In this document: positions 1-64,000 of the stretch, piece after piece
How the letters are laid out: each line of letters starts with the position of its first letter
Position numbering within the stretch: the stretch's first letter is position 1
Origin: a bacterium
Lineage (GTDB): Bacteria > Patescibacteriota > Minisyncoccia > Phycocordibacterales > Phycocordibacteraceae
Direction of reading: 5' to 3'
Assembly (NCBI GenBank): GCA_021802705.1
Contig: JAJZRL010000002.1
Span: 25,913 to 89,912 of the forward strand
Length of the DNA stretch: 64,000 nucleotides
Position numbers and translations under genes: made by a program
The notes under the pieces: model-generated
What the model was told of the DNA's origin: nothing
The model's database searches: none
What the model saw: the letters and a program-made list of their open reading frames with translations, nothing else

Positions 1-304
1 CGACGACGATCTTGTCCGGAGAGACCCCGTTGCCGCCGTAATAGATGAAGTAACCGGCCGCGCCGAGAGAGACGAGGAAGAACACGAATGCGGCGATGAA
101 GAATATTCCGGCGATATGGACGTGCCGCTCGCCACGATTCGACGGGTTTGGCACCGGATCGTCTTTCCAGGCATGCGGTAAGACCCGCGCTCCTGCAGCG
201 CCAAGCGGCGTCCGCGCGTCGCGCGAAACGGCGTCGGGCGCATAGAGCCGTTTGCGGGCGCGTTCAAGCGAGCTCGTATCGTCGTTTTGGTCGGGAGACG
301 GCAT
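1..304 (-). CDS. hypothetical membrane protein, N-terminal part (gene runs off window start)
   Basis: Reverse-strand reading from ATG at 304: MPSPDQNDDTSSLERARKRLYAPDA...HVHIAGIFFIAAFVFFLVSLGAAGYFIYYGG. One TM helix; open to position 1. Confidence 0.4.
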   Translation of the reverse strand, partial: MPSPDQNDDTSSLERARKRLYAPDAVSRDARTPLGAAGARVLPHAWKDDPVPNPSNRGERHVHIAGIFFIAAFVFFLVSLGAAGYFIYYGGNGVSPDKIVV

Positions 305-329
305 ATCCGTATAAGTATACAACTTCCAA

Positions 330-893
330 CTAGAGTCCCGAAGCGAGGATACCTCGATTGATACGGGCAACGTACCCGGCACGTTCCCGTGCGATATCGG
401 CAAGGAGCGGACGGGTGAAATCAGAGGTTTTGCCAGGTATGCCTCCCGTATCGAGACCGAGGGTAGCGAGCAACCGGAGCACCGCGAGCACCTCAGCGGC
501 ATCATGGTCTTCTTCCGGCAATACCGCGAGCGCTTCGAAAAATCCTGCGAGTACCGGGAAAAGCTCGGGATCCTGAGCTTCGCCTGCAAACCGCAAAAAG
601 AGGCCGGACACGCGACCGGCCCGTTCGCGCGCCACGGGAGTGCGCATCCGCACGAACCAATTCTCAAAAGGAATCGCGCCCGCGAGCCTCCACCCCCCCT
701 TCCCGCGTACGAGAACGAATCCGCTTTCGACGAAAGTCGAAAGCGCGCCCGCGAGTTTCGCGCCAGAGAGGCGCGCGCCCTGCGCGCTCGCACGCACGAG
801 ACCGAGATCTTGTGTCATGAGCGTCATCAAGACGTTCGCTTCTCCGAAGAACGAACGCGCGAGCACGATCCCCCGCGTTTCGTACCTATGCCA
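330..893 (-). CDS. recO: DNA repair protein RecO (short form)
   Basis: C-terminal 187 aa of ORF 330..1112: MWHRYETRGIVLARSFFGEANVLMTLMTQDLGLVRASAQGARLSGAK... matches RecO N-terminal OB-fold pattern. Start chosen at the internal Met that avoids overlap with ileS. Confidence 0.55.
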   Translation of the reverse strand, partial: WHRYETRGIVLARSFFGEANVLMTLMTQDLGLVRASAQGARLSGAKLAGALSTFVESGFVLVRGKGGWRLAGAIPFENWFVRMRTPVARERAGRVSGLFLRFAGEAQDPELFPVLAGFFEALAVLPEEDHDAAEVLAVLRLLATLGLDTGGIPGKTSDFTRPLLADIARERAGYVARINRGILASGL

Positions 894-3800
894 CATCGCG
901 GACAAGATCGAAGCGGACGCGTCCTGTCGACAGCTCGACTTCATACGCGCCTTCGGTACGGATCTCGACGCGCACCGTATCCCTCGGCAGATAAGATTCG
1001 CTCTTGCGGGCTTCCGCAACGGCCCGTGCCATTTCGCGCTCGTCGCCTTCCTTGACGAGCTCGGGCGTGAGGTCGGTGTCGAGCTCGATAGATGCATGGC
1101 CGGTCGAAACATGTTTGACGTTCACTTCTTCCGCGAGAATCTGCGCGAGCTCCTTCTCGAGAAGGTCCGGTACGAGAAGCTTTGCAAGCGGTTGCCGCAC
1201 CCTGATGCCCGCTTTCTGGCGCAGCTGGAGCACATCGGAAGCGAGCGCCCGAACGCGCTCCATGCCGGAGAGGAGCGCGGCATCAGGCCACGCACGGATA
1301 AAGCGTCTCGTTTTCCCCGCAAAGGAATCGGACGGCCAATGGGCGAGGTGCACGCTTATCGTATCGTCCTCGTAGCGAACGCGATTGAAAACCTCTTCGG
1401 CGAGAAACGGCATGACCGGCGCGATAATCACCGAGAATTCGCGAAGCACGTGTCGGAGCGTCGCGAGCGCCCGCTCCTTATCCTTCTCATCGGAACCCTT
1501 GATCCTCTCGCGCGAACGACGGACATACCACGTCGAGAGATCTTCTATGAAGTCCCGCATGGGGCGCGTCCCGCGCGGGATATCGTACCGATCAAACGCG
1601 CTCGTTACGTCACGCACGAGCATGGAGAGGCGGAGCAGTATCCAACGGTCGAGCGGGTGTTCGCTCTCGATGGAAGGCGCGGCCGGCGGCCCCTCCTTCG
1701 CGAAAAGCGTGTAGAAAGAGAGGACGTTCCGCAGCATGTTCACCACCCGCGCATGCGCCTCGCGCACGTCTTCGTCGCGAAACACGAGATCTTCGGCCTG
1801 CATGATGACCGAAGACATGAGGTAGTAGCGGAACGCATCCGCTCCGTAGCGATCGAAGAGATAGAGAGGATCCGTATAATTCCCCTTGCTTTTGGAGATC
1901 TTCGCGCCATCGACAGCAAGCACGTTTCCGGTCGTCACGACATGACGGAAAGCGAGCCGGTCAAAAAGCTCGACGCTCATGGCATGGAGATAGTAAAACC
2001 ACGCCCGTGTCTGGCCGATATACTCCGCGACGAAATCGCCCGGCGAACGCTTCTCGAACTCACCCCGATTTTCAAAGGGATAATGGTATTCGGCAAAAGG
2101 CATCGCGCCGGATTCGACCCAGCAGTCGACGACTTCCGGAATACGTTTCAGCGCTTTCCCGTGTTCGTCCCTAAGCTCGAGCCGGTCAATGTATGGAAGA
2201 TGATAGTCGAGCTCGTAGTCGGCATTATGCGGCAAAGGAACGAAATCGAGCGCGAGCGTTTCTCCGGTCTTGAAATCTGATGTATGCACGATGTCCGCGA
2301 ACCCTTGCGTGTCGGCTCCGCGCGCGACGGCAAGGAGCGATTCGAGGCCTATCCCGTGCGTCACGATAAGCACGCGTTTCCCGCTCTCTGCCGCCTCGAT
2401 CTCATAGAGGAAGTCGCCGAACCGCCGTTTCGCTTCCTTGTAGCTTTCGCCGCCCGGCATAGCGTCAGTGAACGGCGACTCCTGAGCATCGCGATACGCG
2501 ACGAAATCCGCGAGCGGCTTCCCGGAGAGCGCCCCGAAATCAAGCTCTCGCAGCCGCTCGTCGAAGCGCAGGGCGGAATGCGGGATGCCGAGTATGGAAG
2601 CGACGACTTCGGCAGTCTCTTTCGTCCTCATGAACGGCGAAACGTAGATGATATCGATGCCCGTGTGCGAGAGCGTATGGGCGGCCTGGCGCACCTCCGC
2701 TTTCCCGCGCTCGGTGAGGTTATTGCTCAAGGGATCAGAGCTTACGATATTCTTGAGATTCTTTTCGCTCTCCCCGTGCCGCATCACGAAATACGTGTTT
2801 CCGCTTCTCTTCGTATGCGCTTTGAGCTCTTCGAGGGAGCCGATAATCGTCACGTTCCCTTCCTGGTCCTTCCATATGGGAAGCGGGCTCGCCCAGAAAC
2901 GATTGCGAGAAATCGTCCAATCCGGCGCGCTCTCGATAATATGCCGGAAACGGCCTTCTTTCAGGTGCTTCGGTATCCAGTCGATCTTTTCGTTTTCAGC
3001 AAGCATGCGCTTTTTAACCGACTGGATATCGATAAACCAGCTTGCGACGGCGTTATAGATGAGCGGCGTGCCGCAACGATAACAGTGCGGGTACGAGTGC
3101 GTGTGCGGCGCCTTGGCGAAAAACAGTCCGCGATCCTCAAGATCCTCTATGATCTTCGCGTTCGCCTTCCTGAGATATTCCCCGCGCAAAAACTCTGGAA
3201 CGTCGTCAGTGTAGGTACCGTTCGGATTCAAGAGCTGCACCATCGGCAGACCGTGCTTTTTGCCGAGATTAAAGTCGTCCTCGCCATACATCGGCGCGAT
3301 GTGCACGATGCCGGTGCCGTCTTCCGTCGTAACGAAATCGCCGGAACAGACGCTCCAGGTCCTATCATTTCTTTGCGCGATAATCGCGTCTATCCGATAC
3401 GGGGGTTCGTACTGCACGAATCCTCCTTTCGCATCCGTATGCGCCAACTCGCTTCCTTCGAAGGTCCGCTGCGGATCTTTCAATCCATAATCCGCCGCTC
3501 TCGCCTCGGCGAGGATGAGCGTCTCGCCGTCGTGCGCGTATGCGCCATAGCGGACTTCCGGATTGACCGCGAGCGCGACGTTACCCGGCAGCGTCCACGG
3601 CGTCGTCGTCCATGCGAGGAAATAAACGTCTCCCGCAAGCCCGAGGTTTCCGGGATCCGCCATCCTGAACTTGACCGTTACCGCCTCCTCGTCGATGTTT
3701 TTATACGTATTATCCATCGCGATCTCGGCCTTCGCCAAGGGCGTCTCGCAATGCGGGCAGTACATGAGCACCTTCCGTCCTTCATAGAGCCGGCCTTTCT

Positions 3801-4305
3801 TGTGGATCTCCTTCAGAGCCCACCACACGCTCTCGATGAAAGAGTTGTCCATCGTCTTGTACGAATTGTCGAAATCGACCCAGCGCCCGATACGTTCGAT
3901 ATACCGTTTCCAATCACGCACGTATGCGAGAACCATCTCCCGCGCGGTCTCGTTGAACTTTTCAATGCCAAGCGCAAGGATGTCCTTCTTGTTTTTGAGC
4001 CCGAGCGTTTTCTCGACTATCGACTCGATAGGAAGCCCGTGCGTATCCCACCCCCACCGACGACGGACGCGATACCCGCGCATCGTCTTATACCGCGGAA
4101 TGACATCCTTCGATATGGAAGAGAGCAGCGAGCCGGTATGCGGCAATCCGGTGGCGAACGGCGGGCCGTCGTAAAAGACGAATTCGCCTTTCGGTGCCTT
4201 CTTTTGGAGCGATTTTTCGAAAATATCGTTCTTTTTCCAAAAAAGGAGCGTTTCCTCCTCCTTCATTGCGACCTCCGACTTCGGTTCAGGACCATCCTTG
4301 CTCAT
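886..4305 (-). CDS. ileS: isoleucyl-tRNA synthetase with an inserted histidine-phosphatase-like domain
   Basis: 1139 aa with class I aaRS motifs: PFATGLPHTGS (HIGH-like), WTISRNRFWASPLPIW, KISKSKGN (KMSKS). Strong IleRS-like N-terminus (LLFWKKNDIFEKS). Residues ~500-700 carry an RHG phosphatase signature. Confidence 0.9.
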   Translation of the reverse strand: MSKDGPEPKSEVAMKEEETLLFWKKNDIFEKSLQKKAPKGEFVFYDGPPFATGLPHTGSLLSSISKDVIPRYKTMRGYRVRRRWGWDTHGLPIESIVEKTLGLKNKKDILALGIEKFNETAREMVLAYVRDWKRYIERIGRWVDFDNSYKTMDNSFIESVWWALKEIHKKGRLYEGRKVLMYCPHCETPLAKAEIAMDNTYKNIDEEAVTVKFRMADPGNLGLAGDVYFLAWTTTPWTLPGNVALAVNPEVRYGAYAHDGETLILAEARAADYGLKDPQRTFEGSELAHTDAKGGFVQYEPPYRIDAIIAQRNDRTWSVCSGDFVTTEDGTGIVHIAPMYGEDDFNLGKKHGLPMVQLLNPNGTYTDDVPEFLRGEYLRKANAKIIEDLEDRGLFFAKAPHTHSYPHCYRCGTPLIYNAVASWFIDIQSVKKRMLAENEKIDWIPKHLKEGRFRHIIESAPDWTISRNRFWASPLPIWKDQEGNVTIIGSLEELKAHTKRSGNTYFVMRHGESEKNLKNIVSSDPLSNNLTERGKAEVRQAAHTLSHTGIDIIYVSPFMRTKETAEVVASILGIPHSALRFDERLRELDFGALSGKPLADFVAYRDAQESPFTDAMPGGESYKEAKRRFGDFLYEIEAAESGKRVLIVTHGIGLESLLAVARGADTQGFADIVHTSDFKTGETLALDFVPLPHNADYELDYHLPYIDRLELRDEHGKALKRIPEVVDCWVESGAMPFAEYHYPFENRGEFEKRSPGDFVAEYIGQTRAWFYYLHAMSVELFDRLAFRHVVTTGNVLAVDGAKISKSKGNYTDPLYLFDRYGADAFRYYLMSSVIMQAEDLVFRDEDVREAHARVVNMLRNVLSFYTLFAKEGPPAAPSIESEHPLDRWILLRLSMLVRDVTSAFDRYDIPRGTRPMRDFIEDLSTWYVRRSRERIKGSDEKDKERALATLRHVLREFSVIIAPVMPFLAEEVFNRVRYEDDTISVHLAHWPSDSFAGKTRRFIRAWPDAALLSGMERVRALASDVLQLRQKAGIRVRQPLAKLLVPDLLEKELAQILAEEVNVKHVSTGHASIELDTDLTPELVKEGDEREMARAVAEARKSESYLPRDTVRVEIRTEGAYEVELSTGRVRFDLVRDVA

Positions 4306-4335
4306 CTTCGACAGTGTACCGCTTTCTCACATCTA

Positions 4336-4377
4336 AATAAAGAAAAACGGCTACAGGAATGTAATGTCCTGTAGCCG
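4336..4377 (-). terminator. rho-independent terminator for the 4391..4777 gene
   Basis: Perfect 11-bp stem cggctacagga/tcctgtagccg with a 7-nt loop (4348..4377). It is followed on the minus strand by a T-run (plus-strand aaataaagaaaaa). Confidence 0.5.
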
Positions 4378-4390
4378 TGTGTTCATTTGA

Positions 4391-4777
4391 TCACGCCCTC
4401 ATCGCCAAAGACGGTCGTAAGGGTCGGGCGTATTTCTTCTCGTGCTCCTTGCGAGAACGAGGGGCGCCGGATGTCATGACTCCTTCAGCGTACGCGATGA
4501 CATAACGAGGGATGCGATATCTCGGGTCGGCAACAACGCCTTGCATCTTGAAAAGGAGGAACCTTTTCACGTCGGCCTTGATGGCTTCCATGAACGCTTC
4601 CGCATCATCTCCGAAGAGCAGTTTTGCGTTTCGCGCCCTTCGCTTCTCGTTCTCTGCCAGCGCCGCGTATGCGAAAAACCTCTCGATCGAGCAGCCGCAC
4701 TTCCTCGCCGCCTCGCTCACGCAACGAACGGAACTGCATCCGTTCGATTTTTTCTTTGAAGACATAACGCCCTCCAA
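4391..4777 (-). CDS. hypothetical small protein with an N-terminal 4-Cys cluster
   Basis: 128 aa ORF MEGVMSSKKKSNGCSSVRCVSEAARKCGCSIE... with C-x4-C-x9-C-x-C; it has its own terminator. No recognisable family. Confidence 0.4.
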   Translation of the reverse strand: MEGVMSSKKKSNGCSSVRCVSEAARKCGCSIERFFAYAALAENEKRRARNAKLLFGDDAEAFMEAIKADVKRFLLFKMQGVVADPRYRIPRYVIAYAEGVMTSGAPRSRKEHEKKYARPLRPSLAMRA

Positions 4778-4842
4778 ACGGTCGTGCTGCGCGGGATTGC
4801 GCAGCTACGCGCGAATATAACGCATCGGAAGCGGAAGCGCAA

Positions 4843-6501
4843 TCACATCGTTTTCGGGGTGGGGATACCGAGAAGCGCGAGACCGTTTGTCATCGTGTTG
4901 GCGAATGCGCGGACAAGCATGAGCTTATGCGCCTCATGGTCGCCGCCCACGATACGCTCTTTCGCATAAAAAGCGTTCCACTCCCCCGCCGCTTCGATGA
5001 TGTAGTTCGCAAGCAGGTTCGGTGCAAACTCGCGCGCGGCCCGCGCGGCGACTTCCGGAAAATGCAGAAGGACGCGTTCAAGGAGATACGGTTCACGCGA
5101 AGGATCGGCCGGTATCGCGCTTTTCGCGCTTTCCGGCGCGCGTGCGAGCACCGAACGGGCGCGCACGAGCGCATATTGCAGGTAAGGTCCGGAATCGCCC
5201 TCGAGCGAAAGCGACCTTTCCGGATCGAAAACGATATCTTGTCCGGGCGCTTGCCGCAGGATCATGTACTTTATGGCGCCGATGGCTACTTGCTCGGCAA
5301 CGAGCGGATCGGGGTTCTTTTCGCCCGCTCTCGCGATAACGCTGCGGATGAAGTCTTCGGCGGCGATGATATTGCCTTCGCGCGAACTCATCTTGCCGGA
5401 CGTAAGCTTCAGGAATCCGTTTGCGACATGCTTCGTCTTCGCGGCGACAAGCGGGGCGCTGTCGCGAAGCGCCGCGAGCACCGTCTTAAACCGGCCTGTC
5501 TGCTCGCTGCCGGAGACGATGATGCTCGCGTCTGAAGCCCACCGCTCTTCTTTGAGGAACGCGAGGCCGATGTCTTTCGCTTCGTAGGTAGGCGTCCCAT
5601 GCGAGGTGATGAATACCATCGTGTCTACGCCTTTCGCTTCGCCATCATAGATGACGGCGCCATCGCTCTCTTTGAACACACCCTTCGCGAGGCCGTCGCG
5701 TACGACACGCATGCCGATCTCGACCGTATCGCTGTCAAAGAATTCGAAATCGAAGCGGGTACCGAGCACGCGCCAGATGCGCCGGAACTCTTCGGTCGAC
5801 ACATCGCGCCCGCGGCGCCAAAGCTCCGCAAGAGCGCCATCTGAACCGGCATAGAGGGCTTGATTGAGTGAGTCTATCTCTTCTTTCGCGCGCGGATCGC
5901 TCTCGTATGCGGTTGAACCTTCGATATAAGCAGTACCGATTTGCTGTGCCGAAACCGGCTCCGCAATACCCTTCTTACGGAGTCCCCAGAGCGCTTTCGC
6001 GACGTTAGGGCCGATATCGCCTCCGAAAGTCGCGCGCGCAACGGTCGCGCCACAATTTTCGATAAGCCGCGACAGCGCTTCGCCGATGATCGTCCCGACG
6101 AGGTGTCCGATATGCATTTCCTTGAAGGCGTTCGGATTCGAATACTCTATGAAAACGCGCTTGCCTTTTTCGGCAGTATTCCTCCCCCACGTTTCGCCCT
6201 GTGCATCCGCTTCGGCGACAGCGAGCGTCACGGCATTGCGGGAAAGCGTGATATTCACGAAACCGGGACCTGCCGCTTCGATCTTCGCGGCCGCAGCGCC
6301 GAGCGCGCTCGCAAGGGAGCGCGCGAGCTCGTCCGCGAGCTCGCGCGGACTCCTGCCGATCTGCTTTGCCGAGACGAGCGCCGCGTTGGTCGCATAGTCG
6401 CCGTACGCGGCGTCGCCCGGCCGCTCGACGGTAAACGCGACGCCTTCTGCGCCGAGCTTCGCAAGCGCGCTTCCTACCGCTTCTCGTATGTTGCCTTCCA
6501 T
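4843..6501 (-). CDS. argS: arginyl-tRNA synthetase
   Basis: NPNAFKEMHIGHLVGT (HIGH), KMSSR (KMSK variant), and overall ArgRS architecture. Start set at MEGNIREAV (ORF extends to 6594). Confidence 0.9.
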   Translation of the reverse strand: MEGNIREAVGSALAKLGAEGVAFTVERPGDAAYGDYATNAALVSAKQIGRSPRELADELARSLASALGAAAAKIEAAGPGFVNITLSRNAVTLAVAEADAQGETWGRNTAEKGKRVFIEYSNPNAFKEMHIGHLVGTIIGEALSRLIENCGATVARATFGGDIGPNVAKALWGLRKKGIAEPVSAQQIGTAYIEGSTAYESDPRAKEEIDSLNQALYAGSDGALAELWRRGRDVSTEEFRRIWRVLGTRFDFEFFDSDTVEIGMRVVRDGLAKGVFKESDGAVIYDGEAKGVDTMVFITSHGTPTYEAKDIGLAFLKEERWASDASIIVSGSEQTGRFKTVLAALRDSAPLVAAKTKHVANGFLKLTSGKMSSREGNIIAAEDFIRSVIARAGEKNPDPLVAEQVAIGAIKYMILRQAPGQDIVFDPERSLSLEGDSGPYLQYALVRARSVLARAPESAKSAIPADPSREPYLLERVLLHFPEVAARAAREFAPNLLANYIIEAAGEWNAFYAKERIVGGDHEAHKLMLVRAFANTMTNGLALLGIPTPKTM

Positions 6502-6565
6502 ACCGACGAGTGTAGCAGAAATAAGAAAAAGCCGGCGCGCAAAAGCGCGCCGGACTATGGCACCG

Positions 6566-6901
6566 TCATCTCGAATGCGCAGCGTGATGCACACTTGCTT
6601 CGCATCGAGGAGACGGGGCTGGAACGTCGTTGTGTATCGGGCATTCGTTGCTTATGAGCGCGACTCCGTTTTCTGGTTCCGGACACTGGCAGTCGCACGT
6701 TCGCGTACAGGTGCATTCGTCGGATTTCTCCTTGTTGTCGATCGCTTCGAGAACGACACATGGATACATCCTTCCGTCCGCCCCTTCGTCGTAAGTAACT
6801 CTTGCATTTATCTCAATAGCGAGACGGCCGTTTTCGTATATCAATGCCTTCGCGGGTTTGCTAGACGTTGCCGCTTCTTGCTGAATCTTGACTTCCAGCA
6901 T
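6566..6901 (-). CDS. hypothetical Cys-rich small protein
   Basis: Internal Met of ORF 6566..7075: MLEVKIQQEAATSSKPAKALIYENGRLAIEINARVTYDEGADGRMYPCVVLEAIDNKEKSDECTCTRTCDCQCPEPENG...ECPIHNDVP. No known family recognised. Confidence 0.4.
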   Translation of the reverse strand: MLEVKIQQEAATSSKPAKALIYENGRLAIEINARVTYDEGADGRMYPCVVLEAIDNKEKSDECTCTRTCDCQCPEPENGVALISNECPIHNDVPAPSPRCEASVHHAAHSR

Positions 6902-7004
6902 GACTGGACTCCTTTTGAAGTTGATCCGAGGCCATCCTACACCAAACCGAACGAATAAAGAAGCAGCCCCGCAGCGGCATAGCCGCTGCGGGGCTGAAGA
7001 TGAG

Positions 7005-8093
7005 TTAGGTTTTCTTGAAGTGCTTCGAAAGCCGTGCGGCGCGCTGGTCGGTGTAGTTCGACGCAGCCATATCATACAGGGTCTCGGGCACCTCTTTCAT
7101 ATACTCATACCGGATACGCGCGATTGCTTGGCCATCTCGTACGAGCATGTCCTCCTGCGGGATGACCTCGAGCGTAATGGGCCGCCCGCACGCTTTTCCG
7201 TCTGAACCGTATCCCCAACCCGGATCGATATATCCGGCGGCATGCGAGCGATACTCGCCAAGCCGCGGATCTATGGCGCGTAGTTCCGCCGAAAGATTCG
7301 GCGGAACCATGATGTGCTCCGGCGTCGTGAGTATGTAGAAGCTGCCTTTCCGCAAGATATGCTTCCTGTCGGAAATCCGTATCGGCTTGAAGAAGTCCTC
7401 CAGATCGTAGAAGTTGCACTTATCCAGATCAAGCACCTTGCGCGTTCCGCGACATTCCCACCCCATCATCTCGCCCACGCGGAGCGTAAGCAGAAACGAA
7501 TCGGCATGCCGTCTCATCTCGCCGAAAGAGAGTTTCCTCCCCTTCTCGTCGAAGATGAGACCGTGTCGCCCTATCGCAAGTTCGGTGTGCAAGTCGTCAA
7601 GGAATGATTTTCCGTCGAAGAGCCGCATCTGCGACACGGCGAGGCCGGGATGGACGAGGACCGGGAAATAATCCGGCCGCGCGAGCACCCACATCTCTCC
7701 CGACCATCCCGGACCTATCAGAGCATCATACATATCAACATCGTCCGCGACCGTACGGCAGAAGAAACCGTTCCTGCCGGTCGAAGACTTCGGATTCGCA
7801 TAGCCGTAGATCATACTCGGGAGCCTCCATTCCCCCGCGATACGGATGAGATACGGCACCCCGACTTCAAGCGGATTGCTAAAGTTGTGCGGCGTTGCGC
7901 CGACAAGCGGCAAGAGATCGCGTACCTTCTCACCGCGAAGCGGCAGGAAGATGCTTTCGAGCCGGTAGGCTTCATCCGCAAGCGGCAGGTCGATCGACGC
8001 CGGGTTAAGGTAGCGCTCGTCGACGCCGATAATGCAGCCTGTTGCGCACAGTTCCCGAAGCATCTGCTTCGGCAAAACGCCTGTTCTCGACAT
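7005..8093 (-). CDS. 2'-deoxycytidine 5'-triphosphate deaminase, long (DCD/PF06559-like) form
   Basis: 362 aa. MSRTGVLPKQMLRELCATGCIIGVDERYLNPASIDLPLADEAYRL resembles the dCTP-deaminase N-terminus; IDPGWGYGSDG is a deaminase-like glycine-rich motif. Confidence 0.65.
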   Translation of the reverse strand: MSRTGVLPKQMLRELCATGCIIGVDERYLNPASIDLPLADEAYRLESIFLPLRGEKVRDLLPLVGATPHNFSNPLEVGVPYLIRIAGEWRLPSMIYGYANPKSSTGRNGFFCRTVADDVDMYDALIGPGWSGEMWVLARPDYFPVLVHPGLAVSQMRLFDGKSFLDDLHTELAIGRHGLIFDEKGRKLSFGEMRRHADSFLLTLRVGEMMGWECRGTRKVLDLDKCNFYDLEDFFKPIRISDRKHILRKGSFYILTTPEHIMVPPNLSAELRAIDPRLGEYRSHAAGYIDPGWGYGSDGKACGRPITLEVIPQEDMLVRDGQAIARIRYEYMKEVPETLYDMAASNYTDQRAARLSKHFKKT

Positions 8094-8164
8094 GGTGCTT
8101 CTCCTTCTGTTGGTTGGTACAATCTGCCGGAACTCTACGCGCGCCGAGGATGAAAAGCAAATCA

Positions 8165-8198
8165 GGGAAAAAAGAAAGCGGCAGCCGAAGCTTCCGCT
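8165..8198 (-). terminator. putative rho-independent terminator downstream of thyX
   Basis: Imperfect hairpin agcggcagc-cgaa-gcttccgct preceded on plus by gggaaaaaagaaa (a T-run on the minus strand). Confidence 0.4.
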
Positions 8199-8217
8199 AA
8201 AGTACTCTGCTGGAAAG

Positions 8218-9045
8218 TCAGACTTTCCAGTATTCCGGAACGAATGCTCCGTCCACTTCCTTGAAGTCCCCGAAGAGCTCGGGTACTTCAGCCAGCATGA
8301 TTTTCCCGATCTTTTTAAAAACGTGAATGATTTCTTCTTCGGCTCCCGTATCGGTGCGAAGCGCTATCACGTGCCGAAGCGCCCGCAGATTGAGCGACCA
8401 GACACCGCCGGTGGCTATGCCCATGCCGATACCACGCCGGAATGCCGATGTAAGCACTTTCTTCGCGTGGAACGTGCTTCCCGGTGACAGCTCGTCTTTC
8501 CAGATCGAAGCGAAAGCTACCATCATGGTCTCCTGGCTCTCGAATTGTGCCAGGAGTACTTCGCGGCTGTCCCGTTTCTTTTTGGCTATTTCAGGCGTGT
8601 CAGTGTCGTCCTCACGAAAACATTCCGGCATCCAGAACTTGATATCGGTATAGCGGATGTACCGCATACTCCGTTCCGAGATGCCGACACCCGCACGATG
8701 ACGATTCATCTCGCCCGTGAAGACGCGTGAGCATCCGTTTATGCCGAAGGTGAAGACCGCGTGCTCCATGACCGAGCCGTGCCGTTGCTTGAGGACGTTG
8801 TCGAGGTACTCGACCATATCCTTACGGACCTTGTTGACGTTCGGATTGAGGCCCGGCTGGAATGCCATATAACACTGCTTCGCTGCAAGCGCGACAAGCA
8901 GAGCAGGATCAGAAACCGACTCTTTCGAGGGGATCTCGAACTCGTCAGCACCCATTTCGTCGAGCCATTCGCGAACTGCCCCGCGGTCGACTTGTGTACG
9001 TGCAAGAACACGCACGGTGATTTCGTTGAAGGACTCCGCCATGAT
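8218..9045 (-). CDS. thyX: flavin-dependent thymidylate synthase ThyX
   Basis: ThyX signature NRHRAGVGISERSMRY (RHR...SxRY). Start at MAESFNEITV within ORF 8218..9123. Confidence 0.85.
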   Translation of the reverse strand: MMAESFNEITVRVLARTQVDRGAVREWLDEMGADEFEIPSKESVSDPALLVALAAKQCYMAFQPGLNPNVNKVRKDMVEYLDNVLKQRHGSVMEHAVFTFGINGCSRVFTGEMNRHRAGVGISERSMRYIRYTDIKFWMPECFREDDTDTPEIAKKKRDSREVLLAQFESQETMMVAFASIWKDELSPGSTFHAKKVLTSAFRRGIGMGIATGGVWSLNLRALRHVIALRTDTGAEEEIIHVFKKIGKIMLAEVPELFGDFKEVDGAFVPEYWKV

Positions 9046-9123
9046 GGCTCTCCTGTGAAAGTTGAAAGGTTTGGACGAACAACAATCCGTTCGGACTATA
9101 TGCGCGGAAAAGGTAAAAAGCAA

Positions 9124-9160
9124 CCGCCGCGGAAGCGAAGCTTCCGCGGCGGTCCAAAAT
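9124..9160 (-). terminator. rho-independent terminator after rplK
   Basis: Perfect 13-bp stem ccgccgcggaagc-gaa-gcttccgcggcgg; minus strand then reads ttgcttttta. Confidence 0.6.
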
Positions 9161-9172
9161 CAAACAAGCGCC

Positions 9173-9592
9173 TTACTTAACCTCCACCCCCATGCTTCTG
9201 GCGGTTCCTTCGATAAGCCGCGCTGCCGCTTCGGGACTGTTCGCGTTCAGGTCCGGCATCTTCTCTGCGACGATCTGAGCAACCTGCTCCTTCGTAAGCG
9301 TTCCTGCTTTTTGTCGCGGCGCCTTGCTTGAGCCCTTCTCAATACCGAGCGCTTTGAGGATAAGCCGCGCCGCCGGAGGGTTCTTCATGATGAACGTGAA
9401 CGAACGATCATCGTATACCGAGAGCTCGACCGGAATGATGGTTCCCTTCTTGTCCTTCGTGGCGTCGTTGAACTGCGTCACGAACTGGCCGATGTTCACG
9501 CCCGCAGGGCCGAGCACCGTACCGACCGGAGGAGCCGGTGTCGCAGCGCCGCCCGGAATCTGAAGCTTTATCTTTTTTACTACGGTAGCCAT
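9173..9592 (-). CDS. rplK: ribosomal protein L11
   Basis: [60 protein letters not shown]... is a canonical L11 sequence. Confidence 0.95.
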
Positions 9593-9610
9593 GATAAGAA
9601 CGACTTTACG

Positions 9611-10252
9611 CTAGAGTTTGCGAACCTGCAAGAAGTCGAGCTCGACAGGCGTCTCGCGTCCGAACATCGAGACCATGACTTTCACCTTCCCGCGCTCTTC
9701 GTCGATATCGCCCACCTTGCCCTCGAGGTCTTTGAAGGGGCCGTCGGCGATGACGACCGGATCGTCTTTCACGAGATCGATACGGTGCTTCGGCGCTTCT
9801 GCGGCCATACGCCTCATGAGCGAGGCGACCTCGGATTCTTCCATCGGGACAGGCGTATTGCCCGAACCGACGAAACCGGTAACGCGGGGGGTATTCCGCA
9901 CCACGAACCACGAATCATCATCGACGATCATGCGGACAAGGATGTAGCCAGGATAGATCTTCTCCTCCTCGACGACGCGCTTGCCGCCCTTCACGCGGAT
10001 CTTCTTCTCGGTCGGAACGACGACGTCGAATATCTTACCCTCCATGCCGAGCGACTCGATGCGCTGCTTGAGGTTGCGTTCGACGGCATTCTCGTATCCG
10101 GCGTAGGTGTGGATGGTATACCAGCGCGCCTCCTCTTTTTTCGAGGCGGATTCGTCGCGGATCTCCTTACGAAGCGCGGGCGCGATATCAGCCATCCCGA
10201 TCTCTTCCGGCAATTCTGTCTCTCCGCTGTGCGGGCGTCCTGTTTCGTCCAT
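9611..10252 (-). CDS. nusG: transcription termination/antitermination factor NusG
   Basis: WYTIHTYAGYENAVERNL NGN domain and C-terminal KOW (GPFKDLEGKVGDIDEERGKVKV). About 40 aa N-terminal extension; an alternative start is MADIAP near 10195. Confidence 0.9.
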   Translation of the reverse strand: MDETGRPHSGETELPEEIGMADIAPALRKEIRDESASKKEEARWYTIHTYAGYENAVERNLKQRIESLGMEGKIFDVVVPTEKKIRVKGGKRVVEEEKIYPGYILVRMIVDDDSWFVVRNTPRVTGFVGSGNTPVPMEESEVASLMRRMAAEAPKHRIDLVKDDPVVIADGPFKDLEGKVGDIDEERGKVKVMVSMFGRETPVELDFLQVRKL

Positions 10253-10264
10253 ACGTCAAGAAGA

Positions 10265-10450
10265 TTATCCGCCGGCGATACGGCTCACGATGGAACCGAA
10301 CGCGTAGTCAAAGACGCCGATCAGGAGCGCCATGACGACAGCGATGATGATAACGACGAACGTATGCGCGATCGCGGTCCGAGTGCTCGGCCAGACGATA
10401 TGCGCGAATTCATCGCGTACGTGTTTGAGGTAGGTTACGGGAGTGAGCAT
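10265..10450 (-). CDS. secE: preprotein translocase subunit SecE
   Basis: 61 aa with one TM helix, VRDEFAHIVWPS motif, positioned immediately upstream of nusG. Confidence 0.8.
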   Translation of the reverse strand: MLTPVTYLKHVRDEFAHIVWPSTRTAIAHTFVVIIIAVVMALLIGVFDYAFGSIVSRIAGG

Positions 10451-10472
10451 AGGAAAGCGCGGTTTGGTAAAT

Positions 10473-10492
10473 AAAAAAGCCCTGCGGGCTTT
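10473..10492 (-). terminator. rho-independent terminator after the 10545..12461 gene
   Basis: Hairpin aagccc-tgc-gggctt with aaaaaa on plus (T-run on minus). Confidence 0.5.
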
Positions 10493-10544
10493 TGACGTAG
10501 GCTATGGTAGCACACCAGCACGACGCGTCAAGAAAGACGAGCTC

Positions 10545-12461
10545 CTAGAACTCATTGAACTTCGGCGTCACGTTCACGATGACCGAGTCGGAGACGGGGT
10601 TCCCGGCGGTGGTGCAGCTGATGGTATAGGTTGACTGCGAAGTGATGGTAACGGTCTTGTTGCCTTTTATCTGCGTGCTTGAAAGGCCCGGGCCTGAGAC
10701 GGTGCAGCTGCTTGTGAGCGTGGAGTCCCAGCTGATGGTGGAAGAGCCGGGAGGGTTCACGCGGTCAGGGCTTGCGCTGATGGAGACGGCGGGCTGGTTG
10801 ACCGTTATGTTCACGTTCGCGGTGCTCGGAGCGTTGTTCGGCCCGATGCACGTGAGGCTGTATGAGGTCGGGTTGACCGTGAGCGGGCCGGTCGAGACGG
10901 GCGAGCCGCCTGTGGTCGAGAAGCCGGGAGAGGTGCAGGAGGTGCCGGGCGTCGAGGTCCAGAAGAGGTTCGTCGGCTGGCCGCTATTCACGGTGCACGA
11001 GGAGGCGGAGGTGGCGAGGTTCTTGCCGCAGGTGAAGGAGATGACCGTGGGGGGCTTCTGCTCGGAGCAGGAAGCGGTGGCACCGCCGTTTAGGCCTGCG
11101 CACTGCCAGGACCAAGAGGAAGCTCCGCTCACGGCGTTTGCGCTCGTGCCGGCGGTGCAGGCGTAGTGGGAGGGGGCGCAGGAGCCGTTCGTCGGGCCGC
11201 TTGTAACCGGTACCGTGCAGCTTGTCCAGGGAGAGTCCGTACCGCTCGAGTTCTCGGTGAGCGCCTTCACCGTATAGGTGCCGGGGGCAGCGAAGGTGTA
11301 GCTTGCGGTCTCGGAGGAGCCGGAGGGGACGTATCCGGAAGACGGGAGCCATCCGTTCACCGAGCCGCTGTTAAGCCAGTCGATGCCGTAGCGGATCGGG
11401 AGGCCCGAGGGGTCGGTGCCGTTGCTCAGGATGAAGGAAGAGGGCTGACCGACCGTGGCGGAGGAGGGGCAGGAGAGGGTGGGGGTGGAGGGAGGCGGGG
11501 TGGAGGGAGCAATCGCAAGAGGATATGCGATTGATTGGGCGGGGATAGGAAGCTGGTAAGGAGCGCCGCCGGCAGTAGCACTCATGGGAATTGATGTAGT
11601 CAAGCAGAAGGCACCCGAGAGGCGATTGGTTTGGAAATAGAACTGACCATAGGTGCTACTGAAGTTGAACGTCGGGGTTATCGTGGTACCGCCTGCGGCA
11701 TTGTTGACCTTACAGGCCATTGAAGCACCGCCGTTGGCTGTGTTTACGAGCTGTCCGCAGGTTAAGCCAGCGGGAACCGTTATGGTCTCTGCAGGGGGGT
11801 TGACGACGAAGGGGATGTAAAAATTATAGCCACTCCATGACCATGTGTAGTTATTGTTGCTTGCCGTGCAAGAACTTGGTGCTGCGGCATTAGCAGCCCA
11901 TTCGCCATATGGCGTATCCTGACTAGTGTGTATAAAGGAGAAAGCATGGGGGACGCTGTATCCAGCGGTAAACCATGACACATCTGTCGAGGCATGCGGC
12001 ATAAAGGAAAAGACGAGCGTATCTCCGACATTCACCGAACTTCCTTGAGGAAGCGGGTTTCCATTTTTCGATACCGCCACGGCATAACCGACTTGAGCTT
12101 TTATGGTGTACAGAGCTGGGAACCATGCGGGACCGCTAAACGTTGAGGAAGTATGCGAAGAGCATCCGCCCTTCATACATCCGCTTGGATGTGTAATCGT
12201 GTGAGTGATTGTGTAAGGATAACTGCCGTATGCATAAAGCGTCCCATTAAATGAAGACGACGGGGTGAACGAAACTGGAACAGAAACAGCAGGAGCGTAT
12301 ATCGACGTAATGCTGCTATTAATGCTATTAATGCAGCCAGATTTATTACATTGAACCACCGCTACCGCCCTGCCCGAAGGAAAAATCATCAGGAGCACGA
12401 ATGCTGCCACAAGCACGGAAGCCGTTTTGAATGAGACAGGAAGGACTTCTTTTGTTTTCAT
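10545..12461 (-). CDS. secreted Ser/Thr-rich surface protein with tandem Ig-like repeats
   Basis: 638 aa. N-terminal TM/signal (VLVAAFVLLMIFPSG), Pro-rich linker, repeated ...SCTVSGPG...TYTLTC... modules. Its 3' third has locally low GC. Confidence 0.7.
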   Translation of the reverse strand: MKTKEVLPVSFKTASVLVAAFVLLMIFPSGRAVAVVQCNKSGCINSINSSITSIYAPAVSVPVSFTPSSSFNGTLYAYGSYPYTITHTITHPSGCMKGGCSSHTSSTFSGPAWFPALYTIKAQVGYAVAVSKNGNPLPQGSSVNVGDTLVFSFMPHASTDVSWFTAGYSVPHAFSFIHTSQDTPYGEWAANAAAPSSCTASNNNYTWSWSGYNFYIPFVVNPPAETITVPAGLTCGQLVNTANGGASMACKVNNAAGGTTITPTFNFSSTYGQFYFQTNRLSGAFCLTTSIPMSATAGGAPYQLPIPAQSIAYPLAIAPSTPPPSTPTLSCPSSATVGQPSSFILSNGTDPSGLPIRYGIDWLNSGSVNGWLPSSGYVPSGSSETASYTFAAPGTYTVKALTENSSGTDSPWTSCTVPVTSGPTNGSCAPSHYACTAGTSANAVSGASSWSWQCAGLNGGATASCSEQKPPTVISFTCGKNLATSASSCTVNSGQPTNLFWTSTPGTSCTSPGFSTTGGSPVSTGPLTVNPTSYSLTCIGPNNAPSTANVNITVNQPAVSISASPDRVNPPGSSTISWDSTLTSSCTVSGPGLSSTQIKGNKTVTITSQSTYTISCTTAGNPVSDSVIVNVTPKFNEF

Positions 12462-13819
12462 AGGTTTTTACTATCGGCTTTCCTTCGTATCCGCAAGACC
12501 AGGAGTGCTCCGAAGACGATGACAGCAATCGTGGAGAGAGCGGCTAACGCTCTCAAGAATAACGTCGAATCCGATGCGCCGCAAGGCACGCCAAGCTCGG
12601 TGCAGGTATACGGAAGCGAGACGGTATCGACGAGATTCCCGTTCTGGTAGAGCGAAGCGGTGAGCGTAAAGGAGTCTGCAGAGCCGGTGAAGGGAGCGGC
12701 GAGCGCGAAAATCGATTGCGGGATATCTCCCTTCCATACGGCGTGAGCGATGACGCGAGAGAGGAACGGAAATGCCTCATCGGTCGTTGCAGTAATATCG
12801 ATCTCGCTATTCTCGGCAGGCCCCACACCCGGCGTATGGATGCACGCGAACGCAACCCCCTTCCCTGCTTCGGCCGGATACGCGGAGATGCCGACGAAAT
12901 TGAAACGCGGATCATTCGCATTGCTCGCGACATACCGGACACCGATGACAGACTTGCCGCCATGCTCGTCGGTGAGCGTCCCGAGGAGATAGTACACGGC
13001 GTGAGCGGTGTCTCTCACGGTATACGAGACGGTCGTTTGATCGTGCGGAGCAAGCGTCACCGGCTCGGTTGATTCGCCAATGAGATGGGAGGATTGCTGC
13101 GCGTCCCAATAGAAGAGCTGCCAATGCACGGAGGCGGTAACGGTCGAAGAGGTTGTGTTCTTGACCACGGCGGTGACCGGTACGGCCGTCGTTGTCGATG
13201 CCATGACTGGCGGGAATGTGACGGCGTGGAACGGCTGGCCATCGAGCGTTATTGACGATTTGTCAAAACGAACGGCTCCCTGATCGGTACCGACCACCTT
13301 GAAGGGAACCGTGCTTCCGGTAACATCATCGGTGAAGGTGAGGCCATAGAGCTCGAAACGATGGGAAGAAGCGACATAGAGCGCAAGCTTGTACGAACCC
13401 GGCTGCGCATCGAAGGGTATCGGCCAGGTGATACTGACATGTTTCGACTCCCCCGCCTTCAAATCAATGTGGTCTTCGGCGACGAACTGGTCGACGACAT
13501 CGGGGCCGTCTATCGCCGCCTCTTTTGCGCTGTCCCGAAAAACTTTCACGTAGATTGCCGCGTCGTCAATCGGATAGGGGTTCTGATTCGTGATCGTTCC
13601 TTCAAACCCGGCGGTTGTGCCTTGAGCGAACGCGAAGAGCGTCGGGGTGACGACGGCGGGAACGGAGCCGAAACGATAGTAATCGAAACAGGAGGTAAGA
13701 CCGGCGGGCGGGGTCGAGGAAGGAAATGAGGACTGATCGGGAGATGTCGTCTGGGCGAAAACAGGGACGCCCGCGAAGAGCGCCGTTATCACGACCGCGT
13801 ATCGAAGCTTGTGCGCCAT
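12458..13819 (-). CDS. secreted hypothetical protein with C-terminal TM anchor
   Basis: 453 aa with signal peptide MAHKLRYAVVITALFAGVPVFAQ and C-terminal LSTIAVIVFGALLVLRIRRK. Overlaps the upstream gene by 4 nt (operon). Confidence 0.65.
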   Translation of the reverse strand: MAHKLRYAVVITALFAGVPVFAQTTSPDQSSFPSSTPPAGLTSCFDYYRFGSVPAVVTPTLFAFAQGTTAGFEGTITNQNPYPIDDAAIYVKVFRDSAKEAAIDGPDVVDQFVAEDHIDLKAGESKHVSITWPIPFDAQPGSYKLALYVASSHRFELYGLTFTDDVTGSTVPFKVVGTDQGAVRFDKSSITLDGQPFHAVTFPPVMASTTTAVPVTAVVKNTTSSTVTASVHWQLFYWDAQQSSHLIGESTEPVTLAPHDQTTVSYTVRDTAHAVYYLLGTLTDEHGGKSVIGVRYVASNANDPRFNFVGISAYPAEAGKGVAFACIHTPGVGPAENSEIDITATTDEAFPFLSRVIAHAVWKGDIPQSIFALAAPFTGSADSFTLTASLYQNGNLVDTVSLPYTCTELGVPCGASDSTLFLRALAALSTIAVIVFGALLVLRIRRKADSKNL

Positions 13820-13868
13820 ACACGCAATATAGCACTCAAAAATACACGAAAAGAGCCGCTATTAGAAA

Positions 13869-14660
13869 CTAGTGGATTTCGTAGGTGATCGAGACGGACG
13901 CGGTGTAGGTGTTCTGTCCGGCTGGTATCTCCGGTGTTGCCGCCTGTGCCGCTCCGGCTGCGCGCATCATCATCGGATAAGGAGAGCCGGAAGATTCGCT
14001 GAAATTCACGATCTTCCCGAGCGAGACGCCGAGCTCGCTTGCAAGAAGCGCCGCCTGCCCCTTCGCTTTCTCGATCGCGTCGGCGCGGGCCGCGTCGTAG
14101 CCGCTCGTCGCGTCATTGAGCCCGAAAGCGGGGCCGGAAATGTTCTGCACTTCAAGCTTCCCCAAGCCGTCGAGAAGCGCGCCTGTCTGAGAGAGGTCAT
14201 GCACCTTTACCTGGAGCGTCTCGGAAACCTGGTAGCCCGTAACCGTCGGCGAACTGTTGCCTCGGGGACAAAAAACTCCTGGCGGACAAGGGTTTGGATA
14301 TGAGTACTGCGGCGTGACGGCGTATGAAAGCGTCTTTATGTCCGCGTCCAGGATACCCTGTCCTTTCACGAAACGGATGGCGGCATTCGCCTGCTTGGTG
14401 GTCGCGGCCTGTGCGGCGCTCACGCTTGCCGCCGTGTTTTCAACGGTAAAAGAAATGCGAGCGATGTCCGGCGGGAGCGTCGCCTGGCCCGTACCGGACA
14501 CGGTGATAGTGTCCGTCGCCGGATGCGCCGGACGTCCGAGGTTTTCCGCGGAGCTTATGGTGTTCACGAGGAGAAAAAGAGAAAGGATGGATAGCACCCC
14601 GATAAGCGCGATGCGCACGCCGGTATTATCGAACGCTTCCTGAAGAGGGTTGTTGTTCAT
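13869..14660 (-). CDS. SIMPL-domain (DUF541/BP26-like) secreted protein
   Basis: TITVSGTGQATLPPDIARISFTVEN...AIEKAKGQAALLASELG pattern typical of the SIMPL family. Start at MNNNPLQ. Confidence 0.55.
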   Translation of the reverse strand: MNNNPLQEAFDNTGVRIALIGVLSILSLFLLVNTISSAENLGRPAHPATDTITVSGTGQATLPPDIARISFTVENTAASVSAAQAATTKQANAAIRFVKGQGILDADIKTLSYAVTPQYSYPNPCPPGVFCPRGNSSPTVTGYQVSETLQVKVHDLSQTGALLDGLGKLEVQNISGPAFGLNDATSGYDAARADAIEKAKGQAALLASELGVSLGKIVNFSESSGSPYPMMMRAAGAAQAATPEIPAGQNTYTASVSITYEIH

Positions 14661-14714
14661 AGGGAGAGAGTTAGATGCGAGCCGCCCTTCTATCACACGC
14701 CATAAGCATAGCAC

Positions 14715-15377
14715 TTATTCCCCCTGGAGCGTCGAGAGGAGTTTCAAGAGCGCGGCGTGGGCCGGAAGGCTCCGCGAATCGAGGGCCGGATCGTTCCAAT
14801 TCACGACGCCCTTATCGACGGCGTCAAAACGCAAGACGTCGGCGCCGCGCGTGAGGTAGTACGCCGTATCGACGACGCCTCCGACGCGCCCGAGCGAAAC
14901 GACGGTGAACCGATGCATGCCGATAACCGTCGAGGAAAACGACGTGACGGGCGCCGGTGCGTTCGTCACGATACTGATCGCCGTCTGTTGTATGACGGCA
15001 AGCGCGGTCGAAGAAGCGTCGATGGAATACCGGCGGATAATGATGTCGGCGGTGCTCGTGGTTGCGGTGCTCGTGGTGGCCGTCATCTCGTACGCGGCGA
15101 TGCTCGAGGGGTCCGGAAGCGATGCCGCAGCGAAACCGTCGGGGATGGCAAAGGCGATACCGATATCCTGAAGCGTCACGTTCGGCGGCGGACAGGCCGG
15201 GAAGGTGCACGAGGAGCCGGTGCGGGAGACCGAGGTTCCGTCCGGACAGACTTCGGCGTCGAGCGGGCACGTTATCGGCTGCAGCGGGTGTTCGATGGCG
15301 TTACGGTATAAAAGGCCTCCGACGCCTATGAGGATGATGAGCAATACGCCGAGCAGAAGTGTCTTCATTGCCGCCAT
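14715..15377 (-). CDS. hypothetical membrane-anchored secreted protein
   Basis: 220 aa with N-terminal TM MAAMKTLLLGVLLIILIGVGGLLY followed by a Cys-rich and Thr-rich ectodomain. Abuts the downstream gene in the same frame. Confidence 0.5.
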   Translation of the reverse strand: MAAMKTLLLGVLLIILIGVGGLLYRNAIEHPLQPITCPLDAEVCPDGTSVSRTGSSCTFPACPPPNVTLQDIGIAFAIPDGFAAASLPDPSSIAAYEMTATTSTATTSTADIIIRRYSIDASSTALAVIQQTAISIVTNAPAPVTSFSSTVIGMHRFTVVSLGRVGGVVDTAYYLTRGADVLRFDAVDKGVVNWNDPALDSRSLPAHAALLKLLSTLQGE

Positions 15378-15406
15378 GATACTACAAGAATCGCGCTGCC
15401 GCTTCG

Positions 15407-17521
15407 TTACCGCACCGTGATGATGTAGAGTTCGCCGTCCGTGAAGAACGGCTCATTAGCGAAATTCGCACCGAGGACAGGGCTCACGAATTGTACTTTT
15501 TCGACGCTGTCGATGACGCCTGCGGACATGAGAGATTTCTCCACGAACTCCCTTTCGGAATCTATGTCCGGATTGATGGCGTGCGTAATGAACCATTTAT
15601 AGCCTTGGTCGAGACTCGCGGTGCCCACGTATACGGCATAGCCGTCCTGCACGAGGTTCGTCTTCCATAGCCGGATATGGTGACGGTCCTTGATCGTGTG
15701 CGAAGCGGTCGCCTGTTCGAAGGCGAAATCATTCACGGACGAATTCCAAAACGTCGGGGTTATGGGAGCGTTCGGATATTCGCTGTTGGTTATGGCGGCC
15801 GCGGCTGCATGCAGCACGGACACGACGCCAATCTGGTCGGCGGGGAGCCACGAAGCTTCCTCGAAGGCGTGCGTGAGCGCGGTATCGTCTTTTGCCAAGA
15901 AAATGAAGTCGAGCGGTTCCTGCGGATTGCCGAGTACCGTCTCCGAATATTTCGGGATCGCGTGTTCGGTGAAATACGCGGCGATATCGCCGGACACGTT
16001 TTGCGTCGGCGCTTGCGTCGGGAGCGCAAGCTGCGGCTGATACGCCGATGCGAAAGCGACGTACCAAAGAATCGTCGCGAACAGGAGTGCGACCGTCACG
16101 GGCTTTGCCGCGGGCGATATCGGCTCCGGTTCTTCCGTCCCGGAATCCCCTTGTTTGCTCGAACGCCATTCATAGATGGAAATCCCCGTGCCAAGGATAA
16201 GCAGCCCGAGGAGGTATCCGGCCCACACGTCGCTTGCGTAGTGGACCCCGAGATACATGCGGCTGAATCCGATCGCCAGGATAACGGCGAGAGCGGTAAA
16301 GAATATATTCACTTTCCGCTTCCAGCCCTTATGCCGTATCGCGACGTACGCGAGAAACCCGTACAGAACGACGGAAACCGTCGCGTGTCCGCTCGGGAAA
16401 GAAAACGAGGGCTCGAGATAGACGGCGTTCTCGGGCCGCGCGCGATGCACGACGATCTTGCCGAAGAAGCTCAGCGACGCGGCTGCGGCGAGCATGAGCC
16501 AGAGATATGCGCTATAGATGCCTTTCCTCCGGAGGAAAAGAATCGCCGTTGCGACGGCCGCGATGGAAACGACCATCTGCCACGTGCCCAAGACCGTGAT
16601 CCAGAGGAACAGCTGAATGAGCTCGCTGCTGCGAAAGGCGATGAGGAGGCTATTGATCCGCATATCGACCGCGACGACCGGACCTGACGTTACGACAGCA
16701 AAAATAACGCCGAAAAGCGCGGCCGCCACATACAGGAAACCGATGCCGATAAGCGTGAGCGGAAGGCCTTCGAACGAAGACCGTTCAAAACGCCTCCCAA
16801 GAAAGGCGAAGGACCGGGGATATCGCCGCACGAGAGCCTGCACGTCCGGGTTCGAGACGAATGCGGTCCGCACGGATGAAAAAATGGAACGGGTAAAGAG
16901 CGCGATCTGATGCCCGTGCCGCACGACGAATACCTTGAGGGCATAGAGCACGATGAGGAACAGCACGAGAACGCCGATACTATAGCCGACACGCGTTACC
17001 CATGTCTCGATGACGGTAAAAGCGCTCCCGAAGAAGTAACCGAGCAGCAGGTGCGACACTGACCAGAAGATGGCGCTTAACACATTCCAAAATAAGAATC
17101 GTTTCAGATCCATCTTGGAAAGCCCCGCGATAAACGGAACGAGCGGCCGCAGGAACCCCAAGAACCTTCCGAGGAAAATGCTCTTCTCTCCGTGCTTCTC
17201 AAAAAAAAGCTCGCCGCGTTCTATGTGAGCGGCTTTCAGAAACTTGTTCTCATCACGGAAAAAATTGGTACCCTTGGTGCCGAGGTAGTAGCTCAAGCCG
17301 TCGCCAAGAATCGCTCCTATCGCGGCAAACCACATGAGATCCCCGATATCCCATACACCCTGCGCGGCCAAGAACCCGGCGAAAATGATGAGTGTCGACC
17401 CGGGTATCACCTCGCCGATAAGCACGACCGACTCGGCAAAAGCGATGAGCAGCACGATCCAGTACCCCCATACCCCAAGATGGGAGAGTATCGGTAATAA
17501 GAAGTGAGTGATGAAATCCAT
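15407..17521 (-). CDS. DedA/VTT - PAP2 phosphatase - LssY_C-like three-domain membrane protein
   Basis: 704 aa. N-terminal DedA-like (AESVVLIGEVIPGSTLIIFAGFLAAQG), PAP2 motifs (PSGH, SRMYLGVHYASDV), and a C-terminal soluble domain resembling LssY C-terminus (IRLWKTN...GYAVYVGTASLD). Confidence 0.8.
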   Translation of the reverse strand: MDFITHFLLPILSHLGVWGYWIVLLIAFAESVVLIGEVIPGSTLIIFAGFLAAQGVWDIGDLMWFAAIGAILGDGLSYYLGTKGTNFFRDENKFLKAAHIERGELFFEKHGEKSIFLGRFLGFLRPLVPFIAGLSKMDLKRFLFWNVLSAIFWSVSHLLLGYFFGSAFTVIETWVTRVGYSIGVLVLFLIVLYALKVFVVRHGHQIALFTRSIFSSVRTAFVSNPDVQALVRRYPRSFAFLGRRFERSSFEGLPLTLIGIGFLYVAAALFGVIFAVVTSGPVVAVDMRINSLLIAFRSSELIQLFLWITVLGTWQMVVSIAAVATAILFLRRKGIYSAYLWLMLAAAASLSFFGKIVVHRARPENAVYLEPSFSFPSGHATVSVVLYGFLAYVAIRHKGWKRKVNIFFTALAVILAIGFSRMYLGVHYASDVWAGYLLGLLILGTGISIYEWRSSKQGDSGTEEPEPISPAAKPVTVALLFATILWYVAFASAYQPQLALPTQAPTQNVSGDIAAYFTEHAIPKYSETVLGNPQEPLDFIFLAKDDTALTHAFEEASWLPADQIGVVSVLHAAAAAITNSEYPNAPITPTFWNSSVNDFAFEQATASHTIKDRHHIRLWKTNLVQDGYAVYVGTASLDQGYKWFITHAINPDIDSEREFVEKSLMSAGVIDSVEKVQFVSPVLGANFANEPFFTDGELYIITVR

Positions 17522-17853
17522 GAAGTTTTTGAAAAGGCGAACCGATGCGGGTGTTCGAGTTGTCTTATTATCCCCATGGTATCAGATTCCGAACACGCGA
17601 GTACCCGGAGCGGGCGAAGGAGACGCCCGCCTCGCTGTCCTCTATGAGTCGGGCAGCTCCGGCTTTCGATTCCCTGCCGCGAGACGCGCAGGCGCCTCGC
17701 TTACTCGCCCCTCGTCGGGGACTTCTCAGGGCCGAGGGAGTGCAGCTAATCGAACCGTCGATTACCTGGGGATTTTATCAGATCCGGAATACATGGCGGG
17801 GGTGAAGGAGAAATTACAACTCATAACGTCGCTTACTCAGGTATAATTGCTCT

Positions 17854-18156
17854 ATGGTTGGTTTTTACACTAAGTTCACTACGAACGCAGAGGACAGAGA
17901 GAAACTCGTAGCCCTGCTTTCCAAAGCCTCAACGTCCATGAAAGAGGTCGCGAGTTGCAAGCTCTATGAGGTTGCATTAGATGCAATCGATCCGACAGTG
18001 ACTGTGGCGACCGAAATATGGACGGACGAGGCAACGCATGACGCATCACTACAAGGCAATACGGCAAAAGCACTCATCGTGCAGGCGATGCCACTAATGG
18101 CTGCGCCCCCGAAGCAAATCAAACTCGGCCCAGTAGTTACGAGCTGGTTCGATTAG
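17854..18156 (+). CDS. antibiotic-biosynthesis-monooxygenase (ABM) family protein
   Basis: 100 aa MVGFYTKFTTNAEDREKLVALL...CKLYEVALDAIDPTVTVATEIWTDEATHDASLQ with ABM fold pattern; local GC is lower than surroundings. Confidence 0.55.
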   Translation: MVGFYTKFTTNAEDREKLVALLSKASTSMKEVASCKLYEVALDAIDPTVTVATEIWTDEATHDASLQGNTAKALIVQAMPLMAAPPKQIKLGPVVTSWFD

Positions 18157-18165
18157 CTAAACATT

Positions 18166-18240
18166 TGGGCGACTACAGGGAATCGAACCCTGATCGAGAG
18201 CTCCACAAGCTCCAGTGTTAACCATTACACCATAGTCGCC
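18166..18240 (-). tRNA. tRNA-His (GTG)
   Basis: Reverse complement GGCGACTATGGTGTAATGGTTAACACTGGAGCTTGTGGAGCTCTCGATCAGGGTTCGATTCCCTGTAGTCGCCCA. Extra 5' G, anticodon loop TTGTGGA, cloverleaf pairs check. Confidence 0.85.
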
Positions 18241-18319
18241 ATACCGGACGCCCAATACGGCCTGAACCTTATTGAGGACCCACGTTTTATAACACACATG
18301 CTACAATGTTCCCAACCGC

Positions 18320-19018
18320 ATGGACGACGAATACGCCGGATCCGAGAGACTCGTCGAGAGCCTGAATGACGCTGCCGTACGCGAGGCGTATAAAACGCCT
18401 CTCGACGGATACCGGACGGGAATACTCCCCCGTTTCCTTGGAGAGATTCTCATCTGGTGCGGCAATACCGTCTATGGCCGATCGCCCTCCTATCTTAAGT
18501 TTCGTGCGGTCGAAGTCATCGCCCGCGTCCCGTACCATTCCTGGGCTTCGGCGGCCTTCACGCTCCTTACGCTCTTCTATACCGACGAGGCGCGTGCTCT
18601 TAAGCTCTCGACGGTGTCGCGCTTCTCCCGTTTCGCTTCCGACAATGAGACGATGCACGTTGTCGTGATTTCCGCCCTTGCGCGGAAAGAGCGCCCTGCC
18701 GGCATCGTACGCTACACGCTTATCCCGATGTTCTTCGCGTTCTTCTATTTCTGGGTGTCGTATTTCCTCTATCTCCTCAATCCGCGCTGGTCGCTTGAAA
18801 CCAACTATCTTTTCGAACAGCACGCCTTCGATCAGTACTCCCTTTTCCTCAAGGAGAACGAAGAGGTTCTCAAAACGAAAGTGATCGTGAGCGATTTTCT
18901 CGCATGGTACGGCCGGCATCCGAGAAGCCAGTATGAGTTCTTCGAATCGGTCCGAAATGACGAGCTCGTGCATCGCAACCGTTCGATACGCGAAATCGAG
19001 ACGCTGCAGACACCCTGA
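18320..19018 (+). CDS. alternative oxidase (AOX/PTOX-type di-iron quinol oxidase)
   Basis: All four di-iron motif regions present: VEVIARVP, NETMH, LETNYLFEQHAFDQYSLFLKE, RNDELVHRN. The larger antisense ORF 18287..19054 is judged spurious. Confidence 0.8.
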   Translation: MDDEYAGSERLVESLNDAAVREAYKTPLDGYRTGILPRFLGEILIWCGNTVYGRSPSYLKFRAVEVIARVPYHSWASAAFTLLTLFYTDEARALKLSTVSRFSRFASDNETMHVVVISALARKERPAGIVRYTLIPMFFAFFYFWVSYFLYLLNPRWSLETNYLFEQHAFDQYSLFLKENEEVLKTKVIVSDFLAWYGRHPRSQYEFFESVRNDELVHRNRSIREIETLQTP

Positions 19019-19054
19019 CCTTGCACAGACCGGTCCGGAGGAACGCGCGAGCAT

Positions 19055-19588
19055 TCAATACCGCGGGTTTTCCTCAGGAACACCCGAGAGATGGTTTGCG
19101 AGCCGGGCAAGCGCGAAAAGGAGCGACGAGAGGCGGTTCATGTAGGTTTTCGTTTCTTGGGTGATTTCGCGGACCTGCGCATCGCTTACGGCGATGATCC
19201 GACGTTCCGCTCGCCGCGCGAGCGTTCGCGCGACATCAAGGAGCGCGGAGAGCTCGGTCCCGCCGGCAATGGAAAATCCCTTGAGAGGAGGGATTTCCTT
19301 CTCGATGGCATTGATGACCGCTTCTACGGATTCGGTCCGCTCTTTCCCTATACGCTTATCCGCGCCCGCGATCTCGGCCTGGACGATAAAGAGCGTCTCC
19401 TGCGTTTCTTGCAACACCGCTTTGATGCGCGGTTCATCCTGCGCCCGTACTTTTACGAACCCGAGGAACGCGTTCAGCTCGTCGAGCGAACCGAGCGCTT
19501 CCGGAAGTTCCGAAGATTTCGAGATCCGTTGCTGGTCACAGCCAAACACTTTCGTCGTCCCTCCGTCCCCTTTGCCGGTATAAAGCAT
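19055..19588 (-). CDS. ATP:cob(I)alamin adenosyltransferase, PduO type
   Basis: MLYTGKGDGGTTKVFGCDQQRISKSSELPEALGSLDELNAFLGF matches the PduO/MMAB N-terminus. Start chosen downstream of the tRNA. Confidence 0.75.
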   Translation of the reverse strand: MLYTGKGDGGTTKVFGCDQQRISKSSELPEALGSLDELNAFLGFVKVRAQDEPRIKAVLQETQETLFIVQAEIAGADKRIGKERTESVEAVINAIEKEIPPLKGFSIAGGTELSALLDVARTLARRAERRIIAVSDAQVREITQETKTYMNRLSSLLFALARLANHLSGVPEENPRY

Positions 19589-19594
19589 AACGTG

Positions 19595-19678
19595 TGCGCA
19601 GGAGAGGACTCGAACCTCCAATCCCTTGCGGGAGCTACCACCTCAAGGTAGTGCGTCTACCAATTTCGCCACCTGCGC
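19595..19678 (-). tRNA. tRNA-Leu (GAG)
   Basis: Reverse complement GCGCAGGTGGCGAAATTGGTAGACGCACTACCTTGAGGTGGTAG...TCCTGCGCA. Long variable arm, anticodon loop TTGAGGT. Confidence 0.85.
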
Positions 19679-19768
19679 AGTAAAAACACTATAAACGAAA
19701 ACGCGGCGGACGCAATGAGTACATCCTCCCGCCCGCAAACACTCCGATGTCTTGTGCGGAAGGAAAGC

Positions 19769-20293
19769 TTAAGCGACAACCTCTTCTTCTTTTTTCGGTT
19801 CTTCCTCCGGCGCAGCCGGAACGGCGACAGCGCCTTCTTCAACCTCCCCCTCGGCGGGAGTTTCGGCTTCCGCAGGAGCGATCGTCTCGTCGCTCTTGAG
19901 GTGGAGCATACGCGCGTTGCGCAGCTGACGACGCACTTCTTTCGCCGCCTTTTCACGGATGAAATAGAGCTTCGAACGCCGGACGGGCGAGCGTTTTACG
20001 ATCTCGATCGAGTCGATCAAAGGAGAGTACAGCGGGAACGTCTTTTCAACCCCGACGCCTGAAAGCGTCGCCCGGACAGTGAACGATGCGCCGGCTTCGG
20101 TTCCGTGCTTGACCGAAAGGACGAGGCCCTCGAAAACCTGCTTGCGTGTGTTCTTGATCGTCTTCTCTTTCTTGTCGGTACCGCGGCCCTTTTTGAGTTC
20201 GACGATGTTCTGCACCACGCGCACGGTATCGCCCGAACGGATACCGAGCTTGGCGCGTCCTTCTGCATTAACCGGCGTTATGACGTCGTGCAT
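19769..20293 (-). CDS. rplS: ribosomal protein L19 with acidic E/P/A-rich C-terminal extension
   Basis: MHDVITPVNAEG...QVFEGLVLSVKHGTEAGASFTVRATLSGVGVEKTFPLYSPLIDSIEIVKRSPVRRSKLYFIREK. Tail ...PAEAETPAEGEVEEGAVAVPAAPEEEPKKEEEVVA. Confidence 0.85.
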   Translation of the reverse strand: MHDVITPVNAEGRAKLGIRSGDTVRVVQNIVELKKGRGTDKKEKTIKNTRKQVFEGLVLSVKHGTEAGASFTVRATLSGVGVEKTFPLYSPLIDSIEIVKRSPVRRSKLYFIREKAAKEVRRQLRNARMLHLKSDETIAPAEAETPAEGEVEEGAVAVPAAPEEEPKKEEEVVA

Positions 20294-20306
20294 ATTGCCG
20301 CGCACT

Positions 20307-21035
20307 TTAGCATGCGTTTTCAAAGAGAGCAAATTTCTGGGCGGCATGCGGAAAGCGTTTGAATGCGGGAGCGAGGTCCGGCGGTATCGGCGCGACGATA
20401 TGCGCGCTGCCGCCCTTCGGAAGCGGCAATTCAAGCTCATAAGCGTGCAGGGCGAGGCGCGTAGTGCCGAGCGCCGGCGAATGCTTCGGTGCATAAAGGA
20501 CGTCCCCGACGACCGGATGGTGGATAGCCTTGAGGTGGACACGGATCTGATGCGTCCTCCCTGTTTCCGGACTCACCATAAGCAGGGCGCACCCGTCCGC
20601 CTCGCCGAGCACTTCGTAGCGCGTGAGCGCTTCCCGCAAACGCCCTTTCGCCTTAGGTTGAGCGCTCCGGAGCCGGAAATCCTTTCTCGAGCGTCCGATA
20701 TCGAAATCGATGATGCCTTTCTTTTCCTTCGGCGCGCCGTGCGTGATTGCAAGATACGTCTTCCGCACGGCGCGATCGCGGAATGCCTTGCGTAGGAACT
20801 CGTAGGCCGTCTCATTCTTCGCAAAGACGAGGACGCCGGAGGTGTCACGGTCGAGCCGGTGCACATACCCTGCGCCGGCCGGATACTTTCCCTTAAACCA
20901 GTCCTCTGCTGTTTCTGTCTTCTGGCCGGTATGGGGAGTATCTACGGATCCGATACTAGGACGATGCGTCAAAACTCCCGCCGGCTTCAGGACGGCGACG
21001 AGATCGGCATCTTCATAGAGGACAGCGAGGTCCAT
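20307..21035 (-). CDS. RluA-family pseudouridine synthase
   Basis: HRLDRDTSGVLVFAKN catalytic motif; 242 aa. Confidence 0.85.
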   Translation of the reverse strand: MDLAVLYEDADLVAVLKPAGVLTHRPSIGSVDTPHTGQKTETAEDWFKGKYPAGAGYVHRLDRDTSGVLVFAKNETAYEFLRKAFRDRAVRKTYLAITHGAPKEKKGIIDFDIGRSRKDFRLRSAQPKAKGRLREALTRYEVLGEADGCALLMVSPETGRTHQIRVHLKAIHHPVVGDVLYAPKHSPALGTTRLALHAYELELPLPKGGSAHIVAPIPPDLAPAFKRFPHAAQKFALFENAC

Positions 21036-21104
21036 CGCGCTACTCTACCATTGCTTTTTGGAAAGGGTCGCGCCGCCTTCTCGACCCTGCTCTTATTTTC
21101 CGGG

Positions 21105-21177
21105 TGCACCCTGAGGGACTTGAACCCCCGACCTTCGCAGTGTAAATGCGCTGCTCTACCAACTGAGCTAAGGGTGC
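21105..21177 (-). tRNA. tRNA-Val (TAC)
   Basis: Reverse complement GCACCCTTAGCTCAGTTGGTAGAGCAGCGCATTTACACTGCGAAGGTCGGGGGTTCAAGTCCCTCAGGGTGCA. Anticodon loop TTTACAC. Confidence 0.85.
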
Positions 21178-21210
21178 CTGTCGTACATTCTATGCCATGG
21201 CTGACCGCTT

Positions 21211-21295
21211 TGGTGGGCATGGGGAGACTCGAACTCCCAAGTCTTGCGACATACGCTTCTGAGACGTACGCGTATACCAATTCCGCCACATGCCC
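21211..21295 (-). tRNA. tRNA-Leu (CAG)
   Basis: Reverse complement GGGCATGTGGCGGAATTGGTATACGCGTACGTCTCAGAAGCGTATGTCGCAAGACTTGGGAGTTCGAGTCTCCCCATGCCCACCA. Anticodon loop CTCAGAA, long variable arm, CCA encoded. Confidence 0.85.
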
Positions 21296-21403
21296 TTCCC
21301 TTCCCGGATATGCGCCTCTCTTTACGGTATCGCAGACTCTCGATTGAGACAACGAGCGGCCCCAAAGAGACGTCCGCAATCGCTTTTCTGGAATGATTGC
21401 GGA

Positions 21404-21943
21404 CTATTTCTCAAACCGCTGCTCTCTCGTTTTCTTCAGGACGGCTATTTTATAATGAGGTTTCAGCTTTGTCGTCGGATATAAGGCGACTATCTCGAAT
21501 TCGCCATTCTTTTTCGTGAGAAGCCGTTGTTCGACATATTCTCTGCTAAAGAGAACCGTGCCGAGATGGAACATGGGGTCGACATCGATGCTCCGCGCGG
21601 AAAGAACGAGCGCGAAAGAAAGACCTTCGCTTATGCTTGCCGGATAATATCCCGCTTCGCATACCTCACGATAAAACTCCCGAATATCGGTTTCCATATC
21701 GAGCGAGACGAGAGCGAACGTCCGTTCGTACGCCCTTTCGCCTTCATACTCTTTCCAAAGCGGCCCATAGAGAACGCTGGAAAGATCGAGCCTCTCCTCA
21801 AGAGACTTGCGCGAAAACAGCTTGCTCAGGAACAAGTAGGGATGAGCGCCTGAAAAACGACCGTTGAGATACGAGGTCAGCGTTTCTGCAATGGTGTTTT
21901 TACGAACGACCCTGACACCGGTAACTTCGTGTTCAATCTTCAT
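21404..21943 (-). CDS. hypothetical protein
   Basis: About 180 aa ORF (MKIEHEVTGVRVVRKNTIAE...). No family recognised, codon usage consistent with coding. Confidence 0.4.
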   Translation of the reverse strand: MKIEHEVTGVRVVRKNTIAETLTSYLNGRFSGAHPYLFLSKLFSRKSLEERLDLSSVLYGPLWKEYEGERAYERTFALVSLDMETDIREFYREVCEAGYYPASISEGLSFALVLSARSIDVDPMFHLGTVLFSREYVEQRLLTKKNGEFEIVALYPTTKLKPHYKIAVLKKTREQRFEK

Positions 21944-22041
21944 CGAAACCTCCGAAAAGTACGTCCTCTGGCATTTTATCACGTACGAATTGCTATGGGG
22001 ACTTGGCTCGTGCGCCTGTTCCGCCCCGGGCGCGTTTCGTT

Positions 22042-23118
22042 TTATCGCGCCTTGCGCACAATGCAGAACGGCGTCATCTCATCCGACTGGCCCATCGGGT
22101 TGTCGCGGAAAACCTTGCCGATGAAGTCTTCCGTGATCGCGCGCGTAGACTTCCCGAGCGAGAATGCGCCGCGGTAGTTGGAGTCAAGGATGACGACCTC
22201 GCAGCCGAGACGGGCTTTGACACGTTTTGCGAAATCGTCGGGATCATCCGGTGCGAGTTTTGCCGAATGTGCGTACTCGAGAATGAGGAACGACATCGGG
22301 AGATCGACGGATTTGGCGCGCTTGCCACCCAACGTATAGAAGAGTCCGCGGATGCCGAACGGTCGCGTAATCGCAGAAACCGCCGCGGCAAAGAGCGCTC
22401 GCGGATAGCCGGCTTCTTGAATGAAGAGCTGCATCGCGAGCGGCGTGCCGTGGCCGAAGCCGCGAAACTCGGGGGTGCCGTAGTAATTGGCGACATTGCG
22501 CGCGAAAACATAGGCGAGCCATCCGGGCTTTATCTCGCTCATGTCGATAATCTTCTGTTGCGCGATGCTCAATGCTTTTTCGCTCACAAAGACCATGTCC
22601 TCTGCTTGCACATGAGGTCCGGCATACTCGACGATGATCGGGAGCAAGTCCTTGTCGGCCATCGTGATGAGACGCGATTTCACGAGGAGGCGGTCGTACC
22701 TTGTGCCGTCAACGTCGATCGGACTACTGAGTGGCGCGGCGCCGGCTGTTGCAAGGCGAGGAACGCTCACGGCCTCGACCCGCTCGCTCGGCACCTTCTC
22801 GCCGCGGAACATCGAGAAAAGCACTTCTTCGGCCTGCCGGATCTGATCGTGCGACTGCTTGATCTTCGCACGGGAGCGGAGAAGTTCCGTCGATTCCATA
22901 TATAAGATGTGCGCCTCGTCGATACGCTTTTGTGAAAACGATGCAGTAATGTCAGGTTCGTCATTGGCACTCGCTTTCAAATCGACCGAGCCATCGTCGC
23001 GCGGCGTATAAAACACCGTGAATCCGGTCTGCCCTTTCATCTCAGCATAGACGAGCGCGCTTTCTCCCGACCTCGTTTTCGGACCCGCTCCCGTCGAAAC
23101 TGCTACCGCTGCTGACAT
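22042..23118 (-). CDS. F420-0:gamma-glutamyl ligase (CofE)-like domain protein with extra N-terminal domain
   Basis: Segment DMVFVSEKALSIAQQKIIDMSEIKPGWLAYVFARNV...GFGHGTPLAMQ...VILDSNYRGAFSLGKS resembles the CofE/PF01996 core. The N-terminal ~150 aa are unassigned. Confidence 0.35.
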   Translation of the reverse strand: MSAAVAVSTGAGPKTRSGESALVYAEMKGQTGFTVFYTPRDDGSVDLKASANDEPDITASFSQKRIDEAHILYMESTELLRSRAKIKQSHDQIRQAEEVLFSMFRGEKVPSERVEAVSVPRLATAGAAPLSSPIDVDGTRYDRLLVKSRLITMADKDLLPIIVEYAGPHVQAEDMVFVSEKALSIAQQKIIDMSEIKPGWLAYVFARNVANYYGTPEFRGFGHGTPLAMQLFIQEAGYPRALFAAAVSAITRPFGIRGLFYTLGGKRAKSVDLPMSFLILEYAHSAKLAPDDPDDFAKRVKARLGCEVVILDSNYRGAFSLGKSTRAITEDFIGKVFRDNPMGQSDEMTPFCIVRKAR

Positions 23119-23257
23119 ATTTTTGCGCGCATAATTTTTATATTCCGTATAGCATATCACGGAAGCAAATGCTGCAGAGATGCTGGAGCAAGTGGATGTT
23201 TCCGCGCCCGAGAAAGCGGAGGGCGGTATGGATCAGACATCACATCTACGCTCGCGC

Positions 23258-23332
23258 TGGTGCCCCCAGAAGGAATCGAACCTCCATCAAGAGCTTAGAA
23301 GTCTCCTGCTCTATCCATTGAGCTATGGGGGC
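23258..23332 (-). tRNA. tRNA-Arg (TCT)
   Basis: Reverse complement GCCCCCATAGCTCAATGGATAGAGCAGGAGACTTCTAAGCTCTTGATGGAGGTTCGATTCCTTCTGGGGGCACCA. Anticodon loop CTTCTAA. Confidence 0.8.
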
Positions 23333-23362
23333 CAAACATCCCTACCCTACCGCACCAAGGCG

Positions 23363-23668
23363 TTATTGCGAAGGATCCGGGTATTGGTACGCTCCCGTCT
23401 CATACTTCGACTCTTCTGCGGCACGATTTGCAAAAATAGTGCGGACAGTGTCGAGCGACGACTGGTTGAAAACCGGCTCGGTCGTACTGCTTACAGAAGA
23501 ACCTATGATGCCGCCGCGCGCAACGGTATCGAAGACCGATATGCTCCACATGACGTTGCCGGCAAGGACCGCGATTGAAAGCACGAGCAGCATGAGCCAG
23601 TCTCGGGATGGATCAGGACGGATCCCGGTGCGCAGACGTCTGACGAGTAGTTCGATCGAGGAGCGCAT
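23363..23668 (-). CDS. hypothetical membrane protein, last gene of pilMNO operon
   Basis: 101 aa with N-terminal TM LMLLVLSIAVLAGNVMW, directly downstream of the PilO-like gene on the same strand. Confidence 0.4.
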   Translation of the reverse strand: MRSSIELLVRRLRTGIRPDPSRDWLMLLVLSIAVLAGNVMWSISVFDTVARGGIIGSSVSSTTEPVFNQSSLDTVRTIFANRAAEESKYETGAYQYPDPSQ

Positions 23669-23675
23669 AGCGTAA

Positions 23676-24281
23676 TCAACGTAATTGCGGAACCTTCGGA
23701 CGTGCGGTAGTCGAGTTCATCAGAGAAGCGGGCGTATCCGAGGCATTTGAATACATGCCTGTCGTGGAAGGAGAGGAGGAGGCTGAACCGACAAGCATAG
23801 TAAGGTTAGCATGCCAGCTGTTCTTATCGACCTGTTCGAGCGAGAGCCCCGATATGGTGAGATCGTACGGAGCGTATTCGATGAGACCGATCGTGCGCAT
23901 CGTCGCATCAAACGGTCCTTCTATGGCAAGCGCAAGCGTAAAGACCGAGTGCGTCCCGACACTCCCTGAAGAGACGGAAAGGATATTCACGTGTGTCTTC
24001 TGGGATTTGCCGTACGCGCCGAGACTATCGATGAAAGGGACGATGCCGTCTTCGGGGACGAAATAGCTTTGCACGGAAGCTTCGCTGTCAGCGATTTCCG
24101 CGAGAGCCGCTTGGACGGAAGCAACGCGGCTAGCGGTGGCGGTCTTTGCATCGATCTGGTCTTGGATCTTCGCAACCGAAGCGCTCATGTCCACTATGGA
24201 CATATACCATGCATAGAAACCGGCAAAGACGATAACGCAGAAGACGAGCGAGCCGACGAGATGTGTGAGAGGCGGTTTCAT
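23676..24281 (-). CDS. pilO: type IV pilus assembly protein PilO-like
   Basis: 201 aa with N-terminal TM and a coiled-coil region. Position after PilM/PilN-like genes. Confidence 0.5.
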   Translation of the reverse strand: MKPPLTHLVGSLVFCVIVFAGFYAWYMSIVDMSASVAKIQDQIDAKTATASRVASVQAALAEIADSEASVQSYFVPEDGIVPFIDSLGAYGKSQKTHVNILSVSSGSVGTHSVFTLALAIEGPFDATMRTIGLIEYAPYDLTISGLSLEQVDKNSWHANLTMLVGSASSSPSTTGMYSNASDTPASLMNSTTARPKVPQLR

Positions 24282-24832
24282 GGCGCAAGCGTGACGACGA
24301 TAGTAAAGGGGATGTCCGATCCTTTCGCGTATGCGGAGACCGGCAGATCGGCGCTCGAAACAAACGAAGCGTTTTGCAGCGCGAGCTGGTAAACACGGAG
24401 GTTGTCGCGCGATGCCGCGGTGCCGGAGATCGCTACCTTTCCCGGGCTCCCCCCGCTTGCAGGGGTGTATGAGAATCCGGAAAGGCTGACGCCGGTATGT
24501 GGGATCGCAAGTATGGAACGCATGACCGAACTTGCCGCCGGCACCGTCTCAAGAGCGGTCAAGGTTGCTACGTCGTTTGAGAGCGCGGAGAGTTTTGCGG
24601 AAAGCGACGATTCGTCCGTCGAGGAGAGCGTGGATTCTACGCTCGCGAGACGCGCTTCTTTGGTCTGATAGCTTTTTCCCAAAAGAACGTATGTCGGCAA
24701 AAGCAATATCGCGGCGGCAAGAGCAAGAGCGGACGCGAGCAAAAGGAAGATGACGCCGAGCCGCACGAAGTAATTCCGGCGCAGCAGGCGCTGACGTTCA
24801 AAAGGGAGAAGGTTGGTGAGTTCGTTATGCAT
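24278..24832 (-). CDS. pilN: type IV pilus assembly protein PilN-like
   Basis: LLPFERQRLLRRNYFVRLGVIFLLLASALALAAAILL is the typical PilN N-terminus. Overlaps flanking genes by a few nt. Confidence 0.55.
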   Translation of the reverse strand: MHNELTNLLPFERQRLLRRNYFVRLGVIFLLLASALALAAAILLLPTYVLLGKSYQTKEARLASVESTLSSTDESSLSAKLSALSNDVATLTALETVPAASSVMRSILAIPHTGVSLSGFSYTPASGGSPGKVAISGTAASRDNLRVYQLALQNASFVSSADLPVSAYAKGSDIPFTIVVTLAP

Positions 24833-25913
24833 AGGATCCGACACAATCGCGCAACGCAAGACCTATCGCCGTCGCATAGGCGAGCGATTCGGTATAGTCA
24901 AGCGAGGGGATCCACACGTTGCGCGATGCGAGATTGGTGAAAACGTCGCCTGTCGTGACGGGGATTTTCAACGATCCTTCGAGATACTCAGGAAGTCCGC
25001 GGACCGATGCGTTACCGCCGGCGAGAATGGCGTGCGACACCCGCTCATGAGACCCCTGAAAAGCCGCCTTTCCTTGCCAATAATCGAGCCGCGTCAATAT
25101 CTCGTCGCGGATCGCCGAAACGGTCGAGAGCATGGCGGCAAGATAATCATCATTACCGGGAGCATGGACGATGCCGCGTTCGGCCTTTACCTTGCGCGCC
25201 TCGGATTCCGTAACGCCAAAATGTTTCTGCACGGCAAGGGTGAGTGCGTGGCCGCCGATGCTGATCGTCGTCGCAAAACGCGGTATGCGGCGCGCGACGA
25301 TAGCCATCTTCGTGGTCGTCTTGCCGACATCGATGATGAGCGCCGTTGACTCGTCTCCGTGCGGGAGAAGCGCGCGCGCCATCGCGAACGTCTCTCCCTC
25401 AAGAGCCCTGACCTCGACACCAGCCGCATCGAAGGCGTCGAGCGTCGAAGCGACGATGCGGCGCGCGAATCCGATACCCGCAACGAGCGTATTGCCGGCG
25501 CCGTCCTGCCCGGTGCCGACGACATCAAAAGACGTTTCTTGCGGGGGCAGCGGTATGAGCTCGTCGATACGTTGCTCGATAGCAGTCCGCCACTCCTGCT
25601 TCTTCATGCCCGGTACCGCCGTTTCAAACAGGTACGACTTCGATTCCGGTAACGCGGCATTGCCTGAGGAAATGCCCGCCTCTTTCGCGGCCGCGGCAAG
25701 GGCAGCGGCGACGGCGTTTCGGTCCATGATTTCGCCGTCCGTAAACGCTCCGACCGGCAAGCGCGCCTCGGCATACTTTGCCAAGACAAAGCCATGGGCG
25801 TTTTCGGCAAGACGCACCGCTTTCACGCCGCTCGTCGAGAGATCGATGCCGGAAAGCGGAGCGGCGAGATATCGCGGAGGAGCGAACGCGGCGCGCAATC
25901 CTCTGGAAACGGA
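24825..25913 (-). CDS. pilM: type IV pilus assembly protein PilM (actin-like ATPase fold)
   Basis: GIDLSTSGVKAVRL...LIIDVGKTTTKMAIV...ILAGGNASVRGLPEYLEGSLKIPV pattern of PilM/FtsA-like proteins. Confidence 0.7.
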   Translation of the reverse strand, partial: SVSRGLRAAFAPPRYLAAPLSGIDLSTSGVKAVRLAENAHGFVLAKYAEARLPVGAFTDGEIMDRNAVAAALAAAAKEAGISSGNAALPESKSYLFETAVPGMKKQEWRTAIEQRIDELIPLPPQETSFDVVGTGQDGAGNTLVAGIGFARRIVASTLDAFDAAGVEVRALEGETFAMARALLPHGDESTALIIDVGKTTTKMAIVARRIPRFATTISIGGHALTLAVQKHFGVTESEARKVKAERGIVHAPGNDDYLAAMLSTVSAIRDEILTRLDYWQGKAAFQGSHERVSHAILAGGNASVRGLPEYLEGSLKIPVTTGDVFTNLASRNVWIPSLDYTESLAYATAIGLALRDCVGSYA

Positions 25914-25968
25914 AAGCATACGCGTACAGTATACCGCGACCAACCCAGGAACACCGGCTATTTTGATG

Positions 25969-26310
25969 TTAATGCGCGCTTGTTCCCGGCGGTACCGTGC
26001 GGTCGCTCGTAAGGAACGCGAACGACTCGTCCGAACCGACAGCGAAAAGCATGCCGTCGCTTTCAAGCCCGCGTATCGTGCGCGGCTCGAGATTCGTAAC
26101 GAAAGCAAGCTGACGACCGCAAAGCTCCTCTGGCTCGGGCACGTACGCGGCTATGCCGGAAACGATCTGGCGCGGCCCGCCTTCCTCGCCGAAATCGACC
26201 GTGAGCCGTAAAAGCTTGTCGGTTTCGGGTACGCGTTCGGCAGTACGGACCGTGCCTATCTTCACCTCTATTTTGCTGAACTCATCGATCGATATGCGCG
26301 GTTTATCCAT
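25969..26310 (-). CDS. tRNA-binding protein (CsaA/Myf-domain)
   Basis: MDKPRISIDEFSKIEVKIGTVRTAERVPETDKLLRLTVDFGEEGGPRQIVSGIAAYV is a Myf/EMAP-like tRNA-binding domain. Confidence 0.7.
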   Translation of the reverse strand: MDKPRISIDEFSKIEVKIGTVRTAERVPETDKLLRLTVDFGEEGGPRQIVSGIAAYVPEPEELCGRQLAFVTNLEPRTIRGLESDGMLFAVGSDESFAFLTSDRTVPPGTSAH

Positions 26311-26716
26311 GCTGTATGCGTGAAAGAAAGCTGGTAAGAATGAGCGCGGCGGCGGCATCGTCAATCGGTTTCCTTGATTTTGGCGAACGAGGATTTTTCC
26401 CGCGCACCTGCATCCGGCGCGCTTCGGTACTGGTAAATACTTCGGATTCGAAGAATATCGGGATACCCGACCTCTTAGCAACACCGTCTCCAAGGGCACG
26501 GGCATCTTTGGCAATCGGATTTTCATCTCCCGCAAGGTTCCTTGACTCTCCGATGACGACCGCGCCGATATTTTCTTTTTCTATAACGGAACACAGGTCT
26601 TCGATAAGACTCGGCGTATTGGGAACGATGCGGTACGGAAATCCCATGGTGCCGGCCTCGTCCGAGAGCGCGAGACCGACTTTCTTCGAACCGTAATCGA
26701 CACCTAAGTACCGCAT
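26303..26716 (-). CDS. ruvX: Holliday junction resolvase-like protein RuvX/YqgF
   Basis: MRYLGVDYGSKKVGLALSDEAGTMGFPYRIV... is a canonical YqgF sequence. Confidence 0.8.
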   Translation of the reverse strand: MRYLGVDYGSKKVGLALSDEAGTMGFPYRIVPNTPSLIEDLCSVIEKENIGAVVIGESRNLAGDENPIAKDARALGDGVAKRSGIPIFFESEVFTSTEARRMQVRGKNPRSPKSRKPIDDAAAALILTSFLSRIQHG

Positions 26717-26779
26717 ACAAGAAAGTGTATGGTATGATTGCTTTATATGCACGGATTTTCGCCTATTTATTCCCCTTAT

Positions 26780-27022
26780 ATGTTCGGATATATGGATATA
26801 TTCCTTCCCCTTCTTCTTCTCGCGGTGCTCTGGACAATAGTTTTGAAAGGTTTCGCTCTCTGGTATGCTGCTCGCGGCGGTCAAAAGTGGTGGTTTGTCG
26901 CAATGCTCATCATAAACACGCTCGGAATCCTCGAGATCATATACCTCATTTGGTTCCGCCCGAAAAATGATACGCCCGCACCGATAGAAACGCAGGTACG
27001 TTCTCCGTCGGCTATAGAGTAG
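26780..27022 (+). CDS. hypothetical small membrane protein
   Basis: MFGYMDIFLPLLLLAVLWTIVLKGFALWYAARGGQKWWFVAMLIINTLGILEIIYLIWF has two TM helices and lower local GC. Confidence 0.4.
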   Translation: MFGYMDIFLPLLLLAVLWTIVLKGFALWYAARGGQKWWFVAMLIINTLGILEIIYLIWFRPKNDTPAPIETQVRSPSAIE

Positions 27023-27029
27023 TCCCCCC

Positions 27030-27117
27030 GGATGGTTGGCTGAGAGGTCTAAAGCAGCGGACTTGAAATCCGCCGTACCGCAAGGTACCGCAGGTTCGAA
27101 TCCTGCACCATCCGCCA
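27030..27117 (+). tRNA. tRNA-Ser (TGA)
   Basis: GGATGGTTGGCTGAGAGGTCTAAAGCAGCGGACTTGAAATCCGCCGTACCGCAAGGTACCGCAGGTTCGAATCCTGCACCATCCGCCA. Long variable arm, CCA encoded. Confidence 0.85.
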
Positions 27118-27182
27118 GTTAGGGAATTGCTGGTTTGTGCGTTTCGTCGCCCGAACAGAGATTTCGGCGTTATAGTGAACCC

Positions 27183-27557
27183 ATGCCATTCCCCCGCTCC
27201 GATTCCGAACGGTTCTCTCTACAAGATGCGGCACAACGCGCAGTCGAGAGCCATGACAAGCCGACGGAAATGCTTGATCCGGAAACGCGAAAGATGCGAG
27301 AGGAGGAACATAGCGGAATCGAGCTTACGGGAGCGGAGCTCGCTTATCTCAAGGAGATCGTTCTTGAGAAGATGGAAGAAGTCGAAGACCGTATCCGCAT
27401 GCTTGAGCGCTCCACGAAAGAACGGACTGCGTCTAATTCCTACAAAACCGAAAACGATAAGGACGCGCTTGAAAAAGAGCTTGTCTTCTTGCGGCATAAT
27501 CTTGCCGAGAAACTTCTTGGCGATACGAACGCGGAAGGGAACGGACCGAATCGCTAA
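27183..27557 (+). CDS. hypothetical coiled-coil protein
   Basis: About 124 aa, charged/coiled (ELTGAELAYLKEIVLEKMEEVEDRIRMLERSTKER). No family recognised; start uncertain. Confidence 0.3.
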   Translation: MPFPRSDSERFSLQDAAQRAVESHDKPTEMLDPETRKMREEEHSGIELTGAELAYLKEIVLEKMEEVEDRIRMLERSTKERTASNSYKTENDKDALEKELVFLRHNLAEKLLGDTNAEGNGPNR

Positions 27558-30007
27558 GGAATGTTCTCGGGCGTTAGGGTGAAGGTGTCGCCGTCCTTGA
27601 TGGCTCCGGCAAGAAGCTTCTGCGCGACAAGGTTCTCTACCTTGTCCTGGATGATGCGGCGCAACGGGCGCATGCCGAACTCTTCGTCAAAGCCGCGCTC
27701 GACGAGCCTTGCAAGCGTCGGTTCGTCTGCCGCGACGGTAATGCCCTTCCCTTTAAGCCGTTCGTTGAGGTCGGCGATGAGGAGTGTCGCGACCTGCATC
27801 GTCTCTGCTTGCGTGAGCGGCTTGAACATGGCGATGGCATCGAAACGGTTTAGGAATTCCGGACGGAATATGCCTTGTTTTTGCAACGTTTCAAGCACCC
27901 GCTCCTGAAATCCGGGGTCGTGCGCGGTACCCGCAACGAGCGATTCGCGGATGAGCTCGGCACCGGCGTTGGACGTGGCGATGATGATCGTATTCGTGAA
28001 ATCGATCGTGCGCCCGAGCGCGTCCGTCAAACGGCCGTCATCAAGCACCTGTAAAAAGAGGTTAAGGATGTCCGGATGAGCCTTTTCGACTTCATCGAGC
28101 AAGATGAGCGAGAACGGGCTGTCCATGATTGCTGTTGTGAGCGTTCCGCCCTCGTGGTCATACCCGATGAGCCGGTGCACGGAATCGGGCTGTTGGTACT
28201 CGGACATATCGAAGCGCACCATGCGTTTTTCCGAACCGAAATAGGTTGCGGCAAGCACTTTCGCGGTTTCGGTTTTACCGACCCCGGTCGGTCCGAAGAA
28301 TAAGAACGATCCTATCGGCTTTTTCGCGGATGCGATACCGGCGCGGGCGCGGCGCAATGCGTTTGCGATCGCGGATATGGCCTCGTCCTGGCCGACGACG
28401 CGCCTGTGGAGCGCCTGTTCGAGCGTGAGGAGTACGGTACGCTCCTCGTCCGATATCCTACCGATCGGTATCTGCGTCCTTTGGCGCACGACGGTTTCGA
28501 CGTGTTCCGCGGTCACGACGCCGCTCTGCTTCGTTGCGGCAAGCACAGCCGCCTCTTGTAAGAGGTCGATGGCCTTTTCCGGAAAGGGAGCATTCTTAAT
28601 GAAGCGGTCAGAGAGTTCCACCGCGGCTTTTATCGCCTGGTAGAGGATCCACACGTTATCGTGCCGCTCGATGTGCGGGATAACATCACGCAAGATGGCA
28701 TAGACATGCTCTTTGGCCGGCGCGCGCATCTCCACCTTCTCGAAGAGGCGCATGAGATCGGGGTGCGCCGCGATGCTTTCGTGATACCCCTCGTATGTCG
28801 TGAGGCCGATGATCTGTAAACGCTCGGAAGCCAGATATGGCAGGAGCACCTGTGTCGCGTCAACCGTACCCGCCGCGTGCGAGACATCGAATAAATCCTG
28901 TATATTCTCGATAAGGAGAATGATATTGCCAGCACGTATCGCTTCGTTCAGTACGGATTGCAGGCGCGCCTCTACCTCGCTCTCATTCGCAAGGTTCGCG
29001 ACAAGCACGCCGACATTGAGCTGAAGCACGCGCTTATGCGAAAGCGCGGTCAACGCTTTCCCGAGCGCGATACGCTCCGCGAGCGCCGACACGGTAAGGA
29101 GCTTCCCGATGCCCGGCTCTCCGACAAGAATGACGTTGTTCTTCCCGTCGCGCGCCAGAATACGCTCGATTGACTCCGTTTCCTCCTGACGGCCATAGAG
29201 ATGAGGAGAAAATCCTTTTCCTGCGAATTTGTTTATCTCGACAGCGTACTCCTCAAGGCGCGGCGTATAGCCCGAAGCCCAACCTCGACCGATGCTGCGC
29301 GTACGCATGAGATTGTAGGTGCTCCAAAAACGGCGCTGCTGCTTGCGGCGCGCTTCGTTTTCGGCCTGCCAATCAAGGAGAGTGCGCAAATCCGCCGCTT
29401 CGAGCTTTGCGTCGAGGAGAAATTGTTTCAGGAAAGGAGACGCTGTCGCAAGACCGGAAAAAAGATCGCGCCAGCCAAGCATCAGAGGGAGATCGCGTTC
29501 ACGGCGGTCTTCAAGACACGCTCGAAGAAACGACGGAAGTTCGTTTTCGGCGGATGTCTGTGGAAGACGCTGCAGATAGCCCTTAACGGCCTGGCGGAAG
29601 TTCTGGGGCGTCGTACCCATACGGGCAAGAACGAAATCGATCCCCGAAACCGCGAGCAAAGGAAGGAGAAGCGCGGAGATATCGCCGCGGAAAGCGCTCA
29701 CGACAACGAGCGCTTCATAATCGAGGTATTCGGCCAGATTCTCCTCCCCCGGTTCAGGCGGCGAGAACATTTCGAGATACGATTCGGAAAAGAGCGTGTA
29801 CACGAAAAGCGCATATGCGGCAACCGCAGCAAACAACGCAAGATGCCAGTTCTCCGCAGCATGCACACCGAAAAACCAGAAGCCGAAAAAGATGGCGGCC
29901 GCCAGCGTCGCGATCCCGGCTACGAAACGCGAAACCTTCGGCGGCACGACGACGCCGAGACGGACAGCGCGATAGAGACGAGTGCGTTTCGGCTTAACGT
30001 ACTCCAT
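27554..30007 (-). CDS. membrane-anchored ClpB/ClpC-like AAA+ chaperone with degenerate first nucleotide-binding domain
   Basis: The N-terminus has two TM helices. NBD1 has Walker A GEPGIGKL (Thr replaced by Leu) and Walker B LIENIQ (DE replaced by EN). NBD2 is intact: FFGPTGVGKTETAK and LILLDEVEKAH. Confidence 0.85.
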   Translation of the reverse strand: MEYVKPKRTRLYRAVRLGVVVPPKVSRFVAGIATLAAAIFFGFWFFGVHAAENWHLALFAAVAAYALFVYTLFSESYLEMFSPPEPGEENLAEYLDYEALVVVSAFRGDISALLLPLLAVSGIDFVLARMGTTPQNFRQAVKGYLQRLPQTSAENELPSFLRACLEDRRERDLPLMLGWRDLFSGLATASPFLKQFLLDAKLEAADLRTLLDWQAENEARRKQQRRFWSTYNLMRTRSIGRGWASGYTPRLEEYAVEINKFAGKGFSPHLYGRQEETESIERILARDGKNNVILVGEPGIGKLLTVSALAERIALGKALTALSHKRVLQLNVGVLVANLANESEVEARLQSVLNEAIRAGNIILLIENIQDLFDVSHAAGTVDATQVLLPYLASERLQIIGLTTYEGYHESIAAHPDLMRLFEKVEMRAPAKEHVYAILRDVIPHIERHDNVWILYQAIKAAVELSDRFIKNAPFPEKAIDLLQEAAVLAATKQSGVVTAEHVETVVRQRTQIPIGRISDEERTVLLTLEQALHRRVVGQDEAISAIANALRRARAGIASAKKPIGSFLFFGPTGVGKTETAKVLAATYFGSEKRMVRFDMSEYQQPDSVHRLIGYDHEGGTLTTAIMDSPFSLILLDEVEKAHPDILNLFLQVLDDGRLTDALGRTIDFTNTIIIATSNAGAELIRESLVAGTAHDPGFQERVLETLQKQGIFRPEFLNRFDAIAMFKPLTQAETMQVATLLIADLNERLKGKGITVAADEPTLARLVERGFDEEFGMRPLRRIIQDKVENLVAQKLLAGAIKDGDTFTLTPENIP

Positions 30008-30494
30008 GGTTGAAAAAGTCCAGAAACGAAGGAGATGTCGTCGGGATCGAGAAGTGCGGCATCGCCAAGGAAGGCGGAGCGGCAGGAGTTGTGAGGCCAA
30101 ACAAGAGAAGGAAAGGGGCCGTGAACCATAGCGCGAGGCAAACCGGCCCGAGCATAACGATGCCAAACTCAACGACGAGTCCGATCGCGATCGTGACGCA
30201 TCGTATCAACAGACCGACGATACGCGAAACGCTATTAACGATAGCGGTGCGCAGATAAAGCGTAAGGTCGAATCCGCCATAGATTTCGGTATCGCGATGC
30301 CAGGGCGCAAAGAGCGTGCGCAGGAGGAACCCGATAGAAAAGTAATTGAGGTTTGCAGCAAGGTAGTTACGCCAGATGCTGACAATATTCTTCGGCGCGA
30401 TAACGATATACCAGTATAGAAACGCGGTCGCGACGCTTCCCCCGACAGGCATCGTCGGCGAAGTACCCCTGTCTGCCTCGAGAGCGTCGTCCAT
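29994..30494 (-). CDS. hypothetical polytopic membrane protein
   Basis: About 167 aa from MDDALEADRG. Hydrophobic segments ATAFLYWYIVIAP, IGLVVEFGIVMLGPVCLALWF. Confidence 0.4.
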   Translation of the reverse strand: MDDALEADRGTSPTMPVGGSVATAFLYWYIVIAPKNIVSIWRNYLAANLNYFSIGFLLRTLFAPWHRDTEIYGGFDLTLYLRTAIVNSVSRIVGLLIRCVTIAIGLVVEFGIVMLGPVCLALWFTAPFLLLFGLTTPAAPPSLAMPHFSIPTTSPSFLDFFNHGVR

Positions 30495-30648
30495 AGATGA
30501 GCGGTTGTCTTTAAAGTATACCAACCCGTTCTCCAGGGGAGAATACGGTACCCACCACCTGCTAAAGACGCACGGATGCCAAAAGGAACTACACAGCCGG
30601 TGCATAAATCGCATATGCCCGCACACTATTTGTTGGTATCATCAAAGC

Positions 30649-31122
30649 ATGCCGCAAGTTTCCGTCTTTGAGTGGGAAGGGCGTGAATACGAACACAATC
30701 CGAAGAGCGCGGATTGGTATTGGGCTCTTGGTATCGTCGCGGTCGCAGGAACCGTGGCGCTCGTGCTCTTCGGCAATTATCTGCTCGCCGTGCTCGTCGT
30801 CGTCGCGACTGTCGCGATCGCGCTCCACGCGGCAAAGACTCCTCCCCTTCATCGCTTCCAGCTTACCGAGCACGGCCTCTTTATAGGAGAAGAGCTGCAC
30901 CCTTTCGAACGAATGCTCTCTTTTACGGTTCTTGAAGATATCGAAGGGAAACTTCCACCGATCCTTTCCATCAAGAATGAGAGCTGGCTGTCGCCTCACC
31001 TTATCGTTCCGCTTGCAGAAATCGATGTCGACGCCGTGTACGCGCTTCTTCTCAAGCATGTGGATGAGCAGGAACATCGGCATACCTTTACCGACGTAGT
31101 GGCGGCGTGGCTCGGATTCTGA
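30649..31122 (+). CDS. hypothetical membrane protein
   Basis: MPQVSVFEWEGREYEHNPKSADWYWALGIVAVAGTVALVLFGNYLLAVLVVVATVAIALHAAK has two TM helices followed by a soluble domain. Confidence 0.45.
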   Translation: MPQVSVFEWEGREYEHNPKSADWYWALGIVAVAGTVALVLFGNYLLAVLVVVATVAIALHAAKTPPLHRFQLTEHGLFIGEELHPFERMLSFTVLEDIEGKLPPILSIKNESWLSPHLIVPLAEIDVDAVYALLLKHVDEQEHRHTFTDVVAAWLGF

Positions 31123-31210
31123 TATACATCGGAACAGCTCTCTCGTGAGAGGGGCGTGCGCGTATGCGTCTCGTGCACTATACTGAAAACGTTTGCCGTG
31201 CTCTCGTAGC

Positions 31211-31282
31211 GCTCTCGTCGTTCAACGGATAGGACACCGGCTTGCGGAGCCGGCAATAGAGGTTCGATTCCTCTCGAGAGCA
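31211..31282 (+). tRNA. tRNA-Arg (GCG)
   Basis: GCTCTCGTCGTTCAACGGATAGGACACCGGCTTGCGGAGCCGGCAATAGAGGTTCGATTCCTCTCGAGAGCA. Anticodon stem CCGGC/GCCGG, loop TTGCGGA. Confidence 0.8.
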
Positions 31283-31288
31283 CCCACT

Positions 31289-31639
31289 ATGTCCCGCGTA
31301 GCCGAGTACCTTTTCGCCTTTCTTGCCGGAGGAGCATTTACTCTCATGGTAACGGCATTCGAGCTTTCGGGATTCCCGACGATTTCCCGTATCGCCGCTC
31401 TTTTTCCGGTCGTTACGTGGGTCTCGTATCTTTTCATCGGACACCTTGATGGCGCGGCAGCGGTTTCCCGGCATGCCCTCTTCGTCATGTTCGGTACGCT
31501 CGTGGCATGGATGCCTTACATGTTCATCATCTACTACTTCGCTCCCCGCATCGGCGTGACATGGTCGATAGTATCAGGCATATTCGTATTCCTGCTTCTC
31601 GCTTTCATCTTTGCACTCGTGTATAACAATGTAGCGTAG
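31289..31639 (+). CDS. hypothetical 4-TM membrane protein between two tRNA-Arg genes
   Basis: MSRVAEYLFAFLAGGAFTLMVTAFELSGFPTISRIAALFPVVTWVSYLFIGHLD... ORF 31193 starts inside the tRNA, so the internal Met is used. Confidence 0.45.
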   Translation: MSRVAEYLFAFLAGGAFTLMVTAFELSGFPTISRIAALFPVVTWVSYLFIGHLDGAAAVSRHALFVMFGTLVAWMPYMFIIYYFAPRIGVTWSIVSGIFVFLLLAFIFALVYNNVA

Positions 31640-31654
31640 CTGTTACGTCCCTTA

Positions 31655-31726
31655 CCTCTCATCGTTCAACGGATAGGACACCTCCCTCCGAAGGAGGAAA
31701 TGCAGGTTCGATTCCTGCTGAGAGGA
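31655..31726 (+). tRNA. tRNA-Arg (CCG)
   Basis: CCTCTCATCGTTCAACGGATAGGACACCTCCCTCCGAAGGAGGAAATGCAGGTTCGATTCCTGCTGAGAGGA. Anticodon loop CTCCGAA. Confidence 0.8.
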
Positions 31727-31741
31727 CCGAGAACCTCCATA

Positions 31742-31767
31742 CAAAAACCGCCGTCTGAAGACGGCGG
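31742..31767 (-). terminator. hairpin terminator downstream of the 31789..31977 gene
   Basis: Stem accgccgtc-tgaa-gacggcggt with caaaa on plus (short T-run on minus). Confidence 0.4.
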
Positions 31768-31788
31768 TTAAGAATGTGTCGCGCTTCG

Positions 31789-31977
31789 TTATTGTGCAGC
31801 AGCATCAGATTCCGATAAGCAGCTTGTCAGTTCGGTATCGCGCTGTCTAAGCTTATTCTCCTTCTCGTAGATATCATTGCAGGTACGTGAACAGACGACC
31901 CCTTCCTCATACACCGCGAACGTATAGGTGTACGACCGAGTCCCGCACCCAAGACATGGTATGCGTTCAGTCTCCAT
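31789..31977 (-). CDS. hypothetical small zinc-ribbon-like protein
   Basis: 62 aa METERIPCLGCGTRSYTYTFAVYEEGVVCSRTCNDIYEKEN with CxxC...CxxxC. Confidence 0.4.
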   Translation of the reverse strand: METERIPCLGCGTRSYTYTFAVYEEGVVCSRTCNDIYEKENKLRQRDTELTSCLSESDAAAQ

Positions 31978-32065
31978 AGGAATCTCCTTCCGAAAAGACA
32001 GGAAAAGCTCCTGATAACAGGATACCGCAGAACGTCTGCTTTAGAGAATTATGAACAGGGGTTCT

Positions 32066-32329
32066 TTAAGCCGCACGACGAATGAGTGTCGCGAGACGCG
32101 ATTTTTTACGATCAGCGGTATTGTCCTTTATGACTCCGCGCTTGCGAGCCTTATCGATAGCCGCATACGCCGCGGGAAGCAGCTTCTCAGCCCCTGAAAC
32201 ATCCTTTGCGGCAATCTTCTTTGATACCGCCTTCGTCGCGCTTCGTAGCGCGTCCTTGCGGCGCAGGTTGAAAATACGCTTCTTCTCCGAAGAGCGCGCG
32301 GCCTTTTTTGCCGAACTCGTAATTGCCAT
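32066..32329 (-). CDS. rpsT: ribosomal protein S20
   Basis: MAITSSAKKAARSSEKKRIFNLRRKDALRSATKAV...KDNTADRKKSRLATL is a typical S20. Confidence 0.85.
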   Translation of the reverse strand: MAITSSAKKAARSSEKKRIFNLRRKDALRSATKAVSKKIAAKDVSGAEKLLPAAYAAIDKARKRGVIKDNTADRKKSRLATLIRRAA

Positions 32330-32425
32330 ATGAAACTAATCTACCGCCAAGCAAGAGAAACCGCAAGCGAGACGGCGGCGGCGCTTCTTTGCCTCATAAG
32401 CGTCAAGGAATGCTAGGATAGCCTT

Positions 32426-32971
32426 ATGATCCGGCGCATCCGCGGACAAGTGATCGACACGACAGCGACAAGCGCCCTCATCGAGGTTGCCGGATTCGGC
32501 ATCGAAGTGCGTATGAATGATCCGGAAACGCTTCTCGTGGGAAGCGAGGCGCGCCTTTCGACCCACCTGGCGATCAAACAGGATGGCATGGAGCTTTACG
32601 GCTTTACGGAGACGGCTGACCGTGATTTTTTCGAGCTCATACTCTCGGTCTCCGGCATAGGCCCCAAAACGGCATTGTCTGTGCTGCGCCGCGCGCGCCG
32701 CGAAGCGCTTGAAGGCGCCATCGGCGCGCGCGATCTCGGCTACCTTACCGCCATCGTCGGGCTCGGCAAAAAAAGCGCGGAAAAAATGATCGTCGAGCTT
32801 GCCGACAAGATCGGGGCGCACGCACACGACGGCGAGGACGGCGAGGTTTTTGAAACGCTCATCGCGCTCGGATTCACCGAACGGGAAGCGCGCAAGGCGC
32901 TCCAGACGGTCCCTGACACGACGACCGGCAAGGAGGCGCGTCTCAAGGCCGCGCTCTCCGCACGAGCATGA
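32426..32971 (+). CDS. ruvA: Holliday junction DNA helicase subunit RuvA
   Basis: MIRRIRGQVIDTTATSALIEVAGFGIEV...LILSVSGIGPKTALSVL has RuvA OB and HhH domains. Confidence 0.85.
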   Translation: MIRRIRGQVIDTTATSALIEVAGFGIEVRMNDPETLLVGSEARLSTHLAIKQDGMELYGFTETADRDFFELILSVSGIGPKTALSVLRRARREALEGAIGARDLGYLTAIVGLGKKSAEKMIVELADKIGAHAHDGEDGEVFETLIALGFTEREARKALQTVPDTTTGKEARLKAALSARA

Positions 32972-34200
32972 ACCGCCGTTTGCGACGGCTCGTGCTTGCT
33001 CCCTATCACTATGCATGGGCATGGTTCGCGGCATTCCGGCATGGATTCCCCGCGAGCAACCTGGCCGTCATCGGCGTTACCGGCACCAAAGGGAAATCGT
33101 CGGTCGCCGAGATGCTTTACGCGATACTTGAGACGAGCGGGCGCAAGACGGCTCTTGCCGGAACGATCCGCTTCGCGATCGGGGACGAATCGCGGCCGAA
33201 CCTCTTCAAGATGACCCTGCCTGGCCGCGGATTCATACAGGAGTTCCTCGCCACCGCGCAAAAGAAAGGATGCACGCATGCCGTCGTCGAGATAACCAGC
33301 GAAGGAGCGCTCCAATACCGGCACCTCGGTCTCGAACTCGACGCTCTCATTTTCACCAATCTCCAGAAAGAACATATAGAGTCGCACGGTTCGATGGAGC
33401 ACTATGCCCGCGCGAAATTCAAAATCGGCGAGTCGCTCGCGAAATCGCGGAAACGCCCGCGGGCGATCATCGCGAACGCCGAATCCTCGTATGCGGCTCC
33501 GTATCTTGCGCTTCCGGTTGAGGCGCACATCCCCTTCTCTTTTGCTGATGTCGAAGAAACCTCTATTTCGGAGAACGGCATATCGTTTACGTATAAACAC
33601 GTTCTGTTCTCAATCCCTCAACCGGGCCGTTTTTCCGTGGAGAACGCTCTCGCGGCAATCAAAGCCGCGGAGTGGCTTGGCGTACCGCTTGCGACATGCG
33701 CCCAGGCGCTTGCGGCGCTTACGCACATTCCCGGACGCGCGGAACGTATCGACGTGGGCCAGGGTTTCCTGGCAATCGTCGATTACGCACATACGCCGGA
33801 TTCGTTGCGAGCGCTCTACGGCGCATTTCGGAACCGTCGAAAAATATGCGTCCTTGGCAACACCGGCGGCGGCCGCGACACGTGGAAGCGTCCAGAAATG
33901 GGGAAAATAGCCGAAGAATCATGCGACATGGTCATCCTTACGAACGAAGATCCTTATGATGAAGATCCCCGCACGATCGTAGACGCGATGGCAAGCGGCA
34001 TGCAGCGCGCGCCGGACATTATTCTGGATAGGCGCGAGGCAATACGCGCCGCGCTTCGCGCGGCGCGCACGGGCGACGCCGTGCTCGTATCCGGAAAAGG
34101 CACCGATCCGTTCATCATGGGCGCGAGCGGCTCGAAAACGCCCTGGAGCGATGCTCGGGTCGTCCGCGAAGAGCTTGAACGGCTTCTTACGCGAAACTAG
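32968..34200 (+). CDS. Mur ligase family protein, MurE-like, lacking the N-terminal domain
   Basis: VIGVTGTKGKSS P-loop about 30 aa from the start; DYAHTPDSLRAL matches the MurE-type motif. 410 aa. ATGA overlap with ruvA. Confidence 0.6.
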   Translation: MNRRLRRLVLAPYHYAWAWFAAFRHGFPASNLAVIGVTGTKGKSSVAEMLYAILETSGRKTALAGTIRFAIGDESRPNLFKMTLPGRGFIQEFLATAQKKGCTHAVVEITSEGALQYRHLGLELDALIFTNLQKEHIESHGSMEHYARAKFKIGESLAKSRKRPRAIIANAESSYAAPYLALPVEAHIPFSFADVEETSISENGISFTYKHVLFSIPQPGRFSVENALAAIKAAEWLGVPLATCAQALAALTHIPGRAERIDVGQGFLAIVDYAHTPDSLRALYGAFRNRRKICVLGNTGGGRDTWKRPEMGKIAEESCDMVILTNEDPYDEDPRTIVDAMASGMQRAPDIILDRREAIRAALRAARTGDAVLVSGKGTDPFIMGASGSKTPWSDARVVREELERLLTRN

Positions 34201-34223
34201 AGAACTCCTGGTATTATGGTCGC

Positions 34224-35201
34224 ATGCCGCAACGCGACGCCTGGATTTTCGTAGGGATATTCGTTTTCATATTCGCTGTCTGGTTCGCTCTCGGCGGCCC
34301 GACGCGTCCGCTCGATATCACGTTCCCCGCTCTCGAAAAATCAGGCGGCTCTTTCGGATTCGGACAGATGTTCGCAAGCAGCACGAACCGTTTCTCGCTC
34401 CCGCGCGCGCCTCTTGGCATCGGCAATTCGTATATATCTCTCCCCGGCTCCTCTCATGGGGCGGCTGGATTCTCAGGCAGCACGGGGATACTGCTGCCGC
34501 CCATCGTCGGCGGAACCCGTTCCGCTTCCCCGTATCAAGGGGTCGTGTCGATGAACCACTATATTTCGGGCGCCGGCTCGCAAGATCCGTCAAACGAGTA
34601 CGTCGAGATAACCGTGGCACAAAACGCGCCCGGACCCGTCGATATCACCGGATGGAGGCTTGAGAGCGATGCGACCGGAGCGGCGGCTGTCATCCCGAAG
34701 GGCACGAAAGTCCCTTTGTCCGGAATCGTTAACGCCGCGGAAGATATCGTGCTTTCTCCGGGCGAACACGCGTTTATCATTTCGGGTCAGTCTCCCATCG
34801 GAGCATCGTTCCAAGAAAATAAATGCATCGGTTATTTCAGCGATTTCCAGCAATTCCAGCCGTCCTTGCCGCAAAATTGTCCGACACCGTCGAGCGAATT
34901 GCGTTCCTTCTACGGTGCAACGTACATTCGTGACGCAGCGTGCATCGATTACGTCAATACGCTTCATCGCTGTCAGGTCATGCTTACTCCGCCGACCACC
35001 GTTTCGGGAACATGCCAGAATTTCCTCGTCACCTATCTCAATTACAACGGATGCGTCGATGCCCACAGGAACGATGCCGATTTTATGGGCGATACGTGGC
35101 ATGTTTATCTCGGTCGCACGAATTCGATGTGGCGCACCCGCTATGAAATCGTGAAGCTCGTCGATGCGCAAGGGAAACTCGTCGATGCGTTCAGCTACTA
35201 G
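34224..35201 (+). CDS. membrane-anchored lamin-tail-domain (LTD) protein
   Basis: N-terminal TM IFVGIFVFIFAVWFALGG. LTD signature NEYVEITVAQNAPGPVDITGWRLES followed by a Cys-rich C-terminal region. Confidence 0.7.
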   Translation: MPQRDAWIFVGIFVFIFAVWFALGGPTRPLDITFPALEKSGGSFGFGQMFASSTNRFSLPRAPLGIGNSYISLPGSSHGAAGFSGSTGILLPPIVGGTRSASPYQGVVSMNHYISGAGSQDPSNEYVEITVAQNAPGPVDITGWRLESDATGAAAVIPKGTKVPLSGIVNAAEDIVLSPGEHAFIISGQSPIGASFQENKCIGYFSDFQQFQPSLPQNCPTPSSELRSFYGATYIRDAACIDYVNTLHRCQVMLTPPTTVSGTCQNFLVTYLNYNGCVDAHRNDADFMGDTWHVYLGRTNSMWRTRYEIVKLVDAQGKLVDAFSY

Positions 35202-35278
35202 CAAGCATTCGACTGGAAAAATAAAACGAAAAGAGTACAGTACGAATACGCTCAGGCGGCTTGCCCGGACATTTTGAA

Positions 35279-35354
35279 GCGCCCATAGCTCAGTCGGTAG
35301 AGCAGCTCCCTTTTAAGGAGACGGTCCCAGGTTCGAGCCCTGGTGGGCGCACCA
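35279..35354 (+). tRNA. tRNA-Lys (TTT)
   Basis: GCGCCCATAGCTCAGTCGGTAGAGCAGCTCCCTTTTAAGGAGACGGTCCCAGGTTCGAGCCCTGGTGGGCGCACCA. CCA encoded. Confidence 0.9.
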
Positions 35355-35822
35355 AAACGGGCTTATTATAAGCCCACCTGTTTGTACGATTTCTTGATGG
35401 TCTGGTTCTTTCTGGTTGCGGTAATATGCAGCTTCGAGAGCCAAAAGTGCTTCGAAAATCGGAGCTGGAACGGATTTTAATAACCCCCGTCCGGTCACTC
35501 AAAATGGTCACAGAAGAATATCGTGTAGTGCCGTTTGAGGTCGGATGAGGATTTCCTGCGCAATATCCACGCTCAGCTACCGCTGGTCTTCAAGACGAAG
35601 TAACAGGACTTTTGAATGGCGCTCGAAAGGAGTAAGATACAGGGGTGCGATATGGCCTAAACCTGGCTTCGGCTGGGCATGGCTACAAAACCAATCACGG
35701 TAGAAAGCTCCTCGTCAGGAGCAACCGTGATTGGTCATGTCGGGAAACTGGCATGGGTAGCGAAAGCTATCGCCTGGCGGGGAGCTTTTTGCATTGCTCC
35801 TTGTCGTTTCTTTCAAGACGAA

Positions 35823-36383
35823 ATGACAATTTCCTCAGAACAAAAAGATTTTATAGAAAAAGAGATTCTAAGTCGCACTTTGCAGGGCGCATTTCAACGT
35901 GTGCAGATATATGACAAAAGTGCGACGAACGAAGACCGTGAACAATTTCGTGAGATAGCAAGAAATCTTTTGCGCAAAAGTTCTGTGCCGTATCGTATAC
36001 GGAAGATATCATCGCAAGAACATATAAATAACATCGACACTCTTAAAAGTGAACTGAAGATCGTAAAATTCGGCGTGGCACAAAAGCTTCTTAATCTCTA
36101 TTTGAAATGGCTGTGGTGCGCCGGGTATCTGTATGATGCTCCGCCGCACTGTCCAATCGATTCGATTATCCTTGCAAAGATTAAGACACAAGAACCCCGC
36201 TGGCCTCTTTTGAGTAAAGAACTCTACGAAGAACGAGTTAGAAAGATTAGCGAAATTGCTCAACAAGAAGGTCTCGAAATAGCTTCATGGGAATTGCGTT
36301 TCTTTAATCACTGGAATCCTGCTTATGGAGCTGGGGATAAACCCGGTAGGAAGAAATCCGAGAAGGTTTTAAAACAAAAATAA
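35823..36383 (+). CDS. hypothetical protein, first gene of the low-GC island
   Basis: MTISSEQKDFIEKEILSRTLQGAFQRVQIYDKSATNEDREQFREIARNLL... About 187 aa with AT-rich codon usage unlike flanking genes. No family recognised. Confidence 0.45.
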   Translation: MTISSEQKDFIEKEILSRTLQGAFQRVQIYDKSATNEDREQFREIARNLLRKSSVPYRIRKISSQEHINNIDTLKSELKIVKFGVAQKLLNLYLKWLWCAGYLYDAPPHCPIDSIILAKIKTQEPRWPLLSKELYEERVRKISEIAQQEGLEIASWELRFFNHWNPAYGAGDKPGRKKSEKVLKQK

Positions 36384-36385
36384 CT

Positions 36386-36622
36386 ATGGGATGGGCAATT
36401 TTATGGGGAATGATAATTGGAGGAACGAGTAATAATAGCGGGGTCGGTTTTCTTGCCTTCATCATTATTTGGCTTTTCGTCGATGATAGGAATGCAACAA
36501 TTCATAATGCAACTGTAGTAATCAACAAACTGCAACAAAGGATAATTGAGCTTGAATCAGAACTTAGTATTGCAAGAAGTGCCAAACCAAAGAAACGGGA
36601 GAAAGAATGGAACGTCTTATGA
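36386..36622 (+). CDS. hypothetical small membrane/coiled-coil protein (island gene 2)
   Basis: 78 aa MGWAILWGMIIGGTSNNSGVGFLAFIIIWLFV...KLQQRIIELESELSIARS. Starts 3 nt after the preceding stop. Confidence 0.4.
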   Translation: MGWAILWGMIIGGTSNNSGVGFLAFIIIWLFVDDRNATIHNATVVINKLQQRIIELESELSIARSAKPKKREKEWNVL

Positions 36623-37296
36623 AGCAAATATGCCTCGGCATCATTTACGGTCTTGTTATCGCCATCGCCATAATACTCACCATCTCTTGGTATCAGAGTC
36701 AGCGCAAGGAAGTAAGCATGGCTTCTGCCGTAGTTGCTACCTCAACCGAGCCCTCTCAAATGAGCGAAGAGGATCAACAGTATGCCAAGATAAATCCGAA
36801 CTGCGCTTTGTATTACGAAAACTTAGGGGTGGGAACAGACTCTTTCTCTGTTGAGCTTTCTGACTTCACGAATCTACACCCGCTCGCTGACTTCCTCTGT
36901 GGCAAGTATTCAGATGTCATGAAAATGACTCTCTCTGATGGCAAGACCCTATACTTCATCGCTCCTATCTCCTCGTTAGGCTGTGGCAGTGGTGGCTGCA
37001 CCTACTATCCTATGCTTGAAGTCAGGCCGGGTGTAGTTCGTCATTTGCGAGGATTCGACGCCTATTCTGATGCAGGTTCGACAACTACAGCCACAGTGCA
37101 AAAAGATACTGATGGTTCGGTGTTCGGCTTCCTGTCTTTCGGCTCTCAAAGACACTCCGTGGATGTCTATTGGCACGAAAGTGCGCAATGCGGAACGACA
37201 AATACCTATGCCTTCAACAGTAAAGACGAACCTGTGTTAATCTCCGCGTCTGATAGTTGTTTACCTGGGAAGGGCATCTTATATCCGACGAAGTGA
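36619..37296 (+). CDS. hypothetical membrane-anchored Cys-rich ectodomain protein (island gene 3)
   Basis: MKQICLGIIYGLVIAIAIILTISWYQ TM then ...SSLGCGSGGCTYYP...CGTTNTYAF...SDSCLPGKG. Overlaps the upstream gene by 4 nt. Confidence 0.5.
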   Translation: MKQICLGIIYGLVIAIAIILTISWYQSQRKEVSMASAVVATSTEPSQMSEEDQQYAKINPNCALYYENLGVGTDSFSVELSDFTNLHPLADFLCGKYSDVMKMTLSDGKTLYFIAPISSLGCGSGGCTYYPMLEVRPGVVRHLRGFDAYSDAGSTTTATVQKDTDGSVFGFLSFGSQRHSVDVYWHESAQCGTTNTYAFNSKDEPVLISASDSCLPGKGILYPTK

Positions 37297-37411
37297 GGAC
37301 TCCTCGCTGCAGCATTTTGATAAACAGCAGTTGTTGCGCCATTTTATCCATATAATTTCGGTCTTGAAGTAGGTTTTTAGTTGCCTCATACTCGGGACAC
37401 CAAACAAGCGT

Positions 37412-38104
37412 TCAGATCGAGAGCGCGAATCTTTCAAGCGCGTCGCCAAAGTTGACACCCGTACGACGGGCGTGTCGCGTAAGTTCGATAAGCGCGACGG
37501 AAAGGGCGCGCGCTTCTTCCGGCTTCCAGGTGCGACTACCATTCTCCATAAGGTCGCGCGCCTTCCAATGAAGAAGCCCGTGGATCATTTCCGGAGCGTC
37601 ACCCGCGCGGAGCGCTCGCACCACCTCAAGCCATAGCCTCTTGCTATCCCGCGCGGCAAGCGCATTTACGAGCGCGCTATTGAAACCGCGGCTGTAAGGA
37701 AGCGCGGAAACGTTAAACACGTAGGTTTTCGCGGCCCGTGTTTCGATCTTCCTCGCTTTTGCGGCGGGAAGCTCAGGCGCAAGTATGATAATCGCGTTAT
37801 CGGATTCGGCGAGCAGGTCAAGGTGTTCTTCGAGGATGTTTTCTGAGCCTCCTTCCTCCCCTTCTTCGCGGGGCTTCTCGTTCCTTTTTTGAAGAGATGA
37901 GAACGGATCATCGATAAGTATGAGAAGCCGCCTCACGAACAGGCCGCCGGAATACGCGATGTCCTCAAGGACCGGCGTGGAAAGCTCGTCGCGCAAAAGA
38001 TGCCGATACGCGAGTCCGGGTTCCTTTTCCCGCGCTTTTGCGATCCATTCAAACGCTTTCGCCCGTACCTTGTCGCCGTCGGTGCCGTGGAAAAGGTACA
38101 TCAT
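37412..38104 (-). CDS. holA: DNA polymerase III delta subunit-like
   Basis: MMYLFHGTDGDKVRAKAFEWIAKAREKEPGLAYRHL N-terminal pattern resembles HolA. Compact, about 230 aa. Abuts polA stop. Confidence 0.5.
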   Translation of the reverse strand: MMYLFHGTDGDKVRAKAFEWIAKAREKEPGLAYRHLLRDELSTPVLEDIAYSGGLFVRRLLILIDDPFSSLQKRNEKPREEGEEGGSENILEEHLDLLAESDNAIIILAPELPAAKARKIETRAAKTYVFNVSALPYSRGFNSALVNALAARDSKRLWLEVVRALRAGDAPEMIHGLLHWKARDLMENGSRTWKPEEARALSVALIELTRHARRTGVNFGDALERFALSI

Positions 38105-40476
38105 ATCGGATGCATGTCGCCCCAATCGGAGCCGGCCTTCATCGAAGCGAGGACGGGGACGCCGTGCGTTTCTTTTCCGGACAAGACCGACTCCATGATC
38201 GCTCGTATCCGGGGTCCGAGGGTGCGGATGTGGCGGTCGCGTATCTCGTACACGAGCTCGTCATGCACCTGTAACAGCAGATGGGCGTCCCCGCGGAAGC
38301 CGTCCCGTTCAAGCATCGTATCGACATGAACCATGGCGAGCTTAATGATATCCGCTTGCGTGCCCTGTAAGGGCGCATTCACCGCCGTTCGTTCCGCCTG
38401 CGCCCGCACGTATGGCAAGGATGACTTCATCTCAGGAAACTGCCGCCGCCGCCCGAAGAGCGTTTCGGTGTAGCCGTACGTTCTCGCGAAACCTTTCGTT
38501 TTTTCAAGATATTCGGAAAGCGTCTTGAATTGGCCGAAATATTCGTCATAAAAAGAGTGGGCTTCGGCGGTTGTCGTGCCGAGTTGCGCCCGAAGGGCGT
38601 TCACCCCCATGCCGTACAGTATGCCGAAATTGATGACTTTCGCCCGCCGGCGCATTTCCTGGTCAACATCCCCGGGATCGACATGGAATACCCGCGCAGC
38701 GACTTCCTGATGCACGTCGCGGCCGGTCCTGAAGATTTCGCACAACCGCTCATCGCCCGAAAGGATGGCTGCGAGCCGCAGCTCTATCTGCGAATAATCA
38801 AGCGCGACGAGGGTGAACTGTGGTGAGGCAATGAACGCGTGGCGGATGGCCTGGCCGCGCTTGGAGTGGAGCGGGACATTCTGAAGATTCGGATTCTGAC
38901 TCGCCATACGTCCGGTCGTCGTGCCGGTTTGAAGGAACTCGGCATGCAACCGATGCCCAGCATCGAGCATGGGCGGGAGATTCTCGATATAGGTCGAAAG
39001 AAGTTTTTTCAGCTCTCGGTATTCGAGAATATCCCCGACGATCGGGTGCCGGTCGCGTATCTTCTCAAGCTCGCTCTCGCGCGTCGAGCGTGCGCCGCCC
39101 GCTGTCTTTTTCTGCCGTCCGGAAACAAGCGCGAGCTCATCAAACAATACTTCGCCGAGCTGTTTGGGAGAACTTATATTGAATGTCCGTCCGGCGGCGG
39201 CATGGATGCGCTTCTCAAGCTGAGAAAGCTCCGCGCGATACGTTACGGCAAGATCGGTAAGAACATCAGTGTCAACGAGAATACCCCGCTCTTCCATCGC
39301 GCGAACGATGGGAATGAGCGGCCGTTCTATCTGTTCGTAAACATCGTGCACCCTTCCGAGAGCCTTGAGCTGGCGCTCGAGCGTATCGTAGGCCGCCGCA
39401 AAAGAACGCTCTTTCGTAAACGCAAGGATGTCATCGAGCGAAGGGTTCGTGAATTCGGAAGAAATAAGCCACAGCATGACGGCCGCCTCGGCAAGCTGTG
39501 CGGAAGGTACGGCCTCAAGCGGTTCGTTCTCGCGCGCCGGAGGATCTGCCCGCTCCCCCAGGACCGTTCGAGCCCGTTCGCGCAGAGATCGGAATCCAAG
39601 CTCGTCAAAAAGCCGGAAGACGTCCGCACTGTCGACCCCCTCCTTCCATGAAGTTTTTGGCAGAGCGAAAGCGATCGGAGCGTCAAGCCGTATGGTTGCG
39701 AGCGCCTTGGAGAAACGCGCCTCTTCCTCATGCTCCTTAAGGAGTGTGCGAGCGCGCGGTTTAACGCCCTTTACATCGAAAACGGCTTCATCCTTTGCAA
39801 GGAGAGCGTAGATATCATCGATCGAGCCGAAGTTCGCCACAAGCGCGGTCGCGGTCTTCTCTCCGATACCGGGAACGCCCTTTATGTTGTCGGAAGGGTC
39901 GCCTCGAAGCCCTTTCCAATCGGGAATGAGCGCGGGAGAAAATCCGAAACGGGCACGCACCGCGGATTCATCGTAAAGAATGGTGTCGTTAATGCCTTTT
40001 TTCAGAGTGTAGACACGAACACGTTTTCCGTCGACAAGCTGAAGCGTGTCCATGTCGCCTGAAGCGATGATAACCTCTACTCCGGATTCATTTCGCAATT
40101 CATGAGCGATAGTGCCGAGGAGGTCGTCGGCTTCAAAACCCTCCCGTTCGTAGATCGGGATCCCGAACGCCTTAAAGATATCGCGCGATCCCTGCAGCTG
40201 CACGGCAAGGGCGTCATCGGTCTTCGCGCGCGTCGCCTTGTAGCCGCTGTACGCTTCGTGACGGATGGTCGGCTTCGGCAGGTCATAGCAAGCGACGATA
40301 TAGTCGGGAGAAAGGTCTGAGATTATCTTAAGCAGCATGGAAACAAGCCCGTAGAGAGCCCCGGTAGGCGCCCCGGAGGGGCTGGTGAACTCCGGCAGCG
40401 CATGGTATGCGCGATGGATGATCGCGTGCGCGTCAAGGAGGACGATTCGTTTTTTTTGCCGGCTTGATTCAGGCAT
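38101..40476 (-). CDS. polA: DNA polymerase I
   Basis: 5'-3' exo N-terminus (IVLLDAHAIIHRAYHA). Polymerase motifs DYSQIELR, RRRAKVINFGILYGMG, QVHDELVYEI. Confidence 0.9.
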   Translation of the reverse strand: MPESSRQKKRIVLLDAHAIIHRAYHALPEFTSPSGAPTGALYGLVSMLLKIISDLSPDYIVACYDLPKPTIRHEAYSGYKATRAKTDDALAVQLQGSRDIFKAFGIPIYEREGFEADDLLGTIAHELRNESGVEVIIASGDMDTLQLVDGKRVRVYTLKKGINDTILYDESAVRARFGFSPALIPDWKGLRGDPSDNIKGVPGIGEKTATALVANFGSIDDIYALLAKDEAVFDVKGVKPRARTLLKEHEEEARFSKALATIRLDAPIAFALPKTSWKEGVDSADVFRLFDELGFRSLRERARTVLGERADPPARENEPLEAVPSAQLAEAAVMLWLISSEFTNPSLDDILAFTKERSFAAAYDTLERQLKALGRVHDVYEQIERPLIPIVRAMEERGILVDTDVLTDLAVTYRAELSQLEKRIHAAAGRTFNISSPKQLGEVLFDELALVSGRQKKTAGGARSTRESELEKIRDRHPIVGDILEYRELKKLLSTYIENLPPMLDAGHRLHAEFLQTGTTTGRMASQNPNLQNVPLHSKRGQAIRHAFIASPQFTLVALDYSQIELRLAAILSGDERLCEIFRTGRDVHQEVAARVFHVDPGDVDQEMRRRAKVINFGILYGMGVNALRAQLGTTTAEAHSFYDEYFGQFKTLSEYLEKTKGFARTYGYTETLFGRRRQFPEMKSSLPYVRAQAERTAVNAPLQGTQADIIKLAMVHVDTMLERDGFRGDAHLLLQVHDELVYEIRDRHIRTLGPRIRAIMESVLSGKETHGVPVLASMKAGSDWGDMHPI

Positions 40477-40923
40477 ACGATAGTTCGCGAGAACCGTCGG
40501 TGCACGCTTTGAGAGAGATGCGGACAGCCTCACGGGGGAGTGCCGCCGAGACTTTCTCCGGCCACTCGAACAAGACGAGGTTGCGTTCGTCTTTCATAAT
40601 CTCGTCAAAACCGATCGGGCCAAGCTCATCGGCGCCCTCGAGCCGGTAAGCGTCTATATGGACGAGGCGCCTGAACGGACAGGTCGACGGGAGCGCGTAT
40701 ATTTTCTCGAGGACGAACGTCGGGCTGTTCACCACGTCTTTGACGCCAAGCGCTCCCGCAACGGCCTTTGTAAAGGCGGTCTTTCCGGCACCGAGCTCTC
40801 CTGAAAGGAGCACGAGCGTCGCGGTACCATCCGTGTGCGGACGCAGATTGTGCGCGAATTCTTCGGCTTCGCGCTCAAGCTCTTTCAGGTTCGCGATTTT
40901 CTTATCCACGAGGTAATTGTACA
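40469..40923 (-). CDS. tsaE: tRNA t6A biosynthesis protein TsaE (YjeE)
   Basis: LLSGELGAGKTAFTKAVAGALGV...VNSPTFVLEKIYALP...LVHIDAYRLEGADE. The 5' end is uncertain: the ORF extends to 41080 but would overlap the lipoprotein gene. A TTG near 40923 is proposed; coordinate approximate. Confidence 0.55.
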
Positions 40924-40968
40924 ACCGAATGGAAAATGCGCCCGCTTTTACAAAGCGGGCGCATGAAA

Positions 40969-41202
40969 CTAGCGGTGCCAATAAAAGAACGACCACGACT
41001 GCGGATAGAAAGGGCTCTGGCGAAAGAGAATTGGGGGTTGCGCATAAACGGGCGGCGCATAGACCGATCGACAGAACCATCCGCTTTCATCACAAACCTT
41101 CGCAGAGGATGCCGGTATCCCGGTATACGGCTGCTCGTAGGTCGGATACTCGGCACAACCCGCAAGGGGAAACAACAAAAGGGCAAAAACGATCTTTCTC
41201 AC
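40969..41202 (-). CDS. small putative lipoprotein
   Basis: 77 aa MRKIVFALLLFPLAGCAEYPTYEQPYTG..., signal peptide with LAGC lipobox. Confidence 0.5.
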   Translation of the reverse strand: MRKIVFALLLFPLAGCAEYPTYEQPYTGIPASSAKVCDESGWFCRSVYAPPVYAQPPILFRQSPFYPQSWSFFYWHR

Positions 41203-41301
41203 GATGAACCTCCTTTTGGCTGGCGGATATTTCTCTTTACATTATAGCATAAATATTATAAAATAGTCAAGTCTCTCCGCCGCCCTGCGCGAGCTGATGG
41301 T

Positions 41302-42981
41302 ATGATGTTTCGCATGGATTTGCCTTTCGATACCGAACACGAGACCGCAAAGCTCGCCGAAATACGCGAACGGGAGGAAGAGGATCTTACGCGCATCCTC
41401 TCCCAAAAATACGGGCTGCCTTACAACGACCTTTCTCTCAACAAAATCGACGCCGACGCGCTCCGCACGATCCCTGAAGAGAAGGCGCGAACGGCCGAGG
41501 CGGCGGCATTCGACCGTGTTGCGAAGACGATCTCGCTTGCCATCCATAATCCGAGCAACGCGGCGCTCGCGGAACTTCGCCATGATATGGCCCAACGCGG
41601 CTTTAAGGTGCAAGAATTCTTGGTTTCGAAGAAAAGCCTTGATAAGGCGTTTTCTTATTATCGCGATCTTTCTTTTGCAACCGAATCGAAGGTGGGGATG
41701 TTCGTCGTTACGAAAGCCGCGCTCGACGAATTTTTAAAAGAAGAGAATCCGCGGCCGCTTTTTACCAAAAAACTCGATGCCGATGTCGTCTCAAAATCCC
41801 TGGAGCACATCTCTCACCTTTTCGAGACGATCCTTGTCGGGTCGTTCGCCCTCCGCGCTTCCGATATCCATCTCGAACCGGAAGAGTCGGGCACCCGTTT
41901 GCGTCTTCGGATCGACGGGCTCCTCACCGAGATCCATTCGTTCGACCTCAAGACGTACCAACAGCTCAATTCGCGCATCAAACTTCTCTCGGGCGTGAAA
42001 CTCAACGTCGAGAATCGCGCGCAAGACGGACGTTTTAGCGTTTCGCGTGAAGGGAGCGAGATCGAGATACGCGCATCTTTCATTCCCGGAAACTATGGCG
42101 AATCCATCGTCTTGCGTATCCTTGATCCTGAAACGACGATGACTTCTTATAAAGAGCTCGGTATAGGCCAGAAGCTTCTTGCGCGCCTCGAAAAGGAGAT
42201 CAGGCGGCCAAACGGCATGCTCCTCACCACCGGACCGACCGGAAGCGGGAAAACGACGACGCTCTACTCGTTTCTTCGCGAGATCTATACGCCAGAAATA
42301 AAAATCATCACGATCGAGGATCCGATCGAGTATCACTTGAGCGGCATCGTACAAACGCAGGTCGAGGAAAAGAAGTTCACGTTTGCCGAGGGGCTTCGTT
42401 CCATCGTCCGACAGGACCCGGACGTCATCATGGTCGGCGAGATCCGCGACGGCGACACCGCCGGTATCGCTATCCAAGCGGCGCTCACCGGCCACCTCGT
42501 GCTCTCAACGCTCCACACGAATGATGCCGCCGGAACATTCCCGCGCCTCGTTGATCTCGGCATCGACCCGAAATCCTTCGGGTCGGCGGTCACGGTCGCG
42601 ATGGCTCAGCGTCTCGTCCGTCGCCTCGATCCCGAAAAGAAAAAGGAACGCCCGCTCACCGACGAGGAGAAGGCGATGATCGCGCGGACATTCGCATCGC
42701 TCGCCGACCAGACGCTCGCTCCGCAAAAAATAGAGACCGTATGGGAACCCGTTCCGGCCCACGAAGGCGAGACGGGATACAAGGGCCGCATCGGCTTATA
42801 TGAAGCCATCTTCATGGACGACGATCTCGCGCTTTTCTTGCGAGACAACCCGCCCGCAAATGAGATAGTGAAGCACGCCGCGCGACAGGGATATCTCACC
42901 ATGGCGCAAGACGGCCTTCTCAAGGCGCTCGCCGGTATCACATCCCTTTCCGAAGTTGCGGCTACCGTCAATCTCGCATAG
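41302..42981 (+). CDS. pilB: type IV pilus assembly ATPase PilB (GspE family)
   Basis: GPTGSGKTTTLYS Walker A, GspE N-terminal domain, VGEIRD box, TLHTNDAAG His box. Confidence 0.85.
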   Translation: MMFRMDLPFDTEHETAKLAEIREREEEDLTRILSQKYGLPYNDLSLNKIDADALRTIPEEKARTAEAAAFDRVAKTISLAIHNPSNAALAELRHDMAQRGFKVQEFLVSKKSLDKAFSYYRDLSFATESKVGMFVVTKAALDEFLKEENPRPLFTKKLDADVVSKSLEHISHLFETILVGSFALRASDIHLEPEESGTRLRLRIDGLLTEIHSFDLKTYQQLNSRIKLLSGVKLNVENRAQDGRFSVSREGSEIEIRASFIPGNYGESIVLRILDPETTMTSYKELGIGQKLLARLEKEIRRPNGMLLTTGPTGSGKTTTLYSFLREIYTPEIKIITIEDPIEYHLSGIVQTQVEEKKFTFAEGLRSIVRQDPDVIMVGEIRDGDTAGIAIQAALTGHLVLSTLHTNDAAGTFPRLVDLGIDPKSFGSAVTVAMAQRLVRRLDPEKKKERPLTDEEKAMIARTFASLADQTLAPQKIETVWEPVPAHEGETGYKGRIGLYEAIFMDDDLALFLRDNPPANEIVKHAARQGYLTMAQDGLLKALAGITSLSEVAATVNLA

Positions 42982-43198
42982 CAAAACCGCGGGGTCTGAC
43001 CCCGCGGTTTTGCATACGCCCGTTCCCATGCATGCTCCTCTAGGCAGAACCCGCGATAAAGCGGGGTGGACAAAACACCTGAGGAGATTCCCAGCCCGTC
43101 ATGCAAGATGACGAACCAGAAAGTCCTTGGGGAGTCGCCTCAAAGCCGTCAAGCCTTGCCCAGAGGAGTATGAACAGGAACCGGGAACGTGTGGTAAC

Positions 43199-44200
43199 AT
43201 GTTAGCATACGCTAAACCTATGTCAACCCCCCCACCAAAACCAGAGGCGGTTCCAGCAGCGCTTGATGCGGCACTACGCCCTGTCACATGGGAGGACTAT
43301 ACCGGACAAAAGCAGGTGAAAGCGAGCGTCCGCATCGCGATCGATGCCGCAAAGATGCGGGGAGGGATGCCCGAGCATATCCTTTTTTACGGTCCGCCGG
43401 GCGTCGGAAAAACGACTCTCGCTCACCTGATCGCCCATACGCTCGAATCTCCGCTTAAGAACACTTCCGGCGTTGCCATCGAGCGCGCCGGGGATCTTGC
43501 GGCGATACTCACCAACCTCGAGCCGAACACGGTCCTTTTCATCGACGAGATCCATAGGCTTTCAAGGAAGATAGAGGAGCTCTTGTATCCGGCTCTTGAA
43601 TCAGGCCATCTTGATATCGTTCTTGGGAAAGGTCCTTCGGCACGAACGATCGAACTCGCCTTGCCGCCGTTTACGCTCGTGGGAGCGACGACCCGTATCG
43701 CGGAACTCTCCGGCCCCCTGCGCTCGCGTTTTGGAGGAGGTATCTATCAGCTTGATTTCTACAGCGAGCAAGACCTGTGCGACATCATACGGCGCTCGGC
43801 GCTGCTCCTTAACCTCTCGGCGCCGGACGAGGTCATCCTCTGCGTTGCGGCGCGAAGCCGCGCGACGCCGCGCATCGCGAACGCGCTCCTGAAGCGCATC
43901 CGCGATTTCTCCGAAGTACACGGGCGAGCGCTCTCGGCAGACGTCTGCGAAGAAGCCTGCGCGCTTTTCGGGATCGATAAGCTCGGTCTCACGAAGGATG
44001 ATCGACGGTATCTTCTGACTCTCGCAAACGGATTCCATGGGGGACCGGCCGGCGTCCGTTCCCTTGCGGCCGCTCTTCATGAGGAGCCGGACACGATCGA
44101 ATACGTGTATGAGCCGTATCTGCTCCGGCTCGGTTTTGTCGAACGTTCCACCCGCGGCCGCGTGCTTACGCCGAACGGCCGCGCATACCTTCAACAGTAA
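43199..44200 (+). CDS. ruvB: Holliday junction DNA helicase RuvB
   Basis: HILFYGPPGVGKTTLAHLIAHTL, LFIDEIHRL, sensor regions; typical RuvB length from MLAYAKP. Confidence 0.9.
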   Translation: MLAYAKPMSTPPPKPEAVPAALDAALRPVTWEDYTGQKQVKASVRIAIDAAKMRGGMPEHILFYGPPGVGKTTLAHLIAHTLESPLKNTSGVAIERAGDLAAILTNLEPNTVLFIDEIHRLSRKIEELLYPALESGHLDIVLGKGPSARTIELALPPFTLVGATTRIAELSGPLRSRFGGGIYQLDFYSEQDLCDIIRRSALLLNLSAPDEVILCVAARSRATPRIANALLKRIRDFSEVHGRALSADVCEEACALFGIDKLGLTKDDRRYLLTLANGFHGGPAGVRSLAAALHEEPDTIEYVYEPYLLRLGFVERSTRGRVLTPNGRAYLQQ

Positions 44201-44242
44201 GGCTGTTTTGTTCCCTTCCCCTTGTTTTGTTATAGTGCCGTT

Positions 44243-44800
44243 ATGTCAGGACACAGCAAATGGGCGCAAATTAAACGGCAAAAGGCTGTGACCGATGCGG
44301 CAAAAAGCCGTATATTCTCGCGTTATGCGCGGCTTATCGCGGTCGAATCGAAGAAAGCAAACGGGGTGCTCTCGGCACCCGGCCTTTCCGTTGCCATTGC
44401 GCGCGCAAAATCAGAGAACATGCCGAAAGAGAATATCGAGCGTGCTATCGCAAAAGGCCTATCAAAAGATGCTGGCAATCTGGAACAGATCGTGTATGAA
44501 GCGTATGGACCGGGCGGCGCTGCGCTTCTCATCGAGGCGCTGAGCGACAATAAGAATCGCACGACGCAAGAAGTGAAACACCTGCTCACAAAACACGGTG
44601 TCGAGCTGGCCGCTCCGGGGTCCGCGAGTTGGGCTTTTACAAAATCCCCCGATGGGACCTACGTGCCGAACGAGCCTTTGATGGAGGTTTCCGGCCATGA
44701 CGAAGAACATCTCGGCTCTATTCTCGAAGCGCTCGACGAACATGAGGATGTGCAACGGGTATTCAGCAACGCACGCGGTTATGAGAATACTAGCGATTGA
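44243..44800 (+). CDS. yebC: YebC/PmpR-family probable transcriptional regulator
   Basis: MSGHSKWAQIKRQKAVTDAAKSRIFSRYARLI is the canonical YebC N-terminus. Confidence 0.85.
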   Translation: MSGHSKWAQIKRQKAVTDAAKSRIFSRYARLIAVESKKANGVLSAPGLSVAIARAKSENMPKENIERAIAKGLSKDAGNLEQIVYEAYGPGGAALLIEALSDNKNRTTQEVKHLLTKHGVELAAPGSASWAFTKSPDGTYVPNEPLMEVSGHDEEHLGSILEALDEHEDVQRVFSNARGYENTSD

Positions 44801-45245
44801 TCCGGGTTATGACAGGCTCGGTATAGCCGTAGTCGAGGGAGACTCGTCTCATCCGGTTCTTCTCTGGAGCGATTGCGTGATTCCCGAAAAAAAAACGAAA
44901 GAATCTCGGCTCGCCTGTATCGGGGCAGCCGTTTCGGCGGCGATTTCGTCCTACCTGCCCGACGCGCTCGCGATTGAAACGCTTTTTTTTAGCACGAACA
45001 AGAAAACCGCGCTCGGTGTCGCCGAGGCGCGCGGTGCGATACTTGCCGCTGCCGGAGCGACATCTCTCCCTGTCAAAGAATTTTCTCCGCAGGAAGTGAA
45101 GCTTGCCGTAACCGGCTATGGCAGTGCGACAAAATCCGCCATCGCGACCATGCTCCCCAGGCTTATCAAAATCGAAAAGAAGAAACGTCTTGACGACGAG
45201 CTCGATGCGATTGCAATCGGCATCACGGCGCTCGTAACCAAGTGA
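44784..45245 (+). CDS. ruvC: crossover junction endodeoxyribonuclease RuvC
   Basis: MRILAIDPGYDRLGIAVVEG...LAIETLFF...LDDELDAIAIGI has the RuvC catalytic acidic residues. Overlaps yebC end. Confidence 0.85.
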   Translation, partial: RILAIDPGYDRLGIAVVEGDSSHPVLLWSDCVIPEKKTKESRLACIGAAVSAAISSYLPDALAIETLFFSTNKKTALGVAEARGAILAAAGATSLPVKEFSPQEVKLAVTGYGSATKSAIATMLPRLIKIEKKKRLDDELDAIAIGITALVTK

Positions 45246-45278
45246 GGGGCATAATCAACAGCGCAGAACAAAAGACGC

Positions 45279-45311
45279 TTGCATAGAATTATTTTTTTGT
45301 TCAAATATACC
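45279..45311 (+). promoter_or_regulatory. putative sigma70-like promoter upstream of the PBP gene
   Basis: TTGCAT followed about 17-19 nt later by CAAATATAC (-10-like) in an AT-rich intergenic stretch; weak inference only. Confidence 0.2.
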
Positions 45312-45500
45312 AGCCCCCTGAGGGTTAATTCTTTAATTCACGTGTATGGATGATGAACGGTACGAGGAGCGTGATCTCGAACAGGATGACGATCTCGACA
45401 CTTTTGAAAACGCGGAAGACGAGGAATCGTTTTAGATAAGCGTCTGTTTGCGGTGTTCATCCATACGCGGTTCCGCATTCGCGGAACCGCGTATGGTAGC

Positions 45501-47687
45501 ATGTATGCAATGATTCTCGGGCGGCATCGCCGATTGCGGCATATTCTTTTCGTATCCGTTCTCGTGTTTTTCGGGTTCTTTTTTCTTATAGCCGGAGGCA
45601 TGCTTATTGCGGTTGCCGTTACGCCGGTGCCCGATATAAGCTCTTTCGCCGCGCGACAAGTCGATCAGTCGACGAAGATTTACGATCGTACCGGGCAGGT
45701 CTTGCTTTACGACTATAACCGTGACGCAAAACGCAACGTCGTTCCCCTCTCGGAAATATCCCCAAATGCTATAAATGCGACGATCGCTATCGAGGATTCG
45801 AGTTTCTACGAGCACGGCGGAATCCGTATAACCTCGATCATCCGCGCGATGCTCGCCGATATTTTCAGCGGATCGCTCTCGCAGGGAGGATCGACCATTA
45901 CGCAACAGGTGGTGAAAAACACGCTCCTTACGGACGAGAAAAGCATCTCCAGGAAAATACACGAGCTGGTGCTCGCGATAAAACTTGAACAGGTATATTC
46001 AAAAGACCAGATCCTCGAGGCGTATCTGAACGATATCCCGTACGGCGGGACGCTCTATGGGATCGAAGCCGCTTCCGAGGCTTATTTCGGGGTTCCGGCA
46101 AAAGACCTGACGGTTGCCGAATCCGCCTACCTCGCGGCCATGATCCAGGCCCCGACCTACTACTCGCCGTACGGTAAGCATCGCGCCGAGCTTGACGCGC
46201 GTAAAAACCTCGTCCTCGACCGTATGCATACCCTCGGGTTCATAGACGATACTACGTATGCTTCGGCAAAAAATGAAACGGTAACCTTCGCACCGGAGGG
46301 AGGACAAAACTCCATCATCGCGCCGCACTTCGTTTTCTATATCCTCAACGAGCTCAAACAGACGTATGGGCAGGGGGCGCTCGTTTCCGGTCTTAAGGTG
46401 ACCACGACGCTTGATGCTGATCTTGAGGTGAAGGCGGAATCGCTTGTCCAGCAGTATGCGCGAGAGAACGAGAAAAAATTCAAAGCCTCGAATGCCGCAT
46501 TGGTCGCGATCGATCCCCCGACCGGGCAAATCCTTGCTATGGTCGGATCGAGAAACTTCTTTGATTCCGCTATTGATGGCCAATATAATGCCGCGCTCGC
46601 GTTACGGCAGCCGGGATCGACCATGAAGCCGTTTATCTATTCTCTTGCGCTTATGCGCGGCTATACGCGCGATACGGTCGTCTTCGACGTTCCGACGCAA
46701 TTCTCAACCGCGTGCAGCCCTTCCGACGTCACCAACAGCACGCCTCCTTGTTATGCTCCCGTTGATTTCGATAACAGGTTCCGGGGTCCTATGACATTTG
46801 AAACCGCGCTTGCTCAATCGATAAACGTTCCGGCTATTAAAGTGCTTTACCTGGTCGGGATAGAAAACGCGATAAACCTCGCAAAATCGTTCGGGCTCAC
46901 GTCTCTTGGCGATCCGAGCCAGTACGGTCTTACGCTGGTGCTTGGCGGCGGCGAAGTGCGGCTCCTCGACCTTGTCGGGGCATACGCCGCATTCGCTGAT
47001 GATGGCGTTAAGAATACCCCGACCGGAATACTCGAGGTCGACGACGCTCAAGGGAATGTCCTTCAGAAATACACGCCGAACCCCATACGGGTCATTCCGG
47101 CAAACATAGCGAGGGATATGTCCGCCATGCTCTCCGACGCCCCGGCACGCTTGCCGGAATATCCTCTCAACTCCCCTCTTTCTTTCCCCGGATACGATGT
47201 TGCGGTAAAAACAGGGACGACAAACGATACGCGCGATGCGTGGGTCGTCGGATACACTCCGTCTATAGCGATCGGGGTGTGGGCAGGCAATAACGACAAC
47301 ACGCCGATGGTGAAATCGATCGCGGGTTACATCGCCGCGCCTATGTGGCATGCGGTCATGGCTTATGCTCTCTCGAAATATCCGAAAGAGTATTTCGGGG
47401 AACCCGATCCGATCCTCCCGTCGGTTCCGCCGATGCTTCAAGGAAACTGGCGCATCCCCGATACGAATGGAAACATCGTGCCGCACAGCCTATTATATTG
47501 GGTCGATAAAAATAATCCTTTAGGGCCTCCGCCTTCGGATCCGTCGAGTGATCCTCAATTTATATACTGGGAGTACGGCATTTCCGCGTGGTACGCTTCT
47601 CATCCTGATCTCTTTTCAGGGGGTGCTCTATTACCGGTTCCGCTCTCATCCGCGGCAACAACTTCCGCTACAACGACGTCTCAGTAG
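45501..47687 (+). CDS. class A penicillin-binding protein (PBP1A-type transglycosylase/transpeptidase)
   Basis: GT51 motif EDSSFYEHGGI. Transpeptidase motifs GSTMKPF (SxxK), SIN, KTGTT. N-terminal TM. Confidence 0.85.
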   Translation: MYAMILGRHRRLRHILFVSVLVFFGFFFLIAGGMLIAVAVTPVPDISSFAARQVDQSTKIYDRTGQVLLYDYNRDAKRNVVPLSEISPNAINATIAIEDSSFYEHGGIRITSIIRAMLADIFSGSLSQGGSTITQQVVKNTLLTDEKSISRKIHELVLAIKLEQVYSKDQILEAYLNDIPYGGTLYGIEAASEAYFGVPAKDLTVAESAYLAAMIQAPTYYSPYGKHRAELDARKNLVLDRMHTLGFIDDTTYASAKNETVTFAPEGGQNSIIAPHFVFYILNELKQTYGQGALVSGLKVTTTLDADLEVKAESLVQQYARENEKKFKASNAALVAIDPPTGQILAMVGSRNFFDSAIDGQYNAALALRQPGSTMKPFIYSLALMRGYTRDTVVFDVPTQFSTACSPSDVTNSTPPCYAPVDFDNRFRGPMTFETALAQSINVPAIKVLYLVGIENAINLAKSFGLTSLGDPSQYGLTLVLGGGEVRLLDLVGAYAAFADDGVKNTPTGILEVDDAQGNVLQKYTPNPIRVIPANIARDMSAMLSDAPARLPEYPLNSPLSFPGYDVAVKTGTTNDTRDAWVVGYTPSIAIGVWAGNNDNTPMVKSIAGYIAAPMWHAVMAYALSKYPKEYFGEPDPILPSVPPMLQGNWRIPDTNGNIVPHSLLYWVDKNNPLGPPPSDPSSDPQFIYWEYGISAWYASHPDLFSGGALLPVPLSSAATTSATTTSQ

Positions 47688-47692
47688 AAGGG

Positions 47693-48793
47693 TTACTGGT
47701 TCATCGGAGAAACCAGATAAAGAAGAGAAGCGTCCCCTACCCCGCGTATGATAAGCGGGCGGCCAGGACCGGCTGCTGAAAGCGAAATGCTTTCTGATTG
47801 AGAGAGAGCGAGTGCGGCGGAAAGATACCGATAATTGAAAGAGAGATCGAGCATGCTTCCGTTTACATGAGCAGGGATCGTTTCCGATGATTCCCCAAGA
47901 TCGGTATTGTGAGCGAAAAAAGAAATATGATTCTTTTTCGGATCGAACCGTATATTCACTTTTTGGAAGATGTCTGAAAAAATCGCTGTTTGTTTGAGGC
48001 TGATTTCGAAATCCTTCCGTAAAACTACGGCTTCGGCGAGCGATTCTTTCGGTATGATCTGACGATAATCCGGATAGGTCGCATTCGTAAGCCTTGAAAC
48101 GATCGTTCCCATCGAACCGATAAAGGCGCAATGGTGGTCGTCAAACGAAACGGCTATATCTTCATCGGGGAGCGCTTGGGCTATTTCAACCGCGTTCTTT
48201 GCAGGTATGAGGAGCTTGCCTTGAGTCCCCTTGTTCGTGAGCGGTATCTTCTTTTCCGCGAGCCTGAACGAATCGGTCGCCACAGCCGTCAACACCCCTC
48301 CTTCGATAGAAAGATAGATGCTTGCGAGCTCGGGTCGGACCGTTGAATTCGAGGTGCAAGACGTAAGCGAAGAAAGAAGCGTCCGCAGGAGAGCTCCGGG
48401 GAGCGTAATCGAGTTTTTCGGATTTTCGGGAAACGGGATCGAGGGAAAATCTTCGTAGGGGACGGTCTTGATCGAGCTTCTGCCCATACCGCTTGAGAGT
48501 GAGACTATGTCTCCTGAGTGTTCGAGCGTTACCGTACCGTCGAGCGTAAGCGAAGCGGCGATCTGCTGGAGGAGCGTCGCTGGGATTGCAACGACACCGT
48601 CAGACACGCGAGTTCCCTCAACGGTAAGATCGATCCCTGTTTCAAGATTGGTCGCGCGCATCTTTATCCCTTCATCGCTGACGATGATGAGGATCGAAGA
48701 GAGCGCCGGGAGCGTCGCGCTTTTACGTTCCGCGAATCTTGCAACCTTATACACAGCATCTATAAATTTCTTCTTTTCTATTGAGATATTCAT
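47693..48793 (-). CDS. dnaN: DNA polymerase III beta sliding clamp
   Basis: MNISIEKKKFIDAVYKVARFAERKSATLPALSSILI... with three-domain clamp pattern, 366 aa. Confidence 0.85.
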   Translation of the reverse strand: MNISIEKKKFIDAVYKVARFAERKSATLPALSSILIIVSDEGIKMRATNLETGIDLTVEGTRVSDGVVAIPATLLQQIAASLTLDGTVTLEHSGDIVSLSSGMGRSSIKTVPYEDFPSIPFPENPKNSITLPGALLRTLLSSLTSCTSNSTVRPELASIYLSIEGGVLTAVATDSFRLAEKKIPLTNKGTQGKLLIPAKNAVEIAQALPDEDIAVSFDDHHCAFIGSMGTIVSRLTNATYPDYRQIIPKESLAEAVVLRKDFEISLKQTAIFSDIFQKVNIRFDPKKNHISFFAHNTDLGESSETIPAHVNGSMLDLSFNYRYLSAALALSQSESISLSAAGPGRPLIIRGVGDASLLYLVSPMNQ

Positions 48794-48905
48794 ACAAGTC
48801 TTTTATTAGAGCTGTTGATAACGGGATAACGATAAGGGTGGCTTAAAATAATGGTTTTTCCTGTTGAGGCATCAACACATTGTGTTGATAAGTGTCGCCG
48901 CACAT
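48794..48905. promoter_or_regulatory. candidate oriC / DnaA-box cluster between dnaN and dnaA
   Basis: AT-rich spacer with TGTTGATAA (one mismatch to TGTGGATAA) at 48813..48821 and 48883..48891. Perfect inverted repeat ATCAACACA-T-TGTGTTGAT at 48871..48889. Confidence 0.4.
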
Positions 48906-50258
48906 TCATACAAGGAGCGTCCGGATATTTTGAATTTCTTTTGCGAGCTCGGTATCCACAACAACTTCACGCTTTATCTTCTCACAGGAGTGGATAACCG
49001 TCGTATGATCGCGTCCGCCGAGCTTCGTGCCGATTGTCGGGTACGAGATATTAAAATCCTCCCGCAAGAGATACATGATGACCTGTCTCGGCCGTACCAC
49101 TTCCCTTCTGCGCGTTTTTTCATAAATACTCTCTTCATCGATCCCGTAGAATTCCGCAACCTTATCGACTACATTCTTAACCGAGACGTTTTTTTGCGGA
49201 CGCATGAACGAGCGTAGCGATTGCCGTATTTCAGCTATATCCGGCGGAGACCCCTTCACCTGAGCATGGCAGATGATGGTATTTACCATACCCTCCAATT
49301 CCCGTATCGATCCGGTTATGGAACATGCAACATACTCAACAACTTCATCGGAAAGCATGATCCCATGAGCAGCGGCCTTTTTCTTGATAATAGCCATACG
49401 CGACTCCGTATCGGGCTCCCCGATATCGACAGCCATACCGCTCGCTAACCGCCCCTTAAGGCGTTCTGTGATATCAGGGATAGCGACAGGTGGCCGGTCG
49501 GACGAAAAGACGATCTGCTTATTCGTATCGTACAGGGCGTTAAAGAGATGGAAAAGCTCTTCCTGGGTCTTTTCTTTCTTTGAAAGAAATTGCACATCAT
49601 CCATGATAAGGAGGTCATATTGACGGTACTTATCCTTAAACCGGTTTGCCGTGCCGGCTTGCACGGAGTCGGTATAATCGACGGCGAATTTTTCGGACGT
49701 AAGATAAAACGCTTTCCGACCCGGATACTGTTTTTTAAATTGATTACCGATAGCTTGTATGAGGTGTGTTTTCCCTCTTCCGGTCGCGCCATAGATAAAG
49801 AGCGGATTATAGGAGATACCCGGGCGCTGCAGGGTTGCTTGCGCGGCCGTATGCGCGAGCGCATTGAACGAACCGACGATGAACGTATCGAAAGTGTAAC
49901 GGGGGTTCAGATTATCGCTTTTATTGATATAGAACTCATGCAGAGGAAGCTCGATAACACCCCGGACCGGCTTCGATTCCTTTACGACCTTACGCCGATC
50001 ATCTTTTACGATGAGGTACTCTATATTGCGGAACTCGTATGATATACCCCGAACTATCTTTAGTAGAAGCGCGTGAAATTTCTTAAGGTACCAGTCTTTG
50101 AAAAACTGGCTCGGAACCCCGATATATACCACCCCCTCGTCATCTATCTTTACTATGAAGCTATTACGGAACCATGTATTGAAATTCGCCGGAGATATGG
50201 AAAGTTCGACCTGGGTGAGCACGTATTCCCATAACTCCCGAGGATTCTTCCTATCCAT
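48906..50258 (-). CDS. dnaA: chromosomal replication initiator DnaA
   Basis: GATGRGKTHLIQAIGN Walker A, FLSKKEKTQEE, and a C-terminal DNA-binding helix (IGTKLGGRDHTTVIHSCEKI). Confidence 0.9.
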   Translation of the reverse strand: MDRKNPRELWEYVLTQVELSISPANFNTWFRNSFIVKIDDEGVVYIGVPSQFFKDWYLKKFHALLLKIVRGISYEFRNIEYLIVKDDRRKVVKESKPVRGVIELPLHEFYINKSDNLNPRYTFDTFIVGSFNALAHTAAQATLQRPGISYNPLFIYGATGRGKTHLIQAIGNQFKKQYPGRKAFYLTSEKFAVDYTDSVQAGTANRFKDKYRQYDLLIMDDVQFLSKKEKTQEELFHLFNALYDTNKQIVFSSDRPPVAIPDITERLKGRLASGMAVDIGEPDTESRMAIIKKKAAAHGIMLSDEVVEYVACSITGSIRELEGMVNTIICHAQVKGSPPDIAEIRQSLRSFMRPQKNVSVKNVVDKVAEFYGIDEESIYEKTRRREVVRPRQVIMYLLREDFNISYPTIGTKLGGRDHTTVIHSCEKIKREVVVDTELAKEIQNIRTLLV

Positions 50259-50355
50259 ATTGTCATGGATTATACGCTTCCTGGAAAAAACATCACCTAC
50301 TGGTGTTTCGTGGAGAACCTGTTAGTATCATGTGTACAATCTAACGATTCCCAGC

Positions 50356-50493
50356 ATGTCAAAACAGACCTATCAGCCGAAGAAACGGAAACGCGCAAAA
50401 ACACATGGTTTCCTCACAAGGACGAAATCAGCTTCCGGTCGCAAGATATTGCGCGGCCGCCGCCGCGTCGGGAGAGCCTCTCTCGCGGTCTGA
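50356..50493 (+). CDS. rpmH: ribosomal protein L34
   Basis: [45 protein letters not shown]; 45 aa, below the ORF-track length cutoff. Confidence 0.85.
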
Positions 50494-50507
50494 TTCGATA
50501 ATTTCCC

Positions 50508-50819
50508 GTGTTTCCGCGCCGAAAACGGCTTTCTCGAGAAAATTTCCCCATCGTCCTTAAGGGCGGCCGAAGGCTCTCTTCGGCGCATTTTAATGCGGTT
50601 TTCTCGGAAGCGACGGAAGGATACGCTGTCGTTCTTTCAAAAAAGACAGCCCCTCTTTCGGTTACGAGACATCTCGTGCGGCGGAGGGTGCTTTCCGCGC
50701 TTCGGACGCTTTCTCTCCCCCCTTCCCTCGTCATTTTCCCGAAACAGTCCGTAACGACGCTTAAACAACAGGATATTCGCGACGAACTTTCCGAACTTCT
50801 TTCTAAAATAAATCGATAG
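50508..50819 (+). CDS. rnpA: RNase P protein component
   Basis: MFPRRKRLSRENFPIVLKGGRRLSS...AVVLSKKTAPLSVTRHLVRRRV has the RnpA basic motif; follows rpmH. Confidence 0.8.
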   Translation: MFPRRKRLSRENFPIVLKGGRRLSSAHFNAVFSEATEGYAVVLSKKTAPLSVTRHLVRRRVLSALRTLSLPPSLVIFPKQSVTTLKQQDIRDELSELLSKINR

Positions 50820-50834
50820 CGTACAATAAGAATC

Positions 50835-51581
50835 GTGATATCAGCCTTCTTCCACACGGCGTTCTATAACCCGATTTACAACGCGCTCGTCGCGCTCGTC
50901 GCTTTTATACCGGGCGGGGACGTCGGGATAGCCGTTATCGTGCTCACAATCATCATAAGGGTCGTTCTCCTCCCTTTTTCGCTCTCCACGGCCCGCACGC
51001 AGCGGGCGATGAAGTTTCTAGAACCGCGGATAAAAGAGCTTAAGGAGAAACATAAGAACAATAAGGAGCAGGAAGCGCTTGAAACGCTCGCTCTTTATCG
51101 CGAAGCGAGGGTTAACCCGTTTGCCGGCATCCTTACGGTTTTCATACAGATACCGGTCCTTCTTGCACTTTACTGGGTTTTTCTCTACGAGCCATTCTCG
51201 ACGCTTGATACGGCACGGCTCTATTTTTTTACCCCAATCCCCCACACCGTTTCCCTCGAATTTCTCGGGATCATTTCCGTCGCCTCAAAAAGCATCTTTC
51301 TCGCGGTGCTCGCCGGGTTTACGCAGTTTCTCCAGGCGCGTCTCGCCCTTTCAGGAATGACGCAACCGGCCGCAAACGAAAAGAGCATGCAGGGCGATTT
51401 CCAAAAAGTGATGAATATGCAGCTCAAATACGTATTCCCATTCATCATCGGCACGATTTCTTATACGACGTCCAGCGCCATAGCTTTATATTTCATCACG
51501 ACGAATATCGCCGGCGCGCTTCAGGAATGGCACGTGCGACACCGCGTACACGCGGAATTCGGACAAGTGTCCGGATCCTGA
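50835..51581 (+). CDS. yidC: membrane protein insertase YidC (short form)
   Basis: IIRVVLLPFSLSTARTQRAMKFLEPRIKELKEKHKNNKEQEA...VFIQIPVLLALYWVF, conserved YidC/Oxa1 core. Confidence 0.85.
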   Translation: MISAFFHTAFYNPIYNALVALVAFIPGGDVGIAVIVLTIIIRVVLLPFSLSTARTQRAMKFLEPRIKELKEKHKNNKEQEALETLALYREARVNPFAGILTVFIQIPVLLALYWVFLYEPFSTLDTARLYFFTPIPHTVSLEFLGIISVASKSIFLAVLAGFTQFLQARLALSGMTQPAANEKSMQGDFQKVMNMQLKYVFPFIIGTISYTTSSAIALYFITTNIAGALQEWHVRHRVHAEFGQVSGS

Positions 51582-51582
51582 T

Positions 51583-52794
51583 TCAAAGCTTATACGCCCA
51601 GAGCGACCCGTCGTTCTTATTGAAGAAAGCGAGAACGCTGTTTGCCGGATCTATCGAGAGCGCCTCGGCATCAAGAGGCGTATTCGTTTCCTTTGAAAAA
51701 TCGAGCACGAGCTGCGCATAGCGGCCGGAAACGTTTATCTTCCAGATACGGTCGGAGAAATGGACGGCCCCCTGATACCAGTCATCCGGATACGCATAGG
51801 TTTCAGGCGGGCTCATCGGCACGCCGCAGTAAATCATCGAGCTGTCCGTTGTCCATGTGCACTTATCAGCGATTGTCGCTATAGGAAGCTGGATCGTCTC
51901 GCCGGTCGTCGCGTTTACAAGCTCCGTCTGCATCCCTTTCGGGAGCGTATAGCTCACGAGCACCCATTCTCCCGACGGGCTTGCAAGCGCGACAAGGCCG
52001 TTTAAGGGCCCCGCAATCCTCGAAAAATGCCCCGCGCCGTCAACGATAAACGCGTCCCCTGGAAGCGTTGCCGACGGTTTCGTAAACGCCAGATAATGCC
52101 CTTTCCCGGCAAAGGAAACGCGAAGCGCTGCGAGCGGGGTCGTGAATACCACCGAGGATCCGGTGCCGTCGGTATGCATGAGAGAAGCCGATGATCCGTT
52201 TACGCCGGAAGCAAGCGCGAGCACACTTGTCGAAGAAACCGAGACATCCGCGAGGTCTTGGGGCAGAAAGAAACCGCTTGAACCGTCTGAGGGCAGCCCA
52301 TAGGTGTTTACCGTGGAAAAATCGGATCCGGAGAGGTAGCGGACGAAGGCGAGAGAGGCGTCGGGAAGCCACGATGCTTCTTCAATTCCCGGGATCGTCC
52401 GGTTGCTTATCCGTGTAAGCGTCCCTGCCTGTACGAGGTATGAAAAGACGTTCCCGCTTTGCCGTTCGATATAGGAGACCCCGACGTCGGGAGACGAGCT
52501 TGCATTTTGTGCGGAAATATCGACCACCGCTTCTCCGGGTACGACCGGACCGGCGCTTATTTCTACGAGCCGGGCTGAGATCGGTACCGGCGAAGGAGCC
52601 TGGACGGCCGTTGTGGTGCTCGCCTCTCCGGGGAGCGTTCCTTGTCCGGCAACCGGTAACCCCGCGGTATTGTCTGTGCCTGTCTTCGGGCCGACCGCAA
52701 GCCTTGCGGAAGGAGCGAAGAAGTAGAAGTATGTCGCCGTTCCGATTCCGGCGAGGAGGATTACGATCGCGGTGATGGTAAGTGTGCGGCGCAT
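51583..52794 (-). CDS. secreted/membrane-anchored hypothetical protein, distal gene of T4SS-like cluster
   Basis: 403 aa, N-terminal TM MRRTLTITAIVILLAGIGTATYFYFF, Ser/Thr/Gly-rich. Confidence 0.5.
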   Translation of the reverse strand: MRRTLTITAIVILLAGIGTATYFYFFAPSARLAVGPKTGTDNTAGLPVAGQGTLPGEASTTTAVQAPSPVPISARLVEISAGPVVPGEAVVDISAQNASSSPDVGVSYIERQSGNVFSYLVQAGTLTRISNRTIPGIEEASWLPDASLAFVRYLSGSDFSTVNTYGLPSDGSSGFFLPQDLADVSVSSTSVLALASGVNGSSASLMHTDGTGSSVVFTTPLAALRVSFAGKGHYLAFTKPSATLPGDAFIVDGAGHFSRIAGPLNGLVALASPSGEWVLVSYTLPKGMQTELVNATTGETIQLPIATIADKCTWTTDSSMIYCGVPMSPPETYAYPDDWYQGAVHFSDRIWKINVSGRYAQLVLDFSKETNTPLDAEALSIDPANSVLAFFNKNDGSLWAYKL

Positions 52795-52795
52795 A

Positions 52796-54046
52796 TTAGT
52801 TTAAAGGTTGCAACGTAAATTGGAGGTTTGGTTGACAAATATAATTATTACTCGAATTGGTGAAATTTGAGAAGGATGTGAATTTGCTAATGATAGAATT
52901 CGCCTGGTTCGCATCAGCAGAATCGAAGCAATAGTATGTTTGATCAAAACATTTTTTACTAGCGCTTCCTGATACTGGTGTTGAGTATGAGGGACAGCTA
53001 GTTTGTGAAAAAAGAGCGGTAGTTTGATTGGTACATACATAGCCGCCATCTGCATTACAGCCGTTTATAAACTGCGATAGAGACGCGCTCGTCTGAGCGT
53101 CAAAGGGCTCCAAGTTTGCGGTTGTCATTGACTGTGCTCCGATATCCATGAGCAAATAAGACTGAGGCGATGCCCCCTCGCAGCTAACAGTCGCTTGAAG
53201 ACAGCCGCTAGAATTAGAAGACGTGCAAGTTACCGAAGAACTATTAGCTCCAAAAAGGCCGAAAAAAGAAGTGCTGCAATTATTTGAAAGCCACTGCTTT
53301 GCAATATTGTCAGCGCTAAGCCCGCCCTTAGCCGCGCAACTCGCGGTTTTTAAATAACTAGTACCAGTAACAGTGCAACCGGTAGCGCTATCGACTGTCG
53401 TAGGGATAGAGTTGTTACCACCTCCCGCAAAAGATGCCGTTTTTAGATTAAGTGGCGGGATATTGAGTGAGAGGTTCAGGATACTCGGATTGATGATGCT
53501 AAAGACGAGGACCGGCGAGAGGACGAGAACGAGACCGAGAAGAGCCTGCGTGATGCGCTTCTTGCCGTCGCTTTGCTTGCTTACGCTGTCTTTCGTCGAT
53601 ATCTCGAGACCACCCCATATGATCATGATAACCGCAAGGATAGCCGCAACGCCGATGAGATATTTATAGAGGTTGTTGAGGAAATTGGAGAGCCCGCTCG
53701 AATTTGCCACGGTTCCTTGCGTAAGGCCGGGAATTCCGGCAAGAGGGACGAATCCGCTGGTGTTTGAGCCTTGCGACGAGACTGTCGTGTTTGAAGGATT
53801 ATTGCTTGCATTTGTTGTCGGATTTGTCGTTTGTCCGGTAGCGCTTGTTCCTGCCGAGGAGCTGGAACCCGATGCTTGGCACGTCATGCTCGCGCCATCA
53901 TATGAAACCTGACACGTGCCGTTCGCACCCGATGACGTGCTGCACGGGACCCCGACGTTTTGGTTCGTACAATCAGTGATCAGCGCCGCATGTGCCACGC
54001 CGACCGTGCCGAGCATTACAAGCGTGAGGAAAGCGAGTTTTTTCAT
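52796..54046 (-). CDS. secreted S/T/N-rich protein with VirB2/TrbC-pilin-like hydrophobic segment
   Basis: Signal peptide, then FVPLAGIPGLTQG...LSNFLNNLYKYLIGVAAILAVIMIIWGGLEI resembling VirB2/TrbC pilin cores. Long Cys-rich C-terminal domain with markedly low GC. Confidence 0.45.
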   Translation of the reverse strand: MKKLAFLTLVMLGTVGVAHAALITDCTNQNVGVPCSTSSGANGTCQVSYDGASMTCQASGSSSSAGTSATGQTTNPTTNASNNPSNTTVSSQGSNTSGFVPLAGIPGLTQGTVANSSGLSNFLNNLYKYLIGVAAILAVIMIIWGGLEISTKDSVSKQSDGKKRITQALLGLVLVLSPVLVFSIINPSILNLSLNIPPLNLKTASFAGGGNNSIPTTVDSATGCTVTGTSYLKTASCAAKGGLSADNIAKQWLSNNCSTSFFGLFGANSSSVTCTSSNSSGCLQATVSCEGASPQSYLLMDIGAQSMTTANLEPFDAQTSASLSQFINGCNADGGYVCTNQTTALFSQTSCPSYSTPVSGSASKKCFDQTYYCFDSADANQANSIISKFTSFSNFTNSSNNYICQPNLQFTLQPLN

Positions 54047-55047
54047 AAGCCGAATAGGTTACCGCTCCCCTGCGTTTCGAAAGAAAGCGGCAGAACCGTC
54101 GTCGCCTTTATGAAATCTCCCGAAGAACCGACGAGCGAAAGCGATGCGCTGCCCTTCCCCGATCCGGTTGGCCGGAGCGTTATCAGGTTGCCGGTTTGTG
54201 AAAGCGCGTTATTCAAAAACCATTGAAGCGCCGGCGCGCCGGTTCCGGTCGGGAAGGAGAAAGGAGCCGCATAGAGAGATGTTTCTGTTCCGGTGATAGT
54301 GTATCCTCCCGAAAGCGTATGGTCATAGAGAATGCCGAGGAGCGGATCGTTTATATAGATACGCACGGTCGGTTCCTGAGCCGTAAGCGAAACGGATGCT
54401 CCGCCCACAAAGACTCCATTCTGGCTCTCGACGACAACCGAGACATTCCTACTACGGTACTGGAGCGGCGAGGCGACAATGATGGCTTCTTTTCCGATAC
54501 CCGAAACGCTCGATATGCTCGCCCCGTCCACCGTCCACGCGTACGAAAGCGTGGCGGGATCGAGAGGCTTCCCCGCGGCGTTCCTAATGTCTGCCATCGC
54601 AACGACGCGTACGGTCCCCTCAAGCGGTACGAGCGGGTTCCCCGGATAGAGCGCCGGCGCCGAAGAGATCGGCTCGGCGATAAGCACGACATCCTGCGGC
54701 CGTACGGAGACGCTGCGGCTGTACGTTGTTCCTCCCGATGAGATGACCGCTTTGATTGTCGTAAGGCTCCCCGCTTCCCCGAGAGGAATGCTGACCGGCT
54801 GCACATTTCCTGAATAGGTTTCCTTGCCGTTGACGAAAACCGTCATCGTCGCGTTTGCCAGGTTGAGCGATGTCGAAAGCGCGGTAAGGGTTACCGAGCT
54901 CGAAGGAGAAGGGTTTTGCGGGCTTATCGAAAGAGAGAAAGGATCAACGCTGTTGACATTGAACGATTGTGCGCCGGCTAGAACGGGCAAGAAAAAAGCA
55001 AGCCCGAGGAAGGTGATGCGAAGTGGCCGGAATGAGAACCCTTTCAT
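54043..55047 (-). CDS. secreted hypothetical protein with Ig-like repeats
   Basis: 334 aa with signal peptide MKGFSFRPLRITFLGLAFFLPVLAGAQS. 4-nt overlap with the upstream gene. Confidence 0.5.
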   Translation of the reverse strand: MKGFSFRPLRITFLGLAFFLPVLAGAQSFNVNSVDPFSLSISPQNPSPSSSVTLTALSTSLNLANATMTVFVNGKETYSGNVQPVSIPLGEAGSLTTIKAVISSGGTTYSRSVSVRPQDVVLIAEPISSAPALYPGNPLVPLEGTVRVVAMADIRNAAGKPLDPATLSYAWTVDGASISSVSGIGKEAIIVASPLQYRSRNVSVVVESQNGVFVGGASVSLTAQEPTVRIYINDPLLGILYDHTLSGGYTITGTETSLYAAPFSFPTGTGAPALQWFLNNALSQTGNLITLRPTGSGKGSASLSLVGSSGDFIKATTVLPLSFETQGSGNLFGL

Positions 55048-55077
55048 TGCTCTTAGTATATCGCGTGCGCAAGAACT

Positions 55078-55707
55078 TTATGCGGCTTTGCGCACATCGT
55101 CGGGGATTTCATCCATACTCTCATCATTTGCCGCTTCGGCCGCTTTTATTTGTGTGATTTGCGCGGCTATCTGAGCCTGTTCTTGCCTTCCGGATTCGGC
55201 TTGCTCGCTCTCGTATCGTGCCAACGCCTCCCGATCCCGCTTTATTTGAGAGTGATACATCTTGAACGTAGTGCCGGTGAGTCCCGGCAATGAGCCGATA
55301 AAGGGCGTCTCGCTTATGAGAAGGCCAAACATAAACCAAAGCATATTGCCCGATGATTCCTTGAAGATACGCGCATTGGTGAGCATGATCATCAACCCAA
55401 CCGTAAGCCATCCGAAGAAACCAACCGCCACCGCCAAGATGATTCCGAGAACCTCAAGAGCAGGCCCGATGACGAATCCGGAGACACCTCCGCCCGCGGT
55501 GCCGAGAATACTGCTGATCCAAGTACCGAACAAACCGCTTGTTGCGGCAGTCGTACCGACGCCGATAAGGACCGGCCCGAAAAACCAAAACTGTTCGAAG
55601 AGGAACCGGACCGCATCAAAGACGAGCGCGGTTGTCATGACCGGCATCGCCCGCGTCCAGGTCATAACGCGCGGAGGCTCTTTACTGCTGTTTCTGCGTG
55701 AGATCAT
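55078..55707 (-). CDS. polytopic membrane protein (possible VirB6/TrbL-like channel component)
   Basis: 209 aa with at least 4 TM helices and a C-terminal coiled/charged tail. Its 5' end overlaps the VirB4 gene 3' end. Confidence 0.4.
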   Translation of the reverse strand: MISRRNSSKEPPRVMTWTRAMPVMTTALVFDAVRFLFEQFWFFGPVLIGVGTTAATSGLFGTWISSILGTAGGGVSGFVIGPALEVLGIILAVAVGFFGWLTVGLMIMLTNARIFKESSGNMLWFMFGLLISETPFIGSLPGLTGTTFKMYHSQIKRDREALARYESEQAESGRQEQAQIAAQITQIKAAEAANDESMDEIPDDVRKAA

Positions 55708-57505
55708 GTCGTTCTTTTTCCCCTTTTATCGCGAGAAGCTGCGAAGGGTCTGACGTGATGATCTGGTCTTCGGTATAGCTTGCGACGATCTTTATCGCGA
55801 CATGCTTCAGTCCCGCAAAGAAGAGCCCTTCCCCGACGCCTGCTTCAAGGAGCAGATATTTCTCTTCATCGGTCAGACTGAAGGTTTCTTGCAAGACCTT
55901 GATGCTTGTCGGAGATTGTTTCAGCAGGAGCTGCAACGAGGAGTTCGCAAGGATCGGCCGCCCATACGGGCTCCTGATGAAATCTTCGACATCCTGCGTT
56001 ATGGTGCAGACGCCGAGGTAGTACTTGCGGCCGCGTTTCGCGACGGAATACAAGAACGAAGCCGTATCTTCGCTTTTCATCATCCACCACGCCTCGTCGA
56101 TGACAAGCAGGCGCTTTTTCAACTCGTGACGTATCGCGTTCCATATGTAATGCGTCACGATATACATCGCCACCGGCTTGAGCTCGTCTTCCATATCGCG
56201 TATCGAGAAAACGGCGAATTGGTGCCGGAAATCGACATTCGTCGGCTGATTGAGGAATCCGGACCACGTGCCGCGGGTATATTTGGAAAGCCTCTCGACG
56301 AGAGACTCGCTCCCTTCCATGCCGGAGAGCACCTGTTCGAAATCGGAAAGCAGCGGGGGCTCGGCGCCGGTGAAATCGGCGTCGCCAGTGATGTCTTTCA
56401 GCGCATAGGTTTCGCTGACCGCGCGATCGATGATGGCATCTTCTTCCGGGGTGAGTCCGCCAAGCATGATGCGGAAGAGCCCGACAAGCGCGATGATATT
56501 GGAGCGCAAGATGTCCCGCGGATCCTCGTCTTCTTTGACCGGCGGCAGGTCGAACGGGTTGATGTGGTGTTCGGAAGAGAGCGAGATGCGGAACGAACGG
56601 CCTCCGGTCGCTTCCGCAAGCTGTCCGTACTCCTGTTCAGGATCGATGACGATAACGTCCGCGCCGAACATGAGCGAACGAAGTATCTCAAGCTTTGCGG
56701 AGTAGCTCTTGCCGCTGCCGGATTTCGCGAAAACGACCGAATTGTAGTTCTCAAGCGAGAAGCGATCGAAGAGGATGAGCGAAGAATTGTGCCGGTTGAT
56801 GCCATAGAGAATGCCGCGGTCGCTCGTAAGGTCGAATGAAACGAAGGGGAATATGGAAGAAAGAGGAGAAGAGTTCAATTTCGAATTGACGAGGAGCTCG
56901 TCGGTCCCGAGCGGCAGGCAGGACCGGAATCCTTGTTCCTGCTGGAAAAGGGCTGGTTTGGTATATACGAGCTTTGAATCAAGGATGCTGCGGATATCAC
57001 CCTCGGTCTTGCTTATCTCTTCTTTTGAATCGCCGTAGAGCGCAAGATAGAGTCCGACATCGAAAAGCTTCTCCTGTGCCTGCTGGAGATCGTTTCGCAG
57101 GTTCTCCAGGTCCTGATATGCAGTATCAAGGAGCGGGTCGCGTACCAGACCCTTTGCCTCACGGTCGTTTATCTGGCTCTGAACCTCGGCGACCTTTTTT
57201 TGGAAGCCGCGAAGCGCTTGTTCGGTTTCGATGGGATGGATGAATATGGAGATATCAAGCACCTTGTCGAGGTTGATGACCGGAGAAAACCAGCTGTCGA
57301 CGAGAAAGCGCGGGTATGAAATGGTATAGAATGCTCGAACGAATTTCTCACCGAGCTCGACTTCCCTCGAGCTTATCTTAAGCGCCGTCGGAGCGATCGT
57401 ATCGATGAGATCGAGAGATCCCTGCTGGTAGATGTCTTTCGGAAGGACCGGCATTATTTCCGGCGTTTCTTCTTTTTTGCGATTGAGAAAATCGAGGAGC
57501 GACAT
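55682..57505 (-). CDS. VirB4/TrbE-family type IV secretion ATPase, ATPase portion
   Basis: Walker A VVFAKSGSGKSYSAK, Walker B LLVIDEAWWMM (DEAW hallmark of VirB4), 607 aa. Confidence 0.8.
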   Translation of the reverse strand: MSLLDFLNRKKEETPEIMPVLPKDIYQQGSLDLIDTIAPTALKISSREVELGEKFVRAFYTISYPRFLVDSWFSPVINLDKVLDISIFIHPIETEQALRGFQKKVAEVQSQINDREAKGLVRDPLLDTAYQDLENLRNDLQQAQEKLFDVGLYLALYGDSKEEISKTEGDIRSILDSKLVYTKPALFQQEQGFRSCLPLGTDELLVNSKLNSSPLSSIFPFVSFDLTSDRGILYGINRHNSSLILFDRFSLENYNSVVFAKSGSGKSYSAKLEILRSLMFGADVIVIDPEQEYGQLAEATGGRSFRISLSSEHHINPFDLPPVKEDEDPRDILRSNIIALVGLFRIMLGGLTPEEDAIIDRAVSETYALKDITGDADFTGAEPPLLSDFEQVLSGMEGSESLVERLSKYTRGTWSGFLNQPTNVDFRHQFAVFSIRDMEDELKPVAMYIVTHYIWNAIRHELKKRLLVIDEAWWMMKSEDTASFLYSVAKRGRKYYLGVCTITQDVEDFIRSPYGRPILANSSLQLLLKQSPTSIKVLQETFSLTDEEKYLLLEAGVGEGLFFAGLKHVAIKIVASYTEDQIITSDPSQLLAIKGEKERHDLTQKQQ

Positions 57506-57519
57506 AGTTTTATAATAGG

Positions 57520-58152
57520 TTAGGCGTCAAGCCGGATCGGGTTCTCGAGCTCTCCGGGATTGAAAGAGCGGTAGAGGAGCTCGATGATCTCTTCGGTCCC
57601 GAGCGGGACCGCACGAATACCCGAACTCCCGAGCCCGCTTGCAACGAGCGCGAGGCGCTGCTCGAGCTGCGCGCGATTCTCTTCGAAAGACAGATCGGCG
57701 GCATTCGCAGCCACCGGATTCCCGCGATGGAGGAATCCGACCGCGTTTACGGGGGAAACCCGCGGCGAATACGGAACAACGACGTAAAACGATTTTGTCA
57801 TGATGTTCGCCTGATCCGTGAACGAACGTATGAACTCTATGTACTCGTGCAGTTGGATTCGCATAAGCTCGGTTTCTTGCCCGGCGGCCTTTTCAGAAAG
57901 CAGCGCGAGGTACGGCCGTAAGTCCATCTTGCGCGAATTCACGACGATCTGAATCGAGAAGTCGAGCACGTTAAGGAAGTTCTGGAACCCGAGGATGATG
58001 GCATGCTGTTCGTCAGCGGATTTCAGGCCGAAATTGACCGAGGAACAGATAAGGACGCCGCGGTAGCTGTCGTCTTTGAGGACGATGATGCCGTTCCGGA
58101 TCTCTTTGACCGGAACGAATTGCTGCGTTGCGCCCACTGTTTTTGCGGCCAT
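57520..58152 (-). CDS. VirB4 N-terminal (CagE_TrbE_VirB-like) domain encoded as a separate ORF
   Basis: 210 aa: EIRNGIIVLKDDSYRGVLICSSVNFGLKSADEQHAIILGFQNFLNVLDFSIQIVVNSRKMDLRPYL resembles VirB4/TrbE N-terminal domains. It ends 14 nt before the ATPase ORF, which is in another frame. Confidence 0.55.
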   Translation of the reverse strand: MAAKTVGATQQFVPVKEIRNGIIVLKDDSYRGVLICSSVNFGLKSADEQHAIILGFQNFLNVLDFSIQIVVNSRKMDLRPYLALLSEKAAGQETELMRIQLHEYIEFIRSFTDQANIMTKSFYVVVPYSPRVSPVNAVGFLHRGNPVAANAADLSFEENRAQLEQRLALVASGLGSSGIRAVPLGTEEIIELLYRSFNPGELENPIRLDA

Positions 58153-58153
58153 A

Positions 58154-58594
58154 TTATAGGTTCGTATTATCGGAGGTATCCTGTGTCGATTTTACATCAA
58201 GCGACCAGGCAAGTTCCGAGAGTTTCCCGCGCGTGAGCTTCGGGGTGCCGCGCGTCGGTTGCTCTTGAGGCATTGCCGCTGTCGCGCCGCCGGCGCCTTC
58301 TTTCTTTGCTTCCCCTTCTTCGTGTTTCCATAGGAAGAGCCTTGCGCGGGTGTAGTAATTGAAACCGGCTTCGAGTATTTCGACGAAAGGCTTCCCGTTC
58401 ATTTTGTAGAACGCGAGCGCTCCCGCGAGTGCCACGACGGGTATGGAGAACAGGAGCGCAAGCACGATTGGAAGGTAGACGAAGAATATCGCGCAAAAAC
58501 CGCCCGCACCGGCGACGTAGATGAACTGCTTCAGGGTTAGAGGCCCGACGATTCTATCCTCGACATCGATGAACTGCGGCACTTGATACTCCAT
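58154..58594 (-). CDS. VirB3-like small membrane protein
   Basis: 146 aa MEYQVPQFIDVEDRIVGPLTLKQFIYVAGAGGFCAIFFVYLPIVLALLFSIPVVALAGALAFY; two TM helices, immediately upstream of the VirB4 ORFs. Confidence 0.45.
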   Translation of the reverse strand: MEYQVPQFIDVEDRIVGPLTLKQFIYVAGAGGFCAIFFVYLPIVLALLFSIPVVALAGALAFYKMNGKPFVEILEAGFNYYTRARLFLWKHEEGEAKKEGAGGATAAMPQEQPTRGTPKLTRGKLSELAWSLDVKSTQDTSDNTNL

Positions 58595-58642
58595 TGTCTG
58601 CAGTATAGCAGCCGTACGCCGCCGAGAAACGTTTTACCGTGT

Positions 58643-59968
58643 TTACGGACACTCCCCGTTCGCAGCGGTCTTTTTGAGAATTTGTTCTGGCGAGGAGCCC
58701 TGTTCGTAATGCAGGAACGCTTCGGGATGTGCATCCCACTCCTTCCGCACGGCGTCGACGATGCGCCACGACTCGAGCACTTCTCCGCTCGACGCGAAAA
58801 GAGTGTGGTCTCCGCGCAAAGCGTCGAGAAGGACGTGTTCATACGCGTCAGGGAGCGCGCCGAAATGGTCGGCATATGCGAATGCGAGAGGGACGCGCTC
58901 GATCGTCCGGTCATACCCCGGACGCTTGGCGAAGAAACAGAGCTCGATACCCTCGTTCGGCTGGATACGGAGCGTCAACCGGTTCGATTGTGATATGTCG
59001 GTACGCCGATACGTGATAACGATTTCCGTTTTCTTCTCCCCGAGCGCCTTTCCGGTCGTGAGGGTTATAGGCACATCGCTCCAGCGAGGATCTGTCGAAG
59101 AAAGCGTGATCGAAGCGAACGTTTCAACCATCGAGTCCGGATTTCCCACTTCATCGCGATACCCCTCGTATTGTCCGCGATAGATGCGGTCGGGAACGAC
59201 CTCAAGCGCGCGTAAAGCCGCTTGTCGCGCCTGCGGCACTTCATGCCACGCGTCTTTTTCGGGAAGGGTCATGAGCGTAAGGGCGGCGAGCTGAAGCAGG
59301 TGGCTTTGGACCAGGTCGCGCAATGCGCCGGTCTGCTCATAAAAGGCGACGCGCCCTTCGATCCCGATGGTTTCGCTCGCGAGGATGTCGATACGCTCGA
59401 TCGCTTCGCTATTCCACGTATGTTCGAAGAGCGGATTGTCGCGCCGAAAAAAAAGTATGTTTTGAACCGTTTCCTTTGCGAGATAGTGATCGATCCGGTA
59501 GACCTGTTCCGACGAAAAAGAACGTTCGATATGCTTCACAAGCTCTTTCGCGCTCTCTTCGTCGACCCCGAAAGGCTTCTCGAGGAGCAGTTTCGTATTC
59601 GGGATGTCGGCAAGCCCCGAGCCCCCGAGCTGTTCGATGATGGGCCGCGCGGTTTTCGGCGGCACGGAGAGATACCACAGGCGTTGCGCCGTGCCGCCCT
59701 GCTCGCGTTCGATATCGCGAAGGTACGAGTCGAGACGGGCAAAATCAGCGGTCTCCGTAAGCGACATCGGGAAAAGCGTCGTGCGGGCGCGGATATACTC
59801 CGCATGAGCGATGCCGGTTAAGAGTGACTCGATGTCGGCGGTTTGCTGCCGCGTGATGCCGACGATACGCAGTTGTGCCGGCAAGACACCCGCCTTAGCC
59901 ATCTCGCCGATAGCCGGCAACAGTTTTCGACGTGAAAGGTTGCCGGTAATACCGACGATGATGAGGAT
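58643..59968 (-). CDS. zwf: glucose-6-phosphate 1-dehydrogenase
   Basis: RIDHYLAKE (G6PD signature DHYLGKE) and an N-terminal NADP-binding GITGNLSRRKL. Start at MGNNAF. Confidence 0.85.
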   Translation of the reverse strand: MLIIVGITGNLSRRKLLPAIGEMAKAGVLPAQLRIVGITRQQTADIESLLTGIAHAEYIRARTTLFPMSLTETADFARLDSYLRDIEREQGGTAQRLWYLSVPPKTARPIIEQLGGSGLADIPNTKLLLEKPFGVDEESAKELVKHIERSFSSEQVYRIDHYLAKETVQNILFFRRDNPLFEHTWNSEAIERIDILASETIGIEGRVAFYEQTGALRDLVQSHLLQLAALTLMTLPEKDAWHEVPQARQAALRALEVVPDRIYRGQYEGYRDEVGNPDSMVETFASITLSSTDPRWSDVPITLTTGKALGEKKTEIVITYRRTDISQSNRLTLRIQPNEGIELCFFAKRPGYDRTIERVPLAFAYADHFGALPDAYEHVLLDALRGDHTLFASSGEVLESWRIVDAVRKEWDAHPEAFLHYEQGSSPEQILKKTAANGECP

Positions 59969-59984
59969 CGCCGATGTGAACGCG

Positions 59985-60245
59985 TTATTTCCCATCACTT
60001 CGGATATCTTTCGGTTGGAGCGGGCTTTCGATTCCGGGCGACCAGGAGGCCTGTATTGACCCGAACTTCTTTTCGTACTCCTCAAGCTGATGCGAGAGGC
60101 TCTGTACGAGACGTTTCATGTGTTGGGGCGTGAGCGCGTAAGCGGTTGCGTTTTCACCGACGCTCATGACCATGACGAAGTTTTCTTCCGAATGCCCCGC
60201 CACGACGCTTTCACAGAACTGTTTAGGGATTTTGTTGAAGTCCAT
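59985..60245 (-). CDS. DUF3467-like small protein
   Basis: 86 aa ...ENFVMVMSVGENATAYALTPQHMKRLVQSLSHQLEEYEKKFGSI pattern reminiscent of DUF3467. Confidence 0.4.
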   Translation of the reverse strand: MDFNKIPKQFCESVVAGHSEENFVMVMSVGENATAYALTPQHMKRLVQSLSHQLEEYEKKFGSIQASWSPGIESPLQPKDIRSDGK

Positions 60246-60255
60246 AGGCTCTCAA

Positions 60256-60900
60256 CTATATACCATTACCGCTGTTGCCGGTAAGCAGACCGAAAAGCCA
60301 GAGGACAAGCGTGAAAAACGGCTGCGCGAAAAGGTAGGAAAAGATGAGGAGGAAAAGGATCAGCGAGAAGACCCCCATGGAACGGATATTCCTCTCGAGA
60401 TGCTCAAGCTTCGAAGAAAGAGACCACGGCAGCGCGCTGCGGAGCGCGGTAAACCCGTCCAAAGGCGGGATCGGTACGAGATTGAACAGCCCGAGAAATA
60501 AGTTTATGAATGAGATAGTCATGGCGAAAGAGAGGGCGGTCGCGCCAAGCCCGAAAGAAGCCCCGAAGCGCACGATAAGCCCAAAGACGCACGCGAGAAG
60601 GATGTTCGTCGCGGATCCGGCGAGCGCGACGAACGTTTCGCCCCAGCGCTGGTTCCTTAGGTTGTAGGGATTGTAGGGTACCGGCTTCGCCCACCCGAAG
60701 AATATGGGCGAACCGGAGAGAACGAGAAGCGCCGGGATGGCGATTGACCCCATGAGATCGATGTGCGGGATCGGATTCAGGGTAAGGCGGCCGGCCAGGC
60801 GCGCGGTCGGATCGCCGAGAGAATCAGCGGCATATCCGTGCGCAACCTCATGCGCGATGATGGAAAGAATGAGGACGCTAAGCCAGAGCGCAGTAATCAT
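60256..60900 (-). CDS. site-2 protease (M50) family zinc metalloprotease
   Basis: HEVAHGY HExxH within a TM helix, polytopic with LDG motif (LVPIPPLDG). Start set at MITALWLS. Confidence 0.7.
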   Translation of the reverse strand: MITALWLSVLILSIIAHEVAHGYAADSLGDPTARLAGRLTLNPIPHIDLMGSIAIPALLVLSGSPIFFGWAKPVPYNPYNLRNQRWGETFVALAGSATNILLACVFGLIVRFGASFGLGATALSFAMTISFINLFLGLFNLVPIPPLDGFTALRSALPWSLSSKLEHLERNIRSMGVFSLILFLLIFSYLFAQPFFTLVLWLFGLLTGNSGNGI

Positions 60901-60939
60901 ATTGCTCGTTTGAAATCTTATGCTACCATGCGGAGGATT

Positions 60940-61182
60940 ATGGCACGAGCCTGCGACATAACCGGTAAAAGCACGCAAGTTGGCGGGCGGTATTCCAACC
61001 GCACCCGCGCGACCCAGTTCAATCCGACGGGCAAAGTTCGTCGCAAGGCGAACCTTCAAAAACGCCGCATTTACGTACACGAGCTCGGTAAAACGGTCAT
61101 TGTTGATGTTTCTATGAAAGGGTTGAAGACCATCAAGAAAAACGGAGCCTACACGACCCTGAAAAAGTCCGGCGTCATCTAG
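60940..61182 (+). CDS. rpmB: ribosomal protein L28
   Basis: MARACDITGKSTQVGGRYSNRTRATQFNPTGKVRRKANLQKRRIYVHELGKTVIVDVSMKGLKTIKKNG matches L28. Confidence 0.8.
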   Translation: MARACDITGKSTQVGGRYSNRTRATQFNPTGKVRRKANLQKRRIYVHELGKTVIVDVSMKGLKTIKKNGAYTTLKKSGVI

Positions 61183-61215
61183 CCGTAACGAACGGAATAA
61201 CCAATTACCGCGGAG

Positions 61216-61950
61216 CTAAGGCGCCGTAATCGTTTTTCCGTTTGAAACGAAAACCTTTGCCGGCGTGCTTGAGGAGATAGTTATTGCAGGAGCTTGCGAG
61301 CACGTACCGAAGTCCGCAAGCCGGGACGCAGCAGCAGAAGAAAGTCCGTTCTCTATGAGAAACGACGTATCGCCGTAAGAAAGACAGAAAGCGAGGGCAT
61401 AGTTCAGCATGGTTTTTGCATTCGGGCGTGCTTGTCTCTGGAGAGGCGGCCAGAGAATCTCAAGAGAGAGGCGCTTCCCTGCGGTAACGCGCATGCCACG
61501 CGAGACGGCGGCATCGCGGAGCCCGTGCTCTGCTTTTACCGCTTCGGCAAGCAGAGCCTCCTGGCTTCTTGAACCAGCCACCGGCGAACGGACGAGGTAT
61601 CCGATGCTGTACCGGCTAAGGACATCCGGTAATCCGCCGGTCGTATCCGCGGTAATACGCGTAAGCACGACTGCGTCTATACGACGCTGCCATTCAGGCA
61701 TCGCCCCTCCCAGTAAGCGGAGTATTTTCGCATCCGGTCCGGTATCGATAAGGATCGTTGCGCCGCGCTTTTCCCGGACGAGGATCGCACGGCTCTCTTT
61801 CCCCGTTTCGAGAACGGTTACGGTGAGCGGTGGCGTGGAGAATAGTTCGCGATAGACGAACATATTTGCTGCAATAAGGACGACGGCGATACCGATGATT
61901 GTCCGGCTGCGCAAAGCTTGCATGAGTACCGTAAGTATAGTATTACTCAA
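61216..61950 (-). CDS. membrane-anchored ComEC-type metallo-beta-lactamase-fold domain, catalytically degenerate
   Basis: N-terminal TM, then LTVTVLETGKESRAILVREKRGATILIDTGPDAK...IDAVVLTRITADTTGG. Same layout as the ComEC C-terminal MBL domain, but THxDxDHxGG is replaced by TRITADTTGG. Confidence 0.5.
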   Translation of the reverse strand: MSNTILTVLMQALRSRTIIGIAVVLIAANMFVYRELFSTPPLTVTVLETGKESRAILVREKRGATILIDTGPDAKILRLLGGAMPEWQRRIDAVVLTRITADTTGGLPDVLSRYSIGYLVRSPVAGSRSQEALLAEAVKAEHGLRDAAVSRGMRVTAGKRLSLEILWPPLQRQARPNAKTMLNYALAFCLSYGDTSFLIENGLSSAAASRLADFGTCSQAPAITISSSTPAKVFVSNGKTITAP

Positions 61951-61977
61951 TCGGATCGATTTTCGGGAGAAGTGTCA

Positions 61978-62151
61978 TGAATCCATCCCCTCACGAAGAG
62001 GTTCTTTTCGAAGAAGAGCTTGAACGCATGCGCCAGATATTCGGCTTCGAGAAGGTCGCGGAACTCATCCGCGACAACGGCGTCCGGCGTACGCTCGAGA
62101 TGCTCCGGCTTACGGAGTGCTTTATCGAAACGGGGTCAACCATGCAGTAAT
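61978..62151 (+). CDS. hypothetical small protein (57 aa)
   Basis: MNPSPHEEVLFEEELERMRQIFGFEKVAELIRDNGVRRTLEMLRLTECFIETGSTMQ; a strong terminator follows directly. Confidence 0.35.
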
Positions 62152-62156
62152 GGAGC

Positions 62157-62190
62157 GCCCGCGATCAGATGATCGCGGGCGTCTTTTTTA
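62157..62190 (+). terminator. rho-independent terminator
   Basis: Perfect stem gcccgcgatc-agat-gatcgcgggc followed by tcttttttac. Confidence 0.6.
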
Positions 62191-62208
62191 CTCTGTAGGC
62201 TACTGAGT

Positions 62209-62529
62209 TTACTGGCCGCGCATCTTATCCTCCCGATAGATCTGCTTCCCTTCTTCTATCGATCGTGCCATCCCGATCACCTCATCCTTGTCGTTTATGA
62301 CCGGCGCTTTCCCTGCGACGTCCCGCACGGTAAGACGCGCATCAAGGGCTTTCTGCACGACGTCTTCGACAGAATCATTTCCGTGTTCCTCGATAAGGGC
62401 TGCTACTTGGCGGATTTCATCAGCGGAGAACTGCTTTTCGGCATATTCCGGATGTTTCGCTATAAAAGTGGTTACCATCTGTTCTACGCCGGTTTCGGCA
62501 TGCGGGTATTTTTGCGATTCCATAGTCAT
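62209..62529 (-). CDS. hypothetical protein
   Basis: About 106 aa from MTMESQKYPHAETGVEQMVTTFIAKHPEYAEKQFSADEIRQVAALIEEHG...; the N-terminal part of the longer ORF looks non-coding. Confidence 0.35.
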   Translation of the reverse strand: MTMESQKYPHAETGVEQMVTTFIAKHPEYAEKQFSADEIRQVAALIEEHGNDSVEDVVQKALDARLTVRDVAGKAPVINDKDEVIGMARSIEEGKQIYREDKMRGQ

Positions 62530-62560
62530 ATGAAAGGAATAATAGGGTATGATACGGAAT

Positions 62561-63151
62561 ATGCAATATACCCTACGACAATTCAATCTTCCCGCGCTCA
62601 CCGGGCTTTCTGAGAAACAAATAAAGGTACATCTCGGACTGTACGAAGGATACGTGAAGCACGTGAACCTCATAAGCGACACGCTCGCCGCTGTCCGCAA
62701 CGGGGATCTGAAACTCGATCCGTACGTTGTCGCCGAGCTCCGCCGCAGGTTCCCTTTCGAGTTTAACGGCATGCGCATGCACGAATATTATTTCGAACAA
62801 TTCGAAGGCGAAAAAGGAGGAAGTCCCGATTCCGCGCTTGCCGCGGCCGCAAAAGAAAAGTACGGAAGCGGAGAGAATTTCATCGCGCACATTAAGGAAG
62901 TCGCCGGAAGCCGCGGCATCGGCTGGGTCGTCGTATCCGTTGATCCCGCCACCCGAACCTTACACACCGTTTTTGTGAACGATCATGAGATCGGACAGCT
63001 CGCGGGGCTCCCGATAGTGCTCGCGCTCGACCTCTGGGAACACGCATTCATGGTGGACTATGTTCCCGCGGAGAAGAAAAATTATATCGATGCCTTTTTC
63101 GCAAACCTCAATTGGAGCGTCGTTGAGAAACGTTTCGATGCGGCGAAATAA
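62561..63151 (+). CDS. Fe/Mn superoxide dismutase family protein
   Basis: The C-terminal motif ALDLWEHAFMVDYVPAEKKNYIDAFFANLNWSVV matches the SOD D-x-W-E-H-A-Y-Y region. The N-terminus YTLRQFNLPALTGLSEKQIKVHLGLYEGYV aligns to the SOD N-terminal helix with only one of the paired His retained. Confidence 0.7.
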   Translation: MQYTLRQFNLPALTGLSEKQIKVHLGLYEGYVKHVNLISDTLAAVRNGDLKLDPYVVAELRRRFPFEFNGMRMHEYYFEQFEGEKGGSPDSALAAAAKEKYGSGENFIAHIKEVAGSRGIGWVVVSVDPATRTLHTVFVNDHEIGQLAGLPIVLALDLWEHAFMVDYVPAEKKNYIDAFFANLNWSVVEKRFDAAK

Positions 63152-64000
63152 GTAAGCAGCACATACGCTGCAAGGACGAAAAGAAAAGAGAACGGCGGAA
63201 GCGGGACACTCGCGAACGGAAGCGCCGCGCTTACGCGCGCGATGCCGATAATGACGGCGGTAACGATATAAGCCGGAAATCCGATGAGAATGCCGAGAAG
63301 CGGCGCGAAAGAGCCGAGGACAATTTCTAAGAGGCCGGTAAGGGCCGACAACCCCATCGTTATGGGTATGAGCGGCATCACGAGCAGGTTCGCCGGGATG
63401 GCGACGAGCGAAAGATTGCCGGTCGCGTAGAGCAGGAGCGGCAGCACGGCGATCTGTGCCGCAAGGGTAGTCGCAAGAGCGTTTTTCCAAAAAGCGTTCC
63501 GCATGAAAGAAAGCAATGTTTCGATACGCGGCGCGAGCCATATGAGGCCGCCGGTCGCCGCGACCGAGAGGTCGAAGCCCGGATCAAAGGCGAGCGAGAG
63601 CGGATTCCACATGAGCATGAGAAAGACGACGATGAGCAGCGCGCGGCCGGCTTCGTAGGAACGGCCGCTTGCGCGTGCATAGAGCGCGATGAATGCCATG
63701 AGCATGGCGCGCACCGCCGTTGCCGACGCGCCGGCGACACCGACGAATACGAGAACGGTAGATGCTCCAAGCACCGTGCTCCATCGTCGCGGCACATGAG
63801 CGAACGCAAACGCGCTCATCACCCATTCGGCGACAACCATGACGTTGTAGCCCGAGAGCACCACGATCTGCGCGAGGCCGGAGCGGAAGAATACGTCCCG
63901 CAATTCTTCTCCGAGGCTTGCCTTCCCTCCTATCACGATACCGCCGGCAAGCGCGCTTTCCGGTTCAGGCAGTGCCAAGGCAAGGCCGTCGAGGAACGCG
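63082..64000 (-). CDS. comEC: ComEC/Rec2 competence-domain membrane protein (5' end beyond window)
   Basis: LPEPESALAGGIVIGGKASLGEELRDVFFRSGLAQIVVLSGYNVMVV matches the ComEC competence-domain core. Reading frame is open to position 64000; polytopic. Confidence 0.7.
   Translation of the reverse strand, partial: AFLDGLALALPEPESALAGGIVIGGKASLGEELRDVFFRSGLAQIVVLSGYNVMVVAEWVMSAFAFAHVPRRWSTVLGASTVLVFVGVAGASATAVRAMLMAFIALYARASGRSYEAGRALLIVVFLMLMWNPLSLAFDPGFDLSVAATGGLIWLAPRIETLLSFMRNAFWKNALATTLAAQIAVLPLLLYATGNLSLVAIPANLLVMPLIPITMGLSALTGLLEIVLGSFAPLLGILIGFPAYIVTAVIIGIARVSAALPFASVPLPPFSFLFVLAAYVLLTYFAASKRFSTTLQLRFAKKASI

Follow-up and report, generated by a model that had tools for sequence, protein, structure and literature searches.

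Seven ORFs, all in one direction on the minus strand and tightly packed, fill positions 51583–58594 of the window, the 64,000-nt stretch of a Kaiserbacteria/Paceibacteria (CPR) chromosome analyzed here. They are designated g1 to g7 in order of reading. Gaps of 1 nt and 14 nt separate g1 from g2 and g2 from g3, g3 and g4 overlap by up to 26 nt, g4 and g5 lie 30 nt apart, g5 and g6 share a 4-nt ATGA overlap, and a 1-nt gap separates g6 from g7. ORF coordinates and flank labels confirm the original prediction, made from the sequence, of seven co-directional genes, some overlapping, between yidC and zwf (G6PD). Since no promoter or terminator signals were detected at the cluster, it is the gene packing that suggests an operon. 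The window contains 14 DnaA-box-like sites, five of which group at 48747–48997 around the dnaN–dnaA spacer, 2.6 kb from the cluster, in agreement with the proposed position beside the replication origin. None of the tRNAs in the window comes closer than 16 kb to the cluster. GC and GC3 of the cluster genes fit the host genome (window GC 55.5%; dnaA 47.7%), with the exception of g6.

The first three genes carry the signature of a type IV secretion system (T4SS) motor. A PrgI/VirB3-like small membrane protein of 146 aa is encoded by g1 (58154–58594, minus strand); it features a hydrophobic hairpin at about aa 24–66, exceeds the gathering score of Pfam PrgI (4.5e-10) and weakly matches TcpE. Homology extends to the PrgI-like gene upstream of a VirB4 gene in Pontibacillus (4.6e-7), and g1 was found in 76 of 80 related loci with a median identity of 52%. 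The product of g2 (57520–58152, minus strand; 210 aa) is a TrsD-like, free-standing VirB4 N-terminal domain matching the NCBIfam models VirB4_plasma (2.6e-9), conju_CD1110 (positions 1–164, 2e-6) and, weakly, TrsD (0.0085). Its precomputed Pfam label is PF26593 (TraC-like), and it aligns with the Pontibacillus TrsD-like protein at 3e-24. The VirB4-family ATPase itself is encoded by g3 (55682–57505, minus strand; 607 aa), which scores 374.7 bits (9.2e-112) against conju_CD1110, a model with a cut-off of 325 bits. Walker A (GSGKS) is located at aa 263–267 (56705–56719) and Walker B (DEAW) at aa 470–473 (56087–56098); further matches comprise Pfam P-loop_TraG, AAA_10 and DUF87 and TIGR00929 VirB4_CagE (1.3e-32). 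The anticipated VirB3-like protein with two transmembrane segments, VirB4 N-terminal ORF and VirB4 ATPase with both motifs are thus all recovered by family models. Within the 752 positions of the CD1110 VirB4 model, g2 covers 1–164 and g3 covers 183–733, so that the two proteins together tile one VirB4. A frameshift as the origin of this split was rejected because g2 and g3 stay distinct ORFs in every one of 78 related loci and occur there in all three relative frames. At least 8000 homologues of g3 exist, those listed being named Kaiserbacteria or Paceibacterota wherever a name is given, and the 120 best database matches listed are 87–93% identical to it. The best VirB4 among 72,556 plasmids reaches 35% identity; by identity values rather than a formal tree, g3 groups with VirB4 proteins of Patescibacteria and not with those of plasmids or ICEs.

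A VirB2-type T4SS pilin of 416 aa is encoded by g6 (52796–54046, minus strand). It exceeds the gathering score of Pfam T4SS_pilin (2e-10) and matches, more weakly, Pfam TrbC/VirB2 (2e-4) and the NCBIfam pilin-like model Mbov_0395 (9e-6), in keeping with the VirB2/TrbC-like hydrophobic core recognized in the original prediction. The N-terminal part consists of a signal peptide followed by a 4-Cys module and an S/T/N-rich linker (aa 21–100). Next comes the two-helix pilin core (aa ~100–200; Pfam match at 53516–53698), the only part conserved across the family, and then a hypervariable C-terminal ectodomain with 12 Cys (52799–53446), which varies among close relatives or is missing from them. Only six real matches were obtained among 1.84 billion representatives, all of them pilins; the family is found in 62 of 64 loci. 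The very low GC ascribed to this gene was overstated, as g6 has 48.5% GC overall (GC3 0.50), with values of 29–38% confined to the final ~66 codons. On the family matches, PrgI/VirB3, TrsD and the VirB4 ATPase are assigned as the cytoplasmic-membrane motor, and g6 as a VirB2-type pilin.

The other three genes have no T4SS counterpart. The g4 protein (55078–55707, minus strand) is a small polytopic membrane protein of 209 aa, or of 195 aa if the alternative start at 55665 is used, for which no family match was found in Pfam or NCBIfam. Its charged C-terminal tail (55081–55131), ending ...AANDESMDEIPDDVRKAA, resembles an ssrA tag (AANDN-x7-AA). The proposal that g4 is a VirB6-like channel subunit fits membrane topology and position only and is not supported: TrbL/VirB6 was matched by neither g4 nor its 39 family members, a PDB profile search returned nothing relevant, and hhalign gave probabilities of 0.2% against PrgH and 2% against an 8-TM protein of Pontibacillus. 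A g4-like gene is present at the same position in 39 of 64 loci and not there in the remaining 25. A secreted protein of 334 aa is encoded by g5 (54043–55047, minus strand); its AF2 model (mean pLDDT 76) is all-beta and falls into three blocks, read as tandem Ig-like beta-sandwich domains. The best structural matches by Foldseek are Hoc, CD45, SGBP-B, CD22, and SiiE, Hoc is also found by PDB profile search (9e-5), and members of the g5 family, detected in 62 of 64 loci, show weak Cadherin-like, BiPBP_C, and Ig_3 matches. Finally, g7 (51583–52794, minus strand; 403 aa) encodes a membrane-anchored extracytoplasmic protein composed of a TM helix (aa 2–26), a disordered linker (aa 26–73), and a seven-bladed beta-propeller (aa 76–403).

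Components that would be expected of a conjugative element or of a canonical T4SS channel were sought by Pfam scans of every window ORF of at least 300 aa and several smaller ones, and in precomputed Pfam labels for 10 kb past each end. Neither a relaxase nor a T4CP (VirD4/TcpA) nor VirB11 was found in these approximately 84 kb, which upholds the predicted lack of all three in the window and extends it to both 10-kb flanks. The sole T2SSE ATPase (41302–42981, 559 aa), 8.6 kb from the cluster, was rejected as VirB11, since it carries an MshEN domain and is of the PilB type. No VirB8-like NTF2-fold protein was found in the cluster, where g5 and g7 adopt Ig-like and propeller folds, respectively; no VirB6-type (TrbL/PrgH) channel subunit was identified there, and Pfam and NCBIfam revealed no hydrolase domain that could represent a VirB1-like cell-wall hydrolase. 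Genes for VirB8-like and VirB1-like proteins may be located in other parts of the genome. Integrases or recombinases and tRNA-flanked island boundaries were likewise not found in the window. The cluster is not really minimal, as it encodes three conserved lineage-specific envelope proteins.

The whole cluster and its place beside yidC-rnpA-dnaA-dnaN are syntenic in about 60–80 species-level genomes. The order g1-g2-g3-(g4)-g5-g6-g7-yidC-rnpA-dnaA-dnaN-PBP1A is kept in related species-level genomes with a retrieved locus spanning the region, and the cluster genes are intact throughout. ComEC lies ~4.5 kb upstream in conserved synteny, with RecJ just beyond. Across 80 species-level loci fetched out of 576 detected relatives, VirB4 identity is 72–91% (median 81%) and exceeds that of DnaA (58/58), DnaN (56/56), PBP1A (42/42), and YidC (64/64) from the same genomes, a comparison that somewhat favors VirB4 as the most conserved gene because the loci were picked by VirB4 similarity. 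Fixed synteny and a VirB4 more conserved than DnaA mark the locus as a vertically inherited core machine under very strong purifying selection, not a mobile element.

The closest known system is the T4SS of the Patescibacteria clade (Quinonero-Coronel et al. 2025, Microb Genom, PMC12102498), which includes the locus SEML1_0006-0019 of Southlakia epibionticum (Wang et al. 2023, Cell, PMC10633639). A set of 2,425 VirB4 proteins from Patescibacteria falls into one clade nested in MPF-FATA, and the virB4 neighborhood is populated by TrsD, PrgI, VirB2-like pilins, and dnaA/dnaN/rnpA/rpmH, whereas relaxases are absent (PMC12102498). The present locus shares with this clade the VirB4 ATPase, PrgI/VirB3 and a free-standing TrsD beside virB4, a VirB2-like pilin (PF18895/PF04956), the chromosomal dnaA-dnaN-rnpA-rpmH location, vertical inheritance within the class, and the lack of a nearby relaxase or T4CP. 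It differs in having a single pilin gene, whose ectodomains are large and variable, instead of the arrays of 2–11 small pilins in Saccharimonadia and Microgenomatia and in lacking detectable VirB6, VirB8, and VirB1 homologues within the cluster; g4, g5, and g7 are not named in either publication. The MPF-FATA conjugative systems of Bacillota (TrsC-TrsD-TrsE of pGO1/pIP501; PrgI-PrgJ of pCF10) likewise have PrgI and a split-off TrsD-type VirB4 N-domain, PrgJ shows homology (1.5e-44), and the CD1110 family of MPF-FATA includes g3. However, PrgH (VirB6), PrgK (hydrolase), PrgL (VirB8-like), PcfC (VirD4), and the relaxase of pCF10 have no counterpart here, and the Bacillota systems reside on plasmids or ICEs and are in general described as having no pilus. 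The best VirB4 outside the CPR (35% identity) resides on a Bacillota megaplasmid, that of Pontibacillus sp. ALD_SL1 (NZ_CP062975.1, 351–361 kb), which resembles the present locus in the order PrgI-like, TrsD-like, split VirB4, in two upstream T4SS pilin genes matching the g6 core (1e-14 and 6.5e-12), and in being typed non-mobilizable. Its module differs in encoding an 8-TM protein of 779 aa and a peptidoglycan endopeptidase of 1050 aa, in its small pilins (145–151 aa), and in the absence of g4, g5, and g7 homologues. Helicobacter ComB, the archaeal Ced importers, Bordetella Ptl, and Brucella VirB also operate without T4CP and relaxase and are non-conjugative, but they belong to other MPF lineages and in no case form a core locus conserved throughout a phylum. 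The cluster is thus very probably the Paceibacteria/Kaiserbacteria version of the chromosomal Patescibacteria T4SS.

That the cluster represents a conjugative element or ICE, or the decaying remnant of one whose relaxase and coupling protein are encoded elsewhere or lost, would be suggested by its closest curated families, which are conjugal-transfer ATPases (CD1110, Mbov_0397) and ICE pilin-like proteins, and by the plasmid search, in which conjugative plasmids account for 3771 of the 5000 top-ranking records with a VirB4 match. VirD4-like genes have moreover been reported elsewhere in most Patescibacteria genomes (PMC12102498), and one may exist elsewhere in the present genome. Synteny nevertheless argues strongly against this reading, as the same dnaA-adjacent chromosomal place is occupied by intact genes in related genomes with a spanning locus; together with the conservation of VirB4, the host-like GC and GC3 outside the pilin gene, the lack of integrase, relaxase, T4CP, and tRNA-flanked boundaries, and the rarity of relaxases, present in 103 of 3035 Patescibacteria genomes (PMC12102498), it renders conjugation highly improbable.

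Two other readings concern what a non-conjugative machine would transport. An unlikely one is DNA or nucleic-acid uptake in the manner of Helicobacter ComB or archaeal Ced, with a pilus capturing nucleic acid and passing it to ComEC. ComB and Ced, both relatives of the T4SS without T4CP and relaxase, do act as importers, ComEC and RecJ are close by, and g3 shows partial matches to CedB (1.1e-8) and CedD, but these are weak, limited to the shared P-loop region and far under curated cut-offs, and the cluster harbors no recognizable nucleic-acid-binding protein. Co-localization of ABY1-class loci with comF, recG, and radA (PMC12102498) and the host RNA uptake reported for a cultivated Microgenomatia strain (bioRxiv 10.64898/2026.06.21.733656) also speak for uptake. 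In Southlakia, however, cells deleted for comEC lose competence but remain viable, while they cannot do without the T4SS (PMC12857230), which indicates that the essential role of the T4SS is not exerted via ComEC. Equally doubtful is an exporter of proteins or effectors into the host, the substrates of which may first cross the membrane by Sec, as for Bordetella Ptl or Brucella VirB. Effector translocators without T4CP exist, Wang et al. suggested of the T4SS in Southlakia that it "may instead export proteins" (PMC10633639), and g5 and g7, operon-encoded and equipped with a Sec signal or membrane anchor, could be substrates. Yet both are conserved structural-type folds that recur across the loci, unlike variable cargo, and neither effector nor toxin nor immunity candidates were found in or beside the cluster.

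The best explanation overall, to which we assign a probability of about 0.6, is a Patescibacteria T4SS with a VirB4-driven, host-contacting pilus or tube. VirB4 is established as a pilin dislocase in Agrobacterium. Here, a VirB4 hexamer tethered at the membrane by PrgI and TrsD would pull the Sec/YidC-inserted pilin from the membrane for polymerization into a pilus or tube, the outside of which would be coated by the Cys-rich hypervariable ectodomains. The three Ig-like domains of g5 and the propeller of g7 may constitute a lineage-specific cell-envelope or host-contact part, with g4 as a putative accessory membrane subunit, and the structure would touch or enter the host cell and serve there as a non-conjugative conduit or as an organelle for attachment. 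Assembly of a pilus by the cluster is somewhat favored. Packing into a VirB2-type filament may be difficult with an ectodomain of ~215 aa on each subunit; g6 might then be a minor pilin or a tip pilin, or fail to polymerize altogether. A role as uptake conduit is advanced tentatively, and uptake of host material appears more likely than protein delivery to the host. In S. epibionticum, the T4SS, for which no coupling protein or relaxase is recognizable, and its pilins are essential for epibiotic growth (PMC10633639), a review has suggested the pilus as an uptake conduit (PMC12857230), and the Microgenomatia strain displays tubular structures that are maybe T4SS pili (bioRxiv 10.64898/2026.06.21.733656). 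A long shot is the idea that the giant single pilin together with g5 and g7, driven by VirB4/PrgI/TrsD, forms an extracellular module not described before, a feeding tube importing host cytoplasmic material, with the orphan, hypervariable Cys-rich ectodomain setting host specificity and proteolysis of g4 via its ssrA-tag-like tail timing assembly.

The family matches, the core synteny, the lack of relaxase and T4CP in ~84 kb, and the published systems (PMC12102498; PMC10633639) support the original prediction that a T4SS-like apparatus beside the origin serves secretion or contact and not conjugation. Relaxase-less, pilin-bearing T4SS near dnaA are already known from the ultrasmall Patescibacteria and are essential in Saccharibacteria (Wang 2023; Quinonero-Coronel 2025). 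Minor new points are the lineage-specific outer components of the cluster, the hypervariable Cys-rich ectodomain on the pilin, and the ssrA-tag-like tail of g4. The system is best explained as a descendant of monoderm MPF-FATA conjugation machinery that was repurposed for a host-dependent lifestyle.

Seven tightly packed open reading frames, here numbered g1 to g7, occupy positions 51583-58594 of the minus strand and are flanked by yidC (50835-51581, plus strand) and G6PD/zwf (58643-60085, minus strand). Gaps of 1, 14, 30, and 1 nt separate g1/g2, g2/g3, g4/g5, and g6/g7, respectively; g3 and g4 overlap by up to 26 nt, and g5 and g6 by 4 nt (ATGA). A scan for promoters and terminators returned counts no higher than those in shuffled sequence. 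Four of the seven genes (g1, g2, g3, and g6) were identified by curated family scans. The g1 product (146 aa) matches the PrgI family (VirB3-like) above the Pfam gathering score, and the match of the g2 product (210 aa) is restricted to the N-terminal ~160 positions of full-length VirB4 models, accompanied by a weak match to TrsD. The g3 product (607 aa) covers positions 183-733 of the 752-position CD1110-family VirB4 model with 374.7 bits against a cut-off of 325 and carries GSGKS at aa 263-267 and DEAW at aa 470-473. The g6 product (416 aa) matches T4SS_pilin (PF18895) above the gathering score and TrbC/VirB2 weakly, and g4, g5, and g7 gave no match in these scans. The ORF layout and the family assignments bear out the original prediction of a seven-gene cluster resembling a type IV secretion system (T4SS) between yidC and zwf, including its VirB3-like gene, its VirB4 N-terminal gene, and its VirB4 ATPase with both motifs. 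A frameshift or pseudogene as the origin of the split VirB4 is ruled out: in each of 78 loci (78 of 78), g2 and g3 form distinct ORFs, and all three relative frames occur, so that the split marks a real gene boundary rather than a sequencing frameshift.

Database proteins matching g3 number at least 8000; among those listed, the best 120 are 87-93% identical, and any that bear a name are called Kaiserbacteria, Paceibacterota, or Minisyncoccota. A scan of species-representative genomes yielded 576 relatives, the best 80 of which were fetched with 10-kb flanks for mapping of the window proteins. Where a retrieved locus spans the region, the order g1-g2-g3-(g4)-g5-g6-g7 is kept, as is the order yidC-rnpA-dnaA-dnaN-PBP1A on the other side; now and then, g6 and g7 have exchanged positions. 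Median identity to the window is highest for the VirB4 ATPase (81%), followed by DnaA (77%), the TrsD-like g2 (63%), PBP1A (56%), DnaN (54%), PrgI (52%), YidC (45%), g7 (38%), and g5 (35%). Within individual genomes, in loci ranked by VirB4 similarity, VirB4 is better conserved than DnaA (58 of 58), DnaN (56 of 56), PBP1A (42 of 42), and YidC (64 of 64). The families of g5, g6, and g7 are found in 62-64 of the 64 loci spanning VirB4 to yidC. The cluster represents a core locus passed on vertically, not an island, and synteny and conservation together rule out its being a mobile element.

A Pfam scan of all ORFs of at least 300 aa in the window and several smaller ones revealed no relaxase, no coupling protein of the VirD4/TcpA type, no VirB11, and no recombinase. 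The view was widened by 10 kb past each window end through exact-protein look-ups on contigs encoding identical proteins (at the left end, the NCBI copy is GCA_027356665.1, contig DAHVXN010000002.1), and the additional genes bear precomputed Pfam labels for housekeeping functions, ComEC, RecJ, and PilC. The predicted lack of VirD4, VirB11, and relaxase was thus confirmed across both the window and its flanks. What the window does encode, according to the Pfam scan, includes housekeeping proteins (IleRS, ArgRS, ClpB, PolA, Mur ligase, dCTP deaminase, ThyX, NusG, and RuvB) and the type IV pilus proteins PilM and a PilB-type T2SSE ATPase with an MshEN domain. These PilM/PilB-type genes (24825-26108 and 41302-42981) share the region with the T4SS, and PilC lies just past the window end (positions 20293-20603 of comparison locus L082); in Saccharibacteria, type IV pilus and T4SS have both been reported to be essential.

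Several further features of the surroundings were recorded. In close relatives (comparison loci L001-L046), the segment immediately upstream of the T4SS is a conserved block comprising ComEC, an Fe/Mn-SOD on the opposite strand, an MBL-like protein, an M50 protease, and DUF3467 (60256-63978 in the window); zwf intervenes between DUF3467 and g1 only in L001, in the window itself, and in its near-identical contigs (L082 and L084). A cluster of DnaA boxes (48747-48997) surrounds the dnaN-dnaA spacer; if this is oriC, transcription of the T4SS genes proceeds toward it and meets the replication fork head-on, which is odd in view of the published rationale of gene dosage for high expression. GC skew within the window mainly reflects individual genes and is of no use for locating oriC. 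Embedded in the class I catalytic core of the IleRS (886-4305, minus strand; 1139 aa) is a His_Phos_1 domain (histidine-phosphatase, PGM-like; aa 506-672), and precomputed Pfam annotation of the identical protein on NCBI and ENA contigs shows this architecture too. A stretch of unusually strong positive GC skew (0.15-0.26) contains two large minus-strand ORFs (10545-13819), whose products of 638 aa (no Pfam match) and 453 aa (weak match to CARDB) may be surface proteins. A patch of low GC (0.43-0.49 versus 0.555) at 35000-37300, directly after tRNA-Lys (35279-35354), holds two ORFs lacking a Pfam match (35679-36383 and 36607-37296) and may represent a small integrated island.

The single pilin gene in the window, g6, is conserved only at residues ~100-200, which form a two-helix VirB2-type core with a basic loop. 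This core is preceded by a four-cysteine module and an S/T/N-rich linker, and followed by a 215-aa ectodomain with 12 cysteines (52799-53446). The VirB2/TrbC-like core had been correctly predicted, but the "very low GC" ascribed to the gene is in fact moderately low (48.5% versus 55.5% for the window), with a GC3 of 0.50 as against 0.62-0.72 in neighboring genes; values of 29-38% are reached only in the final ~66 codons. Among relatives with a VirB4 identity of at least 88%, identity stays at 60-80% in the pilin core, and in the ectodomain it is 50% in one and about 30% in several; in seven such relatives, with pilins of 216-263 aa, it is absent or unalignable. A search with the ectodomain alone against 1.84 billion representative proteins gave eight matches at E <= 1e-3, of which the six real ones are all proteins of 309-426 aa in which the domain follows a T4SS_pilin core. 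It is thus nearly an orphan, a quickly exchanged module limited to these pilins, a pattern that fits a surface-exposed determinant of specificity or variation.

The g4 product is, as predicted, a polytopic membrane protein; it is small and ends in a charged tail, but its designation as VirB6-like, drawn from topology alone, did not hold. Homology to VirB6 was not detected by Pfam and NCBIfam scans of g4, by a Pfam scan of 40 family members, by a sequence-profile search of the PDB, or by hhalign comparison with pCF10 PrgH (probability 0.2%) and with the 8-TM protein of the Pontibacillus module, the closest in Bacillota (2%). The gene evolves fast; 25 of 64 loci, chiefly those in which VirB4 diverges most, lack it at this position. 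In an alignment of 40 g4-family proteins from loci L004-L077, 24 end in AA, compared with 2 of 257 window ORFs of at least 80 aa; AAND occurs in 14, and AAND or a close variant (PAND, RAND) is found 13-17 residues from the end in 18, as exemplified by AANDNAAIKQQEAA and AANDNSEERGKMAA. In the window, g4 terminates in ...AANDESMDEIPDDVRKAA (55081-55131), and the conserved form of the tail is AANDN-x7-AA. Degradation tags encoded by ssrA/tmRNA read AANDENYALAA in E. coli and AANDNFAEEFAVAA in Caulobacter, and we take the g4 tail to have the shape and length of such a tag. Judged from these residues, it could be a built-in degron for proteolytic turnover, which is offered as a lead only; neither the window nor 83 loci yielded a tmRNA gene for comparison, and a literature search on CPR tmRNA tags returned nothing. 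The g5 product carries a signal peptide followed by three predicted tandem Ig-like beta-sandwiches (AF2 mean pLDDT 76), with phage Hoc, CD45, SGBP-B, CD22, and SiiE as best structural matches. Neither g5 nor the membrane-anchored g7 significantly matches VirB8, PrgL, or other pCF10 components, their folds being Ig-like and beta-propeller, respectively.

Among 72,556 plasmids, the best VirB4 match, 35% identical to g3, resides on a non-mobilizable megaplasmid of Pontibacillus. It is encoded in a local order of two small T4SS pilins, an 8-TM protein, PrgI-like and TrsD-like proteins, a split VirB4, and a large peptidoglycan endopeptidase; PrgI, TrsD, VirB4, and the pilin cores are homologous to g1, g2, g3, and g6. 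The module of motor and pilin is hence older than the CPR or present outside them. In pCF10, the sole recognizable relative of the cluster is PrgJ (VirB4), and no counterparts of g4, g5, and g7 were found in either pCF10 or the Pontibacillus module. Within Patescibacteria, SEML1_0006-0019 of Southlakia epibionticum has been described as an "apparent T4SS" resembling Gram-positive conjugative systems, without recognizable coupling protein or relaxase; its pilins are essential, and epibiotic growth needs the system (Wang et al. 2023, PMC10633639). A survey of 3,035 Patescibacteria genomes placed 2,425 VirB4s in one clade nested in MPF-FATA, with TrsD as the most abundant accessory component, PrgI/VirB3 and VirB2-like pilins near virB4, scarce VirB6 and VirB8, relaxases in only 103 genomes, and coupling protein homologues mostly distant from virB4; the commonest neighbors of virB4 in Paceibacteria and Microgenomatia are dnaA, dnaN, rnpA, and rpmH (Quinonero-Coronel et al. 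2025, PMC12102498). The reading of the cluster as a non-conjugative secretion or contact apparatus agrees with this published interpretation. The feature is real and was correctly interpreted, and the system is already known as a kind. The published picture is not changed in any categorical way by this locus, which represents a clean, fully syntenic Kaiserbacteria example.

Component identities, the core, vertically inherited nature of the cluster, and the absence of conjugation genes from its neighborhood are matters of observation, and we assign a probability of about 0.9 to the identity of the cluster as a Patescibacteria T4SS. A conjugative remnant is effectively excluded, being contradicted by the synteny and conservation data. 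In Agrobacterium, VirB4 acts as a pilin dislocase. By the mechanism proposed here, PrgI and TrsD would anchor a VirB4 hexamer at the membrane, and VirB4, as a dislocase, would allow g6 to be polymerized into a pilus or tube displaying the variable ectodomains outside; g5 and g7 would form a lineage-specific envelope or host-contact part, and the structure would serve non-conjugative exchange with the host cell. Assembly of a pilus is probable. The main gap in this model is that no VirB6-, VirB8-, or VirB1-like genes are present in the cluster.

A role as uptake conduit is possible, though less likely than not. A 2025 review, which regards the Patescibacteria systems as unique among monoderm T4SSs, speculates that the pilus serves as a conduit for signals or uptake (PMC12857230), and a 2026 preprint describes host RNA uptake and tubes, possibly T4SS pili, in a cultivated Microgenomatia strain (bioRxiv 10.64898/2026.06.21.733656). 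The apparatus might alternatively be a ComB/Ced-like nucleic-acid importer acting with ComEC; deletion of comEC abolishes competence and leaves viability intact (PMC12857230), which sets the essential role of the T4SS apart from ComEC. A Ptl-like protein exporter is a further rival to the proposed exchange structure.

Patescibacteria constitute a large share of bacterial diversity and seem to live at the expense of other cells. The T4SS is nearly universal among them and, in the single species tested, essential; its ATPase is, in the loci compared here, more conserved than DnaA. The remaining value of the present locus lies in its Paceibacteria-specific outer components, its hypervariable pilin ectodomain, and its degron-like tail. 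The motor and the pilin core are invariant, and g4, g5, g7, and the pilin ectodomain are lineage-specific or hypervariable; it is most likely in these variable parts that host specificity and mechanism should be sought.

What the first reader, a model, noticed from the sequence alone, without database searches (positions are those of the whole stretch)
57495..57530. VirB4 is split: N-terminal domain and ATPase are separate ORFs in different frames, 14 nt apart with no ribosome-binding site
The 210-aa ORF ends (...NPIRLDA-stop at 57520) and the 607-aa ATPase ORF begins 14 nt downstream (ATG at 57505) in another frame. Together they total about 817 aa, the usual VirB4 size. This could be a genuine split gene translated by coupling, a programmed frameshift, a sequencing indel, or a pseudogenised VirB4.
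Basis: seen in the sequence. Interest (0 to 1): 0.5.

Follow-up and report, generated by a model that had tools for sequence, protein, structure and literature searches.

The report
Two-gene VirB4: TrsD-like plus ATPase
The "split VirB4" is real, but it is the normal, already published two-gene layout of the type IV secretion ATPase in Patescibacteria (a small TrsD-like protein followed by a shortened VirB4), not an error, a frameshift or a dead gene.

Summary
On the minus strand a 210-aa ORF (58152..57520, stop TAA) is followed after 14 nt (CCTATTATAAAACT) by the ATG of a 607-aa ATPase ORF (57505..55682). The ATPase is in another frame and has no Shine-Dalgarno sequence.

The two products are colinear with one full-length VirB4: NCBIfam CD1110 model positions 1-164 and 183-733. 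The predicted fold of the 210-aa protein matches only R388 TrwK/VirB4 chains.

The split is not an artefact.
- The same junction occurs in four independent assemblies.
- All 82 species-level loci examined have a stop codon followed by an own ATG. Spacers are 1-6 nt in 63 of 82, all three frame relations occur, and four loci carry an inserted gene.
- Both proteins are strongly conserved (about 80% and 90% identity).

The same breakpoint exists in Staphylococcus plasmid pSK41 (TrsD plus TrsE). Quiñonero-Coronel et al. 2025 already report TrsD homologues next to virB4 as the most abundant T4SS component in Patescibacteria, and essential in Southlakia.

Most likely mechanism (inferred): one prgI-trsD-virB4 operon, transcribed as a leaderless mRNA. 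virB4 is translated by termination-reinitiation coupling, and the TrsD-like protein supplies in trans the first half of the VirB4 N-terminal domain.

Verdict: already known, low interest.

The parts
58154..58594 (-). prgI (VirB3-like small membrane protein, 146 aa); first gene of the cluster. Its stop is 1 nt before the ATG of the next gene (TAAtATG).
   Evidence: Pfam PF12666 PrgI, E 4.5e-10, above cutoff. A TATACT box lies at -13..-8 from the ATG. A TANNNT box at -14..-11 is present in 68 of 79 related loci.
57520..58152 (-). TrsD-like / 'TraC-like' protein, 210 aa. It is homologous to the first ~200 residues of full-length VirB4.
   Evidence: NCBIfam: CD1110 VirB4 model positions 1-164 (E 2e-6), Mbov_0397 VirB4 102-233 (E 2.6e-9), TrsD/TraD (E 0.0085). 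Precomputed Pfam PF26593 TraC-like for the identical protein P0001. AF2 model pLDDT 88.5; the top 14 Foldseek PDB hits are all R388 TrwK/VirB4. 4550 homologues; the best 120 are all 210-219 aa.
57506..57519 (-). 14-nt spacer CCTATTATAAAACT between the TAA stop and the virB4 ATG. It is AT-rich, has no Shine-Dalgarno sequence, and contains TATTAT at -12..-7.
   Evidence: Related loci have spacers of 1-6 nt in 63 of 82. TANNNT at -12 is seen in only 7 of 82 virB4 starts.
55682..57505 (-). VirB4-like ATPase lacking the first ~180 residues of the family model, 607 aa. Walker A is KSGSGKS and Walker B is LLVIDEAW.
   Evidence: NCBIfam NF045971 CD1110 family, 374.7 bits (cutoff 325), model positions 183-733 of 752. 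Pfam P-loop_TraG, AAA_10, DUF87. PDB 4AG5 E 2e-42. Relatives are 592-611 aa at 87-93% identity. It aligns from residue 3 with pSK41 TrsE residue 2.
55078..55707 (-). 209-aa hydrophobic protein. Its ORF overlaps the virB4 3' end by 26 nt, and an SD-like AAAGGGG lies upstream.
   Evidence: ORF list. No family hit. Syntenic 242-249-aa gene in L001 and L003, overlapping virB4 by 20 nt. Anti-SD duplex -8.0 kcal/mol.
54043..55047 (-). 334-aa protein with an N-terminal signal-like segment; syntenic member of the cluster.
   Evidence: Weak Cadherin-like and BiPBP_C hits. Syntenic 316-332-aa gene in L001 and L003.
52796..54046 (-). 416-aa protein with a VirB2-like T4SS pilin domain.
   Evidence: Pfam PF18895 T4SS_pilin, E 2e-10, above cutoff. 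The same family is seen at the matching place in L003.
48906..50258 (-). dnaA (context only). The T4SS cluster lies just upstream of dnaA-dnaN on the same strand.
   Evidence: Pfam Bac_DnaA, E 1.4e-61; dnaN at 47693..48793. This matches the published dnaA proximity of the Patescibacteria T4SS (PMC12102498).

Best explanation
This is a genuine, ancient two-gene form of the type IV secretion ATPase. A free-standing TrsD-like protein of 210 aa corresponds to the first half of the VirB4 N-terminal domain. It is encoded directly upstream of an N-terminally shortened VirB4 ATPase of 607 aa, and directly downstream of prgI (VirB3-like). All three lie in a chromosomal T4SS cluster of a Kaiserbacteria/Paceibacteria-type Patescibacterium, next to dnaA.

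Shown here: the homology and colinearity with VirB4, lineage-wide conservation of the stop-plus-ATG junction, and the same breakpoint as TrsD/TrsE of pSK41.

Inferred:
(a) The three genes are co-transcribed from a -10 box placed 12-13 nt before the prgI ATG, giving a leaderless mRNA.
(b) virB4 is translated without a Shine-Dalgarno sequence, by termination-reinitiation coupling at the very short, AT-rich junction.
(c) The TrsD-like protein binds the ATPase in trans and completes its N-terminal domain. In the R388 structure this is the part that VirB3 wraps and that mediates VirB4-VirB4 contacts. In this way it would dock the ATPase to PrgI at the membrane.
For: Colinearity with one VirB4:
- The two ORFs cover CD1110 model positions 1-164 and 183-733, and Mbov_0397 positions 102-233 and 285-893.
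- The natural fusion P0359 (Ca. Colwellbacteria, 797 aa) aligns to the two window ORFs at its residues 6-214 and 226-796.

Fold:
- The AF2 model has pLDDT 88.5. The best 14 PDB matches are all TrwK/VirB4 (prob 1.0, TMq 0.42-0.56) and the next hits have E>0.2.
- A weak profile alignment places it at TrwK residues 12-139.

Conservation:
- There are 4550 homologues and the best 120 are 210-219 aa at about 80% identity.
- The ATPase relatives are 592-611 aa at 87-93% identity.
- 149 of the best 150 cluster representatives are standalone.

Junction:
- All 82 loci have a stop codon followed by an ATG that aligns to residue 1. Spacers are 1-6 nt in 63 of 82, and the frame offsets are 35/26/21.
- Four loci have a 114-134-aa gene inserted between the two genes.
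- The identical 81-nt junction occurs in four assemblies.

Precedent:
- pSK41 has trsD (227 aa), a 14-nt gap, then TrsE (672 aa). The window ATPase aligns with TrsE from residue 3 to residue 2, including LLDFLNRKKEE/IMAFLKKKKQE.
- Firmicutes plasmids have the order PrgI-TrsD-DUF87 ATPase.

Literature:
- PMC12102498 reports 2,272 TrsD homologues in Patescibacteria, 1,664 of them next to virB4, and a TrsD homologue that is essential in Southlakia.
- PMC9259494 states that VirB3 wraps the VirB4 N-terminal domain and that this domain (residues 15-400) mediates the dimer interface.

Translation:
- SD duplex energies at 29 gene starts equal the background (-2.8 against -2.8 kcal/mol).
- A TANNNT box lies at -13/-12 in 8 of 29 window genes (p about 1e-8), and before prgI in 68 of 79 loci.
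Against: - Sequence similarity to the curated TrsD/TraD model is weak (15.9 bits against a cutoff of 200). hhalign against pSK41 TrsD gives E 4.6e-4 and probability 33%.
- The local Pfam scan returned no family for the 210-aa protein, although the precomputed annotation lists PF26593.
- No direct evidence here for co-transcription, for reinitiation, or for physical binding of the two proteins.
- The full-length model of the natural fusion was too poor to show how the two parts pack (pLDDT 51.6).
- In this window the spacer is longer than in most relatives (14 nt) and carries TATTAT at -12. An internal leaderless promoter could therefore replace coupling here.
Confidence: 0.9

Rival explanations
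1. Sequencing or assembly indel: a single full-length virB4 was broken by a 1-nt error near 57520-57526.
For: In principle, a 1-nt insertion within the four bases CGCC between the ATPase-frame TGA and the TAA would join the ORFs (direct reading). Real breaks of this kind do occur in assemblies: in L002 the ATPase itself is cut into 289 + 259 aa, whereas it is intact in L001.
Against: - The same 81-nt junction is present in contigs from four different ENA assemblies. One of them differs at 8 other positions.
- All 82 species-level loci have the stop and their own ATG, with differing spacers and frames.
- Standalone relatives carry long disordered C-terminal tails, or an inserted gene after the stop.
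Confidence: 0.01
2. Programmed ribosomal frameshift or readthrough produces a fused full-length VirB4 from the two ORFs.
For: The two ORFs are adjacent, in different frames, and together have the length of VirB4. A natural fused form exists in Ca. Colwellbacteria.
Against: - The frame relation is not conserved: offsets 0, 1 and 2 occur in 26, 35 and 21 of 82 loci.
- The permissive zone in this window is 4 nt long and has no slippery heptamer.
- The ATPase ATG and its first residues (M-[SAG]-L-L-D-F) are conserved and align to residue 1. They also align to the start of pSK41 TrsE.
- Some loci have 91-496 nt or a whole gene between the ORFs.
Confidence: 0.01
3. Pseudogenised VirB4: the T4SS is decaying and the two ORFs are remnants.
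For: None beyond the split itself.
Against: - Both ORFs are full length relative to hundreds of relatives and are highly conserved (about 80% and 87-93% identity).
- The Walker A and B motifs are intact (sequence).
- The ATPase scores above the curated NCBIfam cutoff.
- The whole syntenic cluster (prgI, membrane protein, pilin-like gene) is intact.
- T4SS genes, including the TrsD homologue, are essential in a cultivated relative (PMC12102498; PMC10633639).
Confidence: 0.01
4. The two-gene architecture is the same, but in this genome virB4 is expressed from its own internal promoter as a leaderless mRNA, rather than by translational coupling to trsD.
For: - TATTAT lies at -12..-7 from the virB4 ATG. 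This is the position at which 7 other gene starts in the window carry a TANNNT box (8 of 29 including virB4; chance p about 1e-8).
- The spacer here (14 nt) is longer than the 1-6 nt typical of relatives.
- Relatives with long spacers often have a -10-like box near the ATG (sequences).
Against: - The box lacks the TGn extension seen at several of the other starts.
- Only 7 of 82 virB4 starts have TANNNT at -12.
- The consensus promoter scan finds nothing at the junction, and its totals are at chance level.
- No terminator lies between the genes.
Confidence: 0.2

Closest known systems
TrsD homologue + VirB4 of the Patescibacteria T4SS (Quiñonero-Coronel et al. 2025, Microb Genom, PMC12102498; essential T4SS of Ca. 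Southlakia epibionticum, Wang et al. 2023, PMC10633639)
   Same: - A small protein remotely homologous to the VirB4 N-terminus, encoded next to virB4, with PrgI/VirB3 and VirB2-like pilins in the cluster.
- Chromosomal location near dnaA.
- No relaxase or coupling protein was seen in the neighbourhood examined here.
- The window's proteins belong to this set by high identity to Kaiserbacteria/Paceibacteria entries.
   Different: Nothing essential. This report adds three details that were not found in the passages of that paper read here: the junction anatomy (1-6 nt spacers, all three frames, no SD), the shared breakpoint with pSK41 TrsE, and a fused form in Colwellbacteria.
TrsD/TraD + TrsE/TraE of Staphylococcus plasmids pSK41/pGO1 (MPF_FATA, pGO1 subclass; NCBIfam NF041427)
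   Same: - Gene order: VirB3-like, then TrsD (227 aa), then ATPase (672 aa).
- The ATPases align from their very first residues, so the breakpoint is the same.
- By coincidence, the gap is also 14 nt.
   Different: - Only remote sequence similarity for the small protein (NCBIfam 15.9 bits against a cutoff of 200; hhalign E 4.6e-4).
- The pSK41 system is plasmid-borne and conjugative, with a relaxase and a VirD4-like coupling protein. The cluster here is chromosomal and lies next to dnaA.
Full-length VirB4 ATPases (R388 TrwK, PDB 7O41/8RTB; CD1110 family of Firmicutes ICEs)
   Same: - The two window proteins together cover the whole family model in order.
- The fold of the small protein matches TrwK.
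- The ATPase domain matches 4AG5 and TrwK 446-741.
   Different: One polypeptide there, two here. The cut falls inside the N-terminal domain (TrwK residues 15-400, PMC9259494), not at the boundary between that domain and the C-terminal ATPase domain.
VirB3-VirB4 fusion proteins of some conjugative systems (mentioned in PMC12102498)
   Same: Both show that the membrane-proximal modules of the VirB3/VirB4 unit can be rearranged between polypeptides.
   Different: The direction is opposite (fusion rather than fission). No VirB3-VirB4 fusion is present here.

Membership tests
TrsD/TraD family (NCBIfam NF041427; MPF_FATA pGO1 subclass) | Sequence matches the curated family model above its cutoff | tested here: not met
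   E 0.0085, 15.9 bits against a cutoff of 200 bits; model positions 19-142 of 201. The model is a narrow subfamily model.
TrsD/TraD family (NCBIfam NF041427; MPF_FATA pGO1 subclass) | Detectable full-length homology to the prototype TrsD of pSK41 | tested here: inconclusive
   hhalign of alignment A1 against pSK41 TrsD: E 4.6e-4, probability 33%, 172 colinear columns (16-207 against 34-216), 16% identity.
TrsD/TraD family (NCBIfam NF041427; MPF_FATA pGO1 subclass) | Small standalone protein encoded between a VirB3-like gene and an N-terminally short VirB4-like ATPase | tested here: met
   The window has the order prgI - 210 aa - 607 aa. pSK41 has hypothetical/TrsC - trsD - DUF87 ATPase. The ATPases align from their first residues.
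TrsD/TraD family (NCBIfam NF041427; MPF_FATA pGO1 subclass) | Homology to the N-terminal part of full-length VirB4 | tested here: met
   CD1110 model positions 1-164 and Mbov_0397 positions 102-233. Foldseek top 14 hits are TrwK/VirB4. The fused relative P0359 aligns to the 210-aa protein at its residues 6-214.
Pfam PF26593 (TraC-like domain) | Match to the Pfam model | tested here: inconclusive
   Precomputed annotation lists PF26593 for the identical protein P0001 and for all 120 listed homologues. The local hmmscan of Pfam-A returned no family at E <= 0.1. The local copy may lack this model.
VirB4-like conjugal transfer ATPase, CD1110 family (NCBIfam NF045971) | Whole-protein score above the curated cutoff | tested here: met
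   The 607-aa ORF scores 374.7 bits against a cutoff of 325, E 9e-112.
VirB4-like conjugal transfer ATPase, CD1110 family (NCBIfam NF045971) | Single polypeptide covering the whole model, including the N-terminal ~180 positions | tested here: not met
   The 607-aa ORF covers positions 183-733 only. Positions 1-164 are on the separate 210-aa ORF.
VirB4-like conjugal transfer ATPase, CD1110 family (NCBIfam NF045971) | Walker A and Walker B nucleotide-binding motifs | tested here: met
   The translation contains FAKSGSGKSYS and RLLVIDEAWW. Residues 230-585 match the solved VirB4 ATPase domain 4AG5 (E 2e-42).
Programmed ribosomal frameshift site | Conserved frame relation, overlap zone with a slippery sequence, and no independent start for the downstream ORF | tested here: not met
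   Frame offsets are 26/35/21 across 82 loci. The zone is 4 nt with no slippery site. The ATG is conserved and aligns to residue 1.
Translationally coupled gene pair (termination-reinitiation) | Stop and start codons overlapping or a few nucleotides apart, on one mRNA | tested here: inconclusive
   Spacers are 1-6 nt in 63 of 82 loci and TAAtATG is frequent. No terminator or consensus promoter lies between the genes. Co-transcription and reinitiation themselves cannot be tested with these tools. The window's 14-nt spacer is at the long end.

The most novel reading that the evidence does not exclude
The fission may not be neutral. Keeping the first half of the VirB4 N-terminal domain as a free subunit could let the cell control its stoichiometry. 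Only some ATPase protomers would then be capped by TrsD and docked to PrgI/VirB3. This would parallel the VirB3-bound 'central' and VirB3-free 'outside' VirB4 subunits of R388. In this genome, an internal leaderless promoter (TATTAT at -12 from the virB4 ATG) could add ATPase expression that is independent of trsD.
Probability: 0.12. Interest if true: 0.4.

Novelty: already known. Interest (0 to 1): 0.12.

Why it matters
It matters mainly for annotation. Genome pipelines and readers should not flag this junction as a frameshifted or pseudogenised virB4. The 210-aa "hypothetical protein" should be named as a TrsD-like VirB4 N-terminal module.

Biologically, the Patescibacteria T4SS is essential for epibiotic growth in the one tractable species. 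Its ATPase works as a two-piece enzyme whose breakpoint is shared with staphylococcal conjugative plasmids. Natural fused and split versions are therefore available for testing what the VirB4 N-terminal half does.

Tried and rejected
- Genome-collection scan with the 36-sequence alignment A1 failed because it had no sufficiently conserved stretch. It was repeated with the closer alignment A2.
- A PDB sequence search with the A1 profile found nothing meaningful, so fold comparison was needed.
- The local Pfam scan gave no family for the 210-aa ORF.
- The consensus promoter/terminator scan of 51000-59200 was at chance level and showed nothing at the junction.
- The substitute, a model of the natural Colwellbacteria fusion with an unpaired alignment, came out at pLDDT 51.6 and pTM 0.31. 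It was discarded without a fold search.
- The main text of Guglielmini et al. 2014 does not contain the word TrsD. The statement that TrsD resembles the VirB4 N-terminus is therefore cited from PMC12102498 only.
- The pNP40 paper and the T4SS nomenclature review say nothing about TrsD.
- Indel, frameshift and pseudogene readings were considered and rejected (see the rival explanations).
Full report
**1. The observation**

Reading the minus strand confirms the coordinates.
- A 210-aa ORF runs 58152..57520 and ends ...NPIRLDA-TAA.
- After 14 nt (CCTATTATAAAACT, 57519..57506) an ATG at 57505 opens a 607-aa ORF that ends at 55682.
- The ATPase frame is -1/+2 relative to the first ORF. It is closed by a TGA 21 nt before its ATG, so only the four bases CGCC lie between the two stops (and direct reading).
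- No Shine-Dalgarno sequence precedes the ATG. The best duplex with the anti-SD is +1.9 kcal/mol.

**2. What the two ORFs are**

- The 607-aa product is a VirB4-like ATPase. It scores 374.7 bits on NCBIfam NF045971 (CD1110 family; cutoff 325) over model positions 183-733 of 752. It has Pfam P-loop_TraG, AAA_10 and DUF87 domains. Residues 230-585 match the solved VirB4 ATPase domain 4AG5 at E 2e-42. The Walker A (KSGSGKS) and Walker B (LLVIDEAW) motifs are visible.
- The 210-aa product matches positions 1-164 of the same CD1110 model, positions 102-233 of the Mbov_0397 VirB4 model, and, weakly, the TrsD/TraD family.
- Its AlphaFold model is confident (pLDDT 88.5, pTM 0.78). The best 14 Foldseek matches in the PDB are all chains of R388 TrwK/VirB4 (probability 1.0, TM 0.42-0.56 over about 200-210 columns). 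The next hits are noise.
- A weak profile alignment places it at TrwK residues 12-139.
- The two products are therefore colinear with one VirB4. The cut lies inside the N-terminal domain (TrwK residues 15-400 according to PMC9259494), because the 607-aa ORF keeps about 230 residues ahead of the ATPase domain.
- The gene upstream (58594..58154) is prgI, the VirB3-like partner. Downstream come a hydrophobic 209-aa protein, a 334-aa protein and a protein with a T4SS pilin domain, followed by dnaA and dnaN.

**3. Artefact, frameshift or pseudogene?**

None of the three readings holds.
- The 210-aa protein has 4550 homologues in the large protein collection. The best 120 are all 210-219 aa at about 80% identity, from Kaiserbacteria/Paceibacteria-type Patescibacteria.
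- The ATPase relatives are 592-611 aa at 87-93% identity.
- In the exhaustive search of cluster representatives, 2447 clusters match. Only one of the best 150 carries the ATPase part.
- I fetched 80 loci from different species-level genomes, added two metagenome loci and the window, and measured every junction. All 82 have a stop codon followed by an ATG that aligns to residue 1 of the window's ATPase.
- Spacers are 1-6 nt in 63 loci, 8-33 nt in 10 (the window's 14 nt among them), 91-117 nt in 5 and 421-496 nt in 4.
- The three possible frame relations occur 26, 35 and 21 times.
- None of the 82 loci has a strong Shine-Dalgarno motif.
- In the four loci with the longest gaps, a low-GC gene for a 114-134-aa four-helix-bundle-like protein sits between the two genes.
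- Longer relatives of the small protein (296-443 aa) end in disordered Pro/Ala/Thr/Gln-rich tails, not in an ATPase.
- The identical 81-nt junction is present in contigs from four different ENA assemblies. One of these differs from the window at eight other positions.

**4. How old is the arrangement?**

- tblastn against plasmids finds standalone TrsD-like ORFs on 96 plasmids, mostly of Firmicutes. The two neighbourhoods inspected show PrgI-TrsD-DUF87 ATPase and TrsD-DUF87 ATPase.
- In the prototype pSK41, trsD (227 aa) is followed after 14 nt by the TrsE ATPase (672 aa).
- The window's ATPase aligns with TrsE from residue 3 to residue 2, including the N-terminal LLDFLNRKKEE / IMAFLKKKKQE (E 6e-39). 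The breakpoint is therefore the same, and the fission most likely predates the transfer of this T4SS type into Patescibacteria.
- The small proteins themselves are only remotely similar (hhalign E 4.6e-4).
- One lineage, Ca. Colwellbacteria, has a 797-aa fused protein seen in three MAGs. In it a short linker replaces the tail of the small protein and the first ~30 residues of the ATPase.

**5. What is already published**

- Quiñonero-Coronel et al. 2025 (PMC12102498) surveyed the T4SS of Patescibacteria. [quoted passage not shown] They found 2,272 homologues, 1,664 of them next to virB4.
- They also report that the TrsD homologue of Ca. Southlakia epibionticum is listed as essential, and that the cluster is often near dnaA.
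- Wang et al. 2023 describe the essential T4SS of that organism.
- Pfam (PF26593, TraC-like) and NCBIfam (TrsD/TraD) hold models for such proteins.
- The finding is therefore a known architecture.

**6. How it most likely works**

Shown: the two-gene architecture and its conservation. Everything below is inferred.
- Translation in this genome is largely independent of Shine-Dalgarno sequences. Anti-SD duplex energies at 29 ATG gene starts equal the background (-2.8 against -2.8 kcal/mol).
- Eight of the 29 starts carry a TANNNT box beginning at -13 or -12 (chance p about 1e-8), several with a TGn extension. This is the signature of leaderless mRNAs.
- prgI has such a box in the window and in 68 of 79 related loci. 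I therefore infer a leaderless prgI-trsD-virB4 transcript.
- No terminator or consensus promoter separates the genes. The junctions are tight: TAAtATG between prgI and trsD, 14 nt between trsD and virB4, and a 26-nt overlap with the next ORF. I therefore infer translation by termination-reinitiation coupling.
- A minority alternative for this genome is an internal leaderless promoter, because TATTAT sits at -12 from the virB4 ATG. Only 7 of 82 relatives share a box at that position.
- At the protein level I infer that the small protein completes the ATPase's N-terminal domain in trans and links it to PrgI. In R388, VirB3 wraps the VirB4 N-terminal domain, and that domain mediates VirB4-VirB4 contacts (PMC9259494).
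- I could not test binding.

**7. Verdict**

It is an already known, lineage-wide architecture rather than a peculiarity of this genome. Interest is low. The practical value is correct annotation of the 210-aa "hypothetical protein" and of the junction.

Noticed in passing
window gene starts, e.g. 58594 (prgI), 55047, 13819, 17854, 32426, 34224, 4305: Eight of 29 ATG gene starts carry a TANNNT box beginning exactly 13 or 12 nt upstream, several with a TGn extension. Shine-Dalgarno pairing is no better than at random positions. The genome appears to use leaderless mRNAs widely. The box before prgI is conserved in 68 of 79 related loci.
   Followed up: partly
window 47693-58594 (minus strand): The T4SS cluster (prgI, trsD-like, virB4, membrane protein, pilin-like gene) lies immediately upstream of dnaA (50258..48906) and dnaN (48793..47693) on the same strand. 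This matches the published origin-proximal location of the Patescibacteria T4SS (PMC12102498).
   Followed up: partly
window 35654-35771 (+): There is a strong match to the Rfam family LOOT RNA (RF03000, 94 bits against a gathering score of 46). It overlaps the start of a mechanically listed ORF (35679..36383) that has an unusually low third-position GC (0.38 against about 0.65 elsewhere), in the lowest-GC part of the window.
   Followed up: no
P0359 / P0391 / P0392 (Ca. Colwellbacteria, 797 aa): This is a natural fused TrsD-VirB4 protein, found in three MAGs, among otherwise split relatives. A short linker replaces the tail of the small protein and the first ~30 residues of the ATPase. It is probably a secondary re-fusion.
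   Followed up: partly
L056:4622-5042, L060:4634-5129, L067:4640-5103, L082:4640-5125: In four related species a low-GC (0.28-0.35) insert lies between trsD and virB4. In three of them it holds an ORF of 114-134 aa that looks like the four-helix-bundle / 23S rRNA intervening-sequence protein family (the resemblance is from memory; no family scan was run). In L060 only a shorter 55-aa ORF of that kind remains.
   Followed up: no
P0251, P0253, P0266, P0291, P0301, P0306, P0324, P0363: These are TrsD-like proteins of 296-443 aa. Their extra length is a disordered C-terminal tail rich in Pro, Ala, Thr, Gln and Glu, with no ATPase part.
   Followed up: no
L002:4636-6453 compared with L001:4636-6453: In one assembly (ERZ27254767) the virB4 ATPase itself is called as two ORFs (289 + 259 aa). 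The otherwise matching JGI contig has one ORF of 605 aa.
   Followed up: no
window 55682-55707: The ORF after virB4 (209 aa, hydrophobic, no family hit) overlaps the virB4 3' end by 26 nt if its first ATG is used. It is one of the few starts in the window with an SD-like sequence (AAAGGGG, -8.0 kcal/mol).
   Followed up: no
window 31193-31639 and 31211-31284: A mechanically listed 148-aa ORF overlaps tRNA-Arg(gcg) and is almost certainly not a gene. Nine tRNA genes lie between 18167 and 35354.
   Followed up: no

Follow-up and report, generated by a model that had tools for sequence, protein, structure and literature searches.

Organization of the comEC locus

Between positions 61216 and 64000 of the window (the whole stretch of DNA analysed, 64,000 nucleotides) lie the ComEC channel gene comEC-N, an antisense superoxide dismutase (SOD) gene, a 104-aa gene, a 57-aa ORF and a gene derived from the ComEC nuclease domain, hereafter the comEC-C relic. 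The source organisms are uncultured, ultra-small CPR bacteria (Kaiserbacteria-like). The features are as follows.

63082..64000, minus strand: 3′ part of comEC-N, residues ~193-498 (PF03772, E 3.6e-43); the gene runs past the window end
63082..63151, strand not applicable: convergent overlap of the SOD gene and comEC-N, 70 nt, read directly from the sequence
62549..63151, plus strand: Fe/Mn superoxide dismutase, 200 aa (Sod_Fe_C, E 2e-19; NCBIfam SOD families)
62209..62523, minus strand: conserved 104-aa gene, function unassigned, with homologues at the same position in relatives
62155..62182, plus strand: strong terminator-like hairpin (12-bp stem with 9 GC pairs, then a T-run)
61977..62150, plus strand: 57-aa ORF, called as a gene on contigs
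61216..61950, minus strand: comEC-C relic, a truncated, apparently dead metallo-β-lactamase (MBL) domain in a single-pass membrane protein, assigned by profile, fold and synteny
61843..61902, minus strand: N-terminal TM helix of the relic (TIIGIAVVLIAANMFVYREL), aligning with the helix that precedes the C-terminal domain (CTD) in full-length ComEC
61633..61662, minus strand: remnant of MBL motif II, TRITADTTGG (T-H-x-D-x-D-H-x-G-G in active ComEC CTDs)

An earlier note on this DNA had described a ComEC channel ORF and a TM-anchored MBL ORF on the same strand in the canonical N-to-C order, and rechecking of the coordinates bore this out: both genes are on the minus strand, the nuclease-derived gene lying 1.1 kb downstream of comEC-N across a gap of 1131 nt (61950 to 63082). 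The SOD gene is found, as was also described, between the two ComEC pieces on the opposite strand, convergent with comEC-N and overlapping its 3′ end. The two small ORFs had both been placed on the opposite strand, which is correct for the 57-aa ORF, but the 104-aa ORF is read from the minus strand, like ComEC. Since the arrangement is repeated in 67 of the 76 related species genomes, it is not due to chance. The two ComEC genes are no longer co-transcribable, because the convergent SOD gene and the strong hairpin stand between them; the hairpin follows closely on the 57-aa ORF and is also a short way downstream of the 104-aa gene, which is read from the other strand. A promoter scan of the locus returned 1 site against 1.6 expected.

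Homologues of the 104-aa gene were detected by local phmmer on four related loci (L017, L021, L041 and L013; E 1e-23 to 5e-7); no Pfam or NCBIfam family matched it, and a word-based homologue search returned the gene itself alone. The 57-aa ORF has homologues only on identical contigs, and its status as a gene is uncertain. Both were added to the gap in the window's own lineage. Other uptake genes in the window encode PilM and a PilB-type ATPase, and a further product resembles PilN weakly, below the threshold; on the contig just past the window end there is a PilC-type T2SSF gene.

An intact channel gene with an antisense tail

Within the window the channel ORF is open to the end (63082..63978), as the earlier note had it, and its Competence match scores 148 bits, the cutoff being 23. 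When the contig was followed beyond position 64000, the DUF4131 N-terminus (PF13567) was found, giving a gene of 498 aa that encodes the OB fold (DUF4131) and the Competence membrane channel and is intact and strongly conserved. The protein aligns with residues 5-485 of the solved 801-aa ComEC 30bt (E 2e-20). It has more than 1400 homologues, the best 120 of which are ~500 aa long, 57-66% identical and composed of PF13567 and PF03772 only. Ending after Competence without an MBL domain, comEC-N is a two-domain 'DC' ComEC.

The SOD gene scores 69.9 bits for Sod_Fe_C (cutoff 20.9); Sod_Fe_N gave no match at E<=1, though residues 20-196 are covered in a full-length alignment with solved SODs. The solved structures nearest to it are Fe-SODs of archaeal type (1wb8, E 8e-25), with which the ligand-bearing motifs VH, MH and DLWEH align, all four ligands of the metal (His, His, Asp and His) being present. 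For its final 23 codons (…SKRFSTTLQLRFAKKASI), comEC-N reads the strand opposite to that encoding the conserved C-terminus of SOD (…YIDAFFANLNWSVVEKRFDAAK), and within this overlap the third codon positions of the two genes coincide. The same relative frame is used in 67 of 76 related genomes, with overlap lengths of 70 nt in 34 of them, 85 nt in 17 and 79 nt in 8. This overlap is a clear case of a gene tail made from the antisense of a conserved neighbour.

The downstream gene derives from ComEC's C-terminal domain

The relic encodes 244 aa if read from a TTG; gene callers choose an ATG (61923) and so report 235 aa. Its Pfam matches to Lactamase_B_2 (E 3e-4, 20.9 bits where 27 are required) and Lactamase_B (E 5.5e-3, 17.1 bits where 22.7 are required) are below the gathering thresholds, and as a single sequence it gave a weak match in the PDB (E 0.057). 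These values would fit an unrelated MBL lying near comEC-N by chance. As single-protein Pfam and NCBIfam matches were sub-threshold, a family profile was needed, from which we left out P0024, the weakest match of the homologue search (a 274-aa MBL that is active and whose gene neighbourhood is unrelated and has no ComEC). Searched against solved structures, this profile found the ComEC CTD 9ic4 (E 2e-8) and 30bt (E 3.6e-8, aligned over 513-699 with the TM helix included) ahead of the best non-ComEC MBL (2e-3). The AlphaFold2 model of the relic is confident (pLDDT 90.2, pTM 0.84), with the helix spanning residues 2-36, and shows the MBL alpha-beta/beta-alpha sandwich with its second half truncated. 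Foldseek again placed 9ic4 first (3e-13, next 1.6e-8), all top matches being MBL-fold proteins with INTS9 chains among them.

The NCBIfam profile TIGR00361 (ComEC_Rec2) is shared contiguously by the two genes, comEC-N matching 128-404 and the relic 404-565, although as separate genes they score 54 and 16 bits against a whole-protein cutoff of 190. In the same way, residues 511-711 of 30bt are covered by the relic. ComEC thus ranked first by 5 orders of magnitude in profile and fold searches, and a continuous series connects the relic with stand-alone proteins of ComEC type that are fully catalytic and encoded in the same synteny. The contiguity in TIGR00361 and the rank of 9ic4 by both profile and Foldseek identify the 244-aa protein as derived from the ComEC CTD rather than from another MBL family, as the earlier note had supposed, and we give practically no credence to an unrelated MBL.

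Loss of the catalytic residues

The replacement of THxDxDHxGG by TRITADTTGG, noted before, was seen at 61633..61662, and on realignment the histidines stayed missing: motif II has changed from H-x-D-x-D-H to R-x-T-x-D-T. The motif IV Asp has gone as well (TGD to ENG), motif V (HHGS) is deleted whole, and with it ~50 residues carrying a conserved NxYGHP segment that would probably be the essential 'pin loop' described in L. pneumophila. The relic matches only positions 7-198 of the 284-position full-length profile, having lost about one third of the fold and five of the six experimentally essential residues. In ComEC of M. glycerini/L. pneumophila, Ala mutants of H598, D602, H603, D700 and H725 are nearly without nuclease activity and D600A lowers it ~5-fold, while each of these substitutions, like F689A/F691A in loop 2, abolishes transformation of L. 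pneumophila (PMC12455585).

With neither metal ligands nor motif V nor the NxYGHP segment, the relic cannot possess the ComEC nuclease function and, judged by its sequence, cannot be a two-metal nuclease. The earlier presumption that nuclease activity is lost is thereby strengthened, with ligands substituted and two segments deleted. The relic might still be a hydrolase or nuclease with a rebuilt active site, in favour of which one motif II Asp (D102) and the structural LIDTG Asp are retained. This is very improbable: no replacement His, Asp or Cys column is conserved in the relic family, whose invariant columns are Leu, Gly, Asp73, Arg78, Tyr114 and Ser/Thr, and Ala at most of the equivalent positions nearly abolishes activity (PMC12455585; PMC8579336). 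A second, active ComEC-type MBL was not found within the window.

An old two-gene ComEC in related CPR genomes

The comparison set comprised 76 GTDB species loci related to the window. The overlapping antisense SOD gene is found in 67 of these genomes and the downstream MBL gene in 48, the gene having been deleted from the other 28, which form one clade, retain comEC-N and mostly have SOD directly abutting L28. All catalytic positions are kept in a single species locus (L075). A metagenomic locus (L094/L095) reads RecJ, RNase H, ComEC-N, SOD (reverse), a fully catalytic 291-aa MBL, L28 and M50, and the catalytic stand-alone version in this identical synteny is kept by basal relatives only. In a neighbour-joining tree of ComEC-N the long forms fall in basal lineages and the shrunken ones in the crown; sizes step down from about 285 aa to about 235 and then about 165, with repeated independent shrinkage. 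Synteny with comEC-N is held in essentially every genome having the relic, four loci (L032, L042, L045 and L086) placing it 1.9-3.1 kb from comEC-N, and in L091 the relic is re-fused in frame to comEC-N in a single ORF of 663 aa. One locus (L017) carries a frameshifted copy in two fragments.

The two-gene ComEC is therefore an old, lineage-wide architecture (Kaiserbacteria/Paceibacteria) and not the breakage of one genome. The description of ComEC as broken stands insofar as there are two separate genes; it fails insofar as the break is not local, an active stand-alone nuclease gene being present in basal relatives in the same synteny. We set aside the proposal that SOD insertion broke ComEC, since two more distant CPR loci (L097 and L098) have ComEC-N and a stand-alone MBL with neither SOD nor an antisense-SOD remnant in the ComEC tail; because of these relatives, the two-gene split is probably older than the SOD insertion. 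The SOD-less loci L028, L037, L046, L038 and L091 are secondary losses, as shown by their nested positions in the tree and by the SOD-antisense tail, which L091 and L038 keep partly or wholly. Some or all of that tail is also kept in L032 and L042.

Selection on the relic and its possible role

In four independent close pairs (dS <1.4), dN/dS of the dead gene is 0.15-0.25, against 0.08-0.17 for ComEC-N and 0.06-0.09 for SOD; these pairs come from sister lineages, the nearest relative of the window's own relic being 48% identical. On these values a pseudogene reading was rejected. The relic might be functionless and in slow neutral decay, the nuclease gene having become dispensable after the split and the ORF heading for deletion. 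Such decay could account for the three size classes with their several, independently acquired internal deletions, the clean deletion in the 28-species clade with comEC-N retained, the frameshifted copy in L017 and a rate of protein evolution ~2x that of ComEC-N. It is nevertheless unlikely given the low dN/dS, the confidently predicted fold, and an unbroken ORF, present in 48 species genomes that span ~40% identity, whose motifs DTGPDASILRALG, WQRxIDAVVLT, GGLPDVxxRY and ISSSTPxGxYxSDG hardly vary.

The ectodomain has reversed its charge. Mean net charge is -18.9 in intact stand-alone CTDs (n=9) and +1.6 in dead ones (n=196), with +8 for the window protein (Mann-Whitney p=6e-7 with species kinship ignored, the dead forms also being smaller). 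This reversal would fit a re-use of the relic for a surface function unrelated to ComEC, such as host or substrate binding by an episymbiont, its adjacency to comEC-N being historical synteny. The uncoupling of its transcription from comEC-N by the antisense SOD gene and the hairpin and the 1.9-3.1 kb spacing in four loci would fit as well. Against it, the relic retains a TM helix homologous to the ComEC helix, its synteny with comEC-N is nearly universal, and the in-frame fusion in L091 fits poorly with an unrelated function; we regard such a re-use as distinctly improbable.

The explanation we favour, and consider likely, is a two-gene ComEC in which purifying selection preserves the dead CTD relic as an accessory that serves the channel without catalysis. 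The relic would be a positively charged, outward-facing component that partners the channel structurally or guides DNA, and the non-transported strand would be handled by another nuclease or displaced. Two observations tell against the accessory reading: the repeated shrinkage and complete loss in the 28-species clade resemble ongoing decay, and the relic is no longer co-transcribable with comEC-N. Since one sister clade deleted the gene and kept comEC-N, the accessory role would not be indispensable. A more specific version, which we put forward tentatively and hold to be rather doubtful, is that a nuclease has turned into a small basic membrane subunit that docks onto the channel and, without cutting them, guides DNA strands or parts them, so that import would be uncoupled from ComEC-borne degradation.

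Comparison with known systems

The three-domain ComEC/Rec2 proteins of B. subtilis, Moorella thermoacetica/glycerini and Legionella pneumophila are built from the same succession of three modules (OB fold, Competence, and MBL with its preceding TM helix), whereas in the window these are divided between two polypeptides, whose genes lie 1.1 kb apart and flank an antisense SOD gene. Nuclease activity has been shown for those proteins (PMC8579336, PMC12455585), in contrast to the window MBL, which has no ligands. Almost half of ComEC proteins are said to be without a nuclease domain, and the fate of the non-transported strand is an acknowledged open question (PMC8579336).

Streptococcus pneumoniae ComEC has likewise retained an MBL domain without metal ligands and works with a separate nuclease, EndA. 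Its CTD is fused, full-length and mildly substituted, whereas the window relic is a separate gene, truncated and far more degenerate; no EndA-type nuclease was found among the ~40 window ORFs scanned, which represent a small fraction of the genome. For inactive CTDs that are still fused to ComEC, a non-catalytic role in structure or in guiding DNA has been proposed, as suggested here for the relic. CPSF100 and INTS9 are eukaryotic beta-CASP MBL paralogues without metal ligands that are kept as structural partners of an active paralogue. The relic resembles them in being an MBL fold minus its metal ligands that is retained under selection, and differs in that its presumed partner is a membrane channel and no active paralogue was seen in the window.

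The window ComEC-N is also comparable to the MBL-less 'DC' and 'C' ComECs, e.g. that of Helicobacter pylori, being itself of the 'DC' kind (DUF4131 and Competence); the 'DC' profile was found in 14 of 51 known competent strains (Pimentel & Zhang, PMC6299819), and CPR ComEC has been reported without an MBL fusion (Meheust et al. 2019, PMC6744442). Our literature search returned no description of a split ComEC or of a stand-alone ComEC MBL gene in CPR. Whereas the MBL domain was treated in those reports as absent, the window and related CPR genomes encode it downstream as a gene of its own, which is active in some lineages and dead in most. At least in this part of CPR, the ComEC MBL domain is thus not absent and is encoded as a separate membrane-anchored protein. 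The scoring of ComEC as 'MBL-less' accordingly needs correction by checking downstream for a stand-alone TM-MBL gene. Holding every stage, from fully catalytic through dead and shrunken to deleted, the lineage offers a natural series for a non-catalytic role of the ComEC CTD.

The locus in the window

All ComEC-related coding in the window lies on the minus strand, arranged as follows.

Features of the ComEC locus (position, strand, description)
63082..63978, minus: 3′ part of comEC-N, an ORF open to the window end (Pfam Competence, E 3.6e-43)
63082..63151: convergent overlap of SOD and ComEC-N, 70 nt
62549..63151, plus: Fe/Mn SOD
62209..62523, minus: 104-aa ORF
62155..62182: strong hairpin with a T-run
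61977..62150, plus: 57-aa ORF
61216..61950, minus: relic gene, 244 aa from TTG, with an N-terminal TM helix and then an alpha/beta domain
61843..61902, minus: the N-terminal TM helix of the relic

The channel ORF running from 63082 to the window end and the convergent overlap of about 70 nt, both described in an earlier note, were borne out. That note also placed SOD and two small ORFs on the opposite strand, which holds for SOD and the 57-aa ORF but not for the 104-aa ORF, located on the ComEC strand. The relic gene lies downstream of ComEC-N across a gap of 1131 nt; gene callers start it at the ATG at 61923, which makes it 235 aa long. Extension past 64000, as had been proposed for finding the N-terminus, was achieved via SOD protein look-up on public assemblies, and the same contig (L001) revealed a full ComEC-N gene of 498 aa with DUF4131 (OB fold) and Competence domains, preceded upstream by RNase H, RecJ, HIT, PGK and TIM. 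The 104-aa protein matched no known family in Pfam or NCBIfam; it starts …NMES…, carries the motif A[LF]DAR[VL]xVR and is conserved in few lineages only (L017, L021, L041, L013), in each of them with SOD on one side and the relic on the other.

The 244-aa protein derives from the ComEC nuclease domain

Searched alone, the relic gave only MBL matches below threshold (Lactamase_B_2, 20.9 bits against a cutoff of 27). On the NCBIfam profile TIGR00361 (ComEC_Rec2), ComEC-N covers positions 128-404 and the relic 404-565, so the two are exactly contiguous. Against the solved 801-aa ComEC (30bt), ComEC-N aligned over residues 5-485 (E 2e-20) and the relic over residues 511-711, including the TM helix that precedes the nuclease domain. 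A relic family profile (A2), built from 23 sequences, retrieved two solved ComEC entries, the beta-lactamase-like domain 9ic4 (E 2.1e-8) and 30bt (3.6e-8), while the best non-ComEC MBL was LACTB2 at 2.2e-3. The AlphaFold2 model of the relic was confident (pLDDT 90.2, pTM 0.84), and its top Foldseek match in the PDB was 9ic4 (E 3.1e-13; next match 1.6e-8). Four independent lines thus favour ComEC, and a better fit to another family, which was looked for, did not emerge; the protein is the MBL part of ComEC, as the earlier note had it.

Predicted loss of catalysis

The relic was aligned with the catalytic stand-alone proteins P0242 and P0253 and a fused 822-aa ComEC.

Motifs of active ComEC CTDs and their state in the window protein
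GQGD: GKES
T-H-x-D-x-D-H: T-R-I-T-A-D-T
TGD: ENG
GHHGS: deleted, leaving the family's conserved 'SSSTP'
about 50 residues carrying NxYGHP: deleted

The string TRITADTTGG reported previously was found exactly, at 61633..61662. Past the deletion only the terminal strand (…SNG…) returns, and the protein covers just positions 7-198 of the 284-position full-length stand-alone profile. In M. glycerini/L. pneumophila ComEC, changing H598, D602, H603, D700 or H725 to alanine leaves the domain virtually inactive, D600A lowers the rate about 5-fold, and the corresponding changes abolish L. pneumophila transformation, as does a double Phe mutation in 'loop 2' (L. pneumophila residues 682-694; PMC12455585). 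The window protein lacks five of those six His and Asp residues. Judging by position and sequence, and not by an alignment, its missing NxYGHP segment probably represents loop 2. No alternative conserved His, Asp or Cys columns occur in the relic family. Together, the residue losses, the deletions and the lack of replacement columns strongly imply, at the level of sequence, that two-metal nuclease activity has been lost, and the earlier description of a catalytically dead MBL domain is supported.

Distribution among relatives

A first homologue search returned a small family of stand-alone proteins of 157-235 aa, all without the motif. Relatives share the layout of the window: ComEC-N, antisense SOD over its 3′ end, relic, L28 (reverse), M50 peptidase and T4SS-like genes. 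Homologues of ComEC-N number more than 1400. The best 120 are all about 500 aa long, share 57-66% identity and carry the names Minisyncoccota, Paceibacteria or Kaiserbacteria. Sampling one genome per GTDB species gave 80 loci for local HMM analysis, and the counts rest on the 76 with at least 1.5 kb downstream. A convergent SOD overlaps ComEC-N in 67/76, by 70, 85 or 79 nt in 34, 17 and 8 loci, respectively, and in the same relative frame in nearly all. The relic gene is present in 48/76 loci (≤180 aa in 30; 181-245 aa, the window's class, in 15; about 285 aa in two) and absent from 28/76. In a neighbour-joining tree of ComEC-N, all genomes lacking the gene fall into one clade with a long stem branch (28 species genomes at loci L043-L087, ComEC-N kept), and SOD directly adjoins L28 in most of them, indicating clean deletion of the relic. 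At L017 (7629..8145) the relic is spread over two frames with adjacent HMM matches of 86 and 108 aa, a frameshift reflecting either real pseudogenisation or assembly error.

The split probably came before SOD

All ten conserved positions scored (DHDDHNDHHH) are kept in L075 only, and L088 (P0199) is full length with motif II lost. The metagenomic loci of P0242, L094/L095, encode RecJ, RNase H, ComEC-N, SOD (reverse), a fully catalytic 291-aa TM-MBL, L28 and M50. The long MBL forms are basal in the ComEC-N tree, showing that the gene already stood alone, next to SOD, when its product was still a nuclease; decay of the relic came after both events.

The earlier note took ComEC to be broken, with SOD between its parts. 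The more distant L097 and L098 also carry ComEC-N and a stand-alone MBL on the same strand (dead in L097, intact in L098), and neither locus contains SOD or an antisense-SOD remnant; disruption of ComEC by SOD insertion was rejected on this ground. An exhaustive profile search yielded 105 clusters with E≤1e-30, rising to 3327 when the limit is E≤1e-10. Among the 150 best-scoring clusters nearly all are ≤300 aa, and many have perfect GQGD, THxDxDH, TGD, HHGS and YGHP motifs. The SOD-less loci and the many stand-alone MBLs indicate that the two-gene split is wider than the SOD insertion and probably also older. Two genes with SOD between them are indeed found, not as a one-off disruption but as a two-gene form of ComEC that is ancient and clade-wide and in which the nuclease subunit decayed. 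Our literature search found no description of a separately encoded ComEC nuclease domain.

Overprinting of the ComEC-N tail

The 23 codons that end ComEC-N (…SKRFSTTLQLRFAKKASI) are antisense to the SOD C-terminus (…YIDAFFANLNWSVVEKRFDAAK). Read from the sequence, the ComEC stop TAA is antisense to the junction between conserved Asn-Tyr codons of SOD, and the two frames share their third (wobble) positions. Among ComEC-N homologues the tail hardly varies, presumably because the universally conserved SOD C-terminus constrains it. It often survives where SOD has moved or been lost: it is kept in L032 and L042, with SOD 2.2 kb off, and in part in L038. In L091 (5001..6980), where the body of SOD has been deleted, the tail joins ComEC-N in frame to a dead relic, a natural secondary re-fusion forming a single 663-aa ORF. 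In the basal L094 the overlap is just 4 nt and the tail unrelated. The end of the ComEC-N gene was thus created, and then kept, by overprinting.

Uptake context

The window encodes PilM, a PilB-type ATPase and a weak, below-threshold PilN-like match, with a T2SSF (PilC) gene just past it; this gene content fits a pilus-dependent uptake system in working order. In another CPR phylum, transformation that depends on ComEC has been demonstrated (PMC10633639). The window holds no second ComEC-type MBL, and no recognisable exported nuclease was seen among about 40 window ORFs scanned.

Only a few genes separate the ComEC locus from a conjugation-like type IV secretion cluster downstream of it (51583..58594, minus), and the two are syntenically linked among relatives. 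The cluster includes PrgI, a TraC-like protein, a VirB4/TraG-type P-loop ATPase, a T4SS pilin and several unannotated genes. Elsewhere, 886..4305 (minus) encodes a 1139-aa class I aminoacyl-tRNA synthetase (tRNA-synt_1 E 2e-120, Anticodon_1) in which a histidine-phosphatase domain (His_Phos_1, E 1e-32) is inserted at residues 506-672 and separates the two catalytic-domain halves, and 15407..17521 (minus) a 704-aa fusion of VTT (DedA-like), PAP2 phosphatase and LssY_C.

A possible role for the relic

Relic dN/dS was 0.16, 0.17, 0.15 and 0.25 in four independent pairs of closely related sister-lineage genomes whose dS is not saturated, compared with 0.08-0.17 for ComEC-N and 0.06-0.09 for SOD within these pairs. 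The family has near-invariant motifs of its own, and mean ectodomain charge shifts from -18.9 in intact stand-alone proteins (n=9) to +1.6 in dead ones (n=196; p=6e-7, not phylogenetically corrected); the window protein's ectodomain (61216..61842) carries +8 over 202 residues, with a pI of about 9.9. These observations count for a function, while repeated independent shrinkage of the gene and its one deletion count against an essential role. In our reading the relic is probably a non-catalytic, outward-facing accessory of the ComEC channel, a scaffold or DNA guide, and would be useful but dispensable. Its putative docking on the channel has two indirect supports only: the re-fusion with ComEC-N in L091 and the TM helix homologous to that of ComEC, which the relic has kept.

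The earlier reading of an uptake channel retained without its nuclease is supported overall, with the correction to an ancient, clade-wide two-gene ComEC. The locus calls for a revision of the view that the nuclease domain is simply missing from CPR ComECs, and its relatives form a natural series in which non-catalytic roles of the domain could be tested. The organisms concerned are uncultured. S. pneumoniae ComEC likewise has a degenerate CTD, for which a scaffold/DNA-guide role has been proposed, the same kind of non-catalytic role as we read for the relic (PMC8579336).
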